Origin: an uncultured Spirochaetaceae bacterium
GTDB lineage: Bacteria; Myxococcota_A; UBA9160; UBA4427
Assembly: GCA_964474355.1 (NCBI GenBank)
Contig: CAYYSY010000312.1
Location: 1,517 to 65,516, forward strand
Length of the DNA stretch: 64,000 bases
Direction: 5' to 3'
Part shown: in pieces, positions 1 through 64,000 of the stretch
Layout of the letters: every line of letters starts with the position of its first letter
Numbering within the stretch: the stretch's first letter is position 1
Translations under genes and position numbers: made by a program
Notes under the pieces: model-generated
Seen by the model: only the letters and a program-made list of their open reading frames with translations
The model's database searches: none
Told to the model about the DNA's origin: nothing

Positions 1-11
1 CTTTCGAGGGG

Positions 12-1643
12 TTGGGGATCCAGTTGCCGGTCCTCCCCGACCGATCGGGCTGTGGACGCAGCATTTCTGCCGTGCTGGGGGGCGCAGGCTTGAAGCGCGT
101 AATCCGGGGGCGACTCCGCGGCGAGTCCGTGTGCCGGCGCCAGGCCTTCAGCGGCTCGCTGGCAGGTTTGGTTGGCGCTCGCGCGGGCCGGGCCCTCGCA
201 CCCCTTCTTCTATTCCTGTCGGTCTTCGCGATCGTCGGCGCGAGCGTCGCGGCCGAGATCATCGACGTGCGTGTCGGACAGCATCCGACGTTCACGCGCG
301 TGGTCTTCGAGCTCGATTCGGCAGCCGGCTATCAGCTCTCGAAGAGCAGGCCCGCCGATGGCAACGAAGAGCTCGTGGTGATCCTGCAGGCCACGTCGAT
401 CCCGCGGCGCGTTCAGTCGCCGCGGCGATCGCTGCTCGGTCTGGTCCGTGTGGCGCCGGAGGGCCGGCAGGCCGTCGCGCGCATCGAGCTCAAGAAGAAG
501 GGGCTCATCGTCAAAGAGCGCATCATGTCGAGCCCGTATCGCGTGGTGCTCGACGTGCTGGACCCCAACGCCGCGGCCGCCGCAGCGAAGCCGAAGCCCG
601 CACCCAAGCCCGCACCCAAGCCCGAGCCGAAGCCCGAGCCGGTCGTGAAGGCCGAGCCGAAGCCGACGCCGAGGTCCGTCACCAAGCCCGAGCCGAAGCC
701 GGCACCGAAGCCCGCCCCCGCCGCCCCCGAGCCCGAGCCCGAGCCGGAAGAAGACGACCTGCTCGGCGCCGCAGACGACGACCTCGGCCCCGGGCCCGGT
801 GAAGCCACTCGCCGGCCTGCACCGCCCGGCACCACCGCCGAGCCGAGCGAGGGCGGCATCGCCACCATGGGTCAGACCGACCGGGTCGCTCCGCCGCCGA
901 AGCAGCCGGTCCGTCCGGCGCCGATCGCCGAAGAAGAAGGCGGCGGCATGGGCACGCTGCTCGGCTTCGTCGGCGTGATCGCGCTCGTCGGGCTTGGCGC
1001 CTTCGTCTTTCTCAGGCTCCGCGGACGTGGCGGGGACGACGAGGACGAAGAGGCCGCGGGGGACGACGACGAGGCGAACCCCTTCGCCCGCATGGAACGG
1101 CTCAGCGAGGACCAGAGTCAGGGCGCCTCCACCGCCGAGAAGCCCGCCGGCGAAGCGGGCGGCGGCGGCCCTCAGCTGACCCTCGACTCGCTCGTGGACG
1201 ACATGCCGGTGAAGGCCGGTGACGCCGGGGCGTCGGCAGAGCCCGACCTCGGCGAGACGATCATCACGGCAAAGGACTTGGAGGGCGGAGAAGAGCCCTT
1301 CTCGCTGGTCCAGGAGGAGGAGGGTCCCGCCGCCGGCGCACCGCCTCCGTCTCCGGCGGCCGAAGGCCCGACCTTCGCGCCGGAAGTAGACGAAGCAGAA
1401 CTCTCGGAGGAAGAGATGGCAAAGCTCATCCAGCAGTTTGAGGCACGGGTCGCCGCCCTCGAGAGCCGACTCGACGAGCAAGCCGAGGCCCGCGAGCGCC
1501 TCGAGCGCCAGGTCGCCGCGCAGACCGAAGAGCTGCGCGTCCAGCGCGCCGCCATCGCGCGCACCCAGCGCGCCGTGCGCAACCTGACTCGCGGCGAAGA
1601 GGACGGCCCGACCGAGCCGGCGCTGCGCGACCCGAACGGCTGA
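12..1643 (+). CDS. AMIN-domain envelope protein with KP/EP-rich spacer, second TM helix and C-terminal coiled coil
   Basis: Long ORF with high GC3. It starts at TTG 12, but the frame is open to the window edge and GTG 129 is an alternative start. A hydrophobic signal or anchor (LAPLLLFLSVFAIVGASVAA) is followed by an AMIN-like signature (IIDVRVGQHPTFTRVVFELD ... SSPYRVVLDV). Then come a PKPAPKPEP spacer, a TM helix (LLGFVGVIALVGLGAFVFL), an acidic tract, and heptad-like EEMAKLIQQFEARVAALESRLDEQAEARERLERQVAAQTEELR. Confidence 0.7.
   Translation: MGIQLPVLPDRSGCGRSISAVLGGAGLKRVIRGRLRGESVCRRQAFSGSLAGLVGARAGRALAPLLLFLSVFAIVGASVAAEIIDVRVGQHPTFTRVVFELDSAAGYQLSKSRPADGNEELVVILQATSIPRRVQSPRRSLLGLVRVAPEGRQAVARIELKKKGLIVKERIMSSPYRVVLDVLDPNAAAAAAKPKPAPKPAPKPEPKPEPVVKAEPKPTPRSVTKPEPKPAPKPAPAAPEPEPEPEEDDLLGAADDDLGPGPGEATRRPAPPGTTAEPSEGGIATMGQTDRVAPPPKQPVRPAPIAEEEGGGMGTLLGFVGVIALVGLGAFVFLRLRGRGGDDEDEEAAGDDDEANPFARMERLSEDQSQGASTAEKPAGEAGGGGPQLTLDSLVDDMPVKAGDAGASAEPDLGETIITAKDLEGGEEPFSLVQEEEGPAAGAPPPSPAAEGPTFAPEVDEAELSEEEMAKLIQQFEARVAALESRLDEQAEARERLERQVAAQTEELRVQRAAIARTQRAVRNLTRGEEDGPTEPALRDPNG
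588..749 (+). repeat. In-frame low-complexity (K/E)P(A/E)P repeat tract, TonB-spacer-like
   Basis: Translation reads KPKPAPKPAPKPEPKPEPVVKAEPKPTPRSVTKPEPKPAPKPAPAAPEPEPEPE. The DNA shows reiterated aagccc/gagccg units. Confidence 0.9.
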
Positions 1644-1776
1644 TCCGCCCCGCGCCCGTCACGCATCGGGGCCAAGTAGACAGTCGACGCTCGCCTGACC
1701 TCGGGGATCAGTGTGCGTGCGACCTTCGGCACATCCCGGGTCCGAACGTGCGCGCAACCCCCCTCAGACCTGCCCG

Positions 1777-2841
1777 ATGAACGTACGCGGCACCCTCGTC
1801 GCTCTCTTCGCGATCACGATTTCGTTGGCGGTGCTCGTCTTCTCGATCGGTGACGACGAATTCGAGCCGTCTGCGCCGTCACCGGCGGAGCTCGATCCGC
1901 TCGCGTTCGACGATGGCGAGCGCATCGAGCTCGAAGCCGGCTCGGCCTCGCTCACGTGCGGCTTCGACCACGACGCGCCGCGTCCGGCGGGTACACCGAT
2001 CGGCGGGGTCACGTACACGGAGCTGCGCGAGCGCGTACGCGGATGTGTCTCGACGCAGCTCGTCCACCTCTACTACACCGGCAGCATGAATGCCGGCGTG
2101 ACGAGGCTCGTCGCCGCAGTGACGAGCGCGGCGGTCGAGGTGGGCGTGCGCGGCCGGCTGCTCGACGCCGACTCGAAGGGGGGCGACATCGCGGCGGCCA
2201 TGCGGGCTGGCGAGCTGATGAGTGAGCACGGCTGGGCGATGTGGGTGGCGCGAGGCTCGTCGTGTTACAGCGCGTGCACGATGCTGCTCGCCGCAGCGCA
2301 CTACCGGGCGGTGCGAGGCGACGTCGGCATTCACCGCGTCTTCCCCGCGCACTCGACGGCGACGTCGCGCGAGGAGCTCGCGCACGATCTCGAGCGGATC
2401 CTCGGCCGGATCCGCGACTACCTGATGCGGCACGGCGTCAGCACACAGCTCGCCGACGCGATGATGACCGTGCCTGCCCGCGAGATCCGCGTGCTCACCG
2501 ACGCAGAGCTCGCGGGGTTTGGCCTCGTTGGCCAGAACGCCGCCCAGGCCGATCTCGAGCGCATTCAGCTCGTGCAGCGCTGCGGCATGGCGTTCGTGCG
2601 TCGCGCCGAGGCGTGGGAGCAGGCGCACGCCGAGGAGTGCGTCCGGCCCTACGTGCAGCGCGCGCGAGAGACGGACGTCTCACCGCGCCGCTTCGAGTGC
2701 GCCATCCTCGAGTGCGGCCGGAAGCTCGAGCCGCTCTTCGGCTTTCCCGATCCCGAGTGTCCGGCCGAGAGCCCGATCTTCCGGACGAGCAGCTGGCACT
2801 TCTGCGAAGACAACGAGCAGAGGCGCGCGCAGGCGCAGTAG
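1777..2841 (+). CDS. Membrane-anchored hypothetical protein, possibly the ClpP/crotonase-fold periplasmic family (COG3904-like)
   Basis: ATG at 1777 opens MNVRGTLVALFAITISLAVLVF (N-terminal TM). The segment GGDIAAAMRAGELM...GSSCYSACTMLLAAAHYRAVRGDVGIHRVF recalls COG3904-type proteins; this is from memory only. The Cys-rich C-terminus is of unknown function. Confidence 0.45.
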   Translation: MNVRGTLVALFAITISLAVLVFSIGDDEFEPSAPSPAELDPLAFDDGERIELEAGSASLTCGFDHDAPRPAGTPIGGVTYTELRERVRGCVSTQLVHLYYTGSMNAGVTRLVAAVTSAAVEVGVRGRLLDADSKGGDIAAAMRAGELMSEHGWAMWVARGSSCYSACTMLLAAAHYRAVRGDVGIHRVFPAHSTATSREELAHDLERILGRIRDYLMRHGVSTQLADAMMTVPAREIRVLTDAELAGFGLVGQNAAQADLERIQLVQRCGMAFVRRAEAWEQAHAEECVRPYVQRARETDVSPRRFECAILECGRKLEPLFGFPDPECPAESPIFRTSSWHFCEDNEQRRAQAQ

Positions 2842-2857
2842 TGCCGCCAGCCCGCGA

Positions 2858-4852
2858 TCAGAACACGCCGAACAGGCCGCCCCTCTCCTTCTTCGACTGT
2901 TCGAGCAGTGCGACGATCTCCGCATGACCGGCGGCGCCCGCGATCTGGGCGGGCGTGCGTCCACGGTCATCGCGTCGTGACGGATCCGCGCCGCGACGGA
3001 GCAGCACCTCCACCACGCCGAGATGGCCCGCCTCGGCAGCACGGATCAACGGAGTCGCTCGACCATCGCCGCGGGCCTCCACGTCGGCGCCGCGCGCGAG
3101 GAGCAGCTCGCAGACTTCGATGTGTCCCGCCGCGGCGGCGAGCAGGAGGGGCGTGTTGCCCGATGCCGATCGCAGCTCGACATCGGCGCCGCGCTCGATC
3201 AGCATGCGCGCCGTCTCGACGTCGCCCCGCCGCGCGGCGACGGCGAGCAGGCCGAGCCCGTCGCCGCAGCGCGTATCGGCGCCGGCGCCGCGGGCGAGCA
3301 GCAGCTCGACGATGTCGGTATGACCGTGCTGCAGCGCCTGGCAGACCGGCGCGCTTCGCCCCCGGCGCTTCGCCGCGCTCGCGCCGGCGTCGAGCAGAGC
3401 GCGGGTCGTTCGCACGTCGCCCGAGCGCACCGCGGCGTCCAGCGGCGTCGCGCCGCCGCCGTCCGCCCGCGCGAGATCCGCGCCCGCCTCGAGCAGCCGG
3501 CGTGCGGCGTCGACGTGTCCCTCCCGCGCGGCGTCGAAGAGCGGAGTTCGGCCGCGCGCGTCCCGCGCGTCGGCCGCCGCCCCCTTCTGCAGCAGGATCG
3601 CGGCGCAGTCGACGTGCCCGCCCCGGGCGGCCTCGTGGAGCGCGGTGCGGCGGCTGGCATCCCGCGCGTTCGGGTCGGCGCCGCGCTCGAGCAGGAGCGT
3701 CGCGATCTCGGCGTGTCCTCTCGCTGCCGCCAGCGCGAGCGCCGTCGCGCCATCTTCGTTCGTGCTCCGCACCGTGGCCGCGTTGCCGGCGAGCGCTCGA
3801 ACCTGCGCGGTGTTCCCACGCCAGGCGGCGATCTGGATGGGCGCCCAGCCCTCGAAGCCCGACCCCGACTCGGGCGTCGAGCTCGACGCGAGCCAGGCGG
3901 CGTCGTCGTCGCGCCTGGGCTTGCGCGTGTCCCGTGCGCCCGCGCGTCGAAGCAGCGAGACGACGTCGCGATGGCTCCCCGCCTTCGCCAGCTCGAGCGC
4001 CGAGCTCCCGGCGCGGTCCGTGCGTGCGACGTCGCTCTTCGCGCGGATCAGCAGTGCGACCACGTCGGCATGACCTCGCGAGGCCGCATTCATCAGCGGA
4101 GTGCGCCCGAAGGCATCGACCCGGTTCGGGTCGGCTCCGCCACGCAGCAGCGCCTGGGCGATGTCGACGTGGCCCGATCGGGCGGCGACGACCAGGGCCG
4201 GATCGCCGAACGCATCGGCCCTGTCGACCTTCGCGCCGCCCTCGAGGAGCGCCGTCACGACGTCCGGATGCTCCAGGCGCGTTGCCGTGTCGAGCGGCCG
4301 CCTGCCTCTTTGATCCTTCTGCTCGGCGTCGACGCCCGCTGCGAGCGCGACTCTCACGAGGCCCGGGTCGTTCGACACGACACCGCGCCAGAGATCGCTG
4401 CGGGCGAACTCCCGCGCCGCCTTGCGTTCGGTCGACAGGCGCTTCCGAGCAGGCTCGTAGCCCGCCCGAGCCGCCGATCGGATGAGCTTCATGCCTTCGT
4501 CGCGCTCTCCCGTCTGCCCCAGCAGCACGCCGAGGTTGTAGGCGGCGCGCGGGTCGCCCTTCTTCGCGGCGCCACGAAGCCAGCGCCGCGCACGGTCGAG
4601 GTCGCGCGGGACGACGACGCCGTTGCGATAGATGCTCGCGAGCCGGATCGCCGCATCGACGTCGCCCTTGCGCGCGAGCTTCTCGAGTCGCGAGATCGCG
4701 CCCCGCATGTCGCCCTCGCGGACGCGCTGGAGCGCCGGCTCGAGTGGCGGCGCAGCGGACACGTCGACGTCGGCATGGGCGAGCGTCCCGAGCAGCCAGC
4801 TGCCGACCAGAAGAGCGAGCGCCGCGCGACGCGCGAGATCAGGGCTCGCCAT
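2858..4852 (-). CDS. Secreted Sel1-repeat plus ankyrin-repeat protein (about 14 ANK repeats in two blocks)
   Basis: The ATG at 4852 was verified (cat at 4850-4852). Signal peptide: MASPDLARRAALALLVGSWLLGTLAHA. Sel1-like units include GDVDAAIRLASIYRNGVVVPRDLDRARRWL and GDPRAAYNLGVLL. There are many ANK units such as GRTPLMNAASRGHADVVALLI and GNTPLLLAAAAGHIEVCELLLARGADV. The start overlaps the upstream gene's stop by 14 nt. Confidence 0.85.
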   Translation of the reverse strand: MASPDLARRAALALLVGSWLLGTLAHADVDVSAAPPLEPALQRVREGDMRGAISRLEKLARKGDVDAAIRLASIYRNGVVVPRDLDRARRWLRGAAKKGDPRAAYNLGVLLGQTGERDEGMKLIRSAARAGYEPARKRLSTERKAAREFARSDLWRGVVSNDPGLVRVALAAGVDAEQKDQRGRRPLDTATRLEHPDVVTALLEGGAKVDRADAFGDPALVVAARSGHVDIAQALLRGGADPNRVDAFGRTPLMNAASRGHADVVALLIRAKSDVARTDRAGSSALELAKAGSHRDVVSLLRRAGARDTRKPRRDDDAAWLASSSTPESGSGFEGWAPIQIAAWRGNTAQVRALAGNAATVRSTNEDGATALALAAARGHAEIATLLLERGADPNARDASRRTALHEAARGGHVDCAAILLQKGAAADARDARGRTPLFDAAREGHVDAARRLLEAGADLARADGGGATPLDAAVRSGDVRTTRALLDAGASAAKRRGRSAPVCQALQHGHTDIVELLLARGAGADTRCGDGLGLLAVAARRGDVETARMLIERGADVELRSASGNTPLLLAAAAGHIEVCELLLARGADVEARGDGRATPLIRAAEAGHLGVVEVLLRRGADPSRRDDRGRTPAQIAGAAGHAEIVALLEQSKKERGGLFGVF

Positions 4853-6152
4853 GCAATGTCTCCATCTCGACGCCGACCTCGCGCAAGAACCCGAAAGGCA
4901 GCTCACCGCCAGCGCACACGATGATGGCGTCGTTCGGGATCGTCTCCTCGCCAGCCTCGACCTGCAAAGTGACGCTCGCGTCGTCGATGCGCGCGACGGT
5001 CGAAGTGCGCACCACGCGGATCCGCTCGGCGCGCTCACGCTCGTCGAGCTTGCTGCGGTTCGGCGGCTTGGCGCGCCCGAACGAATCGCCGCGGCACGAG
5101 AGCGTCACGACGGTCCCCGGCTCGTCGGCGAGCGAGATCGCGGCCTCGAGCGCGCTGTCGCCCGCACCCACGACCAGCACGTGGCGGCCCCGATGATCGG
5201 CCGGGTCTTCGAGCAGATAGGTGACCTTGGCGAGCTCTTCGCCCGCGGCGCCGAGACGGCGCGGCGAGCCTCGCCGGCCTATCGCGAGGACGACCGCGCG
5301 GCAGGTGAACTCACCGCTCGTCGTCGTCACGCGGAAGCCCGCGCCGTCGCTCTCGATCGCGCTCACCTTTTCTCCGTAGTCGATCTCGACTCTGGTCTCG
5401 CGCTCGGTGCGTTGCCACAGCTCGAGCAGCGCCTCCTTGGTCGTCTCGCGCAGCTTCACCTTGCCCACGAGCGGCAGCTCGACCGGCGCCGTGAGCACGA
5501 GCTTGCGGCGTGGATAGTGGGCGACCGCGCCGCCGAGCGTGTCCTGCTCGAGCGTGCGCGCGCGCAGGCCGTGCTGCTTCGCCGCGAGGGTGGCGGCGAA
5601 GCCCGCCGGGCCCGCGCCGACGATCACGACGTCGACCCGGTCGCCCTGGCCGATGCCGTCGAGGTCCCGCACCGAGTCGATCACCTGACGCCCCTGCTCG
5701 ATCGCGTTCCGGATGAGCCCCATGCCGCCGAGCTCGCCGACGATGAACAGGCCGGGCACGCTCGACTCGAAACGTGCATCGAGCACCGGGACCTCGACGC
5801 CGCGCTCCTTCGTGCCGATCACGAGCGTGATCGCGTCGAAGGGGCAGGCGTCGCGGCACGCGCCGTGCCCCACGCAGTTCGCCGCGTTCACGAGCACGGC
5901 CTTGCCTTCGAGCACCTGGAGCACGTCCGACTCGGGGCAGGCCGTGACGCACGCGCCGGAGCCCAGGCAGCGGATCGGGTCGATGAAGGGGTGGAGCGCC
6001 GCGGGCAGGTGGAGCCCTTCTTCGCGGGCGGACTCGATGGCCTCGCGAATGCGTGAGTCACGCCTGCGCCGACGCAGGACGAACCAGACGAACACGGCGA
6101 TCAGTGGGACGCCGTAGACGAGCCAGGCGATGAGTGAGGTCGAGTCCATCAT
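4839..6152 (-). CDS. Membrane-anchored ferredoxin-domain / FAD-NAD(P) pyridine-nucleotide-disulfide-type oxidoreductase
   Basis: ATG ATG at 6152/6149. An N-terminal TM (LIAWLVYGVPLIAVFVWFVL) is followed by RRRRRD, so the catalytic part should be cytoplasmic (positive-inside). Two ferredoxin-like motifs are CLGSGACVTACP and CVGHGACRDACP. Two Rossmann motifs are VVIVGAGPAGFAA and VLVVGAGDSALEAA. There are 4 nt between this start and the upstream outer-membrane-protein stop. Confidence 0.85.
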   Translation of the reverse strand: MMDSTSLIAWLVYGVPLIAVFVWFVLRRRRRDSRIREAIESAREEGLHLPAALHPFIDPIRCLGSGACVTACPESDVLQVLEGKAVLVNAANCVGHGACRDACPFDAITLVIGTKERGVEVPVLDARFESSVPGLFIVGELGGMGLIRNAIEQGRQVIDSVRDLDGIGQGDRVDVVIVGAGPAGFAATLAAKQHGLRARTLEQDTLGGAVAHYPRRKLVLTAPVELPLVGKVKLRETTKEALLELWQRTERETRVEIDYGEKVSAIESDGAGFRVTTTSGEFTCRAVVLAIGRRGSPRRLGAAGEELAKVTYLLEDPADHRGRHVLVVGAGDSALEAAISLADEPGTVVTLSCRGDSFGRAKPPNRSKLDERERAERIRVVRTSTVARIDDASVTLQVEAGEETIPNDAIIVCAGGELPFGFLREVGVEMETLHGEP

Positions 6153-6156
6153 CTGA

Positions 6157-8238
6157 TCAGAAGTCCCACCGGACGCCGAAGACGAGCGAGTAGGTGTTCT
6201 CGGTCGGCCGCGCGCTGTCGCCCACGCCTCCGCTCCACCCGTAGGCGAAGTCGAGGTCGAAGAAGAGGTCACGCCACCCGTAGTCGAGCCGCACGCGCGG
6301 GACGAAGTGGATCGAGTCGTCCTCCGTATTCTGGTACTCGAGCCGCAGGATCGGGTTCAGCCTGAGCCGGCGCCAGACCGGGAAGCGCCCCGTCGCCTCG
6401 AGTACGTAGCGGTCGGTGCGCCCGCCGTCGAAGATGCGGAGCCCGAAGCTCGTGACGTCGCCGTCCATCACGAGCGACCGCACACCGAGCTGGACGAAGT
6501 AGCCGAACTCGTAGCCGGTCCCGGGGAAGCCCTGGACGCCTCCGGATGTCTCCGTGCCGCCCAGGCTCATCGCGCTGAAGCTGCCGTTCACGTTCATGCG
6601 GTCGTGAAAGTCCCAGCGTGCGCCCGTCGAGAAGTTGGTCGCGGTCGCGCTGCGGTCCTTCGCGAGCTGCTTCAGCTGGTCCTCGCTGAACGTCGCCGCG
6701 AGCTCTTCGAGTGACGATGCGCCCTGGCCGATCAACGCGTTGCCCATCGTCACGATCGGGCTCTTGCGGTACTCCAGCAGGCCGTTGACGCTGACCGTCT
6801 CGGTGATCTGCTGGTTGCCGAGCAGGGTCGCGATGTTGACGACGTTGAAGTACGCGTCGTAGTCGAGGGTCCCCACGATCGTGCGCCCCGATCGGAGATG
6901 CCGGAGCTCAGCGCCGATCGCGCCACGGTACGTGAGGTTCGCCTCGTTCTGGTAGTTGCCGTAGAGCTCGACGTCGACGAGCGAGAAGACGTCGAGCACA
7001 CGAATGGCGCCGCCCACCTGATAGCGATCCGTGTTGATGTTGTCGGACGCGTAGCTCTCGAGCGGGAAGCCTCCGAGCACCTGCACATCGATGCGGTCGG
7101 TGGCGCGGTAGCCGAGTCGCGCGCCGTCGAAGCGGCCGATCACGCCCCCGTCTCCCCGTTGGCGTCCGACGTTGCCCCACCACCCACGCCCTCGCTCGGA
7201 GACCTCGACCAGGAGCAGGCTCAGCCGCGAGTCGCTGCCGATCGACTCCCTGCCGAAGTCGAGCCGCGTGCGGCCTGCCGCGCTCGTCTCGACCTCGAGC
7301 CGGTCGGTTCGCATGCGCGCCCGCACGAAGAGATCGGTGAACCACGACGAGTCGTAGAGCGTGTCGCCGAAGTCGTCGTCGAAGAAGCCCTGGGCGCGCG
7401 AGTAGTAGCTGAGGAGGCTTCCGTTCACGTCGAAGCGCGTGCCGCCCGAGCGCGCGCGGCCCGAAGTCCGCTCGGACGGGAGCGTGCTGGCGGTGGCCAG
7501 CGCCTGCAGCCGCTGGCGCACGCGCGGCGCGTGCTCGTGGTCGGGATAGCGCTCGAGGAAGCGTTCGTACTCCGCCTTGGCGTGAGCGCGCTGGCCGCTT
7601 CGCTCGCGCGCGAGTCCGAGGAGCTCGAGCGCTTCCGGGTGCGCCCCTGGCGCATTGAGGGACAGCACGCGGGTGCAGAGCTGAGCGGCGCGGGCCGGGT
7701 CTCCTTCTGCGAGCGCGCGGTTCGCGTCGGCGAGCAGGCCCGCGGCCGCCGCCTCGTAGCGGGGAGCGCCCGCCCCGCCCGCGTCGGGGATCCGGATCTC
7801 GAGCCGGTGCAGCTCCGAGCCCTGCACGATCTCGAAGGCCGTCTTGCGCGCGAACCGCACCTCGATGACCAGCCCGTGGTCGGCGGCCGAAGGCAACGTC
7901 TCGATCGATACGACGGGCGCCTTCGCGTCCGGAGCGAATGGTCGAAAGGTGTCGCCTGGGACGAGCCCGGCTTCGTCGGTGCGGCCGAGCCCGAGCGCGC
8001 GCAGCTCGATGCGCACGCTCTCGGCCGGCGCTCGCGGCGAGTGGCTCATGTAGCGGAGTGGCGCCGTGAAGCCGAGCTCGACGAGCCAGCCCGACTCGGT
8101 GCGCTTGCCGTCCACGGCGCGGACCGTCTTCGCGCCCTGCGCGTGCGCGAGGGTCGACCCTGTGACCAGCAGCAGGGTCACGATCGCACCCACGACGCGC
8201 CGCAGGTGCGCGGGATGGGCGCGCTTCGAAATGGACAT
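6157..8238 (-). CDS. Outer-membrane beta-barrel protein with an N-terminal AMIN-like domain and a TPR segment
   Basis: ATG at 8238 (cat 8236-8238). Signal peptide: VVGAIVTLLLVTGSTLAHAQG. AMIN-like segments: VRAVDGKRTESGWLVELGF...VRIELRALG and HGLVIEVRF...LHRLEIRIPD. TPR-like segment: ARAAQLCTRVLSLN...AKAEYERFLERYPDHEHAPRVRQRLQAL. About 420 aa of alternating-hydrophobic strands end in the outer-membrane-type terminus VFGVRWDF. Confidence 0.75.
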   Translation of the reverse strand: MSISKRAHPAHLRRVVGAIVTLLLVTGSTLAHAQGAKTVRAVDGKRTESGWLVELGFTAPLRYMSHSPRAPAESVRIELRALGLGRTDEAGLVPGDTFRPFAPDAKAPVVSIETLPSAADHGLVIEVRFARKTAFEIVQGSELHRLEIRIPDAGGAGAPRYEAAAAGLLADANRALAEGDPARAAQLCTRVLSLNAPGAHPEALELLGLARERSGQRAHAKAEYERFLERYPDHEHAPRVRQRLQALATASTLPSERTSGRARSGGTRFDVNGSLLSYYSRAQGFFDDDFGDTLYDSSWFTDLFVRARMRTDRLEVETSAAGRTRLDFGRESIGSDSRLSLLLVEVSERGRGWWGNVGRQRGDGGVIGRFDGARLGYRATDRIDVQVLGGFPLESYASDNINTDRYQVGGAIRVLDVFSLVDVELYGNYQNEANLTYRGAIGAELRHLRSGRTIVGTLDYDAYFNVVNIATLLGNQQITETVSVNGLLEYRKSPIVTMGNALIGQGASSLEELAATFSEDQLKQLAKDRSATATNFSTGARWDFHDRMNVNGSFSAMSLGGTETSGGVQGFPGTGYEFGYFVQLGVRSLVMDGDVTSFGLRIFDGGRTDRYVLEATGRFPVWRRLRLNPILRLEYQNTEDDSIHFVPRVRLDYGWRDLFFDLDFAYGWSGGVGDSARPTENTYSLVFGVRWDF

Positions 8239-8379
8239 CTCTTCTCGAACGATCAGCATCGGCCAGCCGCCAGTGGCGCGAAAGCCCGCCGCACACGTGG
8301 GCGACGACAAAAGGGGTTCACGAATATGCGTCGCCTCGCCGAAGTATGAGCGTGTCGAACGTCACCATCCGAGGCGCCC

Positions 8380-8405
8380 TTCCGAACGATGTAATTCCGA
8401 ACGAT
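8380..8405. promoter_or_regulatory. Direct repeat TTCCGAACGAT-GTAA-TTCCGAACGAT in the divergent intergenic region (candidate operator)
   Basis: Exact 11-mers lie at 8380-8390 and 8395-8405. A third core, CGAACGAT, lies at 8246-8253, and TCGAACGT lies near 8355. The region has locally lower GC. It sits between the outer-membrane-protein operon (minus) and the cytochrome operon (plus). Confidence 0.3.
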
Positions 8406-8581
8406 CTGCTGCGGATGAGCCCGGATCCTCGAGTGGGGAATTCTGCCCCGCCTCCGCCCCGATCCGCGTCGTATGCAGAAGGCCGCATGCATTGACTCTC
8501 GATCTCGACACCGATGAGCGAGCCACCGATGCAGCGGCGTCGAAAGGGCGCTGTACTCCCACCGGCAGCTCACACGCGCCG

Positions 8582-9514
8582 ATGATGGGGATGGACAGGT
8601 TGGACGAAGAGGCGGCCCGAGTCGGGTCGGGCACCGGACGCGATCGCAGCGAGCGCACGAAGGGCGCAGCCCGCACGCGGGCGCCGGGTGCCGGACCGCG
8701 CGTGGCGCGCGCCATGCTGCTGGGGCCGGTGGGCCTGGCTTGCGCCGTCGCCATCGCCTTCGGCTGGCGCACGCGCGACGAGTACTACGTGGTGCCCGAC
8801 GAAGGCCTCGGCTATGCGCTCGGCATCGTCGGGCTCGTGATGATGCTCCTGCTGCTGCTCTACTCCGTCCGCAAGCGCTGGTCGGTGCTCCGCAACGCCG
8901 GGCCCCTGCGTCACTGGTTCCACATACACATGGCGCTCGGCCTGCTCGGGCCGACCGCGATCCTCTACCACTCGAACTTCAGCCTGGGCTCGCTCAATGC
9001 GAACGTCGCGCTGCTCTGCATGCTGACGGTGAGCGCGAGTGGAATCGTCGGACGCTTCATCTACACGCGGATCCACTACGAATTTCGCGGCCGGGTCGCG
9101 AGCCTCGCGGATCTTCGCGCGGAGGCGCAGGCGGAGGGCGCGGTGCTGGCCGAGGCGACGCGTGTCGCGCCGCGGATCTCCGAGGTGCTCGACGCGCACC
9201 GCGCGTGGGCCTTTCGCGGCCGCAGCCTGCCGGGCCGCCTCGCGATGATCACGGTCGTCGGCATGCGTGGGCGCGTGGCGCGCCGCCGGGCGCTGCGCGC
9301 GTGGCGCCGATCGGCATCCTCGAACCGCGCGACCTCGCCTGCAGCGCACGACGTGCGCCGGGCCGTCAAGGCGCAGATCGCGGCCATTCGGCGCGTGGCG
9401 GAGTTCTCGACGTACGAGCGCTTCTTCGCCCTGTGGCACGCGCTCCATCTCCCCTTCTGCGTCGGTCTCTATGCGGCCGCGACGGTGCACGTCGTCGCGG
9501 TCCACATGTACTGA
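8582..9514 (+). CDS. Polytopic membrane protein (about 5 TM) with His-rich helices; possible b-type haem or quinol-interacting subunit
   Basis: The start is uncertain: ATG at 8582, 8591 or 8714 (MLLGPVGLACAVAIAFGW). TM helices include GYALGIVGLVMMLLLLLYSV, HWFHIHMALGLLGPTAILYHS, NVALLCMLTVSASGIVGRFIY and FALWHALHLPFCVGLYAAATVHVVAVHMY. It lies directly upstream of two multihaem cytochromes (23-nt gap). The N-terminal part of the 8066 ORF is Arg/Ser-rich and is not used. Confidence 0.6.
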   Translation: MMGMDRLDEEAARVGSGTGRDRSERTKGAARTRAPGAGPRVARAMLLGPVGLACAVAIAFGWRTRDEYYVVPDEGLGYALGIVGLVMMLLLLLYSVRKRWSVLRNAGPLRHWFHIHMALGLLGPTAILYHSNFSLGSLNANVALLCMLTVSASGIVGRFIYTRIHYEFRGRVASLADLRAEAQAEGAVLAEATRVAPRISEVLDAHRAWAFRGRSLPGRLAMITVVGMRGRVARRRALRAWRRSASSNRATSPAAHDVRRAVKAQIAAIRRVAEFSTYERFFALWHALHLPFCVGLYAAATVHVVAVHMY

Positions 9515-9536
9515 GCGTCGACGGTTGGCTTCGAAG

Positions 9537-11144
9537 ATGCGATTCGCGGGACGGCACGGTGAGACCGGGTGTGCGACGCCGTGGCGCTCGCTGATCCTCG
9601 CGGCGGTCTTGCTCCTGAGCGCCACGCAGGCGACGGCCGCGGGGCTGGAGGATCTCGTGTCGCCCGGCGATCTGATCGCCGCTCACGAGCGCGAGACGAA
9701 GGAGTGCGGTGACTGTCACGAGCGCTTCGATCGAAGCTCGCAGAGCAGGCTGTGCCTCGTCTGTCACGAGGAGGTCGCGGATGACGTCCAGCGCGGTCGA
9801 GGACTCCATGGGCGACTCGGCGCGGGCGACGGCAGCGAGTGCCGGGTCTGCCACACCGACCACAAGGGCGAGGCCGCGGACATCGTGGGTCTCGTGAAGG
9901 AGTCGTTCGATCATCGCCGCACGGACTTTGCGCTCGAAGGGCTGCACGGCTCGGTGCCGTGCGCCGACTGCCACGCGAAGGGCGAGCGCTACCGGGAGGC
10001 GGAGCCCGGCTGCGCGACCTGTCACGGCGACGCCGATCCGCATCGCGGCCAGCTGGGCGACGATTGCCAGCAATGCCACACGCCGCGCGACTGGACGTCG
10101 GTCGAGTTCGATCATGCGTCGACGAAGTTCCCTCTCGAGGCGGGCCACGCCGACGCGGCGTGCGCCTCGTGTCATCCGAGGGGACGCTTCGAGGCCGTGT
10201 CGACCGACTGCGTGTCGTGTCATCGCGTCGACGACGCGCACCGCGGACGGCTCGGCAACGCGTGCGGCGACTGTCACGATCCGTCGGGCTGGGACCGGAC
10301 GGTCTTCGACCACGACCGCAAGACGCGCTTCGCGTTGCGGGGCGCTCACGCCCGCATCGACTGTCGCGCGTGCCACGTCTCGGAGCCGAGCGAGGTCGAG
10401 CTGTCGATGGACTGTGTGAGCTGCCATCGCCTCGACGACGATCACCGCGGCGCGCGCGGCAAGCAATGCGGCGACTGTCACCGCACGCAGTCGTGGTCGC
10501 GCAGCCACTTCGACCACACACGAGACGCGAGCTTCGCGCTGCACGGAGCCCACGCCAGCGTCGCGTGCGAGCTCTGCCACACCGGCAGCCCTGCGACGGC
10601 AAAGACGCCCACGCGCTGTGTGGAATGTCACGAGACCGAAGACGTGCATCGCGGTACCCTCGGCGCCGACTGCGGGCGGTGTCACACGAACGCGAGCTGG
10701 TCGCGCCGGGTAACCTTCGATCACGACTTCACCGACTTCCCGCTGCTGGCCCTCCACCAGCTCGCCTCGTGTGAGGACTGCCACGCGAGCCACCGCTTCG
10801 CCGACGCCGCGACCGACTGCATCGGCTGCCACGCGCGCGACGACGCCCACGAGCGCCGGCTTGGGAACGACTGCGCGCGGTGCCACAATCCGAACGGGTG
10901 GCGCTTCTCGCAGTTCGAACACGAGAGAGAGACGGACTTCGCGCTGACCGGTGGACACGAGTCGCTCGAGTGCGTCGCCTGCCACGTGAAGCCCACGTCG
11001 GGGCCGTCGACGAAGCTCTCCGCGTCGCCGCGGTGTGCCACGTGCCATCTGAGCGACTCGCCGCACGATGACGCGTACGGGCGGGACTGCCAGCGCTGCC
11101 ACGTCGTCGAGTCGTGGGAGAGGACGAAGCAGGGGGTGCGATGA
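9537..11144 (+). CDS. Multihaem c-type cytochrome, 21 CXXCH motifs (7 x c7-like trihaem modules)
   Basis: The ATG at 9537 was verified. Signal peptide: WRSLILAAVLLLSATQATAAG. I counted 21 CXXCH motifs: CGDCH, CLVCH, CRVCH, CADCH, CATCH, CQQCH, CASCH, CVSCH, CGDCH, CRACH, CVSCH, CGDCH, CELCH, CVECH, CGRCH, CEDCH, CIGCH, CARCH, CVACH, CATCH, CQRCH. The recurring module is CxxCH..DxHxGxLGxxCxxCHxxxxWxxxxFDHxxTxFxLxGxHxxxxCxxCH. Confidence 0.92.
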   Translation: MRFAGRHGETGCATPWRSLILAAVLLLSATQATAAGLEDLVSPGDLIAAHERETKECGDCHERFDRSSQSRLCLVCHEEVADDVQRGRGLHGRLGAGDGSECRVCHTDHKGEAADIVGLVKESFDHRRTDFALEGLHGSVPCADCHAKGERYREAEPGCATCHGDADPHRGQLGDDCQQCHTPRDWTSVEFDHASTKFPLEAGHADAACASCHPRGRFEAVSTDCVSCHRVDDAHRGRLGNACGDCHDPSGWDRTVFDHDRKTRFALRGAHARIDCRACHVSEPSEVELSMDCVSCHRLDDDHRGARGKQCGDCHRTQSWSRSHFDHTRDASFALHGAHASVACELCHTGSPATAKTPTRCVECHETEDVHRGTLGADCGRCHTNASWSRRVTFDHDFTDFPLLALHQLASCEDCHASHRFADAATDCIGCHARDDAHERRLGNDCARCHNPNGWRFSQFEHERETDFALTGGHESLECVACHVKPTSGPSTKLSASPRCATCHLSDSPHDDAYGRDCQRCHVVESWERTKQGVR

Positions 11145-12244
11145 AGATGCGCGACCACGTGAATCCCCCGACGATCATCGCCCTGGCAATGGCGCTCGCC
11201 CTGGTCTGGGCACTCTCGATGGAACGGCGCGCCGGGGCGGAGGAGGGCAGGGAGACCGACAGCCGCGCCGAGTCGGAGATCGTCTTCGACGAGCGCTTCG
11301 ACCACGTCGGCACGCGCTTCATCCTGACCGGCTCGCACGAAGGCGTCGCGTGCGAGAGCTGCCACGCGATGGGCGTCTTCCGCGGAACGCCGATGTCGTG
11401 CGGCTGGTGCCACGACGGCTCGGGCACGCGGGCCGAGTCGGGCAAGCCGCTCAGCCACGTTCCGACCTCGAACCAGTGCGACGACTGCCACACGACGTTC
11501 ACGTGGCTGGAGGTCCGCTTCGAGCACAGCGGGGTGACGGGCGCGTGCACGAGCTGCCACAACGACGTCCAGGCCGAGGGCAAGCCGCTGGGGCACGTCG
11601 TCACGAACGAGCAGTGCGATTTCTGTCACAACACGTTCGTGTGGCAGTCCATCCGCGTCGATCACTCGAACATCACGGCACCCTGCTCGAGCTGTCACAA
11701 CAACGTCGACGCGACGGGCAAGCCGATGGATCACATCGTCACGAGCTCGGAGTGCGACGCTTGTCACTCGACCCGCGCCTGGGTCCCTGCGACGTTCGAC
11801 CACGCGGGCATCGTGAGCGACTGCGCGAGGTGTCACAACGACGTCGATGCGTCGGGCCTGCCGGATGGGCACTTCATCACGATGCAGGACTGCAGCGCGT
11901 GCCACACGACGAACGCCTGGCGCCCGGACACCTTCCGGCACATGTCGGCGAACTATCCGGGTGACCACGCGCGTGATCTCGATTGCACCGAGTGTCATCC
12001 GGGCAACAGCGAGATGGTCGTCTATACCGACGATCCGAACCTGGCGCCGTATTGCGCGGGCTGCCACAAGAACGACTTCGATCCCGATCCGCACAAGCAG
12101 CACGAGAATCCGGATCACGACTACACGGCGGACGAGCTCGCCGACTGCACCGGCGCGTGCCACATCTACACCGACTCGAGCCTCACTGTGATCAAGGAGG
12201 CGCGCAGCGGCGAGCACCGCGTGAGCGACCGCGACTTCGACTAG
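11141..12244 (+). CDS. Multihaem c-type cytochrome, 11 CXXCH plus one CX3CH motif
   Basis: The ATG at 11141 overlaps the previous stop (ATGA). Signal or anchor: PPTIIALAMALALVWALS. Motifs: CESCH, CGWCH, CDDCH, CTSCH, CDFCH, CSSCH, CDACH, CARCH, CSACH, CTECH, CAGCH, plus CTGACH. The repeating dihaem unit is CxxCHNxVxAxGKPxxHxxTxxxCxxCHxTxxWxxxxFDH. Confidence 0.9.
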   Translation: MKMRDHVNPPTIIALAMALALVWALSMERRAGAEEGRETDSRAESEIVFDERFDHVGTRFILTGSHEGVACESCHAMGVFRGTPMSCGWCHDGSGTRAESGKPLSHVPTSNQCDDCHTTFTWLEVRFEHSGVTGACTSCHNDVQAEGKPLGHVVTNEQCDFCHNTFVWQSIRVDHSNITAPCSSCHNNVDATGKPMDHIVTSSECDACHSTRAWVPATFDHAGIVSDCARCHNDVDASGLPDGHFITMQDCSACHTTNAWRPDTFRHMSANYPGDHARDLDCTECHPGNSEMVVYTDDPNLAPYCAGCHKNDFDPDPHKQHENPDHDYTADELADCTGACHIYTDSSLTVIKEARSGEHRVSDRDFD

Positions 12245-13158
12245 GCGTTGCCCACGAGCTCGAGTGCGCCCCGTGCGCCGGCGTGGCCGCCGTCGGGCAG
12301 CAGCCGCGTCTCCATGCCGAAGCTGGCGCCGACGCGGACCAGGATCTTCTGGAGCGCCGGGTTGTCGTTCAGCGTGCTGCCGCCGAAGACCCAGCGCGGC
12401 GTCTGCGTCATGGCCGAGACGCCGGCGCAGACGAGCGCCACGTTCTCGGCGACGAGGCTCATCACGCCCACCGCGAGGTCCTCGCGGCTCGGGGCGCCGG
12501 CCTCGCCGCGTCCCTCGGCGAGCCAGCGGCTGAGCTTTCCGAACGCCGACGCGGTCGTCTCGCCCGGCAGGGCGATCTCGCCCGCTTCGTAGATGTCCGC
12601 GACGAGCAGGTCGACGCGCGATGGATCGCCGCGACCGGCCAGCTCGCAGAGCTCGGCGAAGCTCTCGCAGCCGGTCAGCGCCACGCCGAGGCCGAGCACG
12701 GTGCCGCCGCCGAGCGCGGTGCCGCCGACACGCAGCACGTCGCCGTCGGCGACGCGCATGACCGATGTGCCCGTGCCGAGCGAGATCAGCAGATAGGGTG
12801 CGCTCTCGTCGAAGCCCTCGCCGTCCGCGTCGCCCAGCTGGGCGTGGGCGCCCGCGCCCCAGGCCGCGAACTCCTGGAAGTGGCCGGTGCCCGTGGCGCC
12901 ACGCTCGGCGCAGCGGGCCTCGATGACCTTCGCGCCACAGCCCGTGAGCCCGACCCGGTCGGGCTGGAGCCGCGCGACCTCGTCCATGACGTCGGCGACG
13001 TGACCGGAGAGCAGCGTCTCGTAGCGGACGTCGCCCGCGTCGGTTCGTACCGCGAGCTTGGCCAGCGTCGCGCCCGCGTCGATGCCGACGGTCGTGCCGC
13101 CATTGCCTCGAAAGTCGTTTTCTTGCTGGGGATTCAATGGGTTACACTCGCCCGCCAA
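12241..13158 (-). CDS. coaW: Type II pantothenate kinase-like (fumble/CoaW) ASKHA-fold ATPase
   Basis: Motifs: TVGIDAGATLAKL (phosphate-1), LLISLGTGTSV, GGTALGGGTVLGLG. TTG at 13158 is the only in-frame start upstream of the first motif. Its stop overlaps the cytochrome stop on the opposite strand (CTAG at 12241-12244). Confidence 0.55.
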   Translation of the reverse strand: MAGECNPLNPQQENDFRGNGGTTVGIDAGATLAKLAVRTDAGDVRYETLLSGHVADVMDEVARLQPDRVGLTGCGAKVIEARCAERGATGTGHFQEFAAWGAGAHAQLGDADGEGFDESAPYLLISLGTGTSVMRVADGDVLRVGGTALGGGTVLGLGVALTGCESFAELCELAGRGDPSRVDLLVADIYEAGEIALPGETTASAFGKLSRWLAEGRGEAGAPSREDLAVGVMSLVAENVALVCAGVSAMTQTPRWVFGGSTLNDNPALQKILVRVGASFGMETRLLPDGGHAGARGALELVGNA

Positions 13159-13169
13159 TTGGAACTGCC

Positions 13170-15119
13170 ATGTATACCGCGTTCTACGGACTTCGCGAGA
13201 AGCCGTTCAGCCTGACACCGAATCCCCGCTTCCTCTTCCTGGCCGAGAGCCACCGGGAGGCGCTCGCCCATCTGCTGTATGGGCTCGAGCAGGGGGAGGG
13301 GTTCATCGTCGTGTCGGGCGAGGTCGGCACGGGCAAGACGACCATCTGCCGCACCCTGCTCGAGCGCCTCGGCGTCGAGACCGAGCTCGCCTTCCTCTTC
13401 AATCCGTCGGGCACTGCCGACGAGATGCTGCAGAGCGTGAACGAGGAGTTCGGGCTGCCGGCGACGGGGCTCTCGCGGCGCGAGCTGCTCTCGCAGCTGA
13501 ACCGGTTCCTGCTCGACAAGAATCGCGAGTCGAAGCGCGTCGTGCTGATCATCGACGAGGCGCAGAACCTGTCCACCACGACGCTCGAGCAGGTGCGTCT
13601 GCTCTCGAACCTCGAAACGACGACGTCGAAGCTGATCCAGATCATCCTGCTCGGTCAGCCCGAGCTCGGCGAGAAGCTCGACAGCGAAGAGCTGCGGCAG
13701 CTGCGCCAGCGCATCGGCGTGCGCTGGCAGCTCTGTCCCCTGAGCCAGGCGGAGACGGGGCAGTACGTGCGGCACCGGCTCCGCGTAGCCGCGGGCGCCG
13801 ACCGCAGCGCGCTCTTCAGCGATGGCGCGCTTGCCGAGGTGCACAAGCGCACGGGTGGTGTGCCGCGGCTCGTGAACGTGCTCTGTGATCGCGCTTTGCT
13901 CGCGGGCTATGCGGCCGAGGCCGCGCAGATCGACGCCGAGCTCGTGAAGCAGGCGGCGCGCGAGATTCGCGATCTGCAGGGCGAGGCGTTCGGCAGCAAG
14001 GGGCGCCGCCGTCGTGCTCGACATGCGTGGTGGCTCGCTCCGCTTGCGGCCGTGTTGGCGGCGCTCGCCGTGGGCGCCGGCCTCTGGCTCGGGCGCGGCG
14101 ACGGGGGCAGGGCGATCCGAAGCCTGATCGACGGTGTGGGCTCGGAAGGGCCGCCTGCAGTGTCTGCGCCCGCGGCGCCGGCTCGCACGGCACGGTCCTC
14201 CGAGCTGCCCCCGGTCTCGGCGCGCCCGCCGGGCGCCGAGACGTCCGCACCCCGGGCCGGACGCGATCCGGCGAGTGCATTGCGTGGCGACGCCGTTGCG
14301 ATCCAAACGGGACACGACGCGTCCTCCGCGGCCGTCTTCGATGCCGAGTGGCAGGCGAGCCGTGACGCGCGAGGCCCGCGGCCCGAGGCGCCAGCCAACG
14401 GATTCCCCGGCAGCGAAGCGGATGCGCTGCGTGACGACGCCGGGGATGGCAGCTTCCTCGCGCACTTGCTCGCCGAGGTGCCGGCGTCGACGACCCGGGC
14501 ACTCGCCGTGACCGAGATCCTCCACGTCTGGGGCAAGCCGGCGGAGGGCGTATCGGGGGCGACCGAGGCGCTGGCGCTCGCGCGGCTGCGCGACGCAGGG
14601 CTCGCCGTGCACACGGTGCTCGCGAGCTCGCTCGAAGAGCTCGCCCTGCTCGATCATCCGGCGCTCATCGAGGTGCGCGACGGCGAGGGCGAGACGCACT
14701 GGCTGGCGCTCGTCGAGCTGCGGCCGTCGGTCGCGTTCGTGGGGGGCGTCGTCGACCGCGGGCCGATCGGCGTGTCGCACGAGGCGCTCGAGGGCCACTT
14801 CGAAGGGCGTGCCTACGTCGCGTGGTCGCCCGGCTTCGAGCTCCTTGGCGCGCCGATGCTGAGCGCGGGCTCCCAGGGCATGCCCGTGCGCTGGGTGCAG
14901 CAGGCACTCGTCGAGCTCGGATATCTCAGCGCCGTCGCGGCGGTGCCGGACGACGGGAGCGCGGTGTACGACGCGGCCACGCGCCGGGGCATCGAGCGCT
15001 TCCAGCGTGCCCAGGGCCTGCGGCAGGACGGCATCACCGGTCCGATCACGCTCATGCGCCTCGGCGATGCGCTCGGCCGCAACGCACGCCCGCATCTGCG
15101 CGCGGGGGGCGCGGGATGA
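13170..15119 (+). CDS. gspA: GspA/ExeA-like AAA ATPase with a C-terminal peptidoglycan-binding domain
   Basis: N-terminus: MYTAFYGLREKPFSLTPNPRFLF. Walker A: SGEVGTGKTT. Walker B: VVLIIDEAQNL. A TM helix (WWLAPLAAVLAALAVGAGLWL) is present. The C-terminal PG_binding_1-like segment is VRWVQQALVELGYL...IERFQRAQGLRQDGITGPIT. Confidence 0.85.
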   Translation: MYTAFYGLREKPFSLTPNPRFLFLAESHREALAHLLYGLEQGEGFIVVSGEVGTGKTTICRTLLERLGVETELAFLFNPSGTADEMLQSVNEEFGLPATGLSRRELLSQLNRFLLDKNRESKRVVLIIDEAQNLSTTTLEQVRLLSNLETTTSKLIQIILLGQPELGEKLDSEELRQLRQRIGVRWQLCPLSQAETGQYVRHRLRVAAGADRSALFSDGALAEVHKRTGGVPRLVNVLCDRALLAGYAAEAAQIDAELVKQAAREIRDLQGEAFGSKGRRRRARHAWWLAPLAAVLAALAVGAGLWLGRGDGGRAIRSLIDGVGSEGPPAVSAPAAPARTARSSELPPVSARPPGAETSAPRAGRDPASALRGDAVAIQTGHDASSAAVFDAEWQASRDARGPRPEAPANGFPGSEADALRDDAGDGSFLAHLLAEVPASTTRALAVTEILHVWGKPAEGVSGATEALALARLRDAGLAVHTVLASSLEELALLDHPALIEVRDGEGETHWLALVELRPSVAFVGGVVDRGPIGVSHEALEGHFEGRAYVAWSPGFELLGAPMLSAGSQGMPVRWVQQALVELGYLSAVAAVPDDGSAVYDAATRRGIERFQRAQGLRQDGITGPITLMRLGDALGRNARPHLRAGGAG

Positions 15120-16159
15120 GCACGATCCTCAAGGCGCTCAAGAAGCTCGAGCACGACAAGCAGGTCGACGCCGCGCAAAGCCGCGCCCACGATCCGCTCG
15201 CGCCCGCCCCCGAGCCGATGGTGGCGCCCAGGCCAGAGCCCGAGGGCGAGTGGCGGGGACTGTGGGGGCTGATCGCCGGAGTCGCCGCCCTGTTCTGTGT
15301 GGGTGTCGGGTTCGGCGTCTATACCCTTTCGCGCGACGAGGGCGGCTCTGCCTCGACGCCCGCCGTGGCGGCTGCGCCCGGCGCGGGTGGAGGCATGGTG
15401 CTCGCGGCGCCGGCCCGGCCGGACTTCCACCGCATGCCGCCGGTCGCGGGCGTCGAGCCGGTGGGCGCCGGCTCGGGCGCAACGTCTCCTCGTTCTTCAC
15501 AGCCGACGCGGCTCGCTGCGGCCTCGTCGGCGCCAGACCCGTGGGAGGAGGCGGCCACGGCCACGACCACGAATTCGGCGTCACCCGACGCGGCCGCCCG
15601 CCCGCCGGACCGGCCTGCGACGCCCGTCGTCGCTGCCCCGCCTCCGACTCGGGCTCCGTCCAGCCCGACGCCGGCCGCATCCACGGCGCCGCCCGCTGCG
15701 TCGCGCACGGCCCCCTCGCCGGTCGCCCCTTCGACGCAGGCGTCGCGCGATGTGCCGGAGCCGTCGGGCGTACCCATCGCCGCGCTTCCCGTCATCGACC
15801 TGCCCGAGGAAGAGCCGCCTGCGGCCGTGTCGGCGCCCCCCGAGCCCGCGGCGTCCGTTCCCGCCGAGCCCGCGCCGGAGTCGAGCGCCGCGGCGGTCGC
15901 AGAGGTGCCGGCTCGTCCCGGTCTCGGGAACGTCGTCGTGAGTGACGCGGCCGAGCGCGTCGACGTGAAGGTGCTGAAGACGGTCTGGCACCCGAAGCCC
16001 GACCGGCGCTCGGCTCGGCTCGAGCTCTCGAATCGCGAGAGCCCCGTCGAGGTCCACGAGTCGGATCTGGTGGAGGGCTACGTGGTGGAGGAGATCACGC
16101 CTTCGAAGGTCCTGCTCTCGAAGGACGGCGTGACGCTCACGCGACGCGTAGGGGACTGA
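15116..16159 (+). CDS. gspB: GspB/ExeB-like protein (N-terminal MSxILxALKK box, TM, Pro/Ala-rich linker, C-terminal GspB-type domain)
   Basis: The ATG at 15116 overlaps the gspA stop (ATGA). Sequence: MSTILKALKKLEHDKQ; TM helix GLIAGVAALFCVGVGFGVYTL; C-terminus VKVLKTVWHPKPDRRSARLEL...VEGYVVEEITPSKVLLSKDGVTLTRRV. Confidence 0.7.
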   Translation: MSTILKALKKLEHDKQVDAAQSRAHDPLAPAPEPMVAPRPEPEGEWRGLWGLIAGVAALFCVGVGFGVYTLSRDEGGSASTPAVAAAPGAGGGMVLAAPARPDFHRMPPVAGVEPVGAGSGATSPRSSQPTRLAAASSAPDPWEEAATATTTNSASPDAAARPPDRPATPVVAAPPPTRAPSSPTPAASTAPPAASRTAPSPVAPSTQASRDVPEPSGVPIAALPVIDLPEEEPPAAVSAPPEPAASVPAEPAPESSAAAVAEVPARPGLGNVVVSDAAERVDVKVLKTVWHPKPDRRSARLELSNRESPVEVHESDLVEGYVVEEITPSKVLLSKDGVTLTRRVGD

Positions 16160-16216
16160 AGCAAGCGGGGCCTCGAGCGACGCGTGGGGCGCTCAGCGGA
16201 GCGGTGTCTCGCCCGT

Positions 16217-17164
16217 TCAGGCGGATCGCACCTCGCCCTGTCGCTCGTCGCACGGTGACACTTCGTCGGGCTCGTTCTCGCGCAGCGAGATCGTGCCGTT
16301 CGACGTCCGCAGCCGGATCGGTGCGCCGCCGCGTCCGAGGCGACCGCGCACCCGGCCGCCCGGCTCCTCGCCACCGCCAGTGCCGCCGAGATCGAAGTCG
16401 CTGCGGATCACGCCGTTGTCGACGCGCACGTCGACCTCGGCGTCGGAATCAGCGGGCAGCTCGAGCACGATTCGTCCGTTGCTCGTGGCGAGGCTCACAC
16501 CCTCGCGGGCGAGCTCGTGCAGGTGCGCATGGATCAGACCGTTCGACGTGCTGGCGTCGAGGGGACCGCGATGATCGCCCACCTGGATCTTGCCGTTGCT
16601 CGAGCGTGCGATCAGTCGACCCACGGTGCAGCCGCACACGACCTTTGCGTTCGCCGTCGTGATGTCGACGTCACCGACGACGTCGTCGACGCGCACCGAG
16701 CCATTGCTCGACTGCGCGTGGAAGGCGCAGCGCAGACCCTGCACGCAGAGCTTGCCGTTGGAGGTCTGCGCGTGGACCTCGAGGCCGCGGGGTACGCAGA
16801 TGTCGAGGTCGGCGGTGCCGTGGCGGTTCCAGCGGCGCGGAATCACGACCTCGAGCTCGAGCACGCCGTTCACGACGTTCTGGTCGAGGCCGATCGAGTC
16901 GAGCAGGTCGCCCGCGGCCTCACTGCACTCGGCGCGCGCGTGCTTGCGTGCGCGCACGTAGATGTCGTCGCGGTCCTCGCCCACGATGCGGATCTTGCCG
17001 TTGGCGTTGAGCACGTCCATGCGTCGGCCCGACGGCATGGTGAGGGTCATCTCGATGTCGGCATGCGCGCTCTCGCTCCAGGGGATGCCGGAGAGGAGGC
17101 TGCGCAGGAACCCGCCGAAGCCGGTCCGTGATTCGCGCTCGTCGTTTTTCGAGTCGGTGTCCAT
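16217..17164 (-). CDS. DUF4097-type beta-strand-repeat protein (putative adhesin fold)
   Basis: ATG at 17164. Reiterated SNG(K/R/T)I units are present: NANGKIRIVG, TSNGKLCVQG, SSNGSVRVDD, SSNGKIQVGD, TSNGLIHAH, TSNGRIVLEL, TSNGTISLR. Confidence 0.55.
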   Translation of the reverse strand: MDTDSKNDERESRTGFGGFLRSLLSGIPWSESAHADIEMTLTMPSGRRMDVLNANGKIRIVGEDRDDIYVRARKHARAECSEAAGDLLDSIGLDQNVVNGVLELEVVIPRRWNRHGTADLDICVPRGLEVHAQTSNGKLCVQGLRCAFHAQSSNGSVRVDDVVGDVDITTANAKVVCGCTVGRLIARSSNGKIQVGDHRGPLDASTSNGLIHAHLHELAREGVSLATSNGRIVLELPADSDAEVDVRVDNGVIRSDFDLGGTGGGEEPGGRVRGRLGRGGAPIRLRTSNGTISLRENEPDEVSPCDERQGEVRSA

Positions 17165-17262
17165 GTGGCTATCGACGCCGAGCGACGGGGTGCGGCCGCT
17201 GCCTCGCATCGCGCCGCCCTGCGTGCGCGCACCCGCTCATGGGCTCGCGCACGAGGTTGGCG

Positions 17263-18036
17263 TCAATGGAAGCTCGGTGGTCCCCGGCGTTCGTCCTCCC
17301 AACGCTTGCGCCGCTCTTCGTCGTGCGCGACGCGGATGCGTTGTCGCATCCGGTAGCGCTTCCAGCGGTGCTTGAGGGATTGCAGAGTGGGCGCCCCAGG
17401 TGTGCGTCCTTCGCGGACGAGGTAGATCCAGCCGACGAGCGCGCCGCCGGCGTGACCGACGTGGCTGACGTTCGAGGGTCCGATCAGGAAGTCCATCGCG
17501 AGGATCAGCGGTACGAGCCAGAACGCCTTGATCGGCATCGGCGGGAAGAGCAGCATGATCGTGCGGTCGGGCCAGGTGAAGCTGTAGGCGATCATGATGC
17601 CCATGACGGCGCCCGAGGCGCCGAGCGTGGGCATGTTGATGATGTAGTCGGAGAACCCGACGAGATAGGGCACGAAAGGCATCGTCGCGATCAGCACACC
17701 GGCGCCAACGCCGCAGACGAGGTAGTAGCGGAGGAAGCGCTGGTCACCCCAGACGAGCGCCAGTGGCGAGCCGAACATCCACAGCATCAGCATGTTGAAG
17801 ATGATGTGGAGAGGTGACCCGATGCTGTGCAGCCACATGTACGTGAAGGGCCGCCAGATCTGTAGCTCGAGCCAGACGTTGATCGGCGCCACGACGCCGA
17901 GGTCCGTCACGTCGATGCCGCGCCCGGCCGTCGCGATCTGGGCGATGAACACCAGACCGTTGGCGATGAGCAACGTCTTGATGATGTCGGGGGTGACCGG
18001 CGGCCCGAAGCCGAGCTGGGATCCACGTCCGTACAC
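17263..18036 (-). CDS. Rhomboid-family intramembrane serine protease
   Basis: GTG start at 18036, with AAGGAG 11 nt upstream. Motifs: HIIFNMLMLWMFG, catalytic GASGAVMG, and HAGGALVGW. Confidence 0.88.
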   Translation of the reverse strand: MYGRGSQLGFGPPVTPDIIKTLLIANGLVFIAQIATAGRGIDVTDLGVVAPINVWLELQIWRPFTYMWLHSIGSPLHIIFNMLMLWMFGSPLALVWGDQRFLRYYLVCGVGAGVLIATMPFVPYLVGFSDYIINMPTLGASGAVMGIMIAYSFTWPDRTIMLLFPPMPIKAFWLVPLILAMDFLIGPSNVSHVGHAGGALVGWIYLVREGRTPGAPTLQSLKHRWKRYRMRQRIRVAHDEERRKRWEDERRGPPSFH

Positions 18037-18273
18037 GTTCGAGGTTGCTCCTTTTCCGACCGGGTTGGACCGACGTCATACTCGACTCGCCGTGCAACGC
18101 TCGCGTCGCGTGTCGAATCGTTTGATCGGTCACTCGAGCGCAGCAGGCGAGCACGGTGTGTCGCTGACTGCGCGATTCATGCATGCGACCCGGGTCCAGG
18201 TGCACTCACTCTGGGTCCGAGGTCGTCCAACCGGGCCGGCGGGATGGGCGCGGGATCCCGTCGAACGCCGAAA

Positions 18274-18302
18274 ACCTTAGGAATCTTGGGGGTTTCAGTC
18301 AA
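18274..18302 (-). promoter_or_regulatory. Candidate sigma70-type promoter, TTGACT-N17-TAAGGT (minus strand)
   Basis: The reverse complement of 18297-18302 is TTGACT and of 18274-18279 is TAAGGT, with an exact 17-nt spacer. It sits in a 370-bp lower-GC intergenic region about 240 nt upstream of the rhomboid start. This is a pattern match only. Confidence 0.25.
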
Positions 18303-18409
18303 CGCCACACGATTGCTGCAGAAACCCTTCACGAATGTCGGAATCGGCTGCGTTGCGCGGGAGCCGCCGAGAGGCACGGCCCCCGGGTGCTCGGGCTTGG
18401 GGCAGGCTC

Positions 18410-18949
18410 CTAGGAGCGCGTCAGCAGGCCCCTGCGTTTCGCGGCCTTCACCAGGGCGACGATGCTCTTGCCGTCCACCATCTGCCCGCTCCAGATGAGC
18501 TCGAGGGCGGCGCCGAGAGGCATCGGTACCAGCTCGATGACCTCGTCACTGTCGAGGCGCTGGGTGGCGGGCTCGAGTCGGCTCGCCTCGAAGAGATGGA
18601 TGCGCTCGTCGGTGAAGCCTGGCGTCGTCAGGATCGAGCCGAGCGACACGATCTCGCCGGCGCGATAGCCGGTCTCCTCCTCGAGCTCGCGGGCGGCGCA
18701 CACGTCGGGCGCCTCGCCCGGGTCGAGCTTGCCGGCCGGCACCTCCCAGATCGTGCCGCCCGCGGCGTACCGGTACTGCTGGATCAGCAGCACCTCGGTC
18801 TCCGAGAGGAAGGGCACCACCGCCGATGCGCCGGGGTGCCGGATGACGTCGAGGGTCGTGCGCTGCCCGTTCGGCAGCACCACCTCTTCGGACACGAGCT
18901 TCAGCCAGTCGGCGGACTTCCTCACCGGCGGCTCGGCGTCGTCGGTCAT
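18410..18949 (-). CDS. NUDIX hydrolase (ADP-ribose pyrophosphatase-like)
   Basis: ATG at 18949 with GGAGGAG upstream. Nudix box: GKLDPGEAPDVCAARELEEETGY. Confidence 0.88.
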   Translation of the reverse strand: MTDDAEPPVRKSADWLKLVSEEVVLPNGQRTTLDVIRHPGASAVVPFLSETEVLLIQQYRYAAGGTIWEVPAGKLDPGEAPDVCAARELEEETGYRAGEIVSLGSILTTPGFTDERIHLFEASRLEPATQRLDSDEVIELVPMPLGAALELIWSGQMVDGKSIVALVKAAKRRGLLTRS

Positions 18950-19096
18950 CGTTGCTCCTCCCATGCAGCCAGGCGCATCGCGCCGCGCGCTTCGCGAGCA
19001 CGGTGTAGCGCGGCCCGGTGCCCGCCGCGTCATGCGGAATGACGCAGCGAGTGATCTATGTTGGGCGCGCCCGCAGTCGAGCCAACGGAGAGCCCC

Positions 19097-19747
19097 ATGC
19101 CGAGAGTCTTCGAACAGCCCGCGACCATCGCGCTCCCCGACGACGCGCTCGGCGAGGGCGCCGCGCTCGAGGGCCTGCTGATCCCCGCCCCGTCGCTGCC
19201 CGACTGCGCCGGCGGCATCGTCGCCGCACCGCATCCCCTGATGGGCGGCAGCATGGACTCGCCCGTCGTCACCGAGATGGCCTTCGCCCTCGACAAGGCC
19301 GGTGTCGCGAGCCTGCGCTTCAACTGGCGGGGCGTTGGCGGCAGCGCCGGCGCGCCGAGCGGCGACGACGCGGATGCCGACGTCGACTTCGCAGCATCAC
19401 TCGCCTTCCTGCGCGACACGGTGCACGGGCCCGTGCTCGCGATGGGGTACTCGTTCGGCGCGGCCACGGCGCTGCGCGCGACGCAGGAGGCGCCGGCGCT
19501 GCGGCGCCTCGTGCTCGTCGCCCCGCCGCCTTCGCTCATCGACGCGGCGCTGCTCGAGAGCTTCGACGGCCCGATCCTCATGGTGGCGGGCGACGCCGAC
19601 CGCTTCGTCGAGGTCGACGTGCTCGCCCAGTGGGCGGCCGAGCGCGACGGCGCGCGCCTCGAGGTGCTCGAGGGCGCCGATCACTTCTTCATGATGCACC
19701 TGGGCGAGCTGCGCCGCGTGCTGGATGGATGGCTCGAGTCGAGCTGA
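19097..19747 (+). CDS. Alpha/beta-fold hydrolase (small, YqiA/dienelactone-like)
   Basis: ATG at 19097 preceded by GGAGAG. Sequence: HPLMGGSMDSPV...FNWRGVGGSAG; nucleophile elbow GYSFGA; C-terminal GADHFF. Confidence 0.7.
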   Translation: MPRVFEQPATIALPDDALGEGAALEGLLIPAPSLPDCAGGIVAAPHPLMGGSMDSPVVTEMAFALDKAGVASLRFNWRGVGGSAGAPSGDDADADVDFAASLAFLRDTVHGPVLAMGYSFGAATALRATQEAPALRRLVLVAPPPSLIDAALLESFDGPILMVAGDADRFVEVDVLAQWAAERDGARLEVLEGADHFFMMHLGELRRVLDGWLESS

Positions 19748-19764
19748 GCGCGCGACCGCGGCCT

Positions 19765-21189
19765 TCAGTCCCCGGCGATCGGCAGGCGCAGCACGAAGCG
19801 CGCGCCGCCGTCGGCGCCCTGGGCCACGAAGAGACGGCCGCCTGCCTCCTCGGCGAGGCGACGAGAGATCGCGAGACCGAGCCCGCCCGGAGCGTCGGGG
19901 CGGCTCGAGTGGAACGGCTCGAAGACGAGCTCGCGGTCGACCTCGGCGATGCCGGGGCCGTCGTCCTCGACCCAGATCTCGACGTGGGCCGGGCCACCGT
20001 TCTGCGAGCGGCGCCGGGCGGTGATGCGGACCGCGCCGCCCTCCGCGCAGGCCTCGATGGCGTTGACGCAGAGGTTCAGCAGCACCTGCCGCAGCGCGTC
20101 GGGTGAGAGCGCCGCGGCGCCGAACATCGGGTCGACGGGGATCGCGGTGAGCGTGACGCCCGCCTCCCGCGCGCGGTGCGCGAGCAGCTGCTCGAGGGCC
20201 GCGAGCGCATGGGAGACGTCGGCGTCGTCGGGTCGCTCCCCCGCCGGCCCGGGCCGGGCGTGGGCGAGCACCTCGTCGAGCAGCCGCTCGAGCCGGAAGA
20301 CCTCGTCGAGCACGAGCCCTCGGAACGAGTCGTGGAAGTCGGCGTCGTCGAGGCGCTCGGGCAGGAGCTCGAGGAAGGTCTTGATCGAGACGAGCGGATT
20401 GCGGACCTCGTGGATCACCTCAGCGACGAGTGAGCCGAGCAGCGCGAGGCGGTCCAGGCGCTTGACCGCGTCATCGAGCTCGCTCATCCGCGTCACGGTG
20501 CGGTCGCGCTCGAGGGGCGCTGCGAGGCTCTCGGCCAGCGCGTCGAGCCGGGCGAGGCTGCGCGGGCGCACGCGGCCGAGCAGATCGCGTTCGCCACCGA
20601 CGAGGAGCAGGAGCCCAGGAGCGGCGGCGCTCTCGGCAGTCCCGGTGCCGCCGGACCGCGTGAGGGCCCGCACCGCCGTGAATCCGGTGCGCTGGGAGAA
20701 GAGGCGCGCCACCTCGGGCAGGGTGGGCTCGCCGAGGTCGATCGCACCGCGCTGCCGCCAGAGGAGCGCCAGCTCGCCGCGCTCGGGCGGCTTCGGCACG
20801 CCGGTTCGCGCGAACGACGCGAGCGGGCGGGCCTCGAGCTCCGTGTCGTCGCGCTTCAGGATCAGGCCTACATCGAGGCCGAGCGACTCGCAGGCCGCGT
20901 GCAGCGCCTGTTGGCAGACGACCTGGAGATCGTCTTCGGGCTCGCGCCTCGGTCGCGCCGCGGTCCGGGGCTCGAGTACGTCCTGGCGTGTGCGCGGCCT
21001 GGTACCGGCCAGCTTCGACTCGTGCGCCGCGTGGCGAGGCTCGCCGCCTCGGTCGTCCGGCGGCTCGGCCAGATCGTCCGGCGCCGGAAATACCGCGTCG
21101 ATGAGCGCACGAGGCGAACGATCGCGCGTGCGCCGACGTGCCGGTACGCGCGCCGGGTGCGTCCCCGGGCCCAGGTCTTCATCCCCCAT
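19765..21189 (-). CDS. Sensor histidine kinase (cytoplasmic, GAF-like N-terminus, HisKA + HATPase_c)
   Basis: H-box VAEVIHEVRNPLVSIKTF. N-box LLNLCVNAIEA. G1 VEDDGPGI. G2 GGLGLAISRR. No TM segment is seen. Confidence 0.88.
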   Translation of the reverse strand: MGDEDLGPGTHPARVPARRRTRDRSPRALIDAVFPAPDDLAEPPDDRGGEPRHAAHESKLAGTRPRTRQDVLEPRTAARPRREPEDDLQVVCQQALHAACESLGLDVGLILKRDDTELEARPLASFARTGVPKPPERGELALLWRQRGAIDLGEPTLPEVARLFSQRTGFTAVRALTRSGGTGTAESAAAPGLLLLVGGERDLLGRVRPRSLARLDALAESLAAPLERDRTVTRMSELDDAVKRLDRLALLGSLVAEVIHEVRNPLVSIKTFLELLPERLDDADFHDSFRGLVLDEVFRLERLLDEVLAHARPGPAGERPDDADVSHALAALEQLLAHRAREAGVTLTAIPVDPMFGAAALSPDALRQVLLNLCVNAIEACAEGGAVRITARRRSQNGGPAHVEIWVEDDGPGIAEVDRELVFEPFHSSRPDAPGGLGLAISRRLAEEAGGRLFVAQGADGGARFVLRLPIAGD

Positions 21190-21262
21190 GGTCGGGTTGC
21201 TATCGCGCTGGGCGTGCGTCTGTCAAGGTGGCGCGTCGTTCGCCCCTCATCGGGGTGCCCGC

Positions 21263-24151
21263 TCAGAACAGGTCTTCGCGCAGCGCCTCTTCGGCGTCCG
21301 TGGCGGTCGTGCGGTCGCTGAGCGTCCGATCGGGCTGGGTGCCGGCGACGAAGGGCTGGAAGTACGCGTTGAGCGAGGTCGTGTCGGCGATGAGCCCGGT
21401 GTCGCGGTCGATGCGCGCGAAGACGATGTTCTCGTCGGGCACGTCGAAGTCGCGAATCGGCATGCCCCGGAGCGCCACCTTCATGTAGTCGCCCCAGATC
21501 GGCAGCGCGGCACCCGCACCGGTCTCGCCCCAGCCGAGCACGGTGTTGTCGTCGTGGCCGACCCAGACACCGGTCACGATCTCGGGCGAGAAGCCCATGA
21601 ACCAGGCGTCGCCCTGCTCGTTGGTCGTGCCCGTCTTGCCGGCGAGCGGCCGGCCGAGCTTCTTGAGCCGCTGTCCGGTCCCCTCCTGGACCACGGCCCG
21701 GAGCAGGTCGCACATGAGGTAGGCCTGGGCCTCCGAGATGATCTCGTCGGTGGGCATGATCTCGGCGTCGGGATAGACCGCGAGGTCGTCGATCGAGACC
21801 GTTCGTACCGAAGCGGCGGCGCGCACGTCGTCGGCGCCCGCCGCGAAGCCCGCGGCCAGTGGCCGCAGCACGGGCGGCGGCGGCGGGCCGAGCGGCACGT
21901 CCTCGAGCAGCACGGTGCCATCGGACGCGGTCACCTTCGTGATGAAGCGCGGCAGCACGCGCTTGCCGTGGTTGGGGAAGACGGCGTACGCGGTGGTGAG
22001 CTCGAGCAGGGTGACCGAGCTCGAGCCGAGGGCTAGCGAGAGGTCGCGCGAGAGCGGTGACTGGATGCCGAGGCGGCGCGCGTAGTCGATCACATAGTCG
22101 ACGCCGACCTCGCGGAACAGGTGCACCGTGGCGTTGTTGACCGACTTCTTCAGCGCGTTGCGAAGCGGCATCGGGCCGTAGAAGCGCCGGCCGTAGTTGC
22201 GCGGCGCCCACACGAAGCCGGACACCGGATCGGTGTAGACCACCGGGCGGTCGACGACCTCGGACACCGGTGTGTAGTCGCGGGCGAGCGCTGCGCCGTA
22301 GATGAAGGGCTTGAAGGCGGAGCCCGGCTGGCGCTTCGCCTGGGTGGCGCGGTTGAACTCGCTCTGCTCGTAGTCGTAGCCGCCGACGAGCGCGAGCACG
22401 TCGCCGGTGTCGACCTCCATCGAGAGCAGCGAGCCCTGCACGACCGGCACCTGATGGAGGTCGAGCCTCGCGACCGGCAGCTCGATCAGCGGCTCCGGCA
22501 GCGCTTCTTCGGCTGCGAGCGTCGCGAGCTCGTCGGGGCCGATCGCGGGGTCGTAGATCGGGCGCAGCTCGGGCTCGGTGCGCTCGTCGTCTTCGATCTC
22601 TTCCGGTGTGAGATCGGGCAGGCGGACGAACCTGGCCACGTCGCCCACTTTCACGATCCAGTCGATACGCTTGACCGCGACCCGGCGACGCATGGGGTTC
22701 GGCTCGCGCGCCCAGTCGACGTCGTCCAGCGCCAGGGTGCCCGTGAGCCCCTGGCCGAGCGCGACCTTCGCCATCTCGGCCTTGCGGTCGACCTCGACGA
22801 CGACGCCGAGGATCGGCTCGTCGAAGGGCACGTCGAGGGCGATGGGTTCGGGCTCGGGCGGCAGCAGCGGCGGGGACCCGGCGTCGGCGGTCTGGGCTTC
22901 GGCCTCGGCTTCGGTCCGGGGCTCGGCTTCGGCATTCGCCTGGGCGTCGCCGGCGGAGGGCTCGCTCTCGCCCTCGGCTCCGGCCGCGTCGCTCGGCGCT
23001 GTGTCGACGTCGGCGATGGCCGTCTCGGCGCTCTCGCCCGCGTGCTCTACATCGCCTTCGCCCGGCGTCCACTCGATGCCGAGATCCTCGGCGAGGATCC
23101 CGACGTAGAGCTCGGCGTTCTCCTCACCCGCCTCGGCCACGGCCGCGTCGATCTCGCCGGCCTTCGCCGTGCGCAGCACGCCCCGGTAGCCCTGGCGATG
23201 ATCGTGGGCCTCGAGCCCGCGGCGTACCGCCTCGACGGCGGTCAGCTGCAGATCGAGGTCGAGGGTCGTCTCGATCGTGAGCCCGCCCTCGAGGACGACG
23301 TCGCCGCCGAGCCGCTCGTAGAGATAGCGGCGCACCAGCTCGGTGAAGTGGGCGGACGGGCCGTAGTGCTCGGCCTCCGGCGGCTGGGCGAGCTCGGGCA
23401 GATCGACCAGCGCTGCGGCGTACGTGCTGCGGTCGATGATGCCGTCGTCGACCATGCGGCCCAGCACGTAGCGTCGCCGCCTCTCGGCCGACTCGGGGTT
23501 GCGATAGGGCGAGTACTCGCTCGGTCGCTGCGGCAGGCCGGCCAGCAGCGCCGCCTCGCTCACGCCGATCTCGCGCACGCTCTTGCCGAAGTAGGTGCGC
23601 GCCGCCTCCTCGATCCCCCAGGCGCCCTGACCGAAGTAGATCTGGTTCAGATAGAGGTAGAGGATCTCCTCCTTCGTGAACCGCTTCTCGATGTCACGGG
23701 CGAGGAACATCTCGCGGATCTTGCGGCGGTAGGTCTTCTCGGGGGAGAGCAGCAGGCTTTTCACCATCTGCTGGGTGATCGTCGAGGCGCCCTGGCCCTT
23801 GGCGTCGCCCGAGAGCAGGTTCGAGAGCGCGGCGCGGATGATGCCGCGGTAGTCGAGGCCCTCGTGCTCGAAGAACGAGCCGTCCTCGGCAGCCACGAAC
23901 GCAAGCTGGACGTGCTTCGGGATGTCTTCGATGGGAACGAGCCGCCGGCGCTCTTCGTAGAACTCGCCGATCGGGCGACCATGCCGGTCGAGCACGACCG
24001 ACGTGCGCGTGGGCTCGTAGTCCTCGATCCGGTGCAGGTCGGGCAGATCGCTGAGGAACGCGTCGTAGAACCACCACGCGCCCCCTGCGACGCCAACGGC
24101 GAGCAGTAGGACGAGGCCGAGCAGGGCTCGAAGCACCCTGGACCTGTTCAT
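21263..24151 (-). CDS. mrcA: Class A penicillin-binding protein 1A (glycosyltransferase + transpeptidase)
   Basis: ATG at 24151. TM anchor: LLGLVLLLAVGVAGGAWWF. GT51 motifs: AAEDGSFFEHEGLD, GASTITQQ, RKIREM. Transpeptidase motifs: SAFKP (SxxK), SVN, KTGTT. A long inter-domain insertion is present. Confidence 0.92.
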   Translation of the reverse strand: MNRSRVLRALLGLVLLLAVGVAGGAWWFYDAFLSDLPDLHRIEDYEPTRTSVVLDRHGRPIGEFYEERRRLVPIEDIPKHVQLAFVAAEDGSFFEHEGLDYRGIIRAALSNLLSGDAKGQGASTITQQMVKSLLLSPEKTYRRKIREMFLARDIEKRFTKEEILYLYLNQIYFGQGAWGIEEAARTYFGKSVREIGVSEAALLAGLPQRPSEYSPYRNPESAERRRRYVLGRMVDDGIIDRSTYAAALVDLPELAQPPEAEHYGPSAHFTELVRRYLYERLGGDVVLEGGLTIETTLDLDLQLTAVEAVRRGLEAHDHRQGYRGVLRTAKAGEIDAAVAEAGEENAELYVGILAEDLGIEWTPGEGDVEHAGESAETAIADVDTAPSDAAGAEGESEPSAGDAQANAEAEPRTEAEAEAQTADAGSPPLLPPEPEPIALDVPFDEPILGVVVEVDRKAEMAKVALGQGLTGTLALDDVDWAREPNPMRRRVAVKRIDWIVKVGDVARFVRLPDLTPEEIEDDERTEPELRPIYDPAIGPDELATLAAEEALPEPLIELPVARLDLHQVPVVQGSLLSMEVDTGDVLALVGGYDYEQSEFNRATQAKRQPGSAFKPFIYGAALARDYTPVSEVVDRPVVYTDPVSGFVWAPRNYGRRFYGPMPLRNALKKSVNNATVHLFREVGVDYVIDYARRLGIQSPLSRDLSLALGSSSVTLLELTTAYAVFPNHGKRVLPRFITKVTASDGTVLLEDVPLGPPPPPVLRPLAAGFAAGADDVRAAASVRTVSIDDLAVYPDAEIMPTDEIISEAQAYLMCDLLRAVVQEGTGQRLKKLGRPLAGKTGTTNEQGDAWFMGFSPEIVTGVWVGHDDNTVLGWGETGAGAALPIWGDYMKVALRGMPIRDFDVPDENIVFARIDRDTGLIADTTSLNAYFQPFVAGTQPDRTLSDRTTATDAEEALREDLF

Positions 24152-24400
24152 TGCGTCGAATACCCCAAGAGTGGCCGAAACCTAGCCCGGATGATGCGCT
24201 TCTGCCCCGACTCGGGGGCCGCGCGAAGCGTGCCGACGGGCGGGTGATCGGTGTAGCGTCTCGGCGCGCCGGGCATCCGAGATCGGGTGTCGCGACACGG
24301 CCGGGCTCGCCGGATCGGATGGACGCCGCATCGTGCGCCGGTCCGGATCCCCCCGACCCCGACCTGCGCGTGACCCTCTCCGAACCCGACGCCCACCAGG

Positions 24401-25363
24401 ATGTTCCCCATGCCCGCCCCCTCCCGCAGCATGCTCTTCGTCATGGACCCCATCGAGCACGAGGACGTATCGGGCTCTACGACCCTCGTCTTCATGCTCG
24501 AGGCCCAGGCCCGGGGCCACGAGGTGCTCTTCTGCGAGCCCCATGACCTCGAGGTGATCGACGGTCGGGCGGCGGCGCGCGTGACCCCGGTCACCCTGCG
24601 CCGCGAGGTCGGCAACCACGTCGACCGTGGCCCTTCGCGCACCATCTTGCTCGACGACGAGGTCGACGTCGCCTTCCAGCGCAAGGACCCGCCGGTCGAG
24701 GGGGTCTACGTCACCTCGACCCAGATCCTCGGCGTCTGCAGACGCACGCTCGTGCTGAACGATCCCCGCCACATCCTCGCCTTCAACGAGAAGCTCTTCG
24801 CGCTGCACTTCCCCGACCTGATGGCCGAGACCACCGTGACGCGCGAGATCTCGGTGCTGCGCGACTTCATGGCGAAGCTCGGCGGGGAGATGATCGTGAA
24901 GCCCCTCGATGGCAAGGGCGGCGAGGGCATCTTCCACGTCCACGACAGCGACCGGAACCTGAGCTCGATCCTCGAGCAGGCGACGGGCTTCGGCACGCGC
25001 TGGGCCATGGCCCAGCGCTATCTGCCCGAGGTGCGCGAGGGCGACAAGCGGATCCTGCTGCTCGAGGGCGAGCCGATCGGCGCCGTGCTGCGCGTGCCCT
25101 CCGATGCGGAGGTGCGGGCGAACCTGCACGTGGGCGGCCGCGCGGCGAAGGCCGAGATCACGGCCGACGATCGCGCGATCATAGATCGCGTCGGCCCGGT
25201 GCTGCGCGAGCACGGTCTCTTCTTCGTCGGCATCGACGTCATCGGTGGCCGGTTGACCGAGATCAACGTCACCTCGCCCACCGGCGTTCAGGAGGTGAAC
25301 GCGCTGGACGACGTGCGCCTCGAGGCCGTGTTCATGGATGCGGTGGAGCGCAAGCTCGGCTGA
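24401..25363 (+). CDS. gshB: Glutathione synthetase
   Basis: MLFVMDPIEHEDVSGSTTLVFMLEAQARGHEV parallels the E. coli GshB N-terminus. ATP-grasp part: VKPLDGKGGEGIF, GDKRILLLEGEPIGAV. The start is ATG at 24401, 24410 or 24431. Confidence 0.9.
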   Translation: MFPMPAPSRSMLFVMDPIEHEDVSGSTTLVFMLEAQARGHEVLFCEPHDLEVIDGRAAARVTPVTLRREVGNHVDRGPSRTILLDDEVDVAFQRKDPPVEGVYVTSTQILGVCRRTLVLNDPRHILAFNEKLFALHFPDLMAETTVTREISVLRDFMAKLGGEMIVKPLDGKGGEGIFHVHDSDRNLSSILEQATGFGTRWAMAQRYLPEVREGDKRILLLEGEPIGAVLRVPSDAEVRANLHVGGRAAKAEITADDRAIIDRVGPVLREHGLFFVGIDVIGGRLTEINVTSPTGVQEVNALDDVRLEAVFMDAVERKLG

Positions 25364-25414
25364 CGCCCGCGTCGCGCCGACGACCGTCGCGGCTACACGC
25401 TAGGGTTGCGGGCG

Positions 25415-26896
<1,482 letters not shown>

Positions 26897-27014
26897 CGTT
26901 AGACTGCTCGTCGGCGAGTGTTGCAACACCATGTCCGCATGCGGCCAGCCAGGGGGGTGGCGGGCGGGCTATCCAGGGGGCGTTGAACGCAACGCACTCA
27001 CGAGGTCGCGGCAC

Positions 27015-27545
27015 ATGGGCATTCTCTACGACACGAAGATCGACACTCCCATCGGGCGCCTGCGTGTGGCCTCGAGTGAGCGCGGACTGGCCTACGTGGG
27101 GCTACCCCGCGCGAACGGCCGAGGCTTCGAGGGCTGGCATGCGCGCCACGCACCGGACGACGTCGTCGAGAGCGCCTTCGAGCCGAATCGCGAGGCCTGC
27201 GCACAGCTCGACGAGTTCCTGAACGGCAAGCGCCGCGTCTTCGAGCTCGACCTCGACCTGCGCGGCACCGACTTCCAGAAGAAGGTGCTGATGGCTGTGT
27301 CGGCGATTCCCTACGGCGAGACGCTGGCGTACGCCGACATCGCGCGGGCGATCGGCCAGCCCAATGCAGTGCGCGCGGTGGGCGCCGCGAACGGCGCGAA
27401 CCCGATCCCGCTGGTGATCCCGTGCCATCGCGTGGTCGCGTCGAACGGCCACCTGCAGGGCTACGCGGGTGGGCTCGAGCTCAAGCAGCGCCTGCTCGCG
27501 ATGGAGCGGCCCGCGGTGGTCCTGAGCCAGGGGATGCTGCTCTAG
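27015..27545 (+). CDS. ogt: Methylated-DNA--protein-cysteine methyltransferase
   Basis: ATG at 27015. Sequence: IPYGETLAYADIARAIGQPNAVRAVGAANGANPIPLVIPCHRVV (PCHR active site). Confidence 0.9.
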   Translation: MGILYDTKIDTPIGRLRVASSERGLAYVGLPRANGRGFEGWHARHAPDDVVESAFEPNREACAQLDEFLNGKRRVFELDLDLRGTDFQKKVLMAVSAIPYGETLAYADIARAIGQPNAVRAVGAANGANPIPLVIPCHRVVASNGHLQGYAGGLELKQRLLAMERPAVVLSQGMLL

Positions 27546-27835
27546 GCAGAACCTCGAGCGGCCCCCCGCTGTGGCCCCCCGTCCGGTGTAGCTCGTGCCC
27601 CCAATTCGAAACATCGTCCCGCCCGGTGTCGAGCTGCAGGCGCGTGCCAGCGAAGGCGGCCGCTACGCCACGTGAGTGTGCGCGGGCACCCGCGTCGCTT
27701 CAGCGAACGGCCCAGCCTGTCTGCTCCAACACCTGACGGATGGCGCGCGCTCGACTCCCCGAGCGAGATGCACGATCGGGCACCCGGCGACCGCCAGAGC
27801 GATACACCCCGGAGCTCCCACGCACGCCCCGCGAC

Positions 27836-29029
27836 TCAAACCTTCTCGAGCGCCTGGTCCATGTCCGCGATCAGATCCTCGGCGTTCTCGATGCCACAGG
27901 CGAGCCGGCAGAGCGAGTCGGTGATGCCCCACTCGGCACGATCCTTCGGATCGTAGTCCCAGTACGACATCGTGACCGGCAGCTCGATCAGGCTCTCGAC
28001 CCCACCGAGCGAAGGCGCCTGGTAGGGCACGCGCGTCGCGTCGATGAAGCGGATCGCGCCGTCGAGGTCGGTGTCGATCTCGAACGTCACGACGCCACCG
28101 AAGCCCTTCATCTCGCGCGTCGCGACCGCGTGGTCGGGATGGCTCTCGAGCCCCGGGTACCAGACCTGCCGCACCTTGGGATGCGATTCGAGGAAGCGCG
28201 CCATGGCGATGCCGTTGGCGTTGTGGCGGTCCATGCGCACGTCGAGGGTCTTGATGCCGCGCAGCAGCAGCCAGGCGCAGTGGCTGTCGATGATGCCGCC
28301 GAGCACGCCGAGCGCCTTGCGGATCGGCTCGATCGTCTCGGCGTCGCCGGTGACCGTGCCCGCGAGCAGGTCGTTGTGGCCGCCGAGATACTTGGTCGCG
28401 CTGTGCACGACGAGGTCGGCGCCGAAGTCGAGCGAGCGCTGGTTCGACGGCGTCGCGAACGTCGAGTCGATGATGACCTTCACGCCCTTCGCGTGCGCGA
28501 TGGCCGAGCAGCGCTCGATGTCGATCACACGCAGGTAGGGATTGGTCGGCGACTCGGTGAAGAAGAGCTTCGTTTCGGGCCGGATCGCCGCCTCGAAGGC
28601 CTCGAGGTTGCACGGCTCGATCACCGTGCACTCGACGCCCATCCGAACGAGGTACTCGTTGATGAACTGGCGCGTGCGCCTGTAGCAGTCGCTCGTCACG
28701 ATGAGATGGCTGCCGGGCGGCAGCAGCGCCAGAAAGGTCGTCGTCGCCGCACACATGCCCGACGCGAAGAGCACGCTCTCCTCGCCGCCTTCGAGCTCGG
28801 TCAGCTTGCGCTCGACCGCGCGCCAGGTCGGGTTGCCGTAGCGCCCGTACTCCTCGCGCTTCGTCTTGCCCTCTTGATAGTCGATCACCTCCTGACTCGT
28901 CTCGAACCAGAACGTCGAGGTCTGGTAGATCGGAGTGGTGATCGCGTTGGCTTCCTGCTGCCGCAGCTCGCCCGCGTGAACGGATCGGGTCGCGGCGCCG
29001 CGCTCGCGGGGGCCGTCTTCCATCTTCAT
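27836..29029 (-). CDS. Cys/Met-metabolism PLP enzyme (cystathionine gamma-synthase/beta-lyase family)
   Basis: ATG at 29029 (MKMEDG). Sequences: TRSVHAG, TPIYQTSTF, and the PLP-lysine motif VVHSATKYLGGHNDLLAG. The exact reaction cannot be assigned by eye. Confidence 0.85.
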   Translation of the reverse strand: MKMEDGPRERGAATRSVHAGELRQQEANAITTPIYQTSTFWFETSQEVIDYQEGKTKREEYGRYGNPTWRAVERKLTELEGGEESVLFASGMCAATTTFLALLPPGSHLIVTSDCYRRTRQFINEYLVRMGVECTVIEPCNLEAFEAAIRPETKLFFTESPTNPYLRVIDIERCSAIAHAKGVKVIIDSTFATPSNQRSLDFGADLVVHSATKYLGGHNDLLAGTVTGDAETIEPIRKALGVLGGIIDSHCAWLLLRGIKTLDVRMDRHNANGIAMARFLESHPKVRQVWYPGLESHPDHAVATREMKGFGGVVTFEIDTDLDGAIRFIDATRVPYQAPSLGGVESLIELPVTMSYWDYDPKDRAEWGITDSLCRLACGIENAEDLIADMDQALEKV

Positions 29030-29189
29030 GTCTCGATTCGGAGGCGCCGGGCCAATGCCCGGCCTGCTCTCACTGCACGACCCGCTCGCCTCACACGAAG
29101 GTCGAAGAGTCGCGGCCATCTGCGCGCCGTCCATCATCTACGCAGAGCGGGATGGGACGACCTGGCTGTGGGGGCACTTAGCACGTCTT

Positions 29190-29252
29190 CCGAGCCGCCC
29201 TGCTCCTCTCCGGAGGAGGCAGGGCGTCCGTCCGGGGAGGACGGAGGCTCGA
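29190..29252 (-). other. Compact three-way-junction RNA fold inside the about 270-nt leader of the PLP-enzyme gene (function unknown)
   Basis: Read on the minus strand. Closing helix: CGAGCC/GGCUCG. Hairpin 1: UCCGUCC-UCCCC-GGACGGA (7 bp). Hairpin 2: CCCUGC(C)UCCUC-CGGA-GAGGAGCAGGG (11 bp with one bulge). All pairings were checked by hand. Confidence 0.3.
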
Positions 29253-29294
29253 GGGCCTGCAAGCACCTGAAATCACCCGTGTCTGTCGGCGCGG

Positions 29295-29478
29295 ACCTTA
29301 GCCCGGATGATTCATGAGCGCCCTACTGCGTCAGCGCATCTCCGTACGCTCGCAGCAGAAATCGCCGCCCGGCGCCTCGACGTAGGGTCGACTACGCCTG
29401 CGTCGCCGTACGACGATTTCTGCTGCGAGAGCACGAATCTACGCTGCCTCGCTACGGGCTTCATGGATCATCCGGGCT
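29295..29478. ncRNA. About 180-nt long imperfect hairpin / inverted-repeat element (candidate structured sRNA such as 6S-like, or a MITE/REP-like element)
   Basis: The outer 18-bp stem pairs 29300-29317 (AGCCCGGAUGAUUCAUGA) with 29461-29478 (UCAUGGAUCAUCCGGGCU), with one U-G wobble on the plus-strand reading. GCCC/GGGC and CAGCG/CGCUG helices follow. A 12x12-nt partly paired internal loop follows them. A perfect 16-bp stem pairs 29349-29364 with 29414-29429 (CUCGCAGCAGAAAUCG/CGAUUUCUGCUGCGAG). The tip is branched and about 49 nt long. Confidence 0.35.
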
Positions 29479-29536
29479 GGCAAGGTCGCGAACGGCCGGC
29501 CCGGGAGCCCGACGACACCCCTGCTAGATTGCCGGC

Positions 29537-30133
29537 ATGAGCCGTGCCGGACCCATCGAGAGCGTCCTCGTCTTCTGCGCGTCGAGCGAGAAGGCGGACC
29601 CGATCTACCGGGACGCGGCAGGCGAGCTCGGCCGGGCCATCGCCCAGGCCGGTCGGACCCTCGTCTACGGCGGCGGGCACAAGGGCTCGATGGGCGCGCT
29701 CGCCGATGCCGCGCTCGCCGAGCGCGGTGACGTGATCGGCATCCTCCCGAACTTCATGGAGGAGCTCGAGTGGGCGCACTCGGGCCTGACCCGCCTCGAG
29801 ACCGTGGTCGACATGCAGGAGCGCAAGCGCCGGATGACCGCCGCCTCCGACGCCGTGGTCGCGCTGCCCGGCGCGACCGGCACCCTCGAAGAGGTGTTCG
29901 AGGTGATCACCGCCAAGCGGCTGGGGCTCTTTCTCGGGCCGATCGTGTTCCTCAACCAGAAGGGCTTCTTCGACCCGTGCATCGAGATGCTGAGACGCTG
30001 CGTCGACGAGCAGTTCATGCACGACCGCCACCTCGAGATGTGGCACGTGGTCGATCGGGTCTCGGACGTGATCCCCACCCTCGACAGCGCTCCGCCGTGG
30101 CCCGCGGATGCGCACGGCTTTGCGAGCCCGTGA
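29537..30133 (+). CDS. LOG-family (TIGR00730) nucleotide phosphoribohydrolase
   Basis: Sequence: VFCASSEKADP...LVYGGGHKGSMGALADAAL...ALPGATGTLEEVFEV (PGGxGTxxE-type motif). Confidence 0.85.
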   Translation: MSRAGPIESVLVFCASSEKADPIYRDAAGELGRAIAQAGRTLVYGGGHKGSMGALADAALAERGDVIGILPNFMEELEWAHSGLTRLETVVDMQERKRRMTAASDAVVALPGATGTLEEVFEVITAKRLGLFLGPIVFLNQKGFFDPCIEMLRRCVDEQFMHDRHLEMWHVVDRVSDVIPTLDSAPPWPADAHGFASP

Positions 30134-30175
30134 GCCGTCGGCGCGCCGCGCGACCGACCTGCTAACAATCTCCGC

Positions 30176-30901
30176 ATGAGCGGTCTGCCGCCCGGACGAG
30201 CGACGCAGCTCCTCCCGCCCGAAGCGATTCGCGCGGCGGTCGAGGCGTACCCCTTCCCCGATCCGAACGAGGCCGACGGGCGTGGTCTCGTAGGCTACGG
30301 CGCCGACCTGCGCCCCGAGCGGCTGATCGCCGCCTACGCCCAGGGCATCTTCCCGTGGTACGACGAGGATCCGATCCTCTGGTTCTCGCCCGACCCGCGC
30401 TTCGTGCTGCGGCCCGACGAGCTGCACGTGTCGCGGAGCCTCGCGAAGACCGCGCGCGGCGGTCGCTACGACGTGCGCTACGACAGCGCGTTCGAAGACG
30501 TGATGGTGGGTTGCCGCGACGTCCATCGCCCGGGGCAGCGCGGCACGTGGATCACCGACGACATGCTCGAGGGCTATTGCCGCCTTCACGAGCTCGGCTT
30601 TGCGCACAGCGTCGAGAGCTGGCAAGGCGACGAGCTCATGGGTGGCGCCTACGGCGTGTCGCTCGGCACCGCGTTCTTCGGCGAGTCGATGTTCGCGCGT
30701 GGGCCCGACGCGTCGAAGGTCGCGTTCGTGCACCTCGTCGGGCGCCTGAAGGGCTGGGGCTTCGCCTTCATCGACAGCCAGGTGTACACCGACCATCTCG
30801 AGCGCTTCGGCGCGCGGGAGTGGCCGCGCGCCGAGTACCTCGAGGCGCTCGCCGAAGCGCTCGAGCACCCGACCCGCTGCGGGAGCTGGGCCCTCGACTG
30901 A
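30176..30901 (+). CDS. aat: Leucyl/phenylalanyl-tRNA--protein transferase
   Basis: Sequences: AYAQGIFPWYDEDPILWFSPDPRFVL, GCRDVHRPGQRGTWIT, AHSVESWQGDELMGGAYGVSLG, FIDSQ. Confidence 0.9.
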   Translation: MSGLPPGRATQLLPPEAIRAAVEAYPFPDPNEADGRGLVGYGADLRPERLIAAYAQGIFPWYDEDPILWFSPDPRFVLRPDELHVSRSLAKTARGGRYDVRYDSAFEDVMVGCRDVHRPGQRGTWITDDMLEGYCRLHELGFAHSVESWQGDELMGGAYGVSLGTAFFGESMFARGPDASKVAFVHLVGRLKGWGFAFIDSQVYTDHLERFGAREWPRAEYLEALAEALEHPTRCGSWALD

Positions 30902-30910
30902 GCGACTCGC

Positions 30911-31693
30911 TCACTCGAGGACGATCGGGAGCTCCATGTAGTCGCGGTAGATGCGGTCTCGGTGCTCGACGAGTGCGGGGTCGAGCGCCGCGTCGATCAG
31001 CGGATGCGGCGCGCCGTACGACGCGCGCATCATGTCGCTCATCGGGCAGACGTCCGCCGGCAGCGGCGATACGAGCGCACACGACGCGGCCCAGTAGATG
31101 TCGGCCGCCGACAGGGCGTCCCCCACGAGGTACGCGCTCCCGGCCTCGCGCTGTCGCGCGAGCTGGCCGGAGAGCATGCGGAGGATCGCCGCCATCCGCT
31201 CGGGCGCCGCCTCGGCCTCGGCGCCGTCTCCGATGCCGTACTTGTCGGCGAGGCGCGCACCGAAGGTGCGCGCCGGGTTGTCCTCGGGCAGCTGCAGCAG
31301 CGGGTACACCATCATGAGTCGGCGCGTCCAGCAGAAGCCACCCTGGCCCATGAGCTCGTGTGACAGGCCGAACATGAGTGCGCGGTCGGCGGCGTCTTCT
31401 GGCAGAAGCCGCGGCGCGGGTGCGAGCTTCTCGGCGCGCAGCAGGATCTCGACCCAGCCCGAGAGCGGTCGCTCGTCGTCGAGGACGACCTGCGGCGCGT
31501 TGTCGATGCCCGTCCAGTCGAGGAGCTCGGGGTTGGGCTGGGCACCGAGCTGCGGCACGCGCGCGAAGGCGACGCCCTTCGCGTGGAAGATGCCCTTGGC
31601 CGCCTCGCCCCACGGCCCGGGCACGCCGATCGTGAGCACGAGGCGCAGGCCCGGACGCGAGCGCGCCTCGTCGACGCTGATGAACGAGCTCAA
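30911..31693 (-). CDS. Glutathione S-transferase-like protein
   Basis: TTG start at 31693, with AGGAG 7 nt upstream; the AGGAG lies inside repeat copy 1. The N-terminal thioredoxin-like part is PGPWGEAAKGIFHAKGVAF...DNAPQVVLDDERPLSGWVEILL. The C-terminus is helical. The family call is weak. Confidence 0.5.
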   Translation of the reverse strand: MSSFISVDEARSRPGLRLVLTIGVPGPWGEAAKGIFHAKGVAFARVPQLGAQPNPELLDWTGIDNAPQVVLDDERPLSGWVEILLRAEKLAPAPRLLPEDAADRALMFGLSHELMGQGGFCWTRRLMMVYPLLQLPEDNPARTFGARLADKYGIGDGAEAEAAPERMAAILRMLSGQLARQREAGSAYLVGDALSAADIYWAASCALVSPLPADVCPMSDMMRASYGAPHPLIDAALDPALVEHRDRIYRDYMELPIVLE

Positions 31694-31694
31694 T

Positions 31695-31817
31695 GTGTGT
31701 CTCCTGTGAGGGCGAGCGCATCAGCGCGCGGTGTCGTGTGTCTCGAGTGGGGGCGAGCGCATCAGCGTGCGGTGTCGTGTGTCTCGTGTGAGTGCGGGCG
31801 CATCAGCGTGCGGTGTC
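31695..31817. repeat. Tandem direct repeat, 3 x 41 bp
   Basis: Copies lie at 31695-31735, 31736-31776 and 31777-31817 (GTGTGTCTC..GCGCATCAGCG[C/T]GCGGTGTC). Each of copies 2 and 3 matches copy 1 at 37/41 positions. Copy 3 contains the last codons and the stop of the XRE gene. Copy 1 abuts the GST-like start. Confidence 0.95.
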
Positions 31818-32096
31818 GCCGTCGGGCTCGGCGTCGTGACCGAGGATGTCGACCGGGTCGCAGTCGAGCCCCGACGCGACGAGGCGGAGCGTCGCCCAGG
31901 GCACGCGCTCGGCGCGCTCCTCGATGCCGGACAGCAGACTCGGCGTGATCGTGTCGCGCAGGCCCGTCGCGCGCTCCTGAGCCACGGCGATGGCCTCGAC
32001 GAGGTCTCGCGGCGAGAGCGAGAGATCGTGGCGCCGCCGCCGCACCGACAGACCGTCGGGCGTCACCAGCGTCTCGTCGTCGTCGATGATCGGCAT
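31803..32096 (-). CDS. Small XRE-type helix-turn-helix protein (97 aa)
   Basis: ATG at 32096 (cat 32094-32096). Sequence: MPIIDDDETLVTPDGLSVRRRRHDLSLSPRDLVEAIAVAQERATGLRDTITPSLLSGIEERAERVPWATLRLVASGL. The longer 250-aa ORF upstream is Arg-rich and is rejected. Confidence 0.6.
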   Translation of the reverse strand: MPIIDDDETLVTPDGLSVRRRRHDLSLSPRDLVEAIAVAQERATGLRDTITPSLLSGIEERAERVPWATLRLVASGLDCDPVDILGHDAEPDGDTAR

Positions 32097-32251
32097 CGAG
32101 GGGGTCCTGGCCCGGGCGAGCGCGGGGGGTGCGCGTGCACCGCGTCTCTCTCCGCAGTGGGCCCCGCGCAGTGTAGACTGTCCCATCCCCCGGCGGCGCG
32201 CCCATCGGCGCCCCGCAGCGCGCGCGCTTCGGCGCGGCGGCGGCGGGGAGG

Positions 32252-32722
32252 TTGGAGGCGCACGACTTGGGCATCGAGCTCTTCGAGCGGGCCGCCGAGG
32301 CGCGGGGACGCATCCTGCGCGCCGAGCGCCGCGCGCCCACCGGACACGCCGACGATCCCCAGGTCGGGATGGCCTACGTGCTGACCTTCGACGTCGGGCG
32401 CATCCTCGTCGGCAACGACGGCGCGGGGGGGCGCCTCGAGCTCGCCTTCGTCGAGAGCCCCGACGACATTCCGGCCGGCCTCCAGGATGTGAACGAGGAG
32501 GAGCCCTGGTGGCGTGTGATCGGCAACCCGCTCTGCGCGGTCTGGCCGAATGCACCGGGCGAGGCCGCCGAGTCGAACGCCACCGAGGGGCTCACGAGCG
32601 TGTGCCTCCAGTTCCGCGAAGACAGCGAGAACCCCAAGCTGATCGCGCTGCGCGCCGAGCCGCCGGGCGTGCGGGTGTCGATCCGGGAGCGTGTCCATGT
32701 GTCCGAATCAGCCGATGGATGA
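32252..32722 (+). CDS. Hypothetical protein, divergent from the XRE gene
   Basis: The composition is balanced and GC3 is high. No motif was recognised. The start is uncertain: TTG 32252, TTG 32267 or ATG 32369. The end overlaps the amidase start. Confidence 0.5.
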   Translation: MEAHDLGIELFERAAEARGRILRAERRAPTGHADDPQVGMAYVLTFDVGRILVGNDGAGGRLELAFVESPDDIPAGLQDVNEEEPWWRVIGNPLCAVWPNAPGEAAESNATEGLTSVCLQFREDSENPKLIALRAEPPGVRVSIRERVHVSESADG

Positions 32723-34190
32723 CCGATCTCTGGCGCACCTCGACGCCGTCGCCCAGGCCGCGCTCGTCAGGCGCGACGAGCTGACGCCGAGCGAGCTCGT
32801 CGAGGCCGCGATTCGCCGCATCGAGCGGCTCGACCCCGAGCTCCACTCCGTGATCCATCCCGCGTTCGACGATGCGCGGCGCGAGGTCGACCGCGTGCCG
32901 ACCGAGGCGCCCTTCGCCGGCGTGCCGATCCTCATGAAGGACATCGGCGGCGAGGAGGCAGGGCGGCCGATCTGCGCGGGGATGCGCGCCGCGCGTGATG
33001 CCGACTACACGGCGACCGCGGACAGCCACTTCACACGCAAGATCCGCGATGCGGGCTTCGTGTCGCTCGGACGCACCAACACGCCCGAGCTCGCGCTCCT
33101 GCCCACGACCGAGCCCGACGCCTTCGGTGCGACGCACAACCCGTGGAACCTCGGCCACAGCTCGGGCGGCTCGAGTGGTGGCGCCGCGGCGGCGGTGGCG
33201 GCCGGGCTCGTGCCGGTGGCGCACGCGAGCGACGGCGGCGGCTCGATCCGCGGGCCGGCGAGCATGTGTGGGCTCGTCGGTCTCAAGCCGACGCGCGGCC
33301 GCAACTCGTTCGGGCCCGGCGCCGGCGAGCGCTGGAGCGGCTTCTCGTGCGAGTTCGTCGTGAGCCGCACCGTGCGCGACTCGGCCGCGCTGCTCGACGT
33401 GACGTGCGGCCGCATGACGGGTGACCCCTACTCGGCACCGCCGCCGGCGCGTCCCTTCAGCGAGGCGGTCGACGCGAATCGCAAGGGCCTGCGCATAGGC
33501 GTCATGCGGCACGCGGGGCGTGACATCGAGGTGCACCCCGACATGATCACGGCGGTCGAGCGCACGGCCGAGACGCTCGAGTCGCTCGGCCACTCGGTCG
33601 AGCTCGCGCACCCGAAGGCGCTCGACGAGCCCGAAGTGGTGCGGCTCTACGTCGACGTCGTCTGCGCCAACGTCGCGCGCGCGCTCGAGAGCTGGGCCGA
33701 GAAGCTCGGGCAACCGGTCGACGAAGGCTGTGTCGAGCCGCTGACCTGGGCGCTGGCCGAGCGTGGGCAGTCGCTGAGTGCCTCGCGACTGCTCGCGGCG
33801 ATGGAGGGCGTGCACGCGTTCGGCCGCCGCGTCTCGGACTTCTTCGCCGGGGACGGCGGCGCCGACGGCTTCGATCTGCTGCTGACGCCCACCCAGGCGC
33901 AGCCGCCGCCCGAGCTCGGCTACATGGCGCAGATGCCCGACAACCCGCTGGGCCCCTTCCTGCGCGCCGCGCCCTATGGCGTGTTCACGCTGCCCTTCAA
34001 CCTCTCGGGGCAGCCGGGCATCTCGCTGCCGGGCCACTTCACGTCGGGCACCGACGGCGGTCCCGCCGACCTGCCGATCGGCGTGCAGCTCGTCGCGGCG
34101 AGCGGCGACGAGGCGACGCTCCTCGACGTGGCGGCGCAGCTCGAGCGCGCGACGCTCTTCTCGGCGCGCACGCCGCCGGTCTTCGGCTGA
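32691..34190 (+). CDS. Amidase-signature family amidase
   Basis: AS signature: GHSSGGSSGGAAAAVAAGLVPVAHASDGGGSIRGPASMCGLVGLKPTRG. The start is GTG 32691 or ATG 32697. Confidence 0.9.
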   Translation: MSMCPNQPMDDRSLAHLDAVAQAALVRRDELTPSELVEAAIRRIERLDPELHSVIHPAFDDARREVDRVPTEAPFAGVPILMKDIGGEEAGRPICAGMRAARDADYTATADSHFTRKIRDAGFVSLGRTNTPELALLPTTEPDAFGATHNPWNLGHSSGGSSGGAAAAVAAGLVPVAHASDGGGSIRGPASMCGLVGLKPTRGRNSFGPGAGERWSGFSCEFVVSRTVRDSAALLDVTCGRMTGDPYSAPPPARPFSEAVDANRKGLRIGVMRHAGRDIEVHPDMITAVERTAETLESLGHSVELAHPKALDEPEVVRLYVDVVCANVARALESWAEKLGQPVDEGCVEPLTWALAERGQSLSASRLLAAMEGVHAFGRRVSDFFAGDGGADGFDLLLTPTQAQPPPELGYMAQMPDNPLGPFLRAAPYGVFTLPFNLSGQPGISLPGHFTSGTDGGPADLPIGVQLVAASGDEATLLDVAAQLERATLFSARTPPVFG

Positions 34191-34205
34191 GGTCGGCGGG
34201 ACGGC

Positions 34206-34853
34206 GTGACCCGACTGCTCATCCTTGACTGTGACGGCGTCCTCGTCGACAGCGAGGGGCCCGCGAACCTCGTGCTCGTCGAGATGATGCGCGAGGTGGG
34301 GCTCGACATGAGCCTCGACGCTTCGATGGACCTCTTCCGCGGCCGTACGATGCAGATGTGCTGGGAGATCATCGAAGAGCGGCTCGGTCGCGCCCTGCCC
34401 GCCGAATTCGAAGCCGAGTTCGATCGCCGCGAGCACGCCGTGCTCGGCGCGGGTGACATCGCCATGCCCGGCATCCACGCGGCCCTCGACGGCGTCGACG
34501 CGCTCGGCCTGGCGACCTGTGTCGCATCGAGCGGCTCGACCGCGAAGATGCGGGTCACGCTCGGGGGTGCGGGTCTCTGGGATCGCTTCGAGGGGCGGAT
34601 CTACAGCGCCGTCGAGCACGTGTCGCGGGGCAAGCCGCATCCCGACGTCTTCGAGTACGCCGCCCGGGCGCAGGGGGTTGCGCCGGCCGACTGCGTCGTC
34701 GTCGAGGACAGCCTGCTCGGGGTCGAGGCCGCCCGGGCGGCGGGGATGCGGGTGCTCGGGTTCGCGCGCGAGGTGCCCGCCGAAGACCTGCGTGCCGCGG
34801 GCGCCGACGTATTCTTCGCGCACGAAGAGCTCCCGGGCCTGCTGCAGGGCTGA
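34206..34853 (+). CDS. HAD-superfamily hydrolase (beta-phosphoglucomutase/phosphatase-like)
   Basis: GTG start. Motif I: LILDCDGVLVDSE. Motif II: ASSGS. Motif III: GKPHPDVF...VVEDSLLGVEAARAAGM. Confidence 0.85.
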   Translation: MTRLLILDCDGVLVDSEGPANLVLVEMMREVGLDMSLDASMDLFRGRTMQMCWEIIEERLGRALPAEFEAEFDRREHAVLGAGDIAMPGIHAALDGVDALGLATCVASSGSTAKMRVTLGGAGLWDRFEGRIYSAVEHVSRGKPHPDVFEYAARAQGVAPADCVVVEDSLLGVEAARAAGMRVLGFAREVPAEDLRAAGADVFFAHEELPGLLQG

Positions 34854-34931
34854 GATCGGGCGTCCGCGTTTCGCAGCGATGGACGCGGCATCGAAGGGGC
34901 TCCCCGGGGCGACCCGACGAACGGAGGCTAC

Positions 34932-35348
34932 ATGTCGGACGAGAAGAAGAGCACCAAGAGCGACGCCGAGTGGCGCGAGGAGCTGTCGGCCGAGCAGTAT
35001 CAGGTGGCCCGCTGCTCGGGCACCGAGCCGGCGTTCACCGGAAAGTACTGGAACGAGAAGCGGGCGGGCGTCTACAACTGCGTGTGCTGCGGTACGCCGC
35101 TCTTCGACTCCACCACCAAGTACGACTCGGGCAGCGGCTGGCCGAGCTTCCACTCACCCAAGGATCCCGCGAACGTCGTCGAGCACCAGGACCGCAGCCA
35201 CGGCATGGTGCGCACCGAGGTGGTCTGCGCGAAGTGCGATGCCCACCTCGGCCACGTCTTCCCCGACGGCCCGGAGCCCACGGGCCTTCGCTACTGCATC
35301 AACTCGGCGTCGATCGACCTCGAGCCCGAGGATGGGTCGGGCACGTGA
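34932..35348 (+). CDS. msrB: Peptide-methionine (R)-S-oxide reductase
   Basis: GGAGG lies upstream. Sequence: [13 protein letters not shown]...GSGWPSF...[16 protein letters not shown]...RYCINS. Confidence 0.95.
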
Positions 35349-35998
35349 TCGAGGCGATCTTCTTCGACAACGACGGGGTGCTCGTCGACACCGAGCACCT
35401 CTACTTCGCGGCCAATCAGCGGGTCTTCGTCGAGGTGGGGCACGAGCTCTCGCGCGAGGTCTTCATCGACCTGTCGCTGCGACAGGGGCGGAGCGTCTTC
35501 GACGCGCTGCGGGATCGGGGCTTCGAAGAGGTCGAGATCGTGCAGCTCAAGGCGCGCCGCGACGTGATCTATCAAGAGAGCGTGGCCGCAGGCGTCGAGA
35601 TCTACGAAGGCGTCCACGAGACCGTGACGACGCTCGCTGCACGCTATCCGATGGCGATCGTGACGAGCGCCCACCGCGACGACTTCGAGCTCGCCCACCG
35701 CGAGAGCGACCTGCTCCACCACTTCGAGTTCGTGCTGGCCAGCGGCGAGTACGCCCGCCACAAGCCCCATCCCGATCCCTACCTGGAGGCGGCCGAGCGC
35801 CTGGGTGTCGCACCCGGGCGCTGCGTCGTGGTCGAAGACTCTGTGCGCGGCCTGCAGGCAGCGGTCGCCGCGGGCATGCACTGCCTCGCGATCCCCCACG
35901 AGCTGACGGCGAGCGGCGACTTCTCGCCCGCCGCGGCAGTGCTCGGGGACATTCGCGAGGTGCCGAGCGCCATCGCACGGCTCGCGACCGGCGCCTGA
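35345..35998 (+). CDS. HAD-superfamily hydrolase
   Basis: The GTG at 35345 overlaps the msrB stop (GTGA). Sequence: [13 protein letters not shown]...VTSAHR...HKPHPDPYL...[17 protein letters not shown]. Confidence 0.85.
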
Positions 35999-36038
35999 CC
36001 AGGGGTCGGCCGCCGGGTAGAGCAGAGGAGGAGGCGTC

Positions 36039-37286
36039 TTGACCTTCGACGGCGCGAACGTCGACACCGACTGGGGGGCCAGCGAGAGCTGGGGCGAGGA
36101 CATGCAGAGCCGCATGGCCTGGCTGCGTGCGCACGATCCGGTCTACTGGAGCGAGAAGACGGGGCTCTGGATCGTCTCCAAGTTCGAGGACGTGTCCGCG
36201 ATCTCGAAGAGCCCGGAGCTCTTCTGCTCGGGGCAGGGGATCGTGCCCGGCATCACGGTGCGCCAGGGGCTGATCGACGAGGACGCGCCGCGCCATACCC
36301 AGCTGCGGCGCTTGATCAGTGGCGGCTTCACTCCCCGCATGGTCGGCAAGCTCGAGGAGGCGTTCTGCGAGATCGTGACCGAGACACTCGATGCGGTGGC
36401 ACCGGCTGGCAAGTGCGATTTCGTCGATGACGTCGCGGTGCCGATGCCGCTGCTGCTCATCGCCGAGATGATCGGGATCGACAAGAAGGATCGGCGCGAC
36501 TTCCATCGCTGGTCCGACGCGATGATGGCGGGGTCGGGCAACTTCGACGATCCCGAGGTCATGGCGAAGGCGGGTGCTGCGTTCGTCGAGTACTCGACCT
36601 ACGTGACGAAGATCATCGAGGACCGCCGCGCGAGCCCGCGGGACGATCTCGTGAGCATCCTGACCGGCGCGAAGGATTCGGGTCTGCTCGAGGAGTTCGA
36701 CGTCGCCGAGACCCACGGCAACACCGATGTCGAGCAGATCGAGATGGCCAACGACGAGCTGACCATGCTGCTCGTGACGTTGATGGTGGCGGGCAACGAG
36801 ACCACGCGGAACGCGCTCTCGGGCGCCGTCGAGCTGCTGATCCGGCATCCCGACGTGCGCCGGGAGCTGATCGAGGACCCCTCGCTCGTCCCCGACGCCA
36901 TCGAGGAGATGCTCCGGCTCGTCTCGCCCGTACGCTCCTTCGCACGGACCGCGACGCGCGACACCGAGCTGCGCGGCCGGCGCATCGAGGCGGGGCAGAA
37001 GGTGTTGATGGTCTACCCGTCGGCGAACCGCGACGAAGACGTCTTCGACGCGCCGGACGAGCTGCGGATCCGCCGCAAGCCGCACCACCTCGCCTTCGGC
37101 ATCGGCACCCACTTCTGCCTGGGCGCCAACCTCGCCCGCATGGAGCTGCGCGTCGCCCTCACGGAGCTGCTCCGCCGCATGCCCGACATGGATTTCGACG
37201 GCGCGGGGCCCGAGATCAGGCCGAACTCCTTGGTGCGCGCCTACGTCCACATGCCGGTGCGATTCACGCCCGTGGCGGTGGTCTGA
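36039..37286 (+). CDS. Cytochrome P450
   Basis: TTG at 36039 with GGAGGAGG 4-5 nt upstream. I-helix: LMVAGNETT. ExxR: EEMLR. Haem loop: FGIGTHFCLGANLAR. Confidence 0.92.
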   Translation: MTFDGANVDTDWGASESWGEDMQSRMAWLRAHDPVYWSEKTGLWIVSKFEDVSAISKSPELFCSGQGIVPGITVRQGLIDEDAPRHTQLRRLISGGFTPRMVGKLEEAFCEIVTETLDAVAPAGKCDFVDDVAVPMPLLLIAEMIGIDKKDRRDFHRWSDAMMAGSGNFDDPEVMAKAGAAFVEYSTYVTKIIEDRRASPRDDLVSILTGAKDSGLLEEFDVAETHGNTDVEQIEMANDELTMLLVTLMVAGNETTRNALSGAVELLIRHPDVRRELIEDPSLVPDAIEEMLRLVSPVRSFARTATRDTELRGRRIEAGQKVLMVYPSANRDEDVFDAPDELRIRRKPHHLAFGIGTHFCLGANLARMELRVALTELLRRMPDMDFDGAGPEIRPNSLVRAYVHMPVRFTPVAVV

Positions 37287-37368
37287 GGGGGGCGCTCCTC
37301 AGCGCCGACCGAGCGGGACTGGCACGACGGGGACAGCAGCAGGGATCCGATCGGTTCCAGCGCCCGCC

Positions 37369-38241
37369 CTACCTGCGACCGAGCGGGTTGGGCACGACGG
37401 GTGTCATCTGGAAGCGGATGTTCCACGTGGTGCCGAAGTCGTCGGGGCGGACGACCGAGTACTGCGGCTCGACGCGGAGCTTCATCGGCATGCGGCCGAT
37501 GCGGACGGTCTTCGTGAAGCCGAGCCCGATCGGGAACGTGACCTTGTTGCCCGACGTCGCCTTCCAGTCGATGGTCATCGTCGGCCCCATGCCGATCGAC
37601 CAGGCACGCGGCAAGCTGCGGCGGATCACGTACTGGACGTCCGTGCGGCTCACGTCGTTGCGATTCTCGTCGCCCGCGTAGGACTCCCAGTGCTGGACGA
37701 GGAGGCCACCCACCCAGGGCTTCCCCATGTAGAAGAGCATGCCGGCGGGGCCCATCTGGTACTTGCCCTGGCCGAAGGACAGCTTCGTGGCCGAGGGGAA
37801 GCGCGTCGTGAGGCCGAGCCCGCCGACCCAGCCGTCACCGCGATCAGGGCCCATGAGGGCGAGGATCTGGATGTCGCCGAAGCCCGTGCTGCGTCCGACC
37901 GGGTCGTCCGCCTCGGGCGTCAGGATGTTGTTCGTCACGATCGGGAAGACCGGCCGGAGCGTGAACATCCAGCGCTCGGCGATGGGAATGGGGAGAAAGG
38001 GCTGGAAGAAGAGGTTGTTCGAGTAGGCGTTACCGTCGATGCGGTCGCCCTGGTTGATGCTGAAGTTCTCCTGGAGGGTCAGGCTCCAGAGCTTCGTGAG
38101 CGGGTTCTCGAGCTTGCGGCTCACCTCCTCGAGGCTCATCTCGGCCAGCGTCGGCTCATCGGCCTCCTCCGCCGACGCGGGTGAGGTCGGGAGAGCTGCG
38201 GGGAGACAGAGCGAGGCGGCGACCAGCAGCGCACGTCGCAT
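37369..38241 (-). CDS. Outer-membrane beta-barrel protein (about 290 aa, transporter-like)
   Basis: ATG at 38241 with GAGGTGAGGA upstream. Signal peptide: MRRALLVAASLCLPAALPTSPASA. Amphipathic strands are rich in aromatic girdle residues. The family (MetA-pathway/OmpP1-like?) was not verified. Confidence 0.65.
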   Translation of the reverse strand: MRRALLVAASLCLPAALPTSPASAEEADEPTLAEMSLEEVSRKLENPLTKLWSLTLQENFSINQGDRIDGNAYSNNLFFQPFLPIPIAERWMFTLRPVFPIVTNNILTPEADDPVGRSTGFGDIQILALMGPDRGDGWVGGLGLTTRFPSATKLSFGQGKYQMGPAGMLFYMGKPWVGGLLVQHWESYAGDENRNDVSRTDVQYVIRRSLPRAWSIGMGPTMTIDWKATSGNKVTFPIGLGFTKTVRIGRMPMKLRVEPQYSVVRPDDFGTTWNIRFQMTPVVPNPLGRR

Positions 38242-38341
38242 CCTCACCTCCCCGTTCGGCCCGACCCAGGCGCCGAAACGAAGACCGCCGCACCGGCGTG
38301 AGCCGATGCGGCGGTCGTTCGATCGATCCTGGAAGCGCGCC

Positions 38342-38902
38342 TCAGCCCGTCTTCTTGAGCGTGTTCTTGTCCGTGTGGTGGACGACCTCGCCGGTGGCCT
38401 TCTGCTCGAGCACCGTGTCCTCATCGTAGGTCCACACGCCGTTCTCGATCGTGCACGAGAGCGTGTACTCGATGCACTTGGCGTTCTGGAGCAGGTACGG
38501 GTTCGAGAGGACGCCGAAGTCGAGCTCGCCGGCCCTGGCCCGCATCTCGAAGCTCGTGGCGTCGGCCTTGCTCTTGCCGCCGGCCAGGATCGTCGAGCCG
38601 CGGGGCACCATGAAGCAGCGCATGACCTCTTCGCGCTGCGGATCCCAGATCCAGTAGCCGAGCTCGGTGTGGAACACGTCGCCGTTCGGGTCGTCGTCCG
38701 GGATCGCGGCCGTCGTGTAGTCGATGACCCAGAGCTTCTGGGTGCCATTGTCGACGTCGCCGACGATGTTGAAGACCGCCTTCTCCTTGTACGTGCGCTC
38801 GATGACCGCCTTCTTCGCGTAGTCGTACGAGACGTTGACGCCCTGGTCGCCTTCCCAGGTTCCGATGAGGGCGGCGAGCGGTCCGAATTCTTCGTTGGCC
38901 AT
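38342..38902 (-). CDS. Nitrobindin/THAP4-C-like haem-binding beta-barrel domain protein (DUF1794-like)
   Basis: ATG at 38902. Sequence: FGPLAALIGTWEGDQGVNVSYDY...LWVIDYTT...ELGYWIWDP. The size (186 aa) is typical. The family call is from memory. Confidence 0.5.
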   Translation of the reverse strand: MANEEFGPLAALIGTWEGDQGVNVSYDYAKKAVIERTYKEKAVFNIVGDVDNGTQKLWVIDYTTAAIPDDDPNGDVFHTELGYWIWDPQREEVMRCFMVPRGSTILAGGKSKADATSFEMRARAGELDFGVLSNPYLLQNAKCIEYTLSCTIENGVWTYDEDTVLEQKATGEVVHHTDKNTLKKTG

Positions 38903-39146
38903 GTCGTGGGGTCCTTGCTCCGCGACGCGCCGCCTGGACGCGCCGTCGAATCGCTGGGTTGAAGGGCGAGACGGGGGGCCTCGCACGGGCACGCGAATCT
39001 ACCCATTCCGACGGGAGCGGGCCAGTCGGGCCGCGGGTCGATTCGAGCACGCCGTGTGACGAGAGGCGGCGCGAGGAGGGCCGCGCAGGCGCCGCTGAAG
39101 CGGCCGCGCCCGGCCCGTGTCACGGGCCCGGGCGCGAAGCGCCGTC

Positions 39147-42100
39147 TCAGTTCAGGTGGTTGCAGTCCTCGACGTAGCCGAGATTCATGAGCTGCAGGCA
39201 CTCGTCGAGGGTCATCTCGACGTCGCCGCCCGATGCGACGGCCTCGCCCTCGGCGGCTCGGCGCTGCAGATCGGCGTAGCTCCTGAGCTCGTCGATCCGC
39301 ATCCGGTCCGAGTCGGCGAGGTTGTGCGCCTCGCTCGGATCATCACCGATCTGATACATCGACTCGGCGGGGAAGTCACGATGCCTGCCCCCCTTCTCGA
39401 CGACGATGACCTTGCTCATCGACTCGTCGGTGAGGCTCCACATCACGTTGCCCTCGTGATCCTCCTCGGCGAAGTGCTGGCGATCCTTCGAGCTGCGGTC
39501 GGCGTCGCTCACGTAGAGCGAGAGGCCCTGCATTCGATCGGTGGGCTGGGCCCCTGCGACGTCGAGGATCGTCGGCACCACGTCGATGTGGCGCGCCATC
39601 TGCGTCCAGGGCGGCGCCATCGCGCCCTTCGCGGGCTTGATCAGCATCGGCACGTGGATCTGCTCCTCGAAGAGTGTGAGCCCGTGCCACCAGCCCTCGT
39701 GCTCGTAGAACTCCTCGCCGTGGTCGGCGGTGAGCACGATCATCGTGTCGTCGTAGACGCCGAGCTCCTTCAGGTGCGCGACGAGCTCGCCCACGGCCTC
39801 GTCGAGGTACTCGATCTCGCCGCGATAGAGACGCTTCAGATCCTCGGTCTCCTCGGCATTCGGCCAGGCGTTCGAGACCCGCGCGAAGCCGCGCCCGTCA
39901 TAGGGGTGCTCGAAGTAGGGGTCGTGGACGTCCATGTAATGGAGGAAGAGATAGAAGCGGTCGTCCTTGAAGCGGTCGAGCCAGTCGAGGGCGACTGCGT
40001 TGACGACGCGCGAATCTTGATAGAAGCCGTCGAAGGTGATGCCGCTCTTCATCTTGAAGTGGAGCTGGCGGTACAGCTGGTAGAGAATCAGCTTCGACGA
40101 CGATTCGGCAGAGCCGAGGAGGTAGCCCGGCGCGAGGTAGTGGTACTCGTTGTAGCCCTGGTCGAAGCCGAAGCTCAGCGCGAGGTTGATGTTCGAGACC
40201 ACTCCGCCCGTCGAGTAGCCGTGCTCCTGCAACACCTCCGAGACGAGATCGACTTCGTCCGAGAGGCGCGAAGGCTTGCTCATCGCGTTGTGCGTCGTGG
40301 GGACGAGCGAGCTCAGCAGGCTGGCCGTCGCCGGCTTCGTCCATGACGCGTGGGCGTAGCCGTCGAGGATGATGCCGCCGTCCTGCTCGCCCAGCCCGCA
40401 GATGTTCGGCGCCTTCACGCTGTCGTCGCCATAGCAGGGCAGATAGTCGGCGCGGAGCGTGTCGACCATGACGAGGACGACGTTCGGGCGACCGCGAAGC
40501 CCGTCGGCGACCGAGCCCTTGGGCGGCGTGACGTTCGGGCCATAGCCCAGCCCGAGGGCGAGCCCGGTGCCCATGACGAGCACCAGCAGCCCCCCTGCGA
40601 TGGGAGCGCGCGCGATGATGCCCGCACGCGACGAGAAGAAGCGGTGCCCGAAGAAGAGCAGCGCGGCCGCGAGCAGGGCGAAGCCTGCGAGCACCGCGAG
40701 TACCACCGGCGCCGGCGGCATCTGCTCGAGGTAGACGTCGCGGCGCAGGCGGAAGAGCGTGACGAAGAGCCCGAGCGGCACCAGGCAGGCGGTGAAGCCG
40801 AGCGTCGGCGTCCAGCGCTGCACCTCGTCGTGGTCCATCGGCAGTACGCCGAGCACGAGGCCGCCGATCGTGCCGAGGCCGCCGAGGAAGACCGAGTACA
40901 TCATCGGGCCGTACCACATCACCTGGGCTTCCTCGCCGAAGCCGCCCTGGGCGATGACGAACGTCTCGGCGACACCGAGCACGATGCCCGCCAGGACACC
41001 CGAGCCGAAGCCCACGCTGGCGCTTCGCATGAGCCGCTCGCCCATCGGCGCGGCCGCACCGACCTCGGCTTCGAGCTCCTCCTTCGAGCGCTCCGGGTCG
41101 AGGGCCACGGCCGCCTTCGCCGCCTCCTGCCAGTCGACCTGCTCGCCGTTCACCCGCGCGTACTCGGGGGTGTAGTCGGCGGGGCGGATCCACCAGAAGA
41201 CGAAGCCGATCATCGTCGGTGCTTCGGCAGCCCAGAAGCCGAGGGCCGCGGAGACCACCGCGGCGCCGGCACCGATCTGCCCCGAGAGCAGCAGGGCCTG
41301 GGCGGCTTCGCGGATGCCCTCACCGGCGATGGTGAACGGGCTGATCACCGTGGCGAAGATCTGGATCGAGGAGCCGAAGGCCACCTCCCAGAACTTCGCT
41401 CCTTCGGCGCCGATCGCGAGTGCCGTGTAGAAGTACATCATGGCCGTGGTGAAGTGCACCATGAAGCTCATGGCGAAGATCATCAGCACCAGGCCCTTCT
41501 TGTCGCGGTAGGCGCCGGCGCTCTCGCTGATGCGTGTCACGATGCCTTCGAGCCGCGGCTTCGCGGGGATCGGCACGTTCGTCAGCACCCACTGCACGAC
41601 GCCCGGGTAGAAGAGCACGACCATCAGGCCGCCGATGATGCCGAGGGCGATCAGCGCCGAGACGTATGCGACCCAGGCGAGGTCGCCGAGGATCGCGATG
41701 CCGAAGGGCAGCGTGACGAGGAAGGTCAGGAAGATGCCGCTGAAGCCGCAGATCTTCTCGAGGAACTTGCCGGCCGACACCTCGACGGTCTTGCCCGTGA
41801 AGCGCGCCGCGTCGTAGAGCGTGTAGCCGTCGAGGCCGGCGGTGCTCGGCAGGAACGTGCCGAGCGCCCGGCCGATCATGAACGAGCCGAAGATGTGCTT
41901 GAAGGGAAGCTCGATGCTCTGCCCCTTGAGCACGAGCAGCCAGCGATACATCGAGCAGAGGATGCCGACGATCTTCACGCCGGTGGCCACGAGCACCCAG
42001 AACCAGAAGGTCGCCGGATCGATGTTCTCGTAGATCTCGACGATCATCGACCAGACCGTCTGACGCTCGCCCGCCTCGTTCGCGAGCTCGTAGGCGAAGA

Positions 42101-42230
42101 GCGCCCAGAACGCCGCGACGGTGAACGCCGCCTTGCCGAGGTTCACCAGCCGACCCTTCCACGGATCGGGTGAGAAGCGCGAAGCGACGAAGGCCGCGAG
42201 TGCGAGTAGGAAGACCTGGAACGCGGTCAT
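39147..42230 (-). CDS. Fusion protein: flippase-like (LPG_synthase_TM/UPF0104-type) polytopic N-terminus + extra TM block + periplasmic sulfatase-like (alkaline-phosphatase superfamily) domain
   Basis: ATG at 42230. About 14 TM helices occupy the first about 600 aa. The sulfatase-like part has PNVVLVMVDTLRADYL, and HASWTKPATASLLSS where sulfatases carry C/S-x-P-x-R. It also has LFLHYMDVHDPY and VLTADHGEEF. Confidence 0.7.
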   Translation of the reverse strand: MTAFQVFLLALAAFVASRFSPDPWKGRLVNLGKAAFTVAAFWALFAYELANEAGERQTVWSMIVEIYENIDPATFWFWVLVATGVKIVGILCSMYRWLLVLKGQSIELPFKHIFGSFMIGRALGTFLPSTAGLDGYTLYDAARFTGKTVEVSAGKFLEKICGFSGIFLTFLVTLPFGIAILGDLAWVAYVSALIALGIIGGLMVVLFYPGVVQWVLTNVPIPAKPRLEGIVTRISESAGAYRDKKGLVLMIFAMSFMVHFTTAMMYFYTALAIGAEGAKFWEVAFGSSIQIFATVISPFTIAGEGIREAAQALLLSGQIGAGAAVVSAALGFWAAEAPTMIGFVFWWIRPADYTPEYARVNGEQVDWQEAAKAAVALDPERSKEELEAEVGAAAPMGERLMRSASVGFGSGVLAGIVLGVAETFVIAQGGFGEEAQVMWYGPMMYSVFLGGLGTIGGLVLGVLPMDHDEVQRWTPTLGFTACLVPLGLFVTLFRLRRDVYLEQMPPAPVVLAVLAGFALLAAALLFFGHRFFSSRAGIIARAPIAGGLLVLVMGTGLALGLGYGPNVTPPKGSVADGLRGRPNVVLVMVDTLRADYLPCYGDDSVKAPNICGLGEQDGGIILDGYAHASWTKPATASLLSSLVPTTHNAMSKPSRLSDEVDLVSEVLQEHGYSTGGVVSNINLALSFGFDQGYNEYHYLAPGYLLGSAESSSKLILYQLYRQLHFKMKSGITFDGFYQDSRVVNAVALDWLDRFKDDRFYLFLHYMDVHDPYFEHPYDGRGFARVSNAWPNAEETEDLKRLYRGEIEYLDEAVGELVAHLKELGVYDDTMIVLTADHGEEFYEHEGWWHGLTLFEEQIHVPMLIKPAKGAMAPPWTQMARHIDVVPTILDVAGAQPTDRMQGLSLYVSDADRSSKDRQHFAEEDHEGNVMWSLTDESMSKVIVVEKGGRHRDFPAESMYQIGDDPSEAHNLADSDRMRIDELRSYADLQRRAAEGEAVASGGDVEMTLDECLQLMNLGYVEDCNHLN

Positions 42231-42595
42231 GTGGGGTGACTCTCCATGAACTTCATGGCCGCCGAGCGAGGGACTCTCGCGAGAGGCGACCTGGGAGCTG
42301 GGCGCCCGACTCCGAGATCCGAGCATCGAGCACTCGGCGTCGGCGACGGGACGCGGGACACGCCCGCCGGCTCGGGACGGGATCTTGGCCGTCCGGGCGC
42401 GTCGAGCGAGCCGCCCATGATGCCCGAAGGTGGGCCCGAGCGGGCGGCATCTTACCCGGGTTTGTGGCGCGTCGAGCCGTCGGGGTGTCGGAATCCCTCT
42501 GGGGTTTCAGAAGGACGCACTCCACGCGCAGCAGCCGCGGTGAGAGTCCGGTCGGGCTGCAGCCTTCGCATCCGAGCGGCGCGCCCCGCCGTGAA

Positions 42596-43564
42596 TCAGG
42601 GCTCCTCGTCGGACGCCGCCGCGTCGAGGACCTTGCGCCGCTGCCAGCGGTATTCGTCCTCGGTGATTCGTCCGGCCGTGCGCGCATCCTCGAGATCCGC
42701 GAGGTCGCGCAGATCCGAGGGCGAGAGGCGCTGCAGCTGCTCGTTCGTGAGCGGCTCGAGCTCGGTCAGCTCCTCTTCGGGCTCGGCCATCAGCACGGTC
42801 GTGCCGCCCGCCCCCGCGGCCCCGGCGTCGACTGGCGCCGTGCGCGCCGCCGATGCGGCGGCGAACGTGCCGAAGACGTCCGAGCTCCACTCGACGGCCA
42901 CGCCGGTCCTGCCCGACCGCCGTATGAAATCGTTCGTCACGACCCGGAACTTCTCCTGTGGGTCGTCGACGTGGGGCTTCGGCAGCCCGCCCTTGCGGTT
43001 CTCGTCGACCGGCCAGTCCGATCGCGACAGGTGGAAGACCAGGTCGTCCCCGTCCATGAATGCGACGAAGGACGTCAGGAACTTGCGATGGAAGATCCCC
43101 TTCTGTCGCTGCTTGCGCTGGGCACTGACGGCGATCCGCTGGCTCGAGTCGGCCCGGCGAAACGCCTCGGCCAGCCCCTGCGAGACCGGCCCGAGGATCT
43201 CTGCCGGGATCGCTGGGCCGCGCACGGTGTTGGCCCGCACGCGCCGGTCGATCTGAAGGCTGCCCAGGATGATCTCGAGCCGCTCGACCGGGATGTCGGA
43301 GGGGTGGGCGTAGCCGTGATCGATCGCGCTGCCAAAGCGCTTCTTCTCGCTGAGCAGGTGCACGTCGAGGCCGTAGCGGTTGATGATGCGGTCCTCGACC
43401 GTGCGGGTCGAACAGCCGACACCGCCGGTGAGGCCGAGGAGCACCACCAGGCAGGAGAGCAGCGCGAGTCGTCGCCTCCGCGGCGGCTGCGCGGGGCGTA
43501 GCGGTGCGGTGGGCGCTCGCGAGATGATCGGGCTCGGCCCGGAGGCGGGAGATCGTCGATGCAT
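42596..43564 (-). CDS. Putative lipoprotein with a C-terminal SHOCT-like motif
   Basis: ATG at 43564. Signal and lipobox-like sequence: LALLSCLVVLLGLTGGVGC. C-terminus: LADLEDARTAGRITEDEYRWQRRKVL. Confidence 0.55.
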   Translation of the reverse strand: MHRRSPASGPSPIISRAPTAPLRPAQPPRRRRLALLSCLVVLLGLTGGVGCSTRTVEDRIINRYGLDVHLLSEKKRFGSAIDHGYAHPSDIPVERLEIILGSLQIDRRVRANTVRGPAIPAEILGPVSQGLAEAFRRADSSQRIAVSAQRKQRQKGIFHRKFLTSFVAFMDGDDLVFHLSRSDWPVDENRKGGLPKPHVDDPQEKFRVVTNDFIRRSGRTGVAVEWSSDVFGTFAAASAARTAPVDAGAAGAGGTTVLMAEPEEELTELEPLTNEQLQRLSPSDLRDLADLEDARTAGRITEDEYRWQRRKVLDAAASDEEP

Positions 43565-43632
43565 GGCGCCGAGCTTAGCAGTCGCTCGCCGCGAGACGGT
43601 GCGAAGGGCGACTCCGCGGATGGGTCGGGCCC

Positions 43633-45513
43633 TCACGCGACGAGCGCCGCGACCACGCGATGCGTGACGAAGGCCGCCGCGTACGCCAGCACCAGCAGAT
43701 AGCTGAACGCGAACGCGGGCCAGCGCCACGAGTTCGTCTCGCGCGCCATGATCGCCAGTGTCGAGACGCACTGCAGCGCGAACACGAAGAAGACGAGCAG
43801 CGAGGCGACCGTCGGCGCGTCGAAGACGTGCCGCCCCGTCCGCGGATCGACGTCGCTCCGAATCGCGGCGCGCAGCGAGCTCTCCTCGTCGGTGGCAGCG
43901 TAGATCTGCGCGAGGGTCGCGACGATCACCTCTCGCGCGGCGAGGCTCGCGACGAGGCCGACGCCGATCTTCCAGTCGAAGCCGAGCGGCGCGATCAGCG
44001 GCTCGATCGCGTGGCCGACGTGTCCGGCGATGCTGTGCTCCAGCGCATACGACGCGGCGTGGCTCTCGTCGAGATCGGCCGGCGGCTCGACGCGCGGGAA
44101 CGTGAGAAGCACCCACAGCACCATCGAGGCCAGCAGGATGATCGTGCCCGCACGCTTGAGGAACGCCGACACGCTGTTCCAGACCTGCATGACCCACAGC
44201 TTCGCGGTGGGGATGCGATACGAGGGCAGCTCCATCACGAAGGGCATGGCGTCGCTGCGTGCGATGGTGCGCTTCAGCACGGCGGCGACGATCATTGCGA
44301 AGACCGGCGCGACGAAATAGAGGGCGAAGAGCACGAGCCCCTGCAGGCCGAAGACCCCGAGCACGGTGCGCGAGGGTACGAACGCGCCGATCAGCAGCGC
44401 GTACACCGGCAGCCGTGCCGAGCACGTCATCAGCGGCGCGACCAGCATGGTCACGAGCCGGTCGCGGGGTGAGGGGATCGTCCGCGTCGCCATGATGCCG
44501 GGCACCGCGCACGCATACGAAGACAGCAGCGCCACGAACGCGCGCCCCTCGAGCCCGATGCGGCCCATCGCGCGATCGACCACGAACGCGGCGCGGGCCA
44601 TGTAGCCGATGTCTTCGAGCAGGTAGAGCAGGCCGAACAGCAGCGTGATCTGCGGGACGAAGATCACGACCGAGCCGACACCGGCGATGAGCCCGTCGGC
44701 GACGAAGTCGCTGAGCAGGCCGGGTGGCAGGCCGCTCCGCGTTGCGGCCACCAGGGCGCCGACGCCGTCGTCGATCATGTCCATGGCCGGGCTCGCCCAC
44801 GCGAAGATCAGCTGGAAGAACGTCACCATGACGAGCGCAAAGAGCAGCGGGCCGATGAGCGGATGCAGCACCACGCGGTCGATCCGCTCGGTGAGCGTGT
44901 GCTCGCGAGGGCGCGACACCAGCACGTGGTCGAGGATCGAGCGGACCCAGGCCGCACGCTCTTCGGTGGTGTCGGGCGGCAGCAGCGGCGGCTTCGTCCA
45001 GGTGTCGGGCTCGGCAAGAAGCAGCTTCAGTCGATCGAGCCCGACGCCACGATGGCCGATGACTGGCAGCACCGGCACGCCGAGGGCCGCCTCGAGCCGC
45101 TCGAGGTCGATCTCGCCGCCGCGGGCCGCGAGCTCATCGAACATCGTGAGCACGAGGCAGGTCGGCTTCTCGCGCCGCAGCACCTGGCCGACGAGCAGCA
45201 GCGAGCGCTCGAGTGAGCACGCGTCGGCCACGACCACGAGGGCCTCCGGCACCTCGACGCCCTCGAGCTGTCCATCGAGCACCCGGGTCACGACCTCCTC
45301 GTCCGGGCTCAGCGGATCGAGGGAGTACGTGCCGGGGAGATCGATCACGCGCGCCGTGCGGGCGCCCAGCTGAACCCGGCCCTCCCGGCGCTCGACGGTC
45401 ACGCCGGGATAGTTCCCGACCTTGGCCCGCAGACCGGTCAGCGCGTTGAAGAGGGTCGTCTTGCCGGCGTTCGGACTGCCGACGAGGCCCAGCGTGAGCG
45501 TCGCTTCGCTCAA
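43633..45513 (-). CDS. feoB: Ferrous iron transporter FeoB
   Basis: TTG start. G-domain: LGLVGSPNAGKTTLFNALTG, DLPGTYSL. A polytopic gate domain follows. Confidence 0.93.
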   Translation of the reverse strand: MSEATLTLGLVGSPNAGKTTLFNALTGLRAKVGNYPGVTVERREGRVQLGARTARVIDLPGTYSLDPLSPDEEVVTRVLDGQLEGVEVPEALVVVADACSLERSLLLVGQVLRREKPTCLVLTMFDELAARGGEIDLERLEAALGVPVLPVIGHRGVGLDRLKLLLAEPDTWTKPPLLPPDTTEERAAWVRSILDHVLVSRPREHTLTERIDRVVLHPLIGPLLFALVMVTFFQLIFAWASPAMDMIDDGVGALVAATRSGLPPGLLSDFVADGLIAGVGSVVIFVPQITLLFGLLYLLEDIGYMARAAFVVDRAMGRIGLEGRAFVALLSSYACAVPGIMATRTIPSPRDRLVTMLVAPLMTCSARLPVYALLIGAFVPSRTVLGVFGLQGLVLFALYFVAPVFAMIVAAVLKRTIARSDAMPFVMELPSYRIPTAKLWVMQVWNSVSAFLKRAGTIILLASMVLWVLLTFPRVEPPADLDESHAASYALEHSIAGHVGHAIEPLIAPLGFDWKIGVGLVASLAAREVIVATLAQIYAATDEESSLRAAIRSDVDPRTGRHVFDAPTVASLLVFFVFALQCVSTLAIMARETNSWRWPAFAFSYLLVLAYAAAFVTHRVVAALVA

Positions 45514-45588
45514 CCGATCACCCTCTCCAGTCGGGTCGCCGGGCCCCGGCCCGGGTCGAAGCGGCCGAGCCGCCCGTCGATGTGCGGG

Positions 45589-45900
45589 TCACGCGTCGCT
45601 CGGGCTCTGCTCGACGCGGCGGCGCACCCAGATGCTCGCGGCGTCGCCTCGGCGCAGGCAGAGCCGATAGCCGCGCAGCGCGTACTCGGTGGGGTCGCCC
45701 AGCGGCGCTCGGCGAACGACGCGGATGATGGTGTCCGGCAGCAGGCCTAGATCGATGAGTCGGCGCCCCGCCGGCGCGCCCTCGTGGTCGACGTGGTCGA
45801 CGACGACCTCGGCTCCGGGACGCGCGCGATCGAGGGGGAAGGCGTCACCGACCCCTTCGGCCACGCTCGCGGCCGCCGACTCATTGAAATCCATTTTCAT
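45589..45900 (-). CDS. feoA: FeoA-family protein
   Basis: ATG at 45900. SH3-like sequence: RRLIDLGLLPDTIIRVVRRAPLGDPTEYALRGYRLCLRRGDAASIWV. It lies 75 nt upstream of feoB. Confidence 0.85.
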   Translation of the reverse strand: MKMDFNESAAASVAEGVGDAFPLDRARPGAEVVVDHVDHEGAPAGRRLIDLGLLPDTIIRVVRRAPLGDPTEYALRGYRLCLRRGDAASIWVRRRVEQSPSDA

Positions 45901-46015
45901 GATCGCGAAACCGTAGCGTTGATGGGCACTTGCGCTAGGTCTCGCGACGCGATTCTTGATTGGCGAACGCGTTCTCTAAGCGTTGGGAGCCGGTCTCGGG
46001 GTCCCGATCGCCGTC

Positions 46016-47029
46016 TCAGCGATCGTCGTCCTGCTCGCTCCGGAGCTGCCGGTTCATCAGCATCGTGCCCGCCCGCGCCGGCGTGACCTCGCCGTCGATC
46101 ACCCGCCGGACCAGCTCGCAGATCGGCAGCTCGACGCCGATGCGATCCGCCAACCGGCAGGCGGCCTGGGTCGTGCGCACGCCCTCGGCCACCTCGCCCA
46201 GGTCGCGGATGATCTCGTCGAGCTTCTGCCCGCGGCCGAGCGCGAGGCCCACCCGCCGGTTGCGCGACAGGTCACCGGTGCAGGTCAGCACGAGGTCGCC
46301 CATGCCCGAGAGTCCGTGCAGGGTGCTCCGGTCGGCGCCGAGCTTGTCGGCGAGGCGCGCGATCTCGGCGAGGCCGCGCGTCATGAGCGCGGCGCGGGTA
46401 TTGAGCGCGCCGTCCATGCCGTCGCTCATGCCGACCGCAATGGCGATCACGTTCTTGAGCGCGCCGCCGATCTCGACGCCCATCACGTCGCTGCTCGAGT
46501 AGCAGCGGAACCAGGGGCACGAGAGGTTCGCTTGAACAGCGATCGCGAACGTCTCCTCGCGGCAGGCGACGGTGACGACGGTCGCGCGCTGCTCGGCGAC
46601 CTCGCGGGCGAACGAGGGGCCCGACAGCACGACGATGCGCGGGTGATGGGCCTCGGGCAGCACGTCCTCGAGCACCTGGTGCATGGTCATGCCCGTGTCG
46701 TACTCGATGCCCTTCACCGTCGAGACCAGGATCGCGTCGGTCCCGATGAACGGCGCAGCCCGCGTCATCACCTCGCGGAGGCTCTGACTGGGCACCGCGA
46801 TGATCACCATCTCCGCGCCCTCGAGCGCCCGCTCGAGTGAGGACGTCGCCTCGATCGATGCCGGCAGCTCGAAGCCGGTCAGGTACTTCGGATTGCGGTG
46901 ATGGGTGTCGATGTGCGCGGCGGCCTTCTCCGACCGCGCCCAGAGACGCACCGGATTCTCTCGCGCACACAGGATCGCGAGGCACGTGCCGAAGCTGCCG
47001 GCACCGAGGACCGTGGTGGGGACGTTCAT
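46016..47029 (-). CDS. gpsA: NAD(P)H-dependent glycerol-3-phosphate dehydrogenase
   Basis: ATG at 47029 (MNVPTTVLGAGSFGTCLA). Sequences: GPSFAREV, GALKNVIAIAVGMSDG. The 230-aa upstream extension of the ORF is Arg-rich junk. Confidence 0.93.
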   Translation of the reverse strand: MNVPTTVLGAGSFGTCLAILCARENPVRLWARSEKAAAHIDTHHRNPKYLTGFELPASIEATSSLERALEGAEMVIIAVPSQSLREVMTRAAPFIGTDAILVSTVKGIEYDTGMTMHQVLEDVLPEAHHPRIVVLSGPSFAREVAEQRATVVTVACREETFAIAVQANLSCPWFRCYSSSDVMGVEIGGALKNVIAIAVGMSDGMDGALNTRAALMTRGLAEIARLADKLGADRSTLHGLSGMGDLVLTCTGDLSRNRRVGLALGRGQKLDEIIRDLGEVAEGVRTTQAACRLADRIGVELPICELVRRVIDGEVTPARAGTMLMNRQLRSEQDDDR

Positions 47030-47042
47030 GTCTGCCGAGATA

Positions 47043-47175
47043 CCACACATCGGGCGCCCTGCGGCGTGTGATCTCGTTGACGCTGCGGGGGGCCCACGCC
47101 CCGCGATGCATGATCTGATCCACACATCGGCGGTCTCCGCCCAGCGTGTGATCTCGTTGACGCTGCGGGGGGCCC
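47043..47175. repeat. Duplicated about 50-bp block (two copies, period 77-80 bp) in the gpsA / nuo-like divergent intergenic region
   Basis: CCACACATCGG occurs at 47043-47053 and 47120-47130. An exact 32-mer, GCGTGTGATCTCGTTGACGCTGCGGGGGGCCC, occurs at 47064-47095 and 47144-47175. Confidence 0.9.
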
Positions 47176-47185
47176 TGGCTACGTT
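47157..47185 (+). promoter_or_regulatory. Candidate sigma70-type promoter, TTGACG-N17-TACGTT, in repeat copy 2
   Basis: TTGACG lies at 47157-47162 and TACGTT at 47180-47185, with a 17-nt spacer. This is about 180 nt upstream of the nuoA-like start. Copy 1 has the same -35 hexamer but no -10-like hexamer. This is a pattern match only. Confidence 0.25.
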
Positions 47186-47361
47186 CGTGGGCGACGGCTC
47201 GCCGAGATCGCCGGCGTCGTCGCCCCCCTGAGCACCCCCCGGACCGAGCGTTCCGCATGCCGACCGTCGAACCCGACGGAGCCGGCGTCGTGCATGCGGT
47301 GACCGGAACGCCGGCCCAACGGGTCGAGCGGACGACCGGCCGACCTCGAGGAGGCGGGTGC

Positions 47362-47700
47362 ATGGGCGAGTACGCTGCGCTGCTGACACTGACCTCGGTC
47401 GGCGCACTCGTCGCCGGTCTCCTCGTGCTCTTCCACGTTCGCGTGAAGCCGCGCCGGCGCCGACGCGATGCATCGGGCGACCCGCCCGTCGACGTGCTCG
47501 CCGCCCTCGGCCGGTTCCAGACCTACGCCGCGCTCTTCGTCGCGTTCGGTGGGCTGGCCCTGCTGCTCGCCGCATGGGCCGCGCGGGTCGATGCTCTCGG
47601 CCGCGCCGGCCTCGGCATCGCGGCCCTCGTGACTGCCCCGCTGCTGGTCGGCTTCGCCCACTTGATCGCGCAGGGCGGCCTGGGGGACGACGACTCGTGA
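47362..47700 (+). CDS. NuoA-like (complex I subunit 3-like) 3-TM protein, degenerate
   Basis: ATG at 47362 with GAGGAGG 7 nt upstream. It has three TM helices and NuoA size. FVAFGGLALLLAAW stands where NuoA has F.IFDVEA..LF.W. There is no (Y/F)E(C/S)G motif. Confidence 0.6.
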   Translation: MGEYAALLTLTSVGALVAGLLVLFHVRVKPRRRRRDASGDPPVDVLAALGRFQTYAALFVAFGGLALLLAAWAARVDALGRAGLGIAALVTAPLLVGFAHLIAQGGLGDDDS

Positions 47701-48662
47701 GCACCGACGCCAGCGCATCCACCTCACTCCGACCGCCGCCCTGGCTCGATCGGATCGGACCCGCGTGGTGCGTCGTCGTCGCGGTCGCGAGCGTCGGCGT
47801 GATCCCGATGGGCTCGACCTATCTCGCGGGTGATCGGGCGATCTCGCTCGTCATCGCGGACCTCGATGGCTCTGCGCTGGTGCCCGCCGCGTTGGTCTGT
47901 CTGTCGGCGCTGGGCTTCGCCGCGATGGGCTGGTCGGTCCGCGACGCGGGCGCACGCCGGGCATGCCTCGGTGCTGGCGCGCAGACGCTCTCGTACGGCG
48001 TCGCCTTCGCGCTCGCCGTGCTGCCGCTGGCCCTCGTGCAGGGCTCGCTCGACCTCGTCGAGATCGTCGCGGGGCAGGACGCGACGTTCACGTTGGGCGA
48101 CGTCGCCGTGGTGCACGCGCTGCCCGTCCGTGAAGCCTGGCCCGCGTGGCCGAGCCTCCCGGCCTGGGGCCTGCTGCTGAACCCGCTCGCGGTCGTGCTC
48201 GTCACGATCTGCGGGCTCGGCGCGATGCGCCTGCCGCCCTTCGACGGTGTGGCGGCGGAGGCCGAGGCGCGCACCGCCCTGAACGCCGAGGGCAGCGGAC
48301 TGCGTCTCGGCAACGCAGTGATCGCCGACTTCGTCAACACGCTCGTGCTGGCGGGCCTGGTCGTCACGTTCGGGCTCGGTGGCTGGGCGATCCCCTGGCT
48401 CGCCGAGTCGGAGCTGCTCTCCGCGCTCGTGCGCGGCTACGGGCCGGGGCTCGGTACACTGCTCGGTGCCGGACTGCACGCAGGCAGCTTCGCACTCAAG
48501 CTCCTGCTCGTCTTCGTGCTGCTCCGCGCGGTCGGCCGCCGTTTCTCGCCCTTGTCCGAGTCGCGGATGAGCTTCCTCTGCTTCCGCCTCTTCGTGCCCC
48601 TCGCGATCGTCAACGTCTTCGTCACCGGCTACTGGCTGGTCGCGAGGCCGGGGCTCTCATGA
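47697..48662 (+). CDS. NuoH-like (subunit 1-like) membrane protein lacking the N-terminal TM1 and quinone-loop region
   Basis: The GTG at 47697 overlaps the previous stop (GTGA). Three segments align by eye to NuoH segments: IADLDGSAL...GWSVRD...GAGAQTLSYGV, MRLPPFDGVAAEAEA...AEGSG and TFGLGGW. There is no counterpart of the GPN..G..Q..AD..K loop. Confidence 0.65.
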   Translation: MSTDASASTSLRPPPWLDRIGPAWCVVVAVASVGVIPMGSTYLAGDRAISLVIADLDGSALVPAALVCLSALGFAAMGWSVRDAGARRACLGAGAQTLSYGVAFALAVLPLALVQGSLDLVEIVAGQDATFTLGDVAVVHALPVREAWPAWPSLPAWGLLLNPLAVVLVTICGLGAMRLPPFDGVAAEAEARTALNAEGSGLRLGNAVIADFVNTLVLAGLVVTFGLGGWAIPWLAESELLSALVRGYGPGLGTLLGAGLHAGSFALKLLLVFVLLRAVGRRFSPLSESRMSFLCFRLFVPLAIVNVFVTGYWLVARPGLS

Positions 48663-49189
48663 CCGCAGCGACCACCACCTTCCACCTGCTCGCCGCGGCC
48701 ACCCTGCTCGGCGCCCTCGTGCTGATCTTCGGCGCACGGTCGACGGTGGGGGCCGCCCTCGGCGCGGTGGGCTCGTCCATTGCGGTGGCCGGGCTCTTCG
48801 CGTTGCTCTCGGCGCCCTTCCTCGCGATTGCGCAGCTGCTGCTCGTCGTCGGTGCCGGGCTCGTGGGCCTGCTCTTCGTGGTGCTGCTCGTCGATCTCGA
48901 CTCGGAGCGCCTGCCCGCGCGCTCGGTGCGGCGACGTGTGGTGAATGGTCTGGGGGTCATCGCTGCGGCCTCGCTCGCGGGCATCGTCGTGCTCACGCTC
49001 GAGAGCACCGATCGGCCGGATCTGCCCGTCGATGCGGCGGTCGGTGGTCTCTTCTCGCTCGGTGAGACGCTCTACCGCGAGTTCGCGGCCCCGCTCGTCG
49101 GCCTGTCGCTCGTACTGCTGACCGGGCTCGTCGCGAGCCGCGTGCTGGCCGGTGTCGACGCCGGTGACACCCACGAGGGAGAGCGCTGA
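48659..49189 (+). CDS. NuoJ-like (subunit 6-like) membrane protein
   Basis: ATGA overlap with the previous gene. APFLAIAQLLLVVGAGLVGLLFVVLLV parallels NuoJ A.F.A.LEI.VY.GAI.VLF.FVVM. Confidence 0.6.
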   Translation: MTAATTTFHLLAAATLLGALVLIFGARSTVGAALGAVGSSIAVAGLFALLSAPFLAIAQLLLVVGAGLVGLLFVVLLVDLDSERLPARSVRRRVVNGLGVIAAASLAGIVVLTLESTDRPDLPVDAAVGGLFSLGETLYREFAAPLVGLSLVLLTGLVASRVLAGVDAGDTHEGER

Positions 49190-49527
49190 TGGTCTCCGTC
49201 GATCAGGTCGTCGGGCTCGCCATCGCCCTCTTCGCCATCGGGCTCGTGGGTGCGATCCGCCGCCGTCACGTCGTGGTCGTGCTCTTCGCCCTGCAGCTCG
49301 TGACGATCGCTGCCGCGCTCGCGTTCGTCGGCTTCAATCGCATGTGGGCGGGGCGCGCCCTCGCCGCGGGTGATGCGGCGGGGCTCGAAGGGCAGGCCTT
49401 CGCCTTCGTCGTGCTCGTGGTCGGGGTCGTGCAGCTGCTCGTGGGGATCGGGCTCGCCCTCGCCGTCCTGCGCCGCCGCGGCTCGGCCGACGTGGATGAC
49501 GTGAACCTGCTCGGGAGCTCGAGATGA
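49189..49527 (+). CDS. NuoK-like (subunit 4L-like) membrane protein with both conserved TM Glu replaced by Gln
   Basis: TGATG overlap with the previous gene. GLAIALFAIGLVGAIRRRHVVVVLFALQLVTIAAALAFV and AFVVLVVGVVQLLVGIGLALAVLRRRG align to E. coli NuoK ...LIGLEIMINASALAFV / ...[20 protein letters not shown]. Confidence 0.75.
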   Translation: MVSVDQVVGLAIALFAIGLVGAIRRRHVVVVLFALQLVTIAAALAFVGFNRMWAGRALAAGDAAGLEGQAFAFVVLVVGVVQLLVGIGLALAVLRRRGSADVDDVNLLGSSR

Positions 49528-51569
49528 GCCCGACCGAGACGGCCGCGCTGGCGTGGATCCCCGCTGCGCCCCTCTTCGTGGCGCTGGCATTCGGTCTCGC
49601 AAGCGGGCTGCTGCGGCGCAACCTCTCCGATCGAAACGTCGCCGCCATCACGTCCGCTGGCTTCGCCGTGTCCGCGCTGCTGAGCGTGATCTTCTTCGCG
49701 AGGCTCGTCGGCGGCGGGCTCGTCACGCCGATCGTCGAGCGCTCGGGCAGCTGGTTCGGGCTCGGCGTCGGCGCGGAGGCCCTCGACGTGGCCTTCGTGC
49801 TCCGGCTCGATCCGCTCTCGTCGTTGCTCTGTGTGCTGGCGAGCTTCATCGGGCTCGCGATCCAGCTGCACGCCGGCGTCCACATGTCGCGCAGCGATCA
49901 CGAGGACGGTGGGCTGCAGCGATTCTGCGCGCACTCGAGCGCGCTGCTCGCGTCGGTGCTGCTCTTCGTGCTGGCGGACGACATGGTGCTCGCGTTCGCC
50001 GCCTGGGTGTCGTGTGGGCTCTTCACGCGGCTGCTCGTCGGCTTCTGGTACAGCGAGGCCGATCGCACCGCGGCGTTGCAGAAGGTCTCGCTCAGGCAGC
50101 GTGCGGGCGACGCGTTCTTCCTCGCTGGTCTGCTCAGCGTCTTCTGGCAGCTCGTCGACGGTGGCGGCGCTGATCTCTCGTGGTCGAGCCTGCGCGCGGC
50201 GAGTGACACGCTGCTCGCCTCATCACCAGAGGCGGGCGACGGCGAGGCGGCGGCGGTGTGGACGCCCGCGGTCTTCACGGGTCTGCTCTTCGTGCTCGCT
50301 GCCGCGTCGCGCCTCTTCGTGCTCCCGTTCATGTTCGGTCTGCGCGCTGCGTCGGTGGCGCCTTCGCCCGCGTCGGCGCTGATCCAGTCGGTGGCCATGC
50401 CCTGCACCGGCATCCTGCTGCTGGTGCGTGTCTCGTTCCTCATCGAGGCGGTGCCGCTGCTCGAGACGACGCTCTGCTGGGTCGCGGGCCTGGGCGCCCT
50501 GATCTTCGTGCTCGCTTCGCTCACCGAGGACGACGGGCGTCAGATCCTCACGTGGTCGACCGCGAGCCAGCTCTCGATCGCGGCGCTGGCCGTCGGGCTC
50601 GGCGCCTACGACGTCGCGCTCTTCTTCGTCGTGGCGCATGCGTGCGCCAAGGCGCTGCTGATTCTCGGCGTCGCCACCGCGAGCAAGGCGCGGGGGCACG
50701 AGCACGATCGCAAGAAGCTCCAGCCGCTCGGCCTCGCCATGGTCTGGCCCCAGGCCTTCATGCTGATCGGGGGGCTCACGCTGGCCGGTCTGCCACCGAC
50801 GATCGCGTTCTTCTCGATCGAGCAGGTGCTCGACGCCGCCGACCGCGCCGAGGCGCTGCCGGGCCATCTCGTGCTCTGCGGCGTCGTGCTGGTGACCGTC
50901 TTCTTCACCGCGCTGTCGATGATCCGTCTCTACTACATCGTGTTCCCGGTGCGCTCGTCCTTCGATCCCGCGCGCCGCCGCCTGCAGTGGGAGCCGCATG
51001 GCCCCTCGCTCTGGAGCCTCGGCGCGCTCGCCGTGCTCTGCGTGTTCGGGGGCGTCATCGGCGTGTCGCAGATCTTCGGCGACCCGTTCGAGATCGAGCA
51101 GATGAACAGCCTCTCGGCCTTCTTCGAGCCGGTGCTGCCCGACGCGCATCCGCCACGCACCGAGCCCGGGCGGCAGACGATGTGGATCGCGCTGCAGGTG
51201 CTCGCCATGGCTGCCGGCAGCGTCGCCGGCCGTGCGCTCTTCCGCGGGCGCGCGGAGCCGATCCTCGATCTCCGCAATCGACTGCGCGGCCCCGCGCGCC
51301 GCGTCGTGCAGGCGTTCGATCCCGACAACGTGTTCGGCTGGCTGGTCATCGCGCCGAGCTCGGCCGTGGCGCGGGGGCTCGCGCGCGGGCCTTTCGGTGA
51401 GCGGCTCCTCGTGTGGCTGCTCGACACCGCGCCCTCCGGCCTGGCGATGTGGCTCGGCGGTCTGCTCGACCGCCACGGTCAGTCGGGGCAGACGCAGGGT
51501 GTGCTGGCGTCGATGCTCGTGGGCGCCGTGTTGATCGTGCTCGGCCTCACGCTCGGCGGGGTGCTCTGA
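49524..51569 (+). CDS. NuoL-like (subunit 5-like) antiporter-type membrane protein, degenerate
   Basis: ATGA overlap with the previous gene. LRLDPLSSLL, FVLADDMVLAFAAWVSCGLFTRLLVGFWY (compare L.LGWEGVGL.SYLLIGF.Y), PSPASALIQSVAMPCTG (compare PTPVSALIHAATMVTAG), TWSTASQL, HACAKALL. A long C-terminal extension is present. Confidence 0.75.
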   Translation: MSPTETAALAWIPAAPLFVALAFGLASGLLRRNLSDRNVAAITSAGFAVSALLSVIFFARLVGGGLVTPIVERSGSWFGLGVGAEALDVAFVLRLDPLSSLLCVLASFIGLAIQLHAGVHMSRSDHEDGGLQRFCAHSSALLASVLLFVLADDMVLAFAAWVSCGLFTRLLVGFWYSEADRTAALQKVSLRQRAGDAFFLAGLLSVFWQLVDGGGADLSWSSLRAASDTLLASSPEAGDGEAAAVWTPAVFTGLLFVLAAASRLFVLPFMFGLRAASVAPSPASALIQSVAMPCTGILLLVRVSFLIEAVPLLETTLCWVAGLGALIFVLASLTEDDGRQILTWSTASQLSIAALAVGLGAYDVALFFVVAHACAKALLILGVATASKARGHEHDRKKLQPLGLAMVWPQAFMLIGGLTLAGLPPTIAFFSIEQVLDAADRAEALPGHLVLCGVVLVTVFFTALSMIRLYYIVFPVRSSFDPARRRLQWEPHGPSLWSLGALAVLCVFGGVIGVSQIFGDPFEIEQMNSLSAFFEPVLPDAHPPRTEPGRQTMWIALQVLAMAAGSVAGRALFRGRAEPILDLRNRLRGPARRVVQAFDPDNVFGWLVIAPSSAVARGLARGPFGERLLVWLLDTAPSGLAMWLGGLLDRHGQSGQTQGVLASMLVGAVLIVLGLTLGGVL

Positions 51570-51606
51570 TGCGGGGCCCGATGCATGCGCTGGGGGGGGT
51601 GCTCTG

Positions 51607-53319
51607 ATGCAGGGGGTCTCGCTCTCACCCGGCGTCTTCCTCAGCGCGCTCGTGGTGGCGCCTCTCGTCGTCGCGGCGTTCGTGCTCGTGCTGCACGTCG
51701 CGATCGCCCGCGCCGTCGGACGAGATCGGGTGCCCAAGACGCTCTGGCGTCGGATCGGTCTCTCCGCCTCGGCGTTGCAGCTCGTCGTGGGAGGGGGATG
51801 GCTCTGGTCGAGCTTCGATCCCGAAGCCCTGGGTCCGCAGCTCGTCGGACGCTGGGAGTGGCTGCCCCAATACGGCTTCCACTTCCACTTCGCGATCGAC
51901 GGGCTCTCGCTCTTCCCGGTGCTGCTCGTGCTCTTCGTCGTGCCGGTGGCATGCTGGTCCACGCCCTCGAAGGCGGAGCGATTCACCGCCGGTGCGGTCG
52001 CGCGGGTGCTCGCCGTGCAGTCGGGCGTGCTCGGCGTGCTGCTCTCGGTGAACGTGATGCAGCTGCACCTGTTCTGGACCTTGCTGCTGCTGCCGACCTT
52101 CTTCGTGATCGTCAGCTGGGGCGGGCCGCGGCCGATGCGCTCGGCGTTCAGCTGGCTGGTGCCCGCGGCGCTCGGCAGCGCGCTGATGCTCTTCGTGTTG
52201 ATCGTCGTGCACCGTCTCGGCTACGAGCAGCTGCACGTCTGGGTCTTCGATCTCGTGAGCGGTCGTGGAAACGGTGCACCGGGTCTGCTCGACGTCGTCG
52301 TGCCGGTCCATGGGCCGCAGTCGACGCTCTTCGTGGCGCTGCTCGCGGCGGTCGCCATGCGGATGCGGGCCTTCCCGTTCCACGTGTGGTCGTCGACGGC
52401 GACCGAGCATGCGCCGCCCGACGGCTTCGTCCTGCTCGACGTGCTGCAGGGCGTGGTCGGCGTCTACATCGTGGTGCGCGTCGGCCTGCCGCTCCTGCCG
52501 GAGGGCGCGGCCTCGGTGGCGCCGTGGATGAGCGTCATCGCCGTCGTCGGGCTCGTCTACGGCGCACTGGTCGCCGGTGCGCAGCACGATCTGCGCCGCT
52601 TGCAGGCGTACGCGCAGACCGCCGCGCTCGGTCTCGTCACCTTGGGTGTGTTCACGCTCGCCGAGCACGGTCTCGTCGGTGCGCTGATCCATGGCTGGAG
52701 CGTGGCGCTCGCGAGCTCGGCCGTGCTCGTGCTGGTCGGCCTGCTCGTCGACCGCCGGGCGTCGACCGAGCTCTCCGACTACGGCGGGCTCTCGAAGCCG
52801 ATGCCGGTCTTCTCGCTCCTCTTCGCCGTGTCGCTCTTCGCTTTCTCGGGCATACCCGGGACGCTCGGCTTCGTGGGCGAGCTGCTCGTGCTTGCCGGTG
52901 GGTTCGCGCGCTCGCCGGGCCTGGCGCTCGTCGCGCTGCTCGGTGTGCTGATCTCGGGTGCGTGTCTGCTGCGCGCCTATCGCGAGGTGGCGCTGGGGCC
53001 CGTCGAGAATCCCGAGAACAGGGGGCTCATCGATCTCGGCTGGAGCGAGCGCGCGGGCGTGCTCGCGCTGCTGCTCCCCGTGATCGTGCTCGGCGTGCAT
53101 CCGAACCCGATGCTGCGGCGGGTCGAGCCGGCCGTGCTCGAGGTGCTGCACGTGATGGAGCTGCGGAGTGCGCTGGCCACCGACGCGGAGCTGCCGGGGG
53201 ACGCTGACGCGCAGCTCGGCGCCGTGTCGGCCGGGGAGCCGAATCATTCCGATCCCGAAGCGGGCAGCGCGCGACCATCGCCGGGCTCGCAGCTTGCCCG
53301 CGCGGCGGAGGCGCCCTGA
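51607..53319 (+). CDS. NuoM-like (subunit 4-like) antiporter-type membrane protein, degenerate
   Basis: FAIDGLSLFPVLL; LHLFWTLLLLPTFFVIVSWGG (compare FFFWE..L.PMYFLI..WG); AMRMRAFPFHVWS (compare FAVKMP..P.H.WLPDAH); GIPGTLGFVGELLVL. Confidence 0.75.
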   Translation: MQGVSLSPGVFLSALVVAPLVVAAFVLVLHVAIARAVGRDRVPKTLWRRIGLSASALQLVVGGGWLWSSFDPEALGPQLVGRWEWLPQYGFHFHFAIDGLSLFPVLLVLFVVPVACWSTPSKAERFTAGAVARVLAVQSGVLGVLLSVNVMQLHLFWTLLLLPTFFVIVSWGGPRPMRSAFSWLVPAALGSALMLFVLIVVHRLGYEQLHVWVFDLVSGRGNGAPGLLDVVVPVHGPQSTLFVALLAAVAMRMRAFPFHVWSSTATEHAPPDGFVLLDVLQGVVGVYIVVRVGLPLLPEGAASVAPWMSVIAVVGLVYGALVAGAQHDLRRLQAYAQTAALGLVTLGVFTLAEHGLVGALIHGWSVALASSAVLVLVGLLVDRRASTELSDYGGLSKPMPVFSLLFAVSLFAFSGIPGTLGFVGELLVLAGGFARSPGLALVALLGVLISGACLLRAYREVALGPVENPENRGLIDLGWSERAGVLALLLPVIVLGVHPNPMLRRVEPAVLEVLHVMELRSALATDAELPGDADAQLGAVSAGEPNHSDPEAGSARPSPGSQLARAAEAP

Positions 53320-53321
53320 AC

Positions 53322-54797
53322 GTGCTCGACGCGATCCCGCGCTGGGACGTCTTCGGCCCCGTCCTGTACGTCACGGTCGGCGCGCTCGTGGCGCTGCTCG
53401 TCGACGGCGCGGCGTCCGTCCGGCGCCGCCGCGGCGTGGGCGCGGGATCACCTTCGCGCCGCGGCCCGCTGCTCGCACTGACGAGCTCGATCGCGCTCGC
53501 TGCGGTCCTGTTGTCGGCGTGGGGCTCGCTCGTCGGTTCGGTGGAGCCGGCCTTCGACACGCGCACCGGTCTCTTCATCGTCGATCGGCTGACGAGCGTC
53601 GGCACCCTGATTCTCGCCTCGGCTGCACTCGTGACGCTCTGGCTCTCGGTGACGATGCTGTCGGTGGCGCGGCTCGAGCAGGGCTCGTTCCACGCGCTCG
53701 TGCTGCTCGCATCAGCGGGGATGTTCGTCGCCATCGGCAGCGGCCACCTTGCGTTCCTCTACGTGGGCCTCGAGCTCGCCTCGCTGTGCCTGTCGCTGTT
53801 GGCCGCGTACGACGGGCGCCGCGCCGCGAGCCTCGAAGCCGGACTCAAGCTGCACCTGATGGGCGGCTTCGCGAGCGGAATCATGCTCTTCGGCATGGCG
53901 CTGCTCTACGGCGCCACGGGTGAGCTCCGCTATGGCGCGCTCTGGGCGGCACTCGACGGCTCGGACTGGCTCGGGCTGGCGGGGCTCGGGCTCCTGCTCT
54001 GTGGGCTGCTCTTCAAGCTCGCCGTCTTCCCGTTCCACCAATGGGTGTCGGACGTGTTCGAGGGCGCGCCGGCATTCGCATCCGGCTATCTCGCCGTGGC
54101 GATGCCCACCACGGCCGTGATCGTGCTGCTCAGGCTGCTCGACGAGGCGATCCCGGCGGGTTTCGCGCCGGTGCCCGAGCTGCTGAAGGTCCTCGCGGTG
54201 GCGAGCATCGTGGTGGGACACGGACTCGCGCTCGTCGCACGATCGGTGAAGCGCATGCTCGCCTGCGCGGGGATCGCGCACTCGGGTCACCTTGCGCTGG
54301 GGCTTGCGTGCTCTTCGACCGAGGCGTTCGAGGCCGTGCTCTTCTACGTGTTCGTGTACGCGTTCATCGCGCTCGGCGCGCACGGCCTCGCCGCTTCGAT
54401 GGCGCACGGCGGGCGCGAGATCGAGACCACCGACGACTTCGCCGGGCTCGCGGGGGTGCGCCCCGTGGCCGCAGTGGCGTTGTCGATCTTCCTGCTCGCG
54501 CTCGCGGGCCTGCCCGGAACCGGCGGCTTCTGGGCGCTCTACAACCTCTTCTCGGCCGCGGTGGCCGAAGGTGCGATGCTGCCGGTCGTGGTTGCGCTCA
54601 TCGGCGTCGGTGTGTCGTGGCGCTATCTGCTCGCGATCCCGGTGGCGATGTTCACGCGGCCTGCGCCCCGGGGCGGCACCACGGCGCTCTCGACGGCGGA
54701 GGTCGTCGTGCTCGGGCTCTGCACGGCCGTCGTGCTCTATCTGGGCTGGCGCCCTGCGCCGGGGCTCGCCGACGTGCTGAGTGGGCTGGTGCGTTGA
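53322..54797 (+). CDS. NuoN-like (subunit 2-like) antiporter-type membrane protein
   Basis: GTG start. LYVGLELASLCLSLLAAY, SLEAGLKLHLMG, MLFGMALLYGATG, GLLFKLAVFPFHQWVSDVFEGAP, CAGIAHSGHLAL. It is the best-conserved subunit of the set. Confidence 0.8.
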   Translation: MLDAIPRWDVFGPVLYVTVGALVALLVDGAASVRRRRGVGAGSPSRRGPLLALTSSIALAAVLLSAWGSLVGSVEPAFDTRTGLFIVDRLTSVGTLILASAALVTLWLSVTMLSVARLEQGSFHALVLLASAGMFVAIGSGHLAFLYVGLELASLCLSLLAAYDGRRAASLEAGLKLHLMGGFASGIMLFGMALLYGATGELRYGALWAALDGSDWLGLAGLGLLLCGLLFKLAVFPFHQWVSDVFEGAPAFASGYLAVAMPTTAVIVLLRLLDEAIPAGFAPVPELLKVLAVASIVVGHGLALVARSVKRMLACAGIAHSGHLALGLACSSTEAFEAVLFYVFVYAFIALGAHGLAASMAHGGREIETTDDFAGLAGVRPVAAVALSIFLLALAGLPGTGGFWALYNLFSAAVAEGAMLPVVVALIGVGVSWRYLLAIPVAMFTRPAPRGGTTALSTAEVVVLGLCTAVVLYLGWRPAPGLADVLSGLVR

Positions 54798-54807
54798 GCC
54801 GAGGGGC

Positions 54808-56781
54808 TCAGCCCCGTCCGCGCGGCACTCGCACGTCGCCGCGGCGGCGCGTCACCTGCAGCTCGTCGAAGAGCTCCATGAGTGGCATCGCAGTACGGCG
54901 CGTCGTTCCGATGAGGGTCTTGTAGGCCTGGGTGCCGATCTCGCCGTGCTCGTCGAGATGGGCGACGAGCCGGGCTCGAAGTCCATCGATGGCCTCGCGG
55001 TCGAACCAGAGATCGCCGGGCGCCCGCACGAGCACGTCGCTCCGTTCGAGGTGGGCGACGAGGTCGCGGTACTCGGGCAGCTCGATGCCGAGCGCGGCGC
55101 AGTGATCGCGTGGGCTCATGGGCTCGAGCCCCGCTTCGCGCGCGTCGGATGCGATGCGATCGACGAGCGCCTTCGTGCGCTCGTCGAGGGTCGGGGCGTG
55201 GCCGCTCGTCCGGACGAGCTCGCCTTCGACGACGACCCGGCCGGTGCGCTCCTGCATCGCGAGCGCCGCCTCGGCGGTATCGCGGGTGACGTTCTCGGGC
55301 AGGGTGGCGCGCAGCGCGGCGCCGGGCATGCCGGGGCGAAGGGGCTCGCGCTGGTGGAAGGCCTCGAGCGCCTCGAGCAGGCGCAGCCCCAGCCGCTCGA
55401 GGGTGGTGGCGTCGACCAGGCGCCGCGCATCCGTGCGGGCGATGCGGTCTTCTGCCTCGAGTGCACTCGCGACTGCGTCGACCTCGCTCGCGTCGAGGCC
55501 GGTCTCGAGAGCGAGCTCATCGACGAGGACGCCGCCGAGACCGCTGCGCGACACCCTCGATGCCACGGCCTCGCTCGAGTCGAACGTGGCGAGCACTTCG
55601 AGCTCGGCGGCCAGCGCCGGGTCGCTACGGCGCCGGTGCGGCGGTGCGACATCGACGAAGCGGCCGCCTCCGAGCGTGTGCCCGACGAGGTCGTGGCGCG
55701 CGAAGCCACGCACGACGAAGCGGTCGCCCGGGAGCACGGCGATCGGCGGCCCATCGACGTGGAGCCGCGCGAAGCCCGCTTCGCCCGGGCGAAGCCTCGC
55801 GTCGACACCGATCGGCGCGAGCCGGCCACGGCGCTCGCACGTGCCGCAGAGCAGCTCGACCGCGATGACGTCCTTCTCCTCGGGCGAGGTGTCGAGCCAG
55901 TGGATGCGGACGTCCGCGAGCGTCGTCGTCGGCATGCGTCCGGGGCGGGTCAGCACCTGACCACGGGCGAGGTCCTCGTGCGCGACGCCCTGTACGTTCA
56001 CGGCGCAGCGCGCGCCCGGCAGCGCGCGCTCGGTCGGCTCGCCGTGATGCTGGAGCCCGCGGATCCGCGCGGGCTCGCCGCCCGGTAGCAGCTCCACCGC
56101 ATCGCCCACCTCGAGCGCGGAGCCCACGAGGGTGCCGGTCAGCACCGACCCGAAGCCGCGCATCGTGAACACGCGGTCGACGTTCAGCCGCGGCGGACCC
56201 GCCCTCGGCGTGCGCGGCGCGGCCTCGGCGCAGACGCGCGCGAGCGTCTCGCGCAGCGCGTCGATGCCCTCGCCGGTCTGCGAGGACACCGTGACGACGG
56301 GTGCATCGGCCAGGCTCGTCCCGGCAACGAGGTCGGCCACCTCGGCCGCGGCGAGCTCCTGCATCTCGTCGTCGACGAGATCGCAGCGGGTCAGTGCGAC
56401 GATGCCGTGCCGCACGTCGAGCAGGTTGCAGATCGCGAGGTGCTCGCGGGTCTGGGGCATGACGCCTTCGTCGGCGGCGACCACGAGCAGCACGACGTCG
56501 ATGCCGGTGGCGCCCGACACCATCGTGCGGACGAGCCCTTCGTGGCCGGGCACGTCGACCAGGCCGACGCGTTCGCCGCCGGGCAGCTCGAGCGGCGCGA
56601 AGCCGAGATCGATGGTGATGCCGCGCGCCTTCTCCTCGGGCAGGCGGTCGAGGTCGAGCCCGGTGAGCGCGCGGACGAGCGAGGTCTTGCCGTGATCGAT
56701 GTGGCCCGCGGTGCCGACGACGAGGGGAGCGCGCGCGGCGTCGTCTCCCGCTCGCTGCCCCGCGTTCGTACCTTTCACCAC
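54808..56781 (-). CDS. selB: Selenocysteine-specific translation elongation factor
   Basis: GTG start. G1: [29 protein letters not shown]3: DVPGHE. About 657 aa, with a long C-terminal winged-helix-type extension typical of SelB. Confidence 0.88.
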
Positions 56782-56792
56782 GTTCGCCGCGC

Positions 56793-58067
56793 TCAGCGCG
56801 GGCCGATCCGGTCGCGGCCCATGTAGGGCTGGAGCGCCTGGGGGATGTGCACGCTGCCGTCCGCCTGCTGGTGGTTCTCGAGCAGGGCGAGGATCGCGCG
56901 CGCATTCGAGATCGCCGTGCCGTTCAGCGTGTGGACCAGCTCGTTCTTCTTGCCACCCTCACGGCGGAAGCGGATCTTGAGGCGCCGCGCCTGGTAGTCG
57001 GTGCAGTTCGACGTGCTCGTGATCTCGCCCCAGTCGCCGCCTTCGCCCCGGCCGGGCATCCACGCCTCGAGGTCGAACTTGCGGTAGGCCGGCGAGCCGA
57101 GGTCGCCTGCCGCGACGTCGATGACGCGGTACGGCACCTCGAGGGCGTCGAAGATCTTCTCCTCGATGCGGCGTAGCTCTGCGTGCTGCGCCTCGCTGTC
57201 CTCGGGGCGGCAGAAGACGAACATCTCGGTCTTCGTGAACTGGTGCACGCGATAGAGCCCGCGGCTCTCGCGGCCATGTGCGCCGGCCTCGGTGCGGAAG
57301 CAGTGCGAGATGCCCGCGAGCCGGAGCGGCAGGCCGGCCTCGTCGAAGATGTGGTCGGCGTACAGGCCGCCGAGGGTGATCTCGGCCGTGCCGACGAGGC
57401 AGAGCTCGTGACCTTCGATGGAGTAGATCTGCGTCTCTTCACCCTTCGGGTTGAAGCCGAGGCCGCGCACGACGTCGGGGCGGGCGAGGTCGGGCGTCAC
57501 GACGGGCGTGAACTGCTCCTCGAGCAGCACGTCGAGAGCGAAGCGCTGCAGCGCGACCTCGAGCAGCGCGGCCTCGTTCTTCAGGTAGTAGAACTTCTGG
57601 CCGGCGACGCGTGCAGCGCTCTCGAAGTCGACGAGATCCCACCTCTCGCAGATCGCGAGGTGATCGACGGGCTCGAAGTCGAAGCTCGTGGGCTTGCCGT
57701 CGGCGAGGACGGCGAAGTTTGCCTCACCGCCTTCGGGCACGTCGGGGTGAGTGTGATTCGGCACGCCGGCCAGCGCCTCGTCGAAGCGCGTCTGCGCGGC
57801 ACGGAGCCGCTCTTCGATCGCCGCGAGGTCATCCTTGAATGCGCGCCCTTTGGTGACGTGGGCCTCGCGCTCGGCGTCGCTCATCTTGCGCTTGCCGGCC
57901 TTCTGGTGCTCGTTGCGCTGGCGGTTGGTCTCGTTCTGCTCGGTGACGAGCGCAGTCACCTCGCCGTGCAGCGCAGCCAGCGCGTCGATGTCGACGGTGA
58001 CACCGCGCTTGCGGCAGCTGTCCAGGATGTCGTCCCGGCGGTCGGCGAGGGAGTGAGGGTCGATCAT
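56793..58067 (-). CDS. serS: Seryl-tRNA synthetase
   Basis: An N-terminal coiled-coil arm is present. Class II motifs: HCFRTEAG, GLYRVHQFTKTEMF, TLNGTA. Its stop lies 11 nt before the selB start. Confidence 0.95.
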   Translation of the reverse strand: MIDPHSLADRRDDILDSCRKRGVTVDIDALAALHGEVTALVTEQNETNRQRNEHQKAGKRKMSDAEREAHVTKGRAFKDDLAAIEERLRAAQTRFDEALAGVPNHTHPDVPEGGEANFAVLADGKPTSFDFEPVDHLAICERWDLVDFESAARVAGQKFYYLKNEAALLEVALQRFALDVLLEEQFTPVVTPDLARPDVVRGLGFNPKGEETQIYSIEGHELCLVGTAEITLGGLYADHIFDEAGLPLRLAGISHCFRTEAGAHGRESRGLYRVHQFTKTEMFVFCRPEDSEAQHAELRRIEEKIFDALEVPYRVIDVAAGDLGSPAYRKFDLEAWMPGRGEGGDWGEITSTSNCTDYQARRLKIRFRREGGKKNELVHTLNGTAISNARAILALLENHQQADGSVHIPQALQPYMGRDRIGPR

Positions 58068-58225
58068 GGCGGGGCAGAGGCTATCTCAAAACCGCAGCGA
58101 GGGGTCCGAGGGATCGCCTCCCCTGGAACGCACGCTGGGGTGGGGGGTCGTGTGGGCCTGAGGGGCTCGCGGCCGGGCTGGCAGCTGGGTCGAGGGCTGG
58201 GTCGAGAGCCGGGTGGGGGGGGGTG

Positions 58226-58858
58226 CTACTCGATGACTTCGAAGGACTCGAAGAAGCGGTCGGCGTCGACGCGGTCGGTGCCGTCACCCGGATCGCTCGC
58301 CTTCAGCACGTAGAGGCGCTGTCCGACCAGGACGAGCTGCACCTCCATCACCTTCCAGTCGTCGTTCTCGCGCGTGGGCGCGAAGGTGAGCAGCGCACCG
58401 GGGTGGTCGCCGAAGCGCCGTCGCTCGTAGGAGATCTCGCGTCCGGCGTCGGTTCGCAGCACGTTCTTCTTGGCGGTCTTGAGCACGAGCCATGTGGGGG
58501 CGAAGAAGCGGCCGAGATCCGGGAGATCGTGGAGCCCGATGCTGAACGTGCGGCCGTCGCTGCGGCCGAAGTACTTCTTCTCGGCGACCGTGCCGGCGAT
58601 CGTCTCGCGGAGGCCGGTCTCCTGCCACGTCTCGTCCCGGGGCAGAAGCCCGCGGAAGCCCTCGGTGACCGCTTCGAGATGCTGCCAGCGCCCGGCGAGC
58701 TCGGCGGCCTCGGACGTCGCAGTAACGACGGTGTCAGGGCCGGGCTCGAGGGCCGAGGCGGTGAGCCCGGTCGACAGCGCGCAGGCGAGCGCCACCGCGA
58801 CAGACACGAGGTGTCGGACGGCGGACGGGCGCAGGCCTCTGTAGTGGGCGCGTTGCAT
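58226..58858 (-). CDS. Secreted hypothetical protein
   Basis: ATG at 58858. Signal peptide: VSVAVALACALSTGLTASA. The composition is balanced. No motif was recognised. Confidence 0.6.
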   Translation of the reverse strand: MQRAHYRGLRPSAVRHLVSVAVALACALSTGLTASALEPGPDTVVTATSEAAELAGRWQHLEAVTEGFRGLLPRDETWQETGLRETIAGTVAEKKYFGRSDGRTFSIGLHDLPDLGRFFAPTWLVLKTAKKNVLRTDAGREISYERRRFGDHPGALLTFAPTRENDDWKVMEVQLVLVGQRLYVLKASDPGDGTDRVDADRFFESFEVIE

Positions 58859-59063
58859 ACTCGCGAACCCCTGATGGAGCAGATCGGTTCATCCTACAAC
58901 TGGGTCGCCCCCAAAAGAAGCGATACCACCCTCGACCGTCCGTCGATTCCGGCTCTTCGATCTGATTCCGTCCCGACCGGACGAATTCGACCCTAGAAAC
59001 GGAGGGTCGGCCCCACGGGCCGGGGTGCAAGCGGGGCCCTGGCCGGCGCTGCTCGGGCGGGGC

Positions 59064-60140
59064 TCAGGCGTGCTCTGGCGGACGCAAGAGCCCCCGGCCG
59101 GCGATGAGCGGCAGGTCGACCGCCGCCATGAGCCCGGGCGGCGCGTCGCAGACCCACGGGATCGCGTTCGTGATGCGGGCCGCGGCCGTGGTGTTGCCGC
59201 CGGCGACGTGGTCGCCGTGCTCGTCCTCACTCTCGAGTGTCAGCGAGACGTTCGGCGTGCCCGAGATGCGGACCGCGTGGTAGCCCATCCCCTTCGCCGA
59301 CTCCCACTGCTTTGCCGTGTCGTCGACGATGCGCGTGATGTGCTCGACCACCAGCAGCGGGTGCCCGTCGACCAGGCCCTGCACCTCGAAGCGGAACGCG
59401 CCGAGGGTGCCCTTCGCGTACGCGCGGCCGAGCACCTCGACGTCGCGCTCGAGCGCGTGCTTCTCGGTCACCTCGACGACGTCGTCGAGGGTGACGTCGA
59501 GCGCGTCGGCCAGCGAGCGCAACGCGCCGCCCCAGACACGCGTGGGCACGCCGGGGAGGATCATCGCCGGCGTGCGATCCATTGGCGAGCCGAAGCCGAT
59601 CAACGCGCGCACCTGCTCGGGTACGTCGTACGTCGCGTAGTTGAAGTTCTCGACGATGCGGATCTCGTGGGCGCCAGCGCAGAGCCCCGAGAGCACGACG
59701 GGGATGAGATCCATGGCGAAGCCCGGGTCGATGCCCGACGAGAGGATGGTCGCGCCGCCCTCCTTGCACGCGGCCTCGAAGGCGGCCTTCACGTCGGGCG
59801 GCGCGGTCGGCGGATGCAGCAGAGCGTAGTGGCCCGCCGTCACGACGTTCACGCCCGCGCGCAGGCAGCGCAGCATCTCGTCGGTGGACTCGGCCGGGCG
59901 GAAGTCCTGGTTCACCGCGTAGACCAGCGCGTCGGGGCGGCGCGCGAGCACGGCGTCGACGTCGCGCGTCGCGATCACGCCGCAATCGGGCAGGCCGGCG
60001 AGCACGCCCGCGTCGACACCGTCCTTCTCCTCGGCGTGCACGATGACGTCGGCGAGCTCGAGCGCGGGGTTGGCGAGCACGGTGCGGATCGCGGGCACGC
60101 CCACGTTGCCCGTACCCCAGACGGCGACGCGATGGGTCAT
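59064..60140 (-). CDS. NAD(P)-binding dihydrodipicolinate-reductase-like / amine-dehydrogenase-family oxidoreductase
   Basis: ATG at 60140. Rossmann N-terminus: RVAVWGTGNVGVPAIRTV. GIDPGFAMDLIP. The family call is by resemblance only. Confidence 0.6.
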   Translation of the reverse strand: MTHRVAVWGTGNVGVPAIRTVLANPALELADVIVHAEEKDGVDAGVLAGLPDCGVIATRDVDAVLARRPDALVYAVNQDFRPAESTDEMLRCLRAGVNVVTAGHYALLHPPTAPPDVKAAFEAACKEGGATILSSGIDPGFAMDLIPVVLSGLCAGAHEIRIVENFNYATYDVPEQVRALIGFGSPMDRTPAMILPGVPTRVWGGALRSLADALDVTLDDVVEVTEKHALERDVEVLGRAYAKGTLGAFRFEVQGLVDGHPLLVVEHITRIVDDTAKQWESAKGMGYHAVRISGTPNVSLTLESEDEHGDHVAGGNTTAAARITNAIPWVCDAPPGLMAAVDLPLIAGRGLLRPPEHA

Positions 60141-60224
60141 GGCTCTCTACTCCAGCTGCCGGCGGCTTCTCCAGCTGCCGGCGGCTTCTCCCGCTCCGGG
60201 TCGGTTGGTGCGGCGCTCGTCGGC

Positions 60225-60908
60225 TCAGCGCGTGATGATCGACGCGCCCGCCTTCTTCAGCTTCTCGGCGGTCTCGGCATCGTCGGTGTTGCGGGGCTGC
60301 TCGGGCACCGCGACGCCGCGCTGCACGGCGGGGCGCTCCTTCATCGTGTCCATCCACTTCGACAACGCGTCGAGCCCGTCGATCGGTACGCCCGACCAGC
60401 CGTGGATGCGCACCCAGCTCCAGTTCGCGATGTCGGCGATCGAGTAGTCGCCGGCGAGCCACTCGGTCTTCTGCAGCTGGCCGTCGAGCACCTCGAACAG
60501 GCGCCGCGACTCGTGCTGGTAGCGGTCGATTGCGGGCTGGATCTTCTCGGGGAAGTACCGAAAGAAGACGTTGGCCTGGCCCATCATCGGCCCCACGCCG
60601 CCCATCTGGAACATCAGCCAGCTCATCACCTCGGCGCGCTTCGCCGGGTCGGTCGGCAGCAGCGGGCTGCCCGTCTTCTCGCAGAGATGAATCATGATCG
60701 CGCCCGACTCGAACACCCGGATACCGCCGAGGTCGTGGTCGACGATCGCGGGGATGCGGCCGTTCGGGTTGATCGCGAGGAACTCGGGCTTCTTCTGGTC
60801 GCCCGAGCCGAGGTCGATGGCGCGGACCTCGTAGGGCAGCTCGAGCTCTTCGAGGGTGATGGAGGCCTTCCAGCCGTTGGGGGTGCCGGCGGTGAACAGC
60901 TCGATCAT
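60225..60908 (-). CDS. Nu-class glutathione S-transferase (YfcG/YghU-like)
   Basis: [57 protein letters not shown]...ESGAIMIHL...[15 protein letters not shown]...[12 protein letters not shown] closely parallels E. coli YfcG, as I recall its sequence. Confidence 0.85.
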
Positions 60909-61099
60909 CGGGTGGGTTCTCCGGGAGGGCGCGCGTGCGCCGGGATGGGGTGGGGCGCCGAGAGCGCCGGGGGGCGAGAAGGGCGATGGTAAGATGCCAG
61001 CGTCGAGCCGACGACTCGGCCGTCCCAGCAGCCTCGCCGTCCCGGGCGGGCTACCCGGCCAACGCCGGTCCTGCCCGCACGGAGGTGATCGCGACCGAC

Positions 61100-62302
61100 A
61101 TGAGCGACGAGTCGACTCCAGGGGCTACCGAGGCGCCGCCGGCGCCCGTCGACGGCGAGGCCGCCGCGCGCTTCGCGCCGGTGCGCGAGGCGTTCGCGAA
61201 GAGCTTCGAAGATCTCGGCGAGGTGGGGGCGGCGTTCTGCCTGCGCCTCGGCGGCGAGGTGGTGGTCGACGTCTGGGGCGGCTGGCAGGACGCCGAGCGC
61301 ACGAGGCCCTGGCAGCGCGACACGCTCGTGAACGCGTACTCGGTGGGCAAGGGCGTGCTCGCCGGTCTGCTGATGTGCGTCGTCGAGGAGGGGCGCCTCT
61401 CGTTCGACGACCGTGTCGTGGAGGTGTGGCCGGAGTTCGGCGCCCATGGCAAGGACGGGATCACGGTGCGGATGCTCTCGAGTCATCAGGCTGGCCTGCC
61501 CGCGTTGCGCGAGAAGCTCGATCGCTCGCATCTCTACGACTGGGCGGGTCTCTGCGAGCGGCTCGCGGACGAGGAGCCGTACTGGACGCCGGGCACGGCG
61601 CACGGCTACCACGTCAACATGTACGGCTTCCTGGTCGGCGAGGTGATCCACCGGGCGACCGGCATGCCGGTTGCCGAGGCCCTGAGTCACTACATGACGG
61701 GGCCGGCCGGCGCCGACTTCTTCTTCAGCGTACCCGACGCCGATCACGCACGTTGCACGGACATGCTCGTGCCGAACTACGACCTCGACAGCGAAGAGAA
61801 GTGGGCGATCGCGTTTCCGCCGACGGGCGATCGCGACTTCGACGTGATGAAGTGGCACACCTATTTCAATCCGCCCGGCATCAGCGGCGTGGGATCGGTG
61901 CACACGGCGGAGTGGAAGCGCTCGGTGATTCCGTCGACGAGCGGGCACGCGACTGCGAGGGCGGTGGCTGCGCTCTACGCGGGCATGATGGGGTCGGGGG
62001 TCGAGCTCGCGGTGACGCCGGGCGCGCGCGTGCGTGGCGAGGCGACGCGGGGCGAGGTCGACGGCGATGACGTCATCCTGCAGCGTCCGTCGCGCTTCGG
62101 CATCGGCTTCCAGCTGCCGATCCCGACGCGCCCGCTCTGGCCGAGCGCGTCGGCGTTCGGGCACTACGGCTATGGCGGCGCGCTCGGCTTCGCCGATCCC
62201 GAGAACGACCTGGCCTTCGGCTACCTCATGAACCTGCCCGGCGATCGCTGGCAGACACCCCGGACACAGCGGCTGATCGACACCGTCTACGACTGCCTCT
62301 GA
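61100..62302 (+). CDS. Serine hydrolase, beta-lactamase (class C / esterase EstB-like) family
   Basis: ATG at 61100. SxxK motif: YSVGKG. The length is typical (about 400 aa). [14 protein letters not shown] lies near the C-terminus. Confidence 0.8.
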
Positions 62303-62408
62303 GCTCGAGCTCGGACGCGCGCCGCCGAGTGCGGCGCCTTCGGCGACGTGCGTGGAGTGGTCGGGTGGGCGTGTTAGCGTGATTCGACCGATCTCCGGGG
62401 AGAAGCGC

Positions 62409-63437
62409 ATGCGCGTTGCGATGATGGCTCGTTCGTTCCTGATCCTCGTGATCGCGCTCGCCGGGGCGCCGGCTTCGGCACAGAATCCGACGCCCTACTG
62501 GGAGTTCCAGGTCGGAAACTGGATCGGGGCCGCGTACCGCACACCCGAGGGCGGGTTCAGCCACTGCGCGATCTTCGGCAGCTATCGAAGCGGGATCTCC
62601 ATGGCGATCCTGATCGACGCCGGATACGACACCCAGCTGGCGATCGGCAACCCGCAGTGGCAGCTCGCCATCGGCGAGCTCTACGAGGTTGGGCTCTCGA
62701 TCGACCGTCGCGACTTCGGTCGATTCGTGGCGACGCCATCCAATCGATCCGCGCTCTTCATCCACGTCGGACAGAGACCCGAAGTCGTCGAGCGTCTTCG
62801 CAGGGGATACGTGCTTCGGATCGCAGCAGCGAGAGAGACGCTCACGTTCGAGCTCGAGGACACCTATGCGGCGCTCGGCAAGCTGAAGCAGTGCGTGGAT
62901 TCGGCGCGGATCCGACTCGCGCCGAGCCCGAATCCGCTCGGCGACGGCTCATCGGGGGGTGACCCTGGACGGCCGGGCGGGAGTGCGCCGGATCGGGACT
63001 TCATCGATGCCATCGCAGGGGTCCTCGCTGCGTCCGGTCTGGAGAGCCTGCAGTTCGTCGATCCTGCGAGCGCTGGCTACGACAACGCAGTGCTCGCGTG
63101 GGCCGACGAAGACGTGAACGGCGCGCTCTTCTTCCTCGACGAGGACGCGAGCGGTGCGGCCGATTTCACGAAGGCGTTCATCGGAGGCGTCGCGAGCGCG
63201 TGCACCGGGACCTTCGGCTCGCAGACGAAGCCGGGGAGTCGGGCTGGTCGGGCGAATGTCAGCGAGTTCTCGATGGCGTGCGAAGAGGAAGATGGCTCGG
63301 AGTTCATGGCCGCGACCGTGCTGGCGACGAGCGAAGGGACGCTGATCTTCGTCCACTTCACCACGAACGACCCCGGGCGTCTGCGAGCGCTCAACGACGA
63401 CCTGCGGCGCGTGATCGGCATCATCTGGGGCAGCTGA
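62409..63437 (+). CDS. Secreted hypothetical protein
   Basis: ATG at 62409. Signal peptide: MRVAMMARSFLILVIALAGAPASAQ. No motif was recognised. Confidence 0.6.
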   Translation: MRVAMMARSFLILVIALAGAPASAQNPTPYWEFQVGNWIGAAYRTPEGGFSHCAIFGSYRSGISMAILIDAGYDTQLAIGNPQWQLAIGELYEVGLSIDRRDFGRFVATPSNRSALFIHVGQRPEVVERLRRGYVLRIAAARETLTFELEDTYAALGKLKQCVDSARIRLAPSPNPLGDGSSGGDPGRPGGSAPDRDFIDAIAGVLAASGLESLQFVDPASAGYDNAVLAWADEDVNGALFFLDEDASGAADFTKAFIGGVASACTGTFGSQTKPGSRAGRANVSEFSMACEEEDGSEFMAATVLATSEGTLIFVHFTTNDPGRLRALNDDLRRVIGIIWGS

Positions 63438-63461
63438 AGAGGCGCGACGCACTCGTCCGGC

Positions 63462-64000
63462 TCAGTCGGGATCGATCGGCTCGCTCATCAGCCGCAGCGA
63501 CGCCTTGCGAAGGAAGCGCGTCTGGCGCTCGAGGTTCTCGGGCGAGAGCGGATCAGCGCCGAAGAGCTCGCCGAGAATCGGCGCCATGGCGAAGTGACCG
63601 AAGACCATGTGAAGCCATGCGGAGATCAGTGGCGCGAGCTCGTCGGGCTGCCAGCCTGTGTCGTCGCCCTTTCGCGCTGCAGCGGCCATCGCGGGGACGA
63701 GCAGTGGGCGCACCCAGTTGTGGACCACCTCGGTGAGACGCTCTCCGCCGGAGAGCGCCTCGTGATGGATCAGTCGAGGCAGCTGCGGCGTGCGGGCGAG
63801 GTGCTCCATGACCGCGGTGATGATCGTCTCCGCCTCTACGGTCTCACCCTTCGCCGCCTCCTCGAGCATCTCGACGAGGGGCCGGATGCCGCGCTCGAGC
63901 ACCGCCTCGTAGAGCGCCTCCTTGTTCGCGAAGTGGTTGTAGAGGCTGGCGGGGTTCAGGCCGACGGCGTTGGCGATGTCGCGCACGCTCGTGCCTGCGA
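63462..64000 (-). CDS. TetR-family transcriptional regulator (5' end beyond the window)
   Basis: HTH: (AGTS)VRDIANAVGLNPASLYNHFANKEALYEAVLERG. The frame stays open to position 64000, so the N-terminus is truncated by the window edge. Confidence 0.85.
   Translation of the reverse strand, partial: AGTSVRDIANAVGLNPASLYNHFANKEALYEAVLERGIRPLVEMLEEAAKGETVEAETIITAVMEHLARTPQLPRLIHHEALSGGERLTEVVHNWVRPLLVPAMAAAARKGDDTGWQPDELAPLISAWLHMVFGHFAMAPILGELFGADPLSPENLERQTRFLRKASLRLMSEPIDPD

Follow-up and report, generated by a model that had tools for sequence, protein, structure and literature searches.

Partner genes for a membrane-anchored FeS-flavoprotein and a Sel1/ankyrin protein in a predicted PCC3 porin-cytochrome cluster of an uncultured Spirochaetaceae bacterium

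Three co-directional minus-strand genes lie at positions 2858 to 8238 of the window, the 64,000-nucleotide stretch of DNA analysed here (GCA_964474355.1 CAYYSY010000312.1:1517-65516). They are divergent from the genes for a membrane protein and for a 21-haem and an 11-haem cytochrome, and in this arrangement our gene calls agree with the original prediction. The features are as follows.

6157..8238, minus strand: PCC3-type outer-membrane porin (barrel protein), 693 aa, from the open reading frame
4839..6152, minus strand: membrane-anchored FeS-flavoprotein (FLAV), 437 aa, from Pfam, NCBIfam and the family alignment
2858..4852, minus strand: secreted protein with Sel1 and about 14 ankyrin repeats (ANK), 664 aa, from Pfam
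8239..8581, no strand: divergent intergenic region between both operons, from the sequence
8582..9514, plus strand: PCC3 inner-membrane protein (IMP), 310 aa with five transmembrane (TM) helices, from its motifs
9537..11144, plus strand: 21-haem periplasmic multihaem cytochrome c, from the CxxCH count and cytochrome c7/c3 HMMs
11141..12244, plus strand: second multihaem cytochrome c with 11 CxxCH and one CxxxCH, placed where PCC3 clusters have the 'extracellular' cytochrome

The predicted spacing of the minus-strand genes was also recovered: four nucleotides (6153-6156) separate the barrel gene stop from the flavoprotein start at 6152, and the end of the flavoprotein gene overlaps the ANK start by 14 nt (4839-4852). 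The same 14-nt overlap is seen again in 15 loci, and the ANK gene is translationally coupled to the flavoprotein gene. Provided that 8582 is the start of the membrane protein, the divergent intergenic region measures 343 bp; a search of 8239-8581 for a sigma-70-like promoter or a terminator found neither, and its TTCCGAACGAT boxes are not conserved in the 10 relatives that were checked. The second cytochrome gene has an alternative start, GTG at 11114.

PCC3 is a predicted four-gene porin-cytochrome c complex that was proposed in 2017 as a trans-envelope conduit (He, Barco, Emerson & Roden 2017, PMC5566968) and is also treated by Hoover et al. (2023, PMC9900912), with Slit_0867-0870 and Slit_1446-1449 of S. 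lithotrophicus ES-1 as examples. Its IMP is defined by a length near 300 aa, five TM helices, WX3HX13H on TM3 and TM5 and SGxxG on TM4, and its periplasmic cytochrome has a median of 21 haems (PMC5566968). The six genes described here are a member of this predicted cluster, because of the IMP motifs, the 21- and 11-haem cytochromes and the homology of the barrel to ES-1-type PCC3 porins. In the five-TM IMP, WX3HX13H occurs at residues 112-130 (TM3) and 285-303 (TM5) and SGxxG at 153-157 (TM4). The first cytochrome, of 535 aa, contains 21 CxxCH motifs, equal to the published median, and the count of the second falls in the range of 10-35 for the PCC3 second cytochrome. The barrel gene, clustered with these multihaem cytochromes, encodes a homologue of both PCC3 porins in a genome identified as S. 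lithotrophicus ES-1 (tblastn, 108 and 89 bits), where the two clusters have haem counts of 17/21 and 24/28 and lie on a replicon that matches the published ES-1 PCC3 clusters. The combination of genes had been called unusual, a description that does not hold for a widespread cluster proposed as a conduit in 2017. The porin gene is usually found 3' of the cytochromes in most bacteria; in this lineage it has moved to the head of the partner operon that carries the flavoprotein.

The four histidines of the IMP motifs are invariant in 31 sequences, and its AlphaFold2 model has a pLDDT of 83.9. Searches for relatives returned no Pfam family (E<=10), no sequence match in the PDB and no significant Foldseek match (best E 0.29); comparison with NOX, STEAP, MsrQ and cytochrome b561 likewise gave no significant match, and the Pfam Ferric_reduct domain (PF01794) was not detected. 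As the protein is without a detectable relative, it is the conserved spacing of its histidines alone that marks the IMP as a putative di-haem b protein.

The barrel protein has a signal peptide ending in AHAQG, TPRs at residues 173-245 by HMM (159-249 in the domain layout) and the C-terminal sequence GVRWDF. Its AlphaFold2 model (mean pLDDT 86.3, 22 DSSP strands) contains an all-beta sandwich at residues 39-151 and a barrel of about 22 strands at 268-692. The TPR module and the C-terminal-Phe beta-barrel of the original prediction were recovered. The AMIN-like label of the N-terminus was not borne out: residues 37-159 have no AMIN or AMIN-like HMM match even at E<=10, none of 27 homologues has an AMIN match, and 12 of these 27 carry a SPOR domain at the position of the sandwich. 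With a modelled sandwich and no HMM match, a resemblance to AMIN is structural at most. Classification of the barrel with an exporter family had been named as grounds for dropping the conduit, and the protein falls into no solved family, BcsC and PgaA included. Among the best 50 of 395 matches, Foldseek retrieved nothing but generic barrels, with a query-normalised TM of at most 0.34; BcsC and PgaA are absent from these 50, AlgE is a generic fold match at ranks 37 and 48, and sequence matches involve the TPR part only. The barrel protein is placed as a PCC3 porin by its homology to the ES-1-type porins.

The flavoprotein consists of an N-out TM helix, two Fer4 motifs (CxxSxxCxxxCP and CxxHxxCxxxCP, the His of the second being invariant in the family alignment) and a Pyr_redox_3 region (Pfam) that forms a thioredoxin-reductase-like FAD/NAD(P) domain. 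In all 17 family members, no K/R precedes the single helix and 2-8 K/R follow it, and a twin-arginine signal is absent; this puts the catalytic part on the cytoplasmic side, as the original prediction of a cytoplasm-facing enzyme on one TM helix had it, and the FeS domain, which directly follows the anchor helix, is placed at the membrane surface. The closest solved relative is YpdA/Bdr (7a7b, 1e-38), and the FAD/NAD(P)H two-Rossmann fold is shared with both YpdA/Bdr and thioredoxin-reductase-like ferredoxin-NADP+ reductases (E 1e-38 to 1e-19). The catalytic Cys of YpdA/Bdr lies within the first GGGPCG motif. In the flavoprotein the aligned motif is GAGPAG in 17/17 family members, with Ala in place of the Cys; a redox-active CxxC is also lacking, and the TM anchor and the domain with two FeS clusters are additions relative to YpdA/Bdr. 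Moreover, the C-terminal FAD motif PGxFxAGE precedes the first GxGxxG in the alignments, unlike the order in YpdA/Bdr, which suggests that the flavoprotein is circularly permuted relative to this type.

These properties bear on the reading that the barrel is a polymer exporter like BcsC or PgaA and the flavoprotein a low-molecular-weight-thiol disulfide reductase of the YpdA type, both being neighbours of the cytochromes by chance. The combination of TPRs with a C-terminal barrel does resemble BcsC and PgaA, and the best solved relative of the flavoprotein is what this reading would expect. However, the barrel has about 22 strands where these exporters have 16, and no kinship in fold or sequence with these exporters beyond generic barrels; synthase genes are absent nearby, where cytochromes are found instead; and the flavoprotein, besides the missing catalytic Cys and the added domains, scores 148.2 bits against the NCBIfam TIGR04018 (YpdA) cut-off of 339.9. 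The linkage to cytochromes moreover holds across phyla and gene orders, and we regard this explanation as highly improbable.

The third protein, ANK, has one Sel1 repeat followed by ankyrin repeats (Pfam), and the 14 LLxxGA repeat ends that we counted match the predicted number of about 14. A hydrophobic N-terminal signal is present in 35/35 homologues inspected, in line with the claim of a signal peptide, and full-length homologues in other phyla are 46% and 30% identical. We infer that its solenoid may be a periplasmic accessory of the wire, acting as a scaffold or an assembly chaperone.

Conservation of all six genes was proposed as a check of the conduit, and 10 more genomes have them in identical order, at 12 fetched loci because two of the genomes were sampled twice. 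The linkage is also kept in four other gene orders in Gamma-, Beta- and Alphaproteobacteria, five orders altogether. The flavoprotein led to 82 loci from several phyla at 49-72% identity, and the 37 of these with at least 5 kb upstream and at least 3 kb downstream include the IMP in 35, the 21-haem cytochrome in 33, and the porin and ANK in 25 each. In 11 genomes whose flavoprotein locus shows neither a cytochrome cluster nor an IMP orthologue next to it, or has too little flank for a judgement, examined genome-wide together with two reference loci, the IMP is found somewhere in the genome in 10 of the set. Conversely, 81 genomes of the Gallionella family contain the IMP in 39 and the flavoprotein in 41, with both in 39 and the IMP alone in none; the flavoprotein gene is divergent at 158-931 nt from 36/46 IMP copies, and the 8/46 copies with no flavoprotein nearby mostly belong to second clusters. 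A sample of 301 Myxococcota genomes yielded 16 IMP orthologues, 15 of them accompanied by a flavoprotein orthologue, which lies within 8 kb in 13 cases; these co-occurrence statistics ignore shared ancestry. The flavoprotein gene also adjoins the first ES-1 PCC3 cluster, 40 nt from the porin gene. No mention of the flavoprotein as a PCC3 partner was found in the searchable PCC3 literature, and the flavoprotein and ANK genes are previously unreported, widely conserved partners of the predicted PCC3 wire.

Natural fusions of IMP and flavoprotein exist in Myxococcota in both orders, for example IMP-flavoprotein at L086:492-2708 (738 aa) and flavoprotein-IMP at L089:7856-10153 (765 aa). For both orders, hhalign to the IMP profile gives a probability of 98.9%, and the other half consists of Fer4 and Pyr_redox_3; proteins of 730-750 aa of this kind are called as single genes in public annotation. 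Either order is compatible with an N-in/C-out five-TM IMP linked to the N-out/C-in helix of the flavoprotein.

The flavoprotein gene is often co-operonic with dedicated ccmFGHI, and a role in biogenesis would fit this as well. Flavoprotein, IMP and ANK would then help to assemble or maintain the giant cytochromes and would not act in respiration, with reductant delivered through the membrane so that haem iron or CxxCH thiols stay reduced at attachment, and with the Sel1/ankyrin protein holding the apo-cytochrome. Homologues of ccmF/G/H/I lie near the flavoprotein gene in 16/82 loci; Alphaproteobacteria have the order ccmF-G-H-I-flavoprotein, in which ccmI directly adjoins the flavoprotein gene, and Bradyrhizobium sp. 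STM 3843 has flavoprotein-ankyrin-ccmFGHI. Sel1 repeats resemble TPRs, a trait shared with the apocytochrome chaperones CcmI and NrfG, and the Myxococcota genome G198 keeps IMP, both cytochromes, porin and ANK without an adjacent flavoprotein. Against this, nearly all loci have the IMP gene at the head of the cytochrome operon, and the IMP is paired with the flavoprotein much more consistently than ccm genes are present. Maturation in other multihaem systems needs no module of this kind, and ANK and CcmI are both present in L027, L032 and L054, so that neither replaces the other. We judge the biogenesis reading to be quite unlikely.

We consider it probable that the three minus-strand genes are instead parts of a PCC3-type porin-multihaem-cytochrome system which is fed by NAD(P)H, runs outward and has ANK as an accessory; the proposal that the six genes form a trans-envelope electron conduit is supported by their co-conservation and by a barrel that is not classed with exporters. 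In the proposed mechanism, the N-out/C-in helix would anchor the flavoprotein at the cytoplasmic side of the inner membrane, where it would dock on the five-helix IMP. Electrons would pass from NAD(P)H to FAD, through two FeS clusters to the IMP, whose two bis-His haems b would form a stack through the membrane, and then along the 21-haem periplasmic wire to the porin with the second cytochrome. Cytoplasmic reducing power would in this way be exported to an outside acceptor independently of quinones.

The same parts could in principle carry electrons inward, the direction assumed in the literature on iron oxidisers, from outside Fe(II) or minerals through porin and cytochromes to the IMP, and from there to the quinone pool or via the flavoprotein to NAD(P)+. 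PCC3 is found in, and common among, neutrophilic iron oxidisers, and a haem chain is reversible in principle. By established bioenergetics, however, it is strongly uphill to reduce NAD(P)+ with electrons from Fe(II), and an electron moving inward opposes the membrane potential; published transcriptomics of S. lithotrophicus ES-1 show lower expression of both PCC3 clusters on Fe(II); lineages of heterotrophs such as Bradyrhizobium, Woeseiaceae, Steroidobacteraceae and Myxococcota commonly have the cluster too; and a quinone-linked oxidase needs no strict pairing or fusion with a dehydrogenase of the NAD(P)H type. Inward flow is therefore unlikely, and the flavoprotein partner suggests a PCC3 wire fed by cytoplasmic NAD(P)H and not used for the oxidation of iron. 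A more specific formulation, which we advance tentatively and at somewhat less than even chances, is that PCC3 and the flavoprotein together constitute a quinone-independent NAD(P)H:extracellular-acceptor oxidoreductase across the diderm envelope. It would be a bacterial analogue, assembled from unrelated parts, of the eukaryotic NOX and ferric reductases, with the periplasmic solenoid of ANK as a rail or assembly factor for the 21-haem wire. If this is true, a gene cluster that currently serves to mark iron oxidation would actually be an exporter of electrons.

In NOX/FRE and Fre-MsrQ, an NAD(P)H flavoenzyme in the cytoplasm passes electrons to two haems b, stacked through the membrane on His pairs in TM3 and TM5, and an outside acceptor is reduced. 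The proposed path from NAD(P)H to the porin would work in the manner of such a two-component NOX or ferric reductase, lengthened to span the envelope of a diderm, with the flavoenzyme likewise passing electrons to two haems b on the His pairs in TM3 and TM5 of the IMP. The fused relatives, in which a C-terminal dehydrogenase comes after six TM helices, also resemble NOX. The IMP, however, has no detectable homology to the ferric-reductase domain and shares only the His spacing with it, the dehydrogenase is thioredoxin-reductase-like with two predicted FeS clusters rather than FNR-like, and electrons would be taken up by a 21-haem wire instead of O2, Fe(III) or MsrP. With MtrCAB and MtoAB the locus shares an outer-membrane barrel gene beside genes for periplasmic and, here putatively, outer multihaem cytochromes, and both are read as a wire through the outer membrane; MtrB, in contrast, has 26 strands and is absent from the best 50 of 395 fold matches to the barrel, and in Mtr the inner-membrane entry is CymA, a quinol dehydrogenase, and the cytochromes are decahaem. 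A published precedent for an FeS partner of such an IMP is PCC4 subgroup II, in which the IMP gene is immediately preceded by an FeS-cluster gene, the two being one gene in one genome's annotation (PMC5566968), although the IMP and porin families are others and the FeS protein is of the Fer4_11 type with no flavin domain mentioned. PCC3 as published is a predicted conduit like the present locus, with homologous porin, 21-haem cytochrome, second cytochrome and IMP; it was described as four genes and discussed as a possible quinone-linked iron oxidase, whereas here the porin gene lies in a divergent operon with two more genes, those for the flavoprotein and ANK.

The six genes of the locus are a PCC3 cluster, a predicted porin-cytochrome system whose four described components are an inner-membrane protein (IMP), a porin and two multihaem cytochromes, one periplasmic and one extracellular (He et al., 2017, PMC5566968). 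The window has a G+C content of about 71%, and the locus consists of two trios that diverge from a spacer of 343 bp:

8238..6157, minus strand, ORF of 693 aa, barrel protein (porin)
6152..4839, minus strand, ORF of 437 aa, flavoprotein
4852..2858, minus strand, ORF of 664 aa, Sel1/ankyrin protein
2858-2890, C-terminal tail of the ankyrin protein, GGLFGVF
8582..9514, plus strand, IMP of 310 aa, without a Pfam family
9537..11144, plus strand, first cytochrome, with 21 CxxCH motifs
11141..12244, plus strand, second cytochrome, with 11(+1) haems

The ORF calls reproduce exactly the 4-nt gap between the barrel and flavoprotein genes and the 14-nt overlap between the flavoprotein and ankyrin genes of the original prediction. 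Pfam and NCBIfam searches identified two Fer4 domains and a Pyr_redox_3 domain in the flavoprotein, and one Sel1 repeat followed by many ankyrin repeats in the third protein, where 14 repeat ends can be counted in agreement with the predicted number of about 14. A promoter and terminator scan of 2400-8700 yielded nothing above chance and is uninformative given the G+C content. The existence of a shared operator in the divergent region was considered and rejected, as no 8-mer recurs in the corresponding spacers of 10 relatives whose genes are ordered alike and the two exact copies of TTCCGAACGAT at 8380-8405 are not kept there either. Beyond the cytochrome operon (12241-16159) lie a pantothenate-kinase-like gene and an ExeA/GspA-like ATPase gene with its partner; neither recurs at L005, the only relative locus whose downstream flank was inspected.

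The PCC3 IMP has been described as a protein of about 300 aa with five TM helices, SGxxG on TM4 and WX3HX13H on both TM3 and TM5, and the periplasmic cytochrome as carrying a median of 21 haems (He et al., 2017, PMC5566968). The IMP of the window contains WX3HX13H at residues 112 and 285 and SGIVG at 153, and its four histidines are invariant among 31 homologues. One of the searched genomes (G391) encodes two clusters, whose cytochromes have 17 and 21 haems in one and 24 and 28 in the other. Since the same numbers have been published for the clusters Slit_0867-0870 and Slit_1446-1449 of S. lithotrophicus ES-1, we infer that this genome is ES-1. The porins of both clusters are homologues of the window's barrel protein (108 and 89 bits). 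The gene combination had been called unusual, but the locus is not unique and represents one more PCC3 member, with a lineage-specific gene order.

The barrel protein was modeled with AlphaFold2 on 27 homologues (mean pLDDT 86.3). In the model, a signal peptide is followed by an all-beta sandwich (39-151), by five helices of TPR type (159-249) and by a barrel domain (268-692) of 22 DSSP strands that carries a helical insert (498-528). Foldseek comparison with the PDB retrieved generic barrels only, like MOMP, the FimD usher, Occ/OprD and general porins, with TM-scores of at most 0.34 on the query; BcsC, PgaA and MtrB were not among the listed top matches. The TPR repeats (residues 173-245) are the only Pfam or NCBIfam match, and in a PDB sequence profile search the TPR part alone was matched (CpoB, BamD, NrfG). 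Neither the structural nor the sequence matches thus place the protein in an unrelated family. The proposed AMIN-like module was dropped, as no AMIN model matched in HMM searches. A SPOR domain, without AMIN, is found at the N-terminus of 12 of the 27 homologues.

The flavoprotein belongs to a family with at least 8000 matching database proteins and 53-76% identity between phyla. Its association with PCC3 was examined in both directions. In the forward direction, 82 loci were fetched via the flavoprotein and each was searched for the other five proteins; in the 37 loci whose flanks reached at least 5 kb upstream and 3 kb downstream, the IMP was found in 35, the 21-haem cytochrome in 33, a second cytochrome in 31, and the porin and the ankyrin protein in 25 each. 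Conversely, the IMP is encoded by 39 of 81 genomes of the Gallionella family, all 39 of which also encode the flavoprotein, and 36 of the 46 IMP copies have a divergent flavoprotein gene at 158-931 nt. A set of 301 Myxococcota genomes yielded 16 IMP orthologues, with a flavoprotein orthologue in 15 of the 16 genomes and within 8 kb in 13. A whole-genome search for 11 loci, comprising nine that lacked an adjacent cytochrome cluster or IMP orthologue or had too short a flank and two reference loci, located an IMP gene in 10 of the 11 genomes. Most commonly, the porin, cytochrome, 21-haem cytochrome and IMP genes point away from a flavoprotein-ankyrin gene pair on the other strand (porin< cytochrome< 21-haem< IMP<, flavoprotein> ankyrin>); other loci place the porin ahead of the flavoprotein, as in the window, or are convergent, fully co-directional or of one further variant. 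The exact six-gene order of the window, the conservation of which had been proposed as a check, recurs in 10 further genomes, mostly confirmed Myxococcota (12 loci, two genomes being sampled twice), and the 14-nt overlap in 15 loci. Together with the barrel classification, this co-conservation supports the reading of the six genes as a putative trans-envelope conduit. In the ES-1-like genome, the flavoprotein gene lies next to the first published PCC3 cluster:

L100:3940-5232 (G391:C1:851939-853231), ES-1-like flavoprotein gene, convergent with the porin gene at a 40-nt gap

Some loci deviate from these arrangements. The ES-1-like genome has a second flavoprotein copy that stands alone (L102:4854-6149), and its second PCC3 cluster has none nearby. 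A myxococcotal locus (L097, G198:C2:2172000-2191000) reads IMP< 21-haem< second cytochrome< porin< ankyrin< with no adjacent flavoprotein gene; the sole flavoprotein homologue of this genome (42% identity) is on a different replicon. The Myxococcota-type order of the window also occurs in records labeled Spirochaetales (L060/L106, G218) and Gammaproteobacteria (L007). The Spirochaetales label of L060 is probably wrong, the genome falling in the window's order in the collection.

The PCC3 literature searched does not mention a flavoprotein or ankyrin partner, and neither ankyrin combined with porin-cytochrome nor the locus tags flanking Slit_0867 gave any hit in literature searches; one supplementary file of the ES-1 transcriptome includes Slit_0867-0870 and not the neighboring flavoprotein gene. 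The system itself is the known, predicted PCC3; relative to the searchable literature, the new elements are its two conserved partners, the flavoprotein, which is sometimes fused, and the ankyrin protein.

The flavin part of the flavoprotein is thioredoxin-reductase-like, with YpdA/Bdr as best solved relative (1e-38) followed by TrxR-like ferredoxin-NADP+ reductases, although its score against the NCBIfam YpdA model (148 bits) is under the cut-off of 339.9. The CxxC motif is absent and an alanine occupies the position of the catalytic cysteine of YpdA, which argues for a predicted dehydrogenase rather than a disulfide reductase. The FAD motif PGxFxAGE, which is C-terminal in thioredoxin reductases and YpdA, precedes the first GxGxxG (residues 128-156 versus 176-184), and the protein stops where the FAD motif of YpdA would still follow. 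The position of this motif suggests a circular permutation that would set the FeS domain beside the flavin. The FeS domain comes straight after the anchor helix; in residues 62-104 its second motif reads CxxHxxCxxxCP, with a histidine that is invariant in 17 aligned members, while the second cysteine position of the first ferredoxin motif is a serine in the window's lineage and a cysteine in most others. This suggests that one cluster is His-ligated and, in the window's lineage, possibly 3Fe-4S. In 17 of 17 members the helix is flanked by no K/R before it and by 2-8 after it, and its orientation is therefore N-out/C-in, in line with the predicted cytoplasm-facing enzyme on a single TM anchor. 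Both the N-terminus of the IMP and an insert between TM4 and TM5 are rich in arginine, and the IMP is therefore oriented N-in/C-out.

In other Myxococcota families, more distant copies of the flavoprotein and of an IMP-like domain are joined in one reading frame in both orders, each fusion adjoining a cytochrome related to the 21-haem one:

L086:492-2708, minus strand, IMP-flavoprotein fusion of 738 aa
L087:5017-7350, plus strand, IMP-flavoprotein fusion
L088:8274-10475, minus strand, IMP-flavoprotein fusion
L093:5662-7866, plus strand, IMP-flavoprotein fusion
L089:7856-10153, minus strand, flavoprotein-IMP fusion of 765 aa
L090, flavoprotein-IMP fusion
L091:7345-9675, minus strand, flavoprotein-IMP fusion
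L092:7682-10078, plus strand, flavoprotein-IMP fusion

Both orders match the IMP profile with 98.9% hhalign probability, the other half matches Fer4 and Pyr_redox_3 (Pfam), and many fusions of this kind, of 730-750 aa, are called as single genes in public annotation. The predicted topologies agree, as in the IMP-flavoprotein order the flavoprotein helix would return the chain to the cytoplasm. The two independent fusions are strong comparative evidence that flavoprotein and IMP work as one unit.

TM3 and TM5 of the IMP carry the histidine pairs H116/H289 and H130/H303 at their inner and outer ends. Pairs arranged in this way bind two stacked haems b in NOX-type proteins, a point also made for PCC3 (He et al., 2017, PMC5566968). 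A NOX/FRD fold was rejected as an assignment for the IMP, as neither Foldseek nor a profile search of the PDB nor Pfam at E<=10 gave a match. The most economical reading of these sequences is a path in which NAD(P)H would reduce the FAD of the flavoprotein, from which electrons would pass through the two FeS clusters to two haems b in the IMP, then along the 21-haem wire and to the porin with its outer cytochrome. Alternatively, the flavoprotein-IMP pair may supply reductant for cytochrome maturation: 16 of the 82 loci have homologues of dedicated ccmFGHI genes close to the flavoprotein gene, in Alphaproteobacteria as ccmF-ccmG-ccmH-ccmI directly upstream and co-directional (L031:5760-10004; L050, L064, L069, L071, L085) and in Bradyrhizobium sp. 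STM 3843 downstream of the ankyrin gene (L054:7497-11765). This linkage may mean only that the giant cytochromes bring their own haem lyase.

The ankyrin protein is found in Gamma- and Alphaproteobacteria and Myxococcota, and not in the loci of Betaproteobacteria, Woeseiaceae and Hyphomonadaceae. Its homologues are about 655-695 aa long, align over their full length across phyla (46% and 30% identity) and carry an N-terminal signal in all 35 inspected, as the predicted signal peptide implies. In the myxococcotal locus L097, the gene lies inside a cytochrome operon without the flavoprotein. A role as CcmI replacement was discarded, both proteins being present together in three loci. About 20 of the 35 homologues share a conserved basic-hydrophobic C-terminal tail, e.g., KKxLFGIF-COOH. 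Since TPR domains often bind C-terminal peptides, it is conceivable that the tail docks on the TPR domain of the porin. The data fit a putative scaffold or assembly chaperone.

PCC3 is among the most widespread predicted porin-cytochrome systems; its carriers include iron oxidizers, bacteria from sediments and symbionts of plants and animals. Work from 2026 still cites it as a candidate iron oxidase whose link to metabolism is unexplained, and a conserved, sometimes fused NAD(P)H-type FeS-flavoprotein makes this link concrete and testable. This partner points to electron flow opposite to iron oxidation. Outward flow is favored, a direction we infer because thermodynamics and the membrane potential favor it, because both PCC3 clusters are down-regulated on Fe(II) in the ES-1 transcriptome, and because many carriers of the cluster among the loci are heterotrophic. 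If true, the reading of PCC3 genes in environmental genomics would change and extracellular electron transfer would gain a new route that does not depend on quinones. Although the PCC3 IMP has no demonstrable membership of the NOX superfamily (no Pfam, PDB-sequence or Foldseek match), PCC3 with its flavoprotein can be likened in its working to NOX/ferric reductase and to the two-component Fre-MsrQ pair.

Follow-up and report, generated by a model that had tools for sequence, protein, structure and literature searches.

We propose that six neighbouring genes in the window, a stretch of 64,000 nucleotides from an uncultured Spirochaetaceae bacterium, probably encode a trans-envelope electron conduit. 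We are highly confident that the cluster is a member of the PCC3 family, a putative porin-cytochrome c cluster predicted by He, Barco, Emerson & Roden (2017, Front Microbiol 8:1584; PMC5566968), and it contains an extra Fe-S flavoprotein that is not connected with PCC3 in the literature searched. The best explanation overall, and a reasonably likely one, is a PCC3-type conduit in which the NAD(P)H-linked flavoprotein probably supplies the dihaem-b subunit, either in place of quinones or alongside them. Our search of the literature to mid-2026 found no experimental work on any PCC3 component, and PCC3 is still called 'uncharacterised' there.

Organization and recurrence of the six-gene cluster

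The cluster consists of two divergent operons of three genes each, located at 2858-8238 on the minus strand and at 8582-12244 on the plus strand.

8582..9514, plus strand: inner-membrane protein, PCC3 'IMP'; 310 aa, 5 TM helices, predicted dihaem cytochrome b
9537..11144, plus strand: periplasmic 21-haem cytochrome c; 535 aa, signal peptide and 7 c7-type trihaem modules
11141..12244, plus strand: second multihaem cytochrome c; 367 aa, 11 CXXCH and 1 CX3CH
6157..8238, minus strand: outer-membrane barrel protein, PCC3 'porin'; 693 aa, TPR domain and 22-strand barrel
4839..6152, minus strand: membrane-anchored cytoplasmic Fe-S flavoprotein; 437 aa, TM helix, ferredoxin and FAD/NAD(P) domains
2858..4849, minus strand: exported Sel1 and ankyrin-repeat protein; 663 aa

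The plus operon had been described in the original prediction as three co-directional genes with an ATGA overlap, and translation placed the 4-nt overlap of genes 2 and 3 at 11141-11144, while genes 1 and 2 are separated by 22 nt (9515-9536), one fewer than the 23 nt given there. The start of gene 1 is ambiguous, with ATG codons at 8582, 8585, and 8591 and alternatives at 8702 and 8714, and the long form is favoured because a conserved basic motif precedes TM1. In the minus operon, the flavoprotein gene starts 4 nt past the porin stop codon, and the start of the ankyrin-protein gene overlaps the end of the flavoprotein gene by 11 nt.

Synteny was counted over those 42 related loci whose flanks are complete, with 9 kb or more on each side. 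The order of the membrane protein and the two cytochromes was kept in all 42 loci, which come from many phyla, and the homologue of the second cytochrome followed the 21-haem gene in 42/42; such recurrence is far beyond chance, and the expectation that the three genes stay together in relatives was thus borne out. Both cytochromes were found in 42/42 loci, the porin in 41/42, the flavoprotein in 39/42, the ankyrin protein in 37/42, and all five in 36/42. In the 3 loci that lack the flavoprotein, no copy lies within ~10 kb, and reverse look-ups from flavoprotein homologues reached the same cluster in 3/3 cases. Pairwise distances of all five families are correlated (r 0.72-0.86), and none of 300 permutations reached the observed value. 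Correlated distances and gene co-occurrence could stem from co-inheritance alone.

Most carriers that we found are Myxococcota, Steroidobacteraceae, Bradyrhizobium, Nitrospinaceae, and Spirochaetes, which are not known iron oxidisers. The lineage that the window comes from resembles Myxococcota or deltaproteobacteria. Published PCC3 carriers are Alpha-, Beta-, and Gammaproteobacteria (He et al. 2017, PMC5566968); Gallionella and Bradyrhizobium lineages are among those reported, and homologous clusters are present in a Gallionella sp. (L081) and a Bradyrhizobium sp. (L039).

Components of the predicted electron-transfer chain

The membrane protein has 11 His residues and 0 haem-c motifs, and its hydropathy fits five TM helices. 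The AF2 model (pLDDT 91.5, pTM 0.80) likewise contains five TM helices, with a cytoplasmic helical bundle of ~110 aa between TM4 and TM5 (pLDDT about 86-98). This well-modelled domain is not obviously needed by a plain quinol dehydrogenase. The His-bearing strings quoted in the original prediction are present, and in alignments of 31 and of 118 homologues W112-x3-H116-x13-H130 on TM3, S153-G-x-x-G157 on TM4, and W285-x3-H289-x13-H303 on TM5 are invariant, as is a fifth His, H286, with H165 near-invariant. Among genomic homologues, 78/81 keep the paired H-x13-H on TM3 and TM5, as well as W-x3-H and SGxxG, so the predicted TM His pairs are indeed conserved. The sequence shows the His pattern of a two-haem cytochrome b, with four TM His residues forming one H-x13-H pair on each of two helices, and the protein very probably binds two b haems. 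On this point the original suggestion of a quinol-interacting or b-haem subunit held with respect to the b haems.

Pfam and NCBIfam profile searches with the membrane protein gave no match at threshold, and the only similarity of the window protein to a two-haem cytochrome b family, to Ni_hydr_CYTB (PF01292; E 0.056, 13.7 bits), is below the curated cutoff of 30.1. When the 118 homologues were pooled, sub-threshold matches were obtained to DUF4405 (PF14358) in 51/118 (best E 0.0039), to Ni_hydr_CYTB in 19/118 (best E 1.2e-4), and to Ferric_reduct (PF01794) in 7/118 (best E 0.0011). The Foldseek search suggested along with the original prediction yielded no PDB relative of the model (best E 0.3, TM-score at most 0.34), and a PDB profile search by sequence gave nothing significant. 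Since no significant match to a dihaem-b family or PDB fold was obtained, the assignment of haem binding rests on the logic of the motifs. The subunit had been left without an assignable family, and it matches the description of the PCC3 'IMP' (PMC5566968), which has a length of ~300 aa, five TM helices of which TM3 and TM5 each bear W-x3-H-x13-H, and an SGxxG motif in TM4.

The 21-haem cytochrome carries an N-terminal signal-like segment and exactly 21 CXXCH motifs, as had been counted. It contains 46 His and only 2 Met residues, and therefore has enough His for bis-His ligation of all 21 haems. Pfam Cytochrome_C7 (PF14522) matches in 7 stretches (E 1.1e-26, 92.9 bits, cutoff 24.8), which confirms the proposed likeness to c7 polymers, and the protein is built of seven tandem trihaem modules of ~67 aa each with 25.5 aa per haem; the periplasmic PCC3 cytochrome was described with 7 repeats of ~66 aa, 21 haems, and 26 aa per haem (PMC5566968, Supplementary Fig. 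1). Exactly 21 CXXCH motifs occur in 63/75 complete homologues. A weak match to HmcA scores 38 bits against a cutoff of 400.

The second cytochrome has an N-terminal hydrophobic segment, and its 11 CXXCH motifs plus CTGACH (CX3CH, at residue 336) agree with the original count. The protein has a 23-aa haem repeat, and its 12 haem sites correspond to 30.6 aa per haem; such repeat-borne haems at ~30 aa per haem are a further likeness to PCC3. No lipobox was found in this protein, which has a plain signal peptide. Its homologues contain up to 57 haems in complete genes, one ORF with 61 CXXCH motifs runs to the end of its locus, and 41/79 have a CX3CH near the C-terminus. By analogy, the protein would be the counterpart of the variable second 'extracellular' cytochrome of PCC3, which has 10 or more haems (PMC5566968), with a surface location being assumed.

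In the barrel protein of the minus operon, the signal peptide is followed by an N-terminal beta-sandwich, then by a TPR domain, and finally by the C-terminal beta-barrel; the sequence ends in ...GVRWDF. In the AF2 model (pLDDT 86.2) the barrel is formed by residues 268-692 with 22 strands, the number predicted for the Leptothrix cholodnii PCC3 porin, and Foldseek matched outer-membrane porins, AlgE, and ushers at E ~1e-10 with probability 1.0. With this 22-strand barrel in the divergent operon, the cluster becomes a candidate trans-envelope conduit; the inner-membrane-to-periplasm relay originally envisaged would be incomplete.

No reductase had been noticed next to the cytochromes, which overlooked the Fe-S/FAD/NAD(P) oxidoreductase of the 2858-8238 operon. 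In this flavoprotein, a TM helix at the N-terminus precedes a ferredoxin domain for two clusters and an FAD + NAD(P) domain of the TrxR-type FNR/YpdA-like kind, with Pfam matches to Fer4 families and Pyr_redox_3/Pyr_redox_2; in the PDB it comes closest to 7a76/7a7b (YpdA/Bdr) and to ferredoxin-NADP reductases of the TrxR type. In 55/55 homologues the N-terminal TM helix is present with basic residues behind it, and both Rossmann motifs, for FAD and for NAD(P), are kept across the family. The first Fe-S motif is C-x2-[C/S]-x2-C-x3-CP and the second C-x2-H-x2-C-x3-CP, the His of which is invariant in 62/62 homologues. A role as a pyridine nucleotide-disulfide reductase of the TrxR/YpdA type is disfavoured, since the flavin domain lacks a conserved redox-active CxxC, and Cys 284, 353, and 413, which are all the Cys residues that lie apart from the Fe-S motifs, are not conserved among the 62 homologues. 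Based on the TM anchor, the His-ligated Fe-S motif, and the lack of a disulfide site, the flavoprotein resembles an NAD(P)H:Fe-S electron-transfer module. The third protein of this operon matches Ank_2 (Pfam, E 7e-84) and Sel1 and has a signal-peptide-like N-terminus in 47/49 homologues; our guess is that it might be a periplasmic scaffold or chaperone.

Proposed electron flow and alternative explanations

We suggest that two b haems would be stacked across the inner membrane, each bound by one TM3 His and one TM5 His, and that the periplasmic face of the membrane protein would contact the 21-haem cytochrome. This rod of seven trihaem modules would be long enough in principle to cross the periplasm and enter the 22-strand barrel, where it may meet the 12-haem cytochrome, either at the cell surface or outside it. 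On the cytoplasmic side, we tentatively regard the flavoprotein as the direct partner of the membrane protein, a proposal with somewhat less than an even chance; it would most likely dock on the cytoplasmic helical domain and connect the inner b haem with NAD(P)H through FAD and two Fe-S clusters. No fusion of the two proteins was found among long members of the family. The predicted chain would run NAD(P)H -> FAD -> Fe-S -> haem b -> haem b -> 21 haem c -> 12 haem c, and its thermodynamically easy direction would be outward, to an extracellular acceptor.

Because the Fe-S/FAD/NAD(P) oxidoreductase is adjacent and conserved, quinol is not the only candidate electron partner. The published model nevertheless has to be considered. 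In it, the dihaem-b protein trades electrons with the quinone pool, either as a quinol dehydrogenase or as a quinone reductase, and the conduit is used for Fe(II)/Mn(II) oxidation or other extracellular electron uptake, whereas the flavoprotein and the ankyrin protein would have accessory roles in assembly, repair, or regulation. This model was put forward by He et al. (2017, PMC5566968) from the same H-x13-H motifs. PCC3 occurs in iron oxidisers, with further surveys of Gallionellaceae and Leptothrix in 2023-2026; moreover, the pooled weak similarity to Ni_hydr_CYTB and DUF4405 concerns families that include quinone-reactive b cytochromes, and 3/42 loci have no flavoprotein nearby. However, both PCC3 clusters of Sideroxydans lithotrophicus ES-1 are down-regulated on Fe(II), most of our carriers belong to groups that are not known for iron oxidation, and no quinone site was identified. 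In addition, the flavoprotein is the most conserved component of the cluster (mean 58% identity), with its own TM anchor and a place in 39/42 loci, which fits poorly with a dispensable role. We regard the published model as less likely for this cluster, and prefer the conduit fed by the flavoprotein.

It is considerably less probable that the system is confined to the periplasm, with the membrane protein and the two cytochromes relaying or storing electrons and the barrel as an unrelated or structural neighbour. Surface exposure of the 12-haem protein is only putative, given its plain signal peptide without a lipobox, and c7 polymers are periplasmic in Geobacter, but the barrel gene is present in 41/42 full loci, in 35/41 of these it shares the strand of the cytochrome genes and comes after the gene for the membrane protein, and its pairwise distances track those of the cytochromes (r about 0.8). 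Finally, a haem-free membrane protein with a role in metal or haem handling or anchoring, such as maturing or tethering the cytochromes, would fit the lack of a significant match to any haem-b family or fold, and H286 and H165 are surplus to two bis-His haems, but it is very improbable, given that W-x3-H-x13-H occurs twice on parallel helices with the 14-residue rise (about 21 Å) of classic dihaem-b spacing and that the pooled weak matches are specifically to three b-type haem membrane families.

Comparison with known systems

Judged against the published descriptions, all four parts of PCC3 have counterparts here, that of the extracellular cytochrome being a candidate. The cluster differs from them in that the porin gene is in the divergent operon and not behind the cytochromes, the predicted outer cytochrome is small with 12 haems, and the flavoprotein and the ankyrin protein are present, neither of which is linked to PCC3 in the PCC3 literature searched. 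In PCC4, an Fe-S protein gene adjoins the analogous membrane protein (He et al. 2017, PMC5566968).

Like CbcL/ImcH, the membrane protein would be the place in the inner membrane where electrons enter or leave a periplasmic network of multihaem proteins; it is not a relative of these two, as it has no CXXCH and no NCBIfam match to those families, nor any Pfam match at threshold. Tandem trihaem c7-type domains are also found in the Geobacter polymers of the GSU1996 and GSU2210 type, whereas the protein here has seven domains, sits in a porin cluster, and can have all haems bis-His ligated; the domains of GSU1996 contain one His-Met haem each. MtrCAB/MtoAB likewise combines a periplasmic multihaem wire in an outer-membrane barrel with an outer cytochrome. 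Homology at family thresholds was not seen, since the 21-haem cytochrome scores 36.2 bits against TIGR03508 (DmsE-family; cutoff 192.2) and the barrel protein gives only TPR matches in Pfam and no MtrB-type family. The MtrB barrel has 26 strands and the wire 10 haems, compared with 22 and 21 here, and CymA takes the place of the dedicated inner-membrane subunit.

In Hmc/Tmc/DsrMKJOP of sulfate reducers, a comparable transmembrane link is made up of a multihaem cytochrome c in the periplasm, a cytochrome b in the membrane, and an Fe-S protein in the cytoplasm, although the b subunit and the Fe-S protein here are not homologous, no CCG/HdrD-type domain is present, and an outer-membrane part is added. 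Lastly, NOX/FRE and the two-haem cytochrome b families (PF01794, PF01292, PF14358) resemble the system here in that TM3 and TM5 each carry an H-x13-H pair, that a flavin/NAD(P)H module faces the cytoplasm, and that electron export is predicted. The sequence similarity of the membrane protein is sub-threshold and without a Foldseek match, and its TM helices number five. Its flavin/NAD(P)H module would be a polypeptide of its own, anchored by a TM helix and equipped with two Fe-S clusters, while the acceptor would be a haem-c wire instead of O2 or Fe(III) directly.

Organization and conservation of the gene cluster

When we translated the window, whose G+C content is about 70%, the three co-directional genes of the original prediction were borne out. 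That layout ended at 8582, whereas three further genes lie tightly packed upstream on the minus strand. The six genes are as follows.

8582-9514 (+): membrane protein, 310 aa, 0 haem-c motifs, 11 His, five hydrophobic segments
9537-11144 (+): 21-haem cytochrome, 535 aa, signal-like N-terminus, exactly 21 CXXCH
11141-12244 (+): second cytochrome, 367 aa, hydrophobic N-terminus, 11 CXXCH and CTGACH (CX3CH)
6157-8238 (-): outer-membrane barrel protein, first of the three tightly packed minus-strand genes
4839-6152 (-): Fe-S flavoprotein, starting 4 nt past the preceding (barrel) stop
2858-4849 (-): Sel1/ankyrin protein, overlapping the flavoprotein gene by 11 nt

The haem-motif counts that had been read for the two cytochromes, and the signal-like N-terminus of the first of them, were reproduced in the translations, and the ATGA overlap between their genes is present. 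The first two genes are closely spaced as described, although the gap is 22 nt and not 23. The start of the membrane-protein gene is not certain, but the long form is favoured over an alternative start at 8714, since a basic motif conserved among the homologues sits upstream of the latter. Neither scanning nor reading of the divergent intergenic region (8239-8581) brought out a consensus promoter, a terminator or an obvious AT-rich operator.

In order to compare the cluster with related loci, we performed a species-level scan with one genome per species, in which the membrane protein had more than 560 relatives, and the best 80 loci were used. These come from Myxococcota and "delta proteobacterium" MAGs (the closest, 67% identity), many Gammaproteobacteria, Alphaproteobacteria including a Bradyrhizobium isolate, a Gallionella MAG, Nitrospira, Nitrospinaceae and Spirochaetes. 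Among the 42 loci flanked by 9 kb or more on each side, the 21-haem and the variable second cytochrome both accompany the membrane protein in 42, so the predicted three-gene synteny holds in relatives, and the barrel protein is found in 41, the flavoprotein in 39, the ankyrin protein in 37 and all five partners together in 36, counts that depend on the ORFs called in all loci and on the phmmer thresholds used in searching them with the six window proteins. A reverse look-up began with three flavoprotein homologues on long contigs; each adjoined a gene of ankyrin-protein size, and beside each lay the convergent porin-cytochrome-cytochrome-membrane protein set. What is conserved is a six-gene module, with domains as described here for each protein. 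In addition, the pairwise distances of five families are correlated (r 0.72-0.86, reached by 0 of 300 permutations), for which shared ancestry alone could also be enough.

Other genes of the window were also annotated. A homologue of type II (eukaryote/Staphylococcus-type, 'Fumble') pantothenate kinase at 12241-13158 (-) is convergent with the cytochrome operon and scores below the NCBIfam cutoff (172.8 vs 234). It is followed at 13137-16159 (+) by an AAA ATPase that resembles ExeA/GspA and ends in a peptidoglycan-binding domain (TIGR03015, 311 bits, cutoff 324.5), and then by a Pro/Ala-rich ORF. The ATPase and the kinase were rejected as parts of the system, as no homologue of either adjoins the cluster in more than 80 related loci. 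Farther away, 39147-42326 (-) encodes a 1,058-aa protein with an LPG_synthase_TM-like membrane domain and a sulfatase/phosphodiesterase-type domain, and 47358-56088 (+) holds a run of membrane subunits, one NuoH-like (PF00146) and three Proton_antipo_M (PF00361), of a complex I-like or Mrp-like module. The AT skew is strongly negative (-0.36 to -0.39) at 48-54 kb, coinciding with this run.

The membrane protein and its identity as a PCC3 component

The membrane protein has no match at threshold in Pfam or NCBIfam. A word-indexed search nevertheless gave more than 900 relatives, and a full HMM search of 1.84 billion protein representatives gave 3,928 at E <= 1e-3 and 881 at E <= 1e-30. These amount to about 3,900 representatives at 50% identity, from Proteobacteria, Myxococcota, Nitrospirota, Nitrospinota and Spirochaetes. 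Two alignments, of 31 and 118 members, show the following residues to be invariant: W112, H116 and H130 on TM3, S153-G154-x-x-G157, R158 and Y161 on TM4, and W285, H286, H289, P291 and H303 on TM5. Both W-x3-H-x13-H motifs with SGxxG between them are present in 78 of the 81 homologues translated from independent genomes, and the transmembrane His pairs (H-x13-H on TM3 and TM5) for which the original prediction had called are conserved.

The AlphaFold2 model of this protein is confident (pLDDT 91.5, pTM 0.80), with five TM helices and, between TM4 and TM5, some 110 residues that form a helical domain placed in the cytoplasm. Because TM3 and TM5 are parallel in the model, two pairings are possible: H116 with H289 close to the cytoplasmic face, and H130 with H303 close to the periplasmic one. 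The 14-residue rise of about 21 Å would correspond to the usual spacing of two b haems. A PDB profile search and Foldseek with the high-confidence model returned no meaningful match, and a NOX-like or cytochrome-b-like fold cannot be called on structural grounds. When we scanned the 118 members singly against Pfam, only weak matches were obtained, and they concentrate on three families of b-type haem membrane proteins (DUF4405 in 51, Ni_hydr_CYTB in 19 and Ferric_reduct in 7), which we read as a remote relationship and not as membership. Two homologues of 255-281 aa (P0041 and P0059) are labelled 'pyridine nucleotide-disulfide oxidoreductase' in NCBI and contain no flavin domain; the name is probably carried over from the neighbouring flavoprotein gene.

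The original prediction regarded this subunit as unassignable, but it can be assigned. He, Barco, Emerson and Roden (2017; PMC5566968) described a "conserved inner membrane protein" of about 300 aa in PCC3, a putative porin-cytochrome c cluster, with W-x3-H-x13-H on the third and fifth of its five TM helices and SGxxG on the fourth, and the features of the window protein are exactly those of the published description. By the definition given there, PCC3 comprises a porin, two multihaem cytochromes, one extracellular and one periplasmic (the latter with a median of 21 haems), and the membrane protein (PMC5566968). Supplementary Figure 1 of that paper presents a 21-haem periplasmic cytochrome with seven repeats of about 66 aa and 26 aa per haem, outer cytochromes with 26-30 aa per haem, and a 22-strand porin in Leptothrix cholodnii. 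The window cluster belongs to this known, computationally defined and experimentally untested kind, which later papers up to 2026 still leave unverified and which is repeatedly listed as a candidate iron oxidase. New here are the host lineage and wider phyletic spread, the gene order with the porin placed in a divergent operon, and the regular occurrence of the flavoprotein and ankyrin protein, of which we found no mention in the PCC3 literature searched. Searches for porin-cytochrome systems with ankyrin proteins or with pyridine nucleotide-disulfide oxidoreductases found no papers. The window alone is a modest result, a clean and complete example from a high-GC Myxococcota-like genome; PCC3 is widespread, and some of its proteins are among the haem-richest known.

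The cytochromes, the barrel protein and the minus-strand partners

The 21-haem protein consists of seven modules of about 67 aa, each with three CXXCH and three further conserved His (25.5 aa per haem), and 63 of 75 complete homologues have exactly 21 haems. In the 12-haem protein the haem repeat is 23 aa long, at 30.6 aa per haem, and the counterparts of this protein in complete genes of related loci range from a few haems up to 57. Outer cytochromes of 1,420-1,740 aa with 57 CXXCH occur in three relatives (loci L048, L057 and L078), and an ORF of more than 1,900 aa with 61 CXXCH in another (L071, 14990-20783) reaches the locus end and is possibly incomplete. The periplasmic partner stays at 21 haems while the outer cytochrome grows to such extreme sizes.

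The AlphaFold2 model of the barrel protein (pLDDT 86.2) comprises a signal helix, a beta-sandwich (39-151), a TPR region (159-248) and a 22-strand barrel (268-692), and the protein ends in GVRWDF. Foldseek matched it to outer-membrane porins, AlgE and usher pores at E values of about 1e-10 with probability 1.0, none of them close. In many lineages a peptidoglycan-binding SPOR domain replaces or accompanies the TPR N-terminally (P0156, P0165, P0173, P0202, P0238 and others), which hints that the conduit may be tied to the cell wall.

The flavoprotein is the most conserved part of the cluster (58% mean identity). In all 55 homologues considered, basic residues follow an N-terminal TM helix, and this should place the remainder of the protein in the cytoplasm. 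After the helix comes a two-cluster ferredoxin domain, with the Fe-S motifs in residues 62-103. The first motif is C-x2-[C/S]-x2-C-x3-CP, where the window protein and 10 of 62 homologues have Ser, and the second is C-x2-H-x2-C-x3-CP, in which His in place of the second Cys is invariant (62/62). These motifs suggest a Cys3His cluster and perhaps also one that is 3Fe or Ser-ligated. In the rest of the protein, the resemblance is to YpdA/Bdr and TrxR-type ferredoxin-NADP reductases (PDB 7a76, 7a7b, 2zbw, 5ygq and 3ab1), and both Rossmann motifs are conserved. The 62 homologues share no conserved CxxC, indicating that the protein is not a disulfide reductase. The ankyrin protein should be periplasmic, since 47 of 49 homologues have a signal-peptide-like N-terminus.

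Proposed electron path and comparison with known systems

Based on these observations, we suggest that electrons could pass from NAD(P)H through FAD and two Fe-S clusters to two b haems across the inner membrane, and onward through 21 c haems across the periplasm into the barrel and to 12 c haems at the surface. In other enzymes, His ligation is a feature of clusters that pass electrons on to partners, and the place of the flavoprotein in this path is argued for by its own His-ligated cluster, by its conservation and membrane anchor, and by the cytoplasmic domain of the membrane protein, which is large and well ordered. PCC4 offers a precedent that points the same way, since an Fe-S gene lies there beside the analogous membrane protein (He et al. 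2017). Against it, 3 of the 42 full loci have no flavoprotein gene nearby, and no flavoprotein-membrane protein fusion was found among the ten longest of the top 150 matches in the 1.84-billion-protein search, whose N-terminal extensions are TPR, SPOR or unassigned. The published alternative is exchange with the quinone pool, which may hold instead of, or together with, the flavoprotein route. As for direction, outward flow should be redox-downhill and helped by the membrane potential, and bringing electrons in to NAD(P)+ would mean going uphill in both respects.

Should the module include the flavoprotein and the ankyrin protein, the working hypothesis shifts from iron-derived electrons entering quinones to exported reducing power. 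Its fullest form, which we consider rather doubtful, is that PCC3 is a six-component, quinone-independent 'split NOX/FRE' of Gram-negatives, in which the flavoprotein would directly feed the dihaem-b subunit, and a 21-haem ruler and the porin would lead to the surface cytochrome, exporting cytoplasmic reducing power and not oxidizing Fe(II). In the 'split NOX/FRE', the invariant His-ligated cluster of the NAD(P)H:FAD:2x[Fe-S] flavoprotein would be the exit point, the ruler would be of periplasm length, and the job might be, for instance, to reduce Fe(III) or Mn(IV) outside the cell or, in aerobes, to carry out redox chemistry at the surface. In the transcriptome of Sideroxydans lithotrophicus ES-1, both PCC3 clusters are down on Fe(II); the neighbouring genes Slit_0871 and Slit_1445 are absent from the list in that paper's supplement. 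If true, the export reading would also account for Sideroxydans PCC3 expression not following Fe(II) oxidation, and it would offer concrete genes to delete and proteins to co-purify.

Among known systems, the likeness to CbcL/ImcH raised in the original prediction did not stand, as family scores rule out homology and the membrane protein is unrelated. Homology to MtrAB was also rejected, with a DmsE-family score far below cutoff and no MtrB-type match; the working logic of MtrCAB/MtoAB is alike, but the window cluster is not homologous. The inner-membrane logic of NOX/FRE, and that of the Hmc/Tmc/Dsr complexes, is similar to that of the window system without detectable homology. The comparison with the Geobacter GSU1996 type proved apt, as the 21-haem protein is likewise a polymer of c7 domains.

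Follow-up and report, generated by a model that had tools for sequence, protein, structure and literature searches.

We describe an operon that encodes seven complex I membrane-arm subunits and arose by deletion from a canonical nuo operon at exactly the same locus. Within its clade, purifying selection constrains its genes as strongly as the housekeeping genes on either side, and the operon is part of a varied family of complex I membrane arms depleted of charge, intermediates included. It occupies positions 47362-54797 (+) of the window, a 64-kb stretch of DNA from an uncultured Spirochaetaceae bacterium (Myxococcota_A). What it appears to preserve is a dead proton pump, and one kept by selection would be held for some other job.

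Operon layout and electron-input modules

The operon consists of seven intact, mostly overlapping genes, homologues of NuoA, H, J, K, L, M and N. The NuoA-like gene (47362-47700, +; 112 aa) comes first, as it does in relatives, and a ribosome-binding site, GGAGG (47349-47353, +), can be read from the sequence 8 nt 5' of its start codon. On the same strand follow the NuoH-like gene (47697-48662; 321 aa, truncated to TM2-TM8), and the NuoJ-like (48659-49189; 176 aa), NuoK-like (49189-49527; 112 aa), NuoL-like (49524-51569; 681 aa), NuoM-like (51607-53319; 570 aa) and NuoN-like (53322-54797; 491 aa) genes, joined in order by GTGA, ATGA, TGATG and ATGA overlaps, a 37-nt gap and a 2-nt gap. Divergent gpsA (46016-47029, -) lies to the left, with feoA (45589-45900) and then feoB (43633-45513) beyond it, all three recognised by Pfam; to the right, the ORFs give convergent selB (54808-56781, -) followed by serS (56793-58067, -). 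A sequence-only reading of this DNA had proposed the same gene order, coupled junctions and gpsA/selB flanks, and the ORFs and their Pfam and NCBIfam matches bear it out. The genome has 70% GC, and many entries in the window's ORF list are spurious.

All seven proteins score far below the NCBIfam equivalog cut-offs. The NuoL-like protein matches TIGR01974 (NDH_I_L) over residues 18-672, against profile positions 8-626 of 630, with 250.7 bits for a cut-off of 407.5; the NuoM-like protein reaches 303 bits with TIGR01972, and the NuoN-like protein 309 bits with TIGR01770 (cut-off 332.6). Pfam assigns the NuoJ-like protein to Oxidored_q3 (E=1.6e-17) and the NuoK-like protein to Oxidored_q2 (E=5.9e-16), whilst NADHdh covers the NuoH-like protein at profile positions 66-297 only. 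The Oxidored_q4 match of the NuoA-like protein is weak and below cut-off (E=3e-4); every PDB match is to NuoA/NdhC, and BLASTP aligns it to the NuoA of a canonical relative, L013, at E=5e-7, as it does the NuoJ-like protein to L013 NuoJ at E=1e-9.

Pfam scans, including 39 further ORFs outside the operon, found no gene for NuoB, C, D, I, E, F or G in the 64-kb window, as had been claimed from the sequence, and tblastn recovered neither nuoE/F/G remnants in the window (queried with NuoE/F/G of relatives) nor an N-terminal NuoH remnant at the deletion junction. A search for NuoF yielded no copy clearly attributable to a 6.25 Mb relative, OZ252299.1. The earlier reading had treated the lack of NuoB/C/D/I beside the operon as special, and in this it was mistaken: canonical relatives carry nuoA-EFG-HJKLMN at the matching locus and nuoB/C/D/I elsewhere in the genome, so their absence from the window is uninformative about the genome as a whole.

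Residues of the proton pathway

Residue positions were judged by alignment to PDB chains of solved complex I and to canonical Myxococcota relatives. These alignments uphold the main claim of the earlier reading, a near-complete loss of proton-translocating residues, albeit with a NuoM Glu in TM12 and a NuoL Lys in TM11 still in place. In the NuoA-like protein FGGL stands in place of FD(V/L)E, as had been noted, so that TM2 has Gly and Leu for its conserved Asp and Glu, and additionally a 12-residue deletion in the TM1-2 loop takes out the E-P-(F/Y)-E-C-G motif. The NuoH-like protein indeed has neither TM1 nor the TM1-2 quinone-cavity loop, and SYE has become SYG. Its TM5-6 loop keeps the PFD...E..E motif, invariant and in one of the best-conserved stretches of the conservation profile. 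The truncated length is common to 17 clusters (303-329 aa), and an AlphaFold2 model (pLDDT 87.6, pTM 0.86), whose top Foldseek matches are NdhA/NuoH/ND1 (TM 0.65-0.77), shows the predicted NuoH fold retained across TM2-8.

Both membrane Glu of the NuoK-like protein are Gln against M. smegmatis, T. thermophilus and cyanobacterial chains and relatives, just as first read. At the second of these positions L001, L017 and L021 share the Gln of the window, whereas L007 has His, L020 has Tyr and L018 still has Glu. A 10-residue loop insertion (WAGRALAAGDAA) is found here and in intermediate forms. The NuoJ-like protein has two real changes, Tyr to Val in the VYxGA motif of TM3 and Ser for the Glu upstream of it. 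The Gln of its AIAQLL motif, originally taken for a lost Glu, was rejected as such, being normal in cyanobacterial NdhG and in canonical Myxococcota NuoJ.

In the NuoL-like protein, TM5 Glu is Val (WEGVG to WVSCG), TM7 Lys is Arg and TM8 His is Gln (LIH to LIQ), in agreement with the earlier reading, to which we add TM12 Lys to Ile and the retention of both TM11 His and Lys. The lateral-helix extension at its C-terminus is present, and T. thermophilus Nqo12 aligns up to residue 587 of 606. For the NuoM-like protein, TM5 Glu to Thr and TM7 Lys to Arg stood; TM8 Lys is lost as well, to Val/Gly and not to the Gln first proposed. The Asp of WLPDAH is Thr and two His are also gone, with the TM12 Glu and the PFH His retained. 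The TM5 position varies within the clade (Thr, Leu or Phe). Chance does not account for these losses, as 103 of 111 other NuoM homologues keep all seven key residues and the nine members of the window clade have lost six of the seven. Lastly, alignment with E. coli NuoN and relatives agrees that the NuoN-like protein keeps TM5 Glu and TM7 Lys and has lost two later Lys (TM8 to Pro, TM12 to Leu).

The losses extend beyond this clade. In an exhaustive search clustered at 50% identity, the NuoM-like protein falls in a group of 25 representatives, 22 of which have lost at least three of the seven key residues; across 151 representatives, Arg replaces TM7 Lys in 25, and 25 have Gln in place of TM10 His.

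Origin by deletion and purifying selection

Synteny on both sides identifies the operon as the positional orthologue of the Myxococcota nuoA-nuoEFG-nuoHJKLMN operon. The canonical locus of L013 reads feoB-feoA-gpsA, nuoA-E-F-G-H-J-K-L-M-N, selB-serS, and L002 has the same order in its left flank and operon; L001 and the window have matching flanks around A-H'-J-K-L-M-N. In all, feoB-feoA-gpsA is matched in L001, L002, L013, L018 and L020, and selB-serS in L001, L007, L013, L017 and L020. Approximately 3.7 kb of the canonical relatives L002 and L013 is missing at the junction, namely nuoE, nuoF and nuoG together with ~70 codons from the 5' end of nuoH, and the GTG with which the truncated nuoH-like gene begins now shares a GTGA at 47697-47700 (+) with the stop of the nuoA-like gene. 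Every canonical residue is present in L002 and nearly all in L013, whose NuoH has SYA, so the residue losses are specific to the window's group.

Other Myxococcota have intermediate forms at this locus: L017 is without nuoE and nuoF, and has a frameshifted nuoG and a near full-length nuoH, whilst L018 and L019 are without EFG and have a full-length nuoH, with the TM1-2 loop motifs kept in full in L018. L020, from a marine lineage of 61% GC, again has these seven genes, its nuoH truncated. Several derived characters are common to the window clade and these relatives: the NuoK loop insertion (L017, L018, L020), NuoL His to Gln (L017, L020), and NuoL TM7 Lys to Arg and NuoN TM8 Lys to Pro (both L017). 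Both the deletion from a canonical operon and the larger family with its intermediates go beyond the earlier reading.

Between the window and L001, dN/dS is 0.14-0.38 for the seven genes (0.16 for the NuoA-like gene, whose products are 78% identical) and 0.15-0.32 for selB, serS, gpsA, feoB and feoA, values that are approximate since dS is near saturation and the genes are GC3-rich. All clade pairs lie within 0.12-0.51, with NuoL at 0.12-0.34 and NuoM at 0.23-0.46 (together 0.12-0.46); NuoN spans 0.12-0.51, its upper value coming from pairs with a 166-codon fragment in L016, and 0.14-0.31 among full-length genes. Relative to gpsA, dN is 0.7-1.9 in the clade versus 1.0-2.2 in a canonical pair, which puts the constraint on a level with that in a functional complex I. 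Neither frameshifts nor internal stops were found in any clade member seen (17 NuoH-like and nine NuoM-like clusters), with neighbouring housekeeping proteins only 64-86% identical within the clade (selB 64% between the window or L001 and L007), and the architecture also persists where serS is only ~70% identical. Five clade members have a complete NuoN-like gene; each encodes 491 aa, and the alignments of these proteins are internally gap-free (490 columns in each pair). The view that the operon is not decaying therefore holds for the clade; elsewhere, a frameshifted nuoJ in two independent assemblies of one related lineage, L018 and L019, suggests that some lineages let the module decay. The operon had been called 'maintained, repurposed': maintenance is what these data establish, and not a new activity, repurposing being an interpretation.

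Possible roles and comparison with known systems

What, then, could a seven-subunit arm of this kind do? We posit a pseudoenzyme complex, a non-pumping, redox-disconnected membrane scaffold whose NuoH cytoplasmic loop docks a partner from outside the operon, a reading on which we are evenly divided ourselves. The ~3.7-kb deletion removed the NADH-oxidising module (nuoE, F, G) together with the 5' end of nuoH, and the seven remaining genes still code for folded membrane subunits. These would come together as the membrane arm of complex I, an inference from the long C-terminal clamp region of NuoL and the NuoH TM2-8 fold, both of which are kept. Such an arm would probably not pump protons, because normal electron input is lost with the N-module, the NuoH and NuoA parts that build the quinone cavity are gone, and the titratable Glu/Lys/His chain is broken in every subunit, many replacements being look-alikes that are poor at proton exchange (Glu to Gln, Lys to Arg, His to Gln). 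The conserved PFD...E..E loop could then offer the docking surface for a putative partner not encoded in the operon. On the other hand, the conserved NuoH TM5-6 loop and the residues still in place in NuoN (TM5 Glu, TM7 Lys) and NuoM (TM12 Glu) could point to a residual ion or redox-linked function instead of a pure scaffold.

The arm might instead carry a Q-module whose genes (nuoB, C, D, I) lie elsewhere in the genome, as a non- or weakly pumping quinone reductase with a non-NADH donor, in which loss of the pump sites would allow running at low driving force. The off-locus nuoB/C/D/I of canonical relatives favour this, as do the invariant NuoH loop, part of the quinone-cavity lining in complex I, and the intermediates (L018 with its full TM1-2 loop motifs, L017 with nuoG); complex-I-like enzymes without NuoEFG are, moreover, a widespread and functional variant (PMC4453560, PMC12361115). 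However, the clade has lost both walls of that cavity (NuoH TM1 with its TM1-2 loop, and the NuoA E-P-(F/Y)-E-C-G motif) along with the NuoH SYE Glu and NuoA Asp/Glu, and 64 kb hold no NuoB/C/D/I gene, so that we consider this rather unlikely.

More doubtful still is that the remodelled channels perform a new, redox-independent transport, for example of an anion or solute past the fixed Arg replacing Lys. Related modules (Mrp, NuoL-like proteins in CO2 uptake) operate without a redox arm, the replacements are patterned rather than random (the recurrent NuoM Arg and Gln, the NuoK Gln), and NuoM TM12 Glu, NuoN TM5 Glu and NuoL TM11 Lys are always retained. Yet a continuous polar path is found in no subunit, several positions now being Val, Ile, Leu, Pro or Gly, the variable NuoM TM5 position argues against a specific new binding site, and the operon has no linked substrate-binding or accessory gene. 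That a lost complex I left these genes behind as non-functional remnants, now turning into pseudogenes, is very improbable and largely refuted: the deleted input module, missing catalytic residues, frameshifts in nuoJ (L018/L019) and nuoG (L017) and a GC content at which long open frames persist by chance would suit it, but housekeeping-like dN/dS, unbroken frames and persistent architecture across diverged lineages, fixed protein lengths and retained translational coupling do not.

Returning to the scaffold that we favour, such a system was not found described in the searchable literature, in keeping with the earlier reading. It resembles the arm of respiratory complex I (NDH-1, NuoA-N) in its seven homologues, same order and two-sided synteny, NuoH fold and full-length NuoL with C-terminal extension; it differs in having no N-module, no Q-module within 64 kb, a NuoH without TM1 and the TM1-2 loop, a NuoA without its loop motif and a proton pathway broken in every subunit. 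The eleven-subunit complex-I-like enzymes (cyanobacterial NDH-1, archaeal Fpo, Campylobacter type) have likewise lost the NADH-oxidising module and kept the membrane arm, but in them NuoB/C/D/I persist, NuoH is complete, every pump residue is present and a substitute partner feeds in the electrons, whereas our operon is without the quinone-cavity parts and pump residues. Mrp antiporters and Mbh/Mbx modules are also redox-arm-free or modular assemblies of NuoL/M/N-, NuoK- and NuoJ-like proteins; Mrp, however, has MrpA/D with MrpB, E, F and G, no NuoA or NuoH, and conserved Lys/Glu. An Mrp/Mbh identity was rejected, the best models being NDH_I L/M/N and NuoA and NuoH being present. In the cyanobacterial NDH-1MS CupA module and DabAB, antiporter-like subunits do a non-respiratory job with a docking partner, but these depend on the conserved proton-pathway residues lost here, and theirs is a linked carbonic-anhydrase-like partner gene of which the window has none. 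A further parallel is conceptual, with no homology claimed: pseudoenzymes, catalytically dead homologues with a structural or regulatory role, have their catalytic residues replaced, often conservatively, yet keep their fold and length and stay under purifying selection. Most examples known are individual soluble proteins, whereas here a whole seven-subunit membrane machine appears to have taken that route.

A complex I locus without its electron-input genes

Seven intact ORFs with zero internal stops lie on the forward strand at 47362-54797, encoding A-like (47362-47700, 112 aa), H-like (47697-48662, 321 aa), J-like (48659-49189, 176 aa), K-like (49189-49527, 112 aa), L-like (49524-51569, 681 aa), M-like (51607-53319, 570 aa) and N-like (53322-54797, 491 aa) proteins. 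The first four junctions are overlaps (GTGA, ATGA, TGATG and ATGA) and the last two are gaps of 37 nt and then 2 nt; a GGAGG lies 8 nt 5' of the A-like start codon. GC3 of the seven frames (0.82-0.91) is the same as that of other real genes in the window, which has a GC content of 70%. Pfam and NCBIfam assign the proteins to the NuoA, NuoH, NuoJ, NuoK, NuoL, NuoM and NuoN families, the A-like match being weak (Pfam, E=3e-4). With PDB matches and synteny with canonical operons added, all of these complex I membrane subunits are represented in one operon. The operon proteins missed the NCBIfam cut-offs by far in every equivalog model, and the only subfamily model passed was TIGR01972 (NuoM), with 303 vs 263.8 bits.

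A promoter and terminator scan of the region upstream of the operon returned no consensus-level element. The divergent gpsA/nuoA-like intergenic region does hold an exact 30-bp direct repeat, GTGTGATCTCGTTGACGCTGCGGGGGGCCC, at 47066-47095 and 47146-47175, 80 bp apart, which includes a -35-like TTGACG hexamer. No such repeat is expected by chance and it is not present in the orthologous region of the close relative OZ252299.1; duplication of a promoter or operator is a possible origin.

The operon is flanked on the left by feoB, feoA and the divergent gpsA, and on the right by the convergent selB and serS. In a canonical Myxococcota relative (L013, a contig of NCBI assembly GCA_028285625.1), the order is feoB-feoA-gpsA, nuoA-nuoE-nuoF-nuoG-nuoH-nuoJ-nuoK-nuoL-nuoM-nuoN, selB-serS, and a second (L002) has the same left flank and operon. 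Every canonical residue is present in L002 and nearly all are in L013 (where NuoH has SYA for SYE). This synteny is decisive and, with the canonical residues found there, identifies the window operon as the positional orthologue of a working-type nuo operon. Compared with the canonical operon, ~3.7 kb is missing in the window, comprising nuoE, nuoF, nuoG and the first ~70 nuoH codons.

The sequence-only reading had reported that NuoB, C, D, I, E, F and G are absent in and around the operon. Likely genes over all 64 kb were called by codon-position GC and scanned with Pfam, and none of the called genes matched any of these seven families, so that part of the claim stood; tblastn with canonical-relative queries likewise found no remnants of NuoE/F/G or of the NuoH N-terminus in the window or in OZ252299.1. 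The N-module genes (nuoE/F/G), missing from this operon, lie between nuoA and nuoH in the relatives, whereas the canonical relatives also lack nuoB/C/D/I at this locus and encode them elsewhere; the absence of the latter beside the operon is therefore ancestral, and uninformative about the rest of the genome. In a search for NuoF, the best 120 matches were filled by other Myxococcota at at least 77% identity, with none from OZ252299.1 (6,248,917 bp); for NuoH and NuoM, only degenerate copies of this relative were among the matches listed.

Elsewhere in the window, two adjacent multihaem cytochrome c genes with c7/c3-type domains (9249-11144 and 11072-12244, forward strand) point to electron transfer in the periplasm or outside the cell; the nuo operon at this locus is the one stripped of electron-input genes. 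On the reverse strand, a large ankyrin-repeat protein (2858-5104; ~8 Ank_2 units and a Sel1 repeat) adjoins a fusion of a ferredoxin domain with a pyridine-nucleotide-disulphide oxidoreductase (4839-6356). Upstream of feoAB are a cytochrome P450 (36021-37286, forward strand), a THAP4/nitrobindin-like haem-binding beta-barrel (38342-38998, reverse strand) and a 1119-aa LPG-synthase-TM and sulfatase fusion (39147-42506, reverse strand). The fusion belongs to a synteny block common to the window, OZ252299.1 and the related loci L018 and L020 of other Myxococcota; a further related locus, L017, has only a partial LPG-synthase fragment at its edge. At 42596-43630 on the reverse strand is a 344-aa ORF with no Pfam match and a lipoprotein-like N-terminus (LTGGVGC), and OZ252299.1, L018 and L020 have a no-Pfam ORF of 219-316 aa in its place between the LPG-synthase/sulfatase gene and feoB, matched by position alone.

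Graded forms and the residues lost

The related loci L017-L020 occupy the same genomic position as the window operon and form a graded series: loss of nuoEF is followed by that of nuoG and then by that of NuoH TM1 with its loop, and the pump residues lost differ by lineage. In L017, nuoE and nuoF are cleanly missing, nuoH is nearly full-length with a 20-residue loop deletion, the pump residues are partly depleted, and nuoG is split by a frameshift at 4464-5949 (residues 4-138 at 4464-4823 and residues 141-510, in the other frame, at 4909-5949), representing either a true pseudogene or an assembly indel. L018 and L019 have no EFG and a full-length nuoH with recognisable loop motifs. Their nuoJ is frameshifted in two independent assemblies: at L018 11170-11674, and in the same way in L019, the C-terminal 93 aa are read in a different frame from the N-terminal half. 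The gene calls agree across assemblies from different samples, and this lineage may be losing the module. L020, a Tara Oceans contig of 61% GC, has the seven genes as in the window, with nuoH truncated and the same flanks; its NuoM is listed in NCBI as 'NuoM family protein [Myxococcota bacterium]' and also as 'hypothetical protein [Spirochaeta sp.]'. Finally, L021 (7032-13005 of a 257-kb contig, 71% GC) holds J-K-L-M-N only, with no NuoA or NuoH, in a different neighbourhood. It too is charge-depleted, with Thr and Arg for the NuoM TM5 Glu and TM7 Lys, and Gln for both the NuoL TM5 Glu and the second NuoK Glu.

Several derived characters are shared: a NuoK loop insertion by the window clade (the close relatives with the same truncated NuoH-like gene), L017, L018 and L020; NuoL His to Gln by the clade, L017 and L020; and both NuoN TM8 Lys to Pro and NuoL TM7 Lys to Arg by the clade and L017. 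Other losses vary by lineage, the first NuoK Glu being kept in L017 and the second in L018. Considering the shared characters, residue loss probably began in a common ancestor after loss of the N-module and went on in parallel.

Each operon protein was aligned with canonical homologues from Myxococcota and with complex I chains of known structure, and most of the substitutions earlier read by eye withstood this comparison. The K-like protein has Gln in place of both membrane Glu. In the A-like protein, FD(V/L)E has become FGGL, with loss of the TM2 Asp and Glu, and a 12-residue deletion takes out the E-P-(F/Y)-E-C-G loop motif. The H-like protein covers only positions 66-297 of the Pfam NuoH profile and is thus not a complete NuoH with quinone-cavity parts and E-channel Glu: TM1 and the TM1-2 loop are missing, SYE is SYG, and the acidic TM5-6 loop is partly altered, with PFD and two Glu retained. 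The L-like protein has lost the TM5 Glu (WEGVG to WVSCG), the TM7 Lys (to Arg), the TM8 His (LIH to LIQ) and the TM12 Lys (to Ile), and retains the TM11 His and Lys. The M-like protein shows TM5 Glu to Thr, TM7 Lys to Arg and Asp to Thr in WLPDAH, as well as loss of the TM8 Lys and two His, and keeps its TM12 Glu; the TM8 Lys was correctly read as lost, but is replaced by Val/Gly rather than by Gln. As had been proposed, the N-like protein keeps the TM5 Glu and TM7 Lys and loses two later Lys (TM8 to Pro, TM12 to Leu). The J-like protein has Val for the Tyr of VYxGA and Ser for an upstream Glu, but the Gln that had been taken for a lost Glu is the normal residue at its position. This pattern of loss is not due to chance, since all seven NuoM key residues are present in 103 of 111 other NuoM homologues, while six of the seven are lost in the nine clade members.

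The NuoH TM2-8 fold is predicted to be kept in the H-like protein: an AlphaFold2 model built with clade and canonical homologues (pLDDT 87.6, pTM 0.86) resembles NdhA, NuoH and ND1 chains (TM 0.65-0.77). Its TM5-6 loop (residues 171-205, with PFD and Glu invariant) is among the best-conserved stretches in the clade, at 0.82-0.86 vs a mean of 0.73. Along its full length, the L-like protein aligns with the NuoL family model, and the aligned part takes in the C-terminal region of the lateral clamp helix.

Purifying selection in the clade, and a wider family

Is such an operon simply on its way out? By the Nei-Gojobori method, dN/dS between the window and OZ252299.1 is 0.16 (A), 0.38 (H), 0.27 (J), 0.19 (K), 0.21 (L), 0.28 (M) and 0.14 (N), compared with 0.29 for selB, 0.15 for serS, 0.25 for gpsA, 0.19 for feoB and 0.32 for feoA; these figures are approximate because dS is near saturation, but are nowhere near 1. 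Other clade pairs give 0.12-0.51, equal to their neighbours, with values above 0.46 only where the 166-codon N fragment of clade member L016 is involved. With gpsA as the reference, the seven genes have dN ratios of 0.7-1.9 in the clade vs 1.0-2.2 in the canonical pair L002/L013, and constraint in the clade is therefore as strong as in a working complex I. Gene lengths are fixed as well. The H-like protein forms 17 clusters at 53-100% identity, all with the same kind of truncation and, two shorter fragments aside, all of 303-329 aa; the N-like protein is 491 aa in 5/5 clade members with a complete gene, with no internal alignment gaps. The lack of internal stops, neighbour-like dN/dS and fixed lengths contradict pseudogenisation, in agreement with the sequence-only reading that the ORFs are not decaying.

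A burst of divergence on the clade stem was also considered and has to be tempered, as canonical Myxococcota membrane subunits are also fast relative to gpsA (1.0-2.2). In a relative-rate comparison, there is little acceleration of L, M and N in the clade and roughly two-fold acceleration of A, H and J. The clade stands out by the identity of the residues that changed and not by their number.

Scanned with the clade alignment, the GTDB species-representative genomes gave one carrier of the close clade, the 6.25 Mb Myxococcota chromosome OZ252299.1, and metagenomes only the identical JGI contig. Both scans missed the wider family because the back-translated patterns are too specific; an exhaustive search of 1.84 billion representatives showed it to be much wider than the close clade, with ~22 clusters at 50% identity and members 22-37% identical to each other. 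Of 151 aligned NuoM sequences, 63 retain all seven key residues, and in 33 at least three are gone. The window protein falls in a group of 25 representatives, 22 of them depleted, in a rough neighbour-joining tree in which long-branch attraction could inflate the grouping. The commonest replacements, TM7 Lys to Arg and TM10 His to Gln (25 sequences each), keep the shape of the residue and take away ready proton exchange. Two further NuoM homologues on short contigs (P0046 and P0054) are depleted in another way: Gln replaces the TM5 Glu, Met or Val the TM7 Lys, and Gly or Asp the TM12 Glu.

A possible scaffold role and comparison with known systems

It is established that the window operon is orthologous to a canonical one, has undergone deletion and residue loss, is under purifying selection, retains the NuoH fold and belongs to a family that includes intermediate forms. 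We posit that the seven proteins would still assemble into a membrane arm, and that this arm would be unable to pump, as it would have neither N-module, nor complete quinone cavity, nor continuous proton wire; selection could then be preserving it as a scaffold, to whose conserved NuoH loop a partner might dock. It is quite possible, and we propose it tentatively, that a Myxococcota family turned the whole complex I membrane arm into a catalytically dead 'pseudo-complex', shedding redox modules and proton wires while selection kept the seven-subunit scaffold for work other than bioenergetics, for example organising the membrane or docking an unknown partner. Or could a Q-module encoded elsewhere still bind, making a non-pumping quinone reductase? 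This is the main rival; the L017 and L018 types make more plausible candidates for it than the window type does. New transport activity of the remodelled arm is possible but unsupported, and the selection data contradict simple decay of the operon.

There is still debate about how quinone chemistry in complex I drives proton pumping ~200 Å away, and it rests on an invariant chain of Glu, Lys and His together with the loops of NuoH and NuoA. In the window operon almost all of these coupling elements are gone, with the seven proteins still under selection. If the scaffold reading is true, the operon would encode the first membrane pseudoenzyme of several subunits to have arisen from a respiratory pump. 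That the arm persists implies that it has a role other than pumping. Such a second function would bear on the persistence of membrane-arm subcomplexes in other organisms and on the evolutionary recycling of modular bioenergetic machines, and the graded forms offer a natural mutagenesis series, in which residues for folding and assembly can be told apart from those for pumping and catalysis. There is also a practical side: as these genes appear in databases under the name 'NADH-quinone oxidoreductase subunit M/H' (JGI names), metabolic reconstructions could credit complex I subunits to these Myxococcota, although a working complex I cannot come from this operon alone.

Previous work describes complex I in its complete form and as 'complex-I-like' variants that lack NuoEF(G), and treats other incomplete sets as probable assembly artefacts (PMC4453560; PMC12361115). 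The literature searched gave no account of a nuo operon conserved as a membrane arm only or depleted of charges, which bears out the earlier impression that no system of such composition has been described. Nor are these ordinary Mrp/Mbh subunits, an identity that Pfam and NCBIfam now rule out: Mrp/Mbh/Mbx systems combine MrpA/D with MrpB, E, F and G (or consist of Mbh A-G) and lack both NuoA and NuoH, whereas the window operon has NuoA-like and NuoH-like genes, its best models are NDH_I L/M/N with Mrp models scoring far lower, and none of its proteins gave an MrpE/F/G-type Pfam match. CO2-hydration modules (CupA/ChpY, or DabA with a NuoL-like partner) combine a linked carbonic-anhydrase-like gene with an intact proton pathway; the window operon has neither, and no ORF of the window carries a carbonic-anhydrase-like partner domain in Pfam. 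The 11-subunit complex-I-like enzyme has an intact Q-module, NuoH and pump residues and takes electrons from an alternative donor, whereas here NuoH is truncated and the pump residues are gone. Complex I itself is defined by the N-module, a complete NuoH, the pump residues of L, M and N, the NuoK Glu pair and the NuoA Asp/Glu; the window operon has no N-module and no complete NuoH, has lost the NuoK and NuoA residues and most of those of L, M and N, and yet is clearly derived from complex I.
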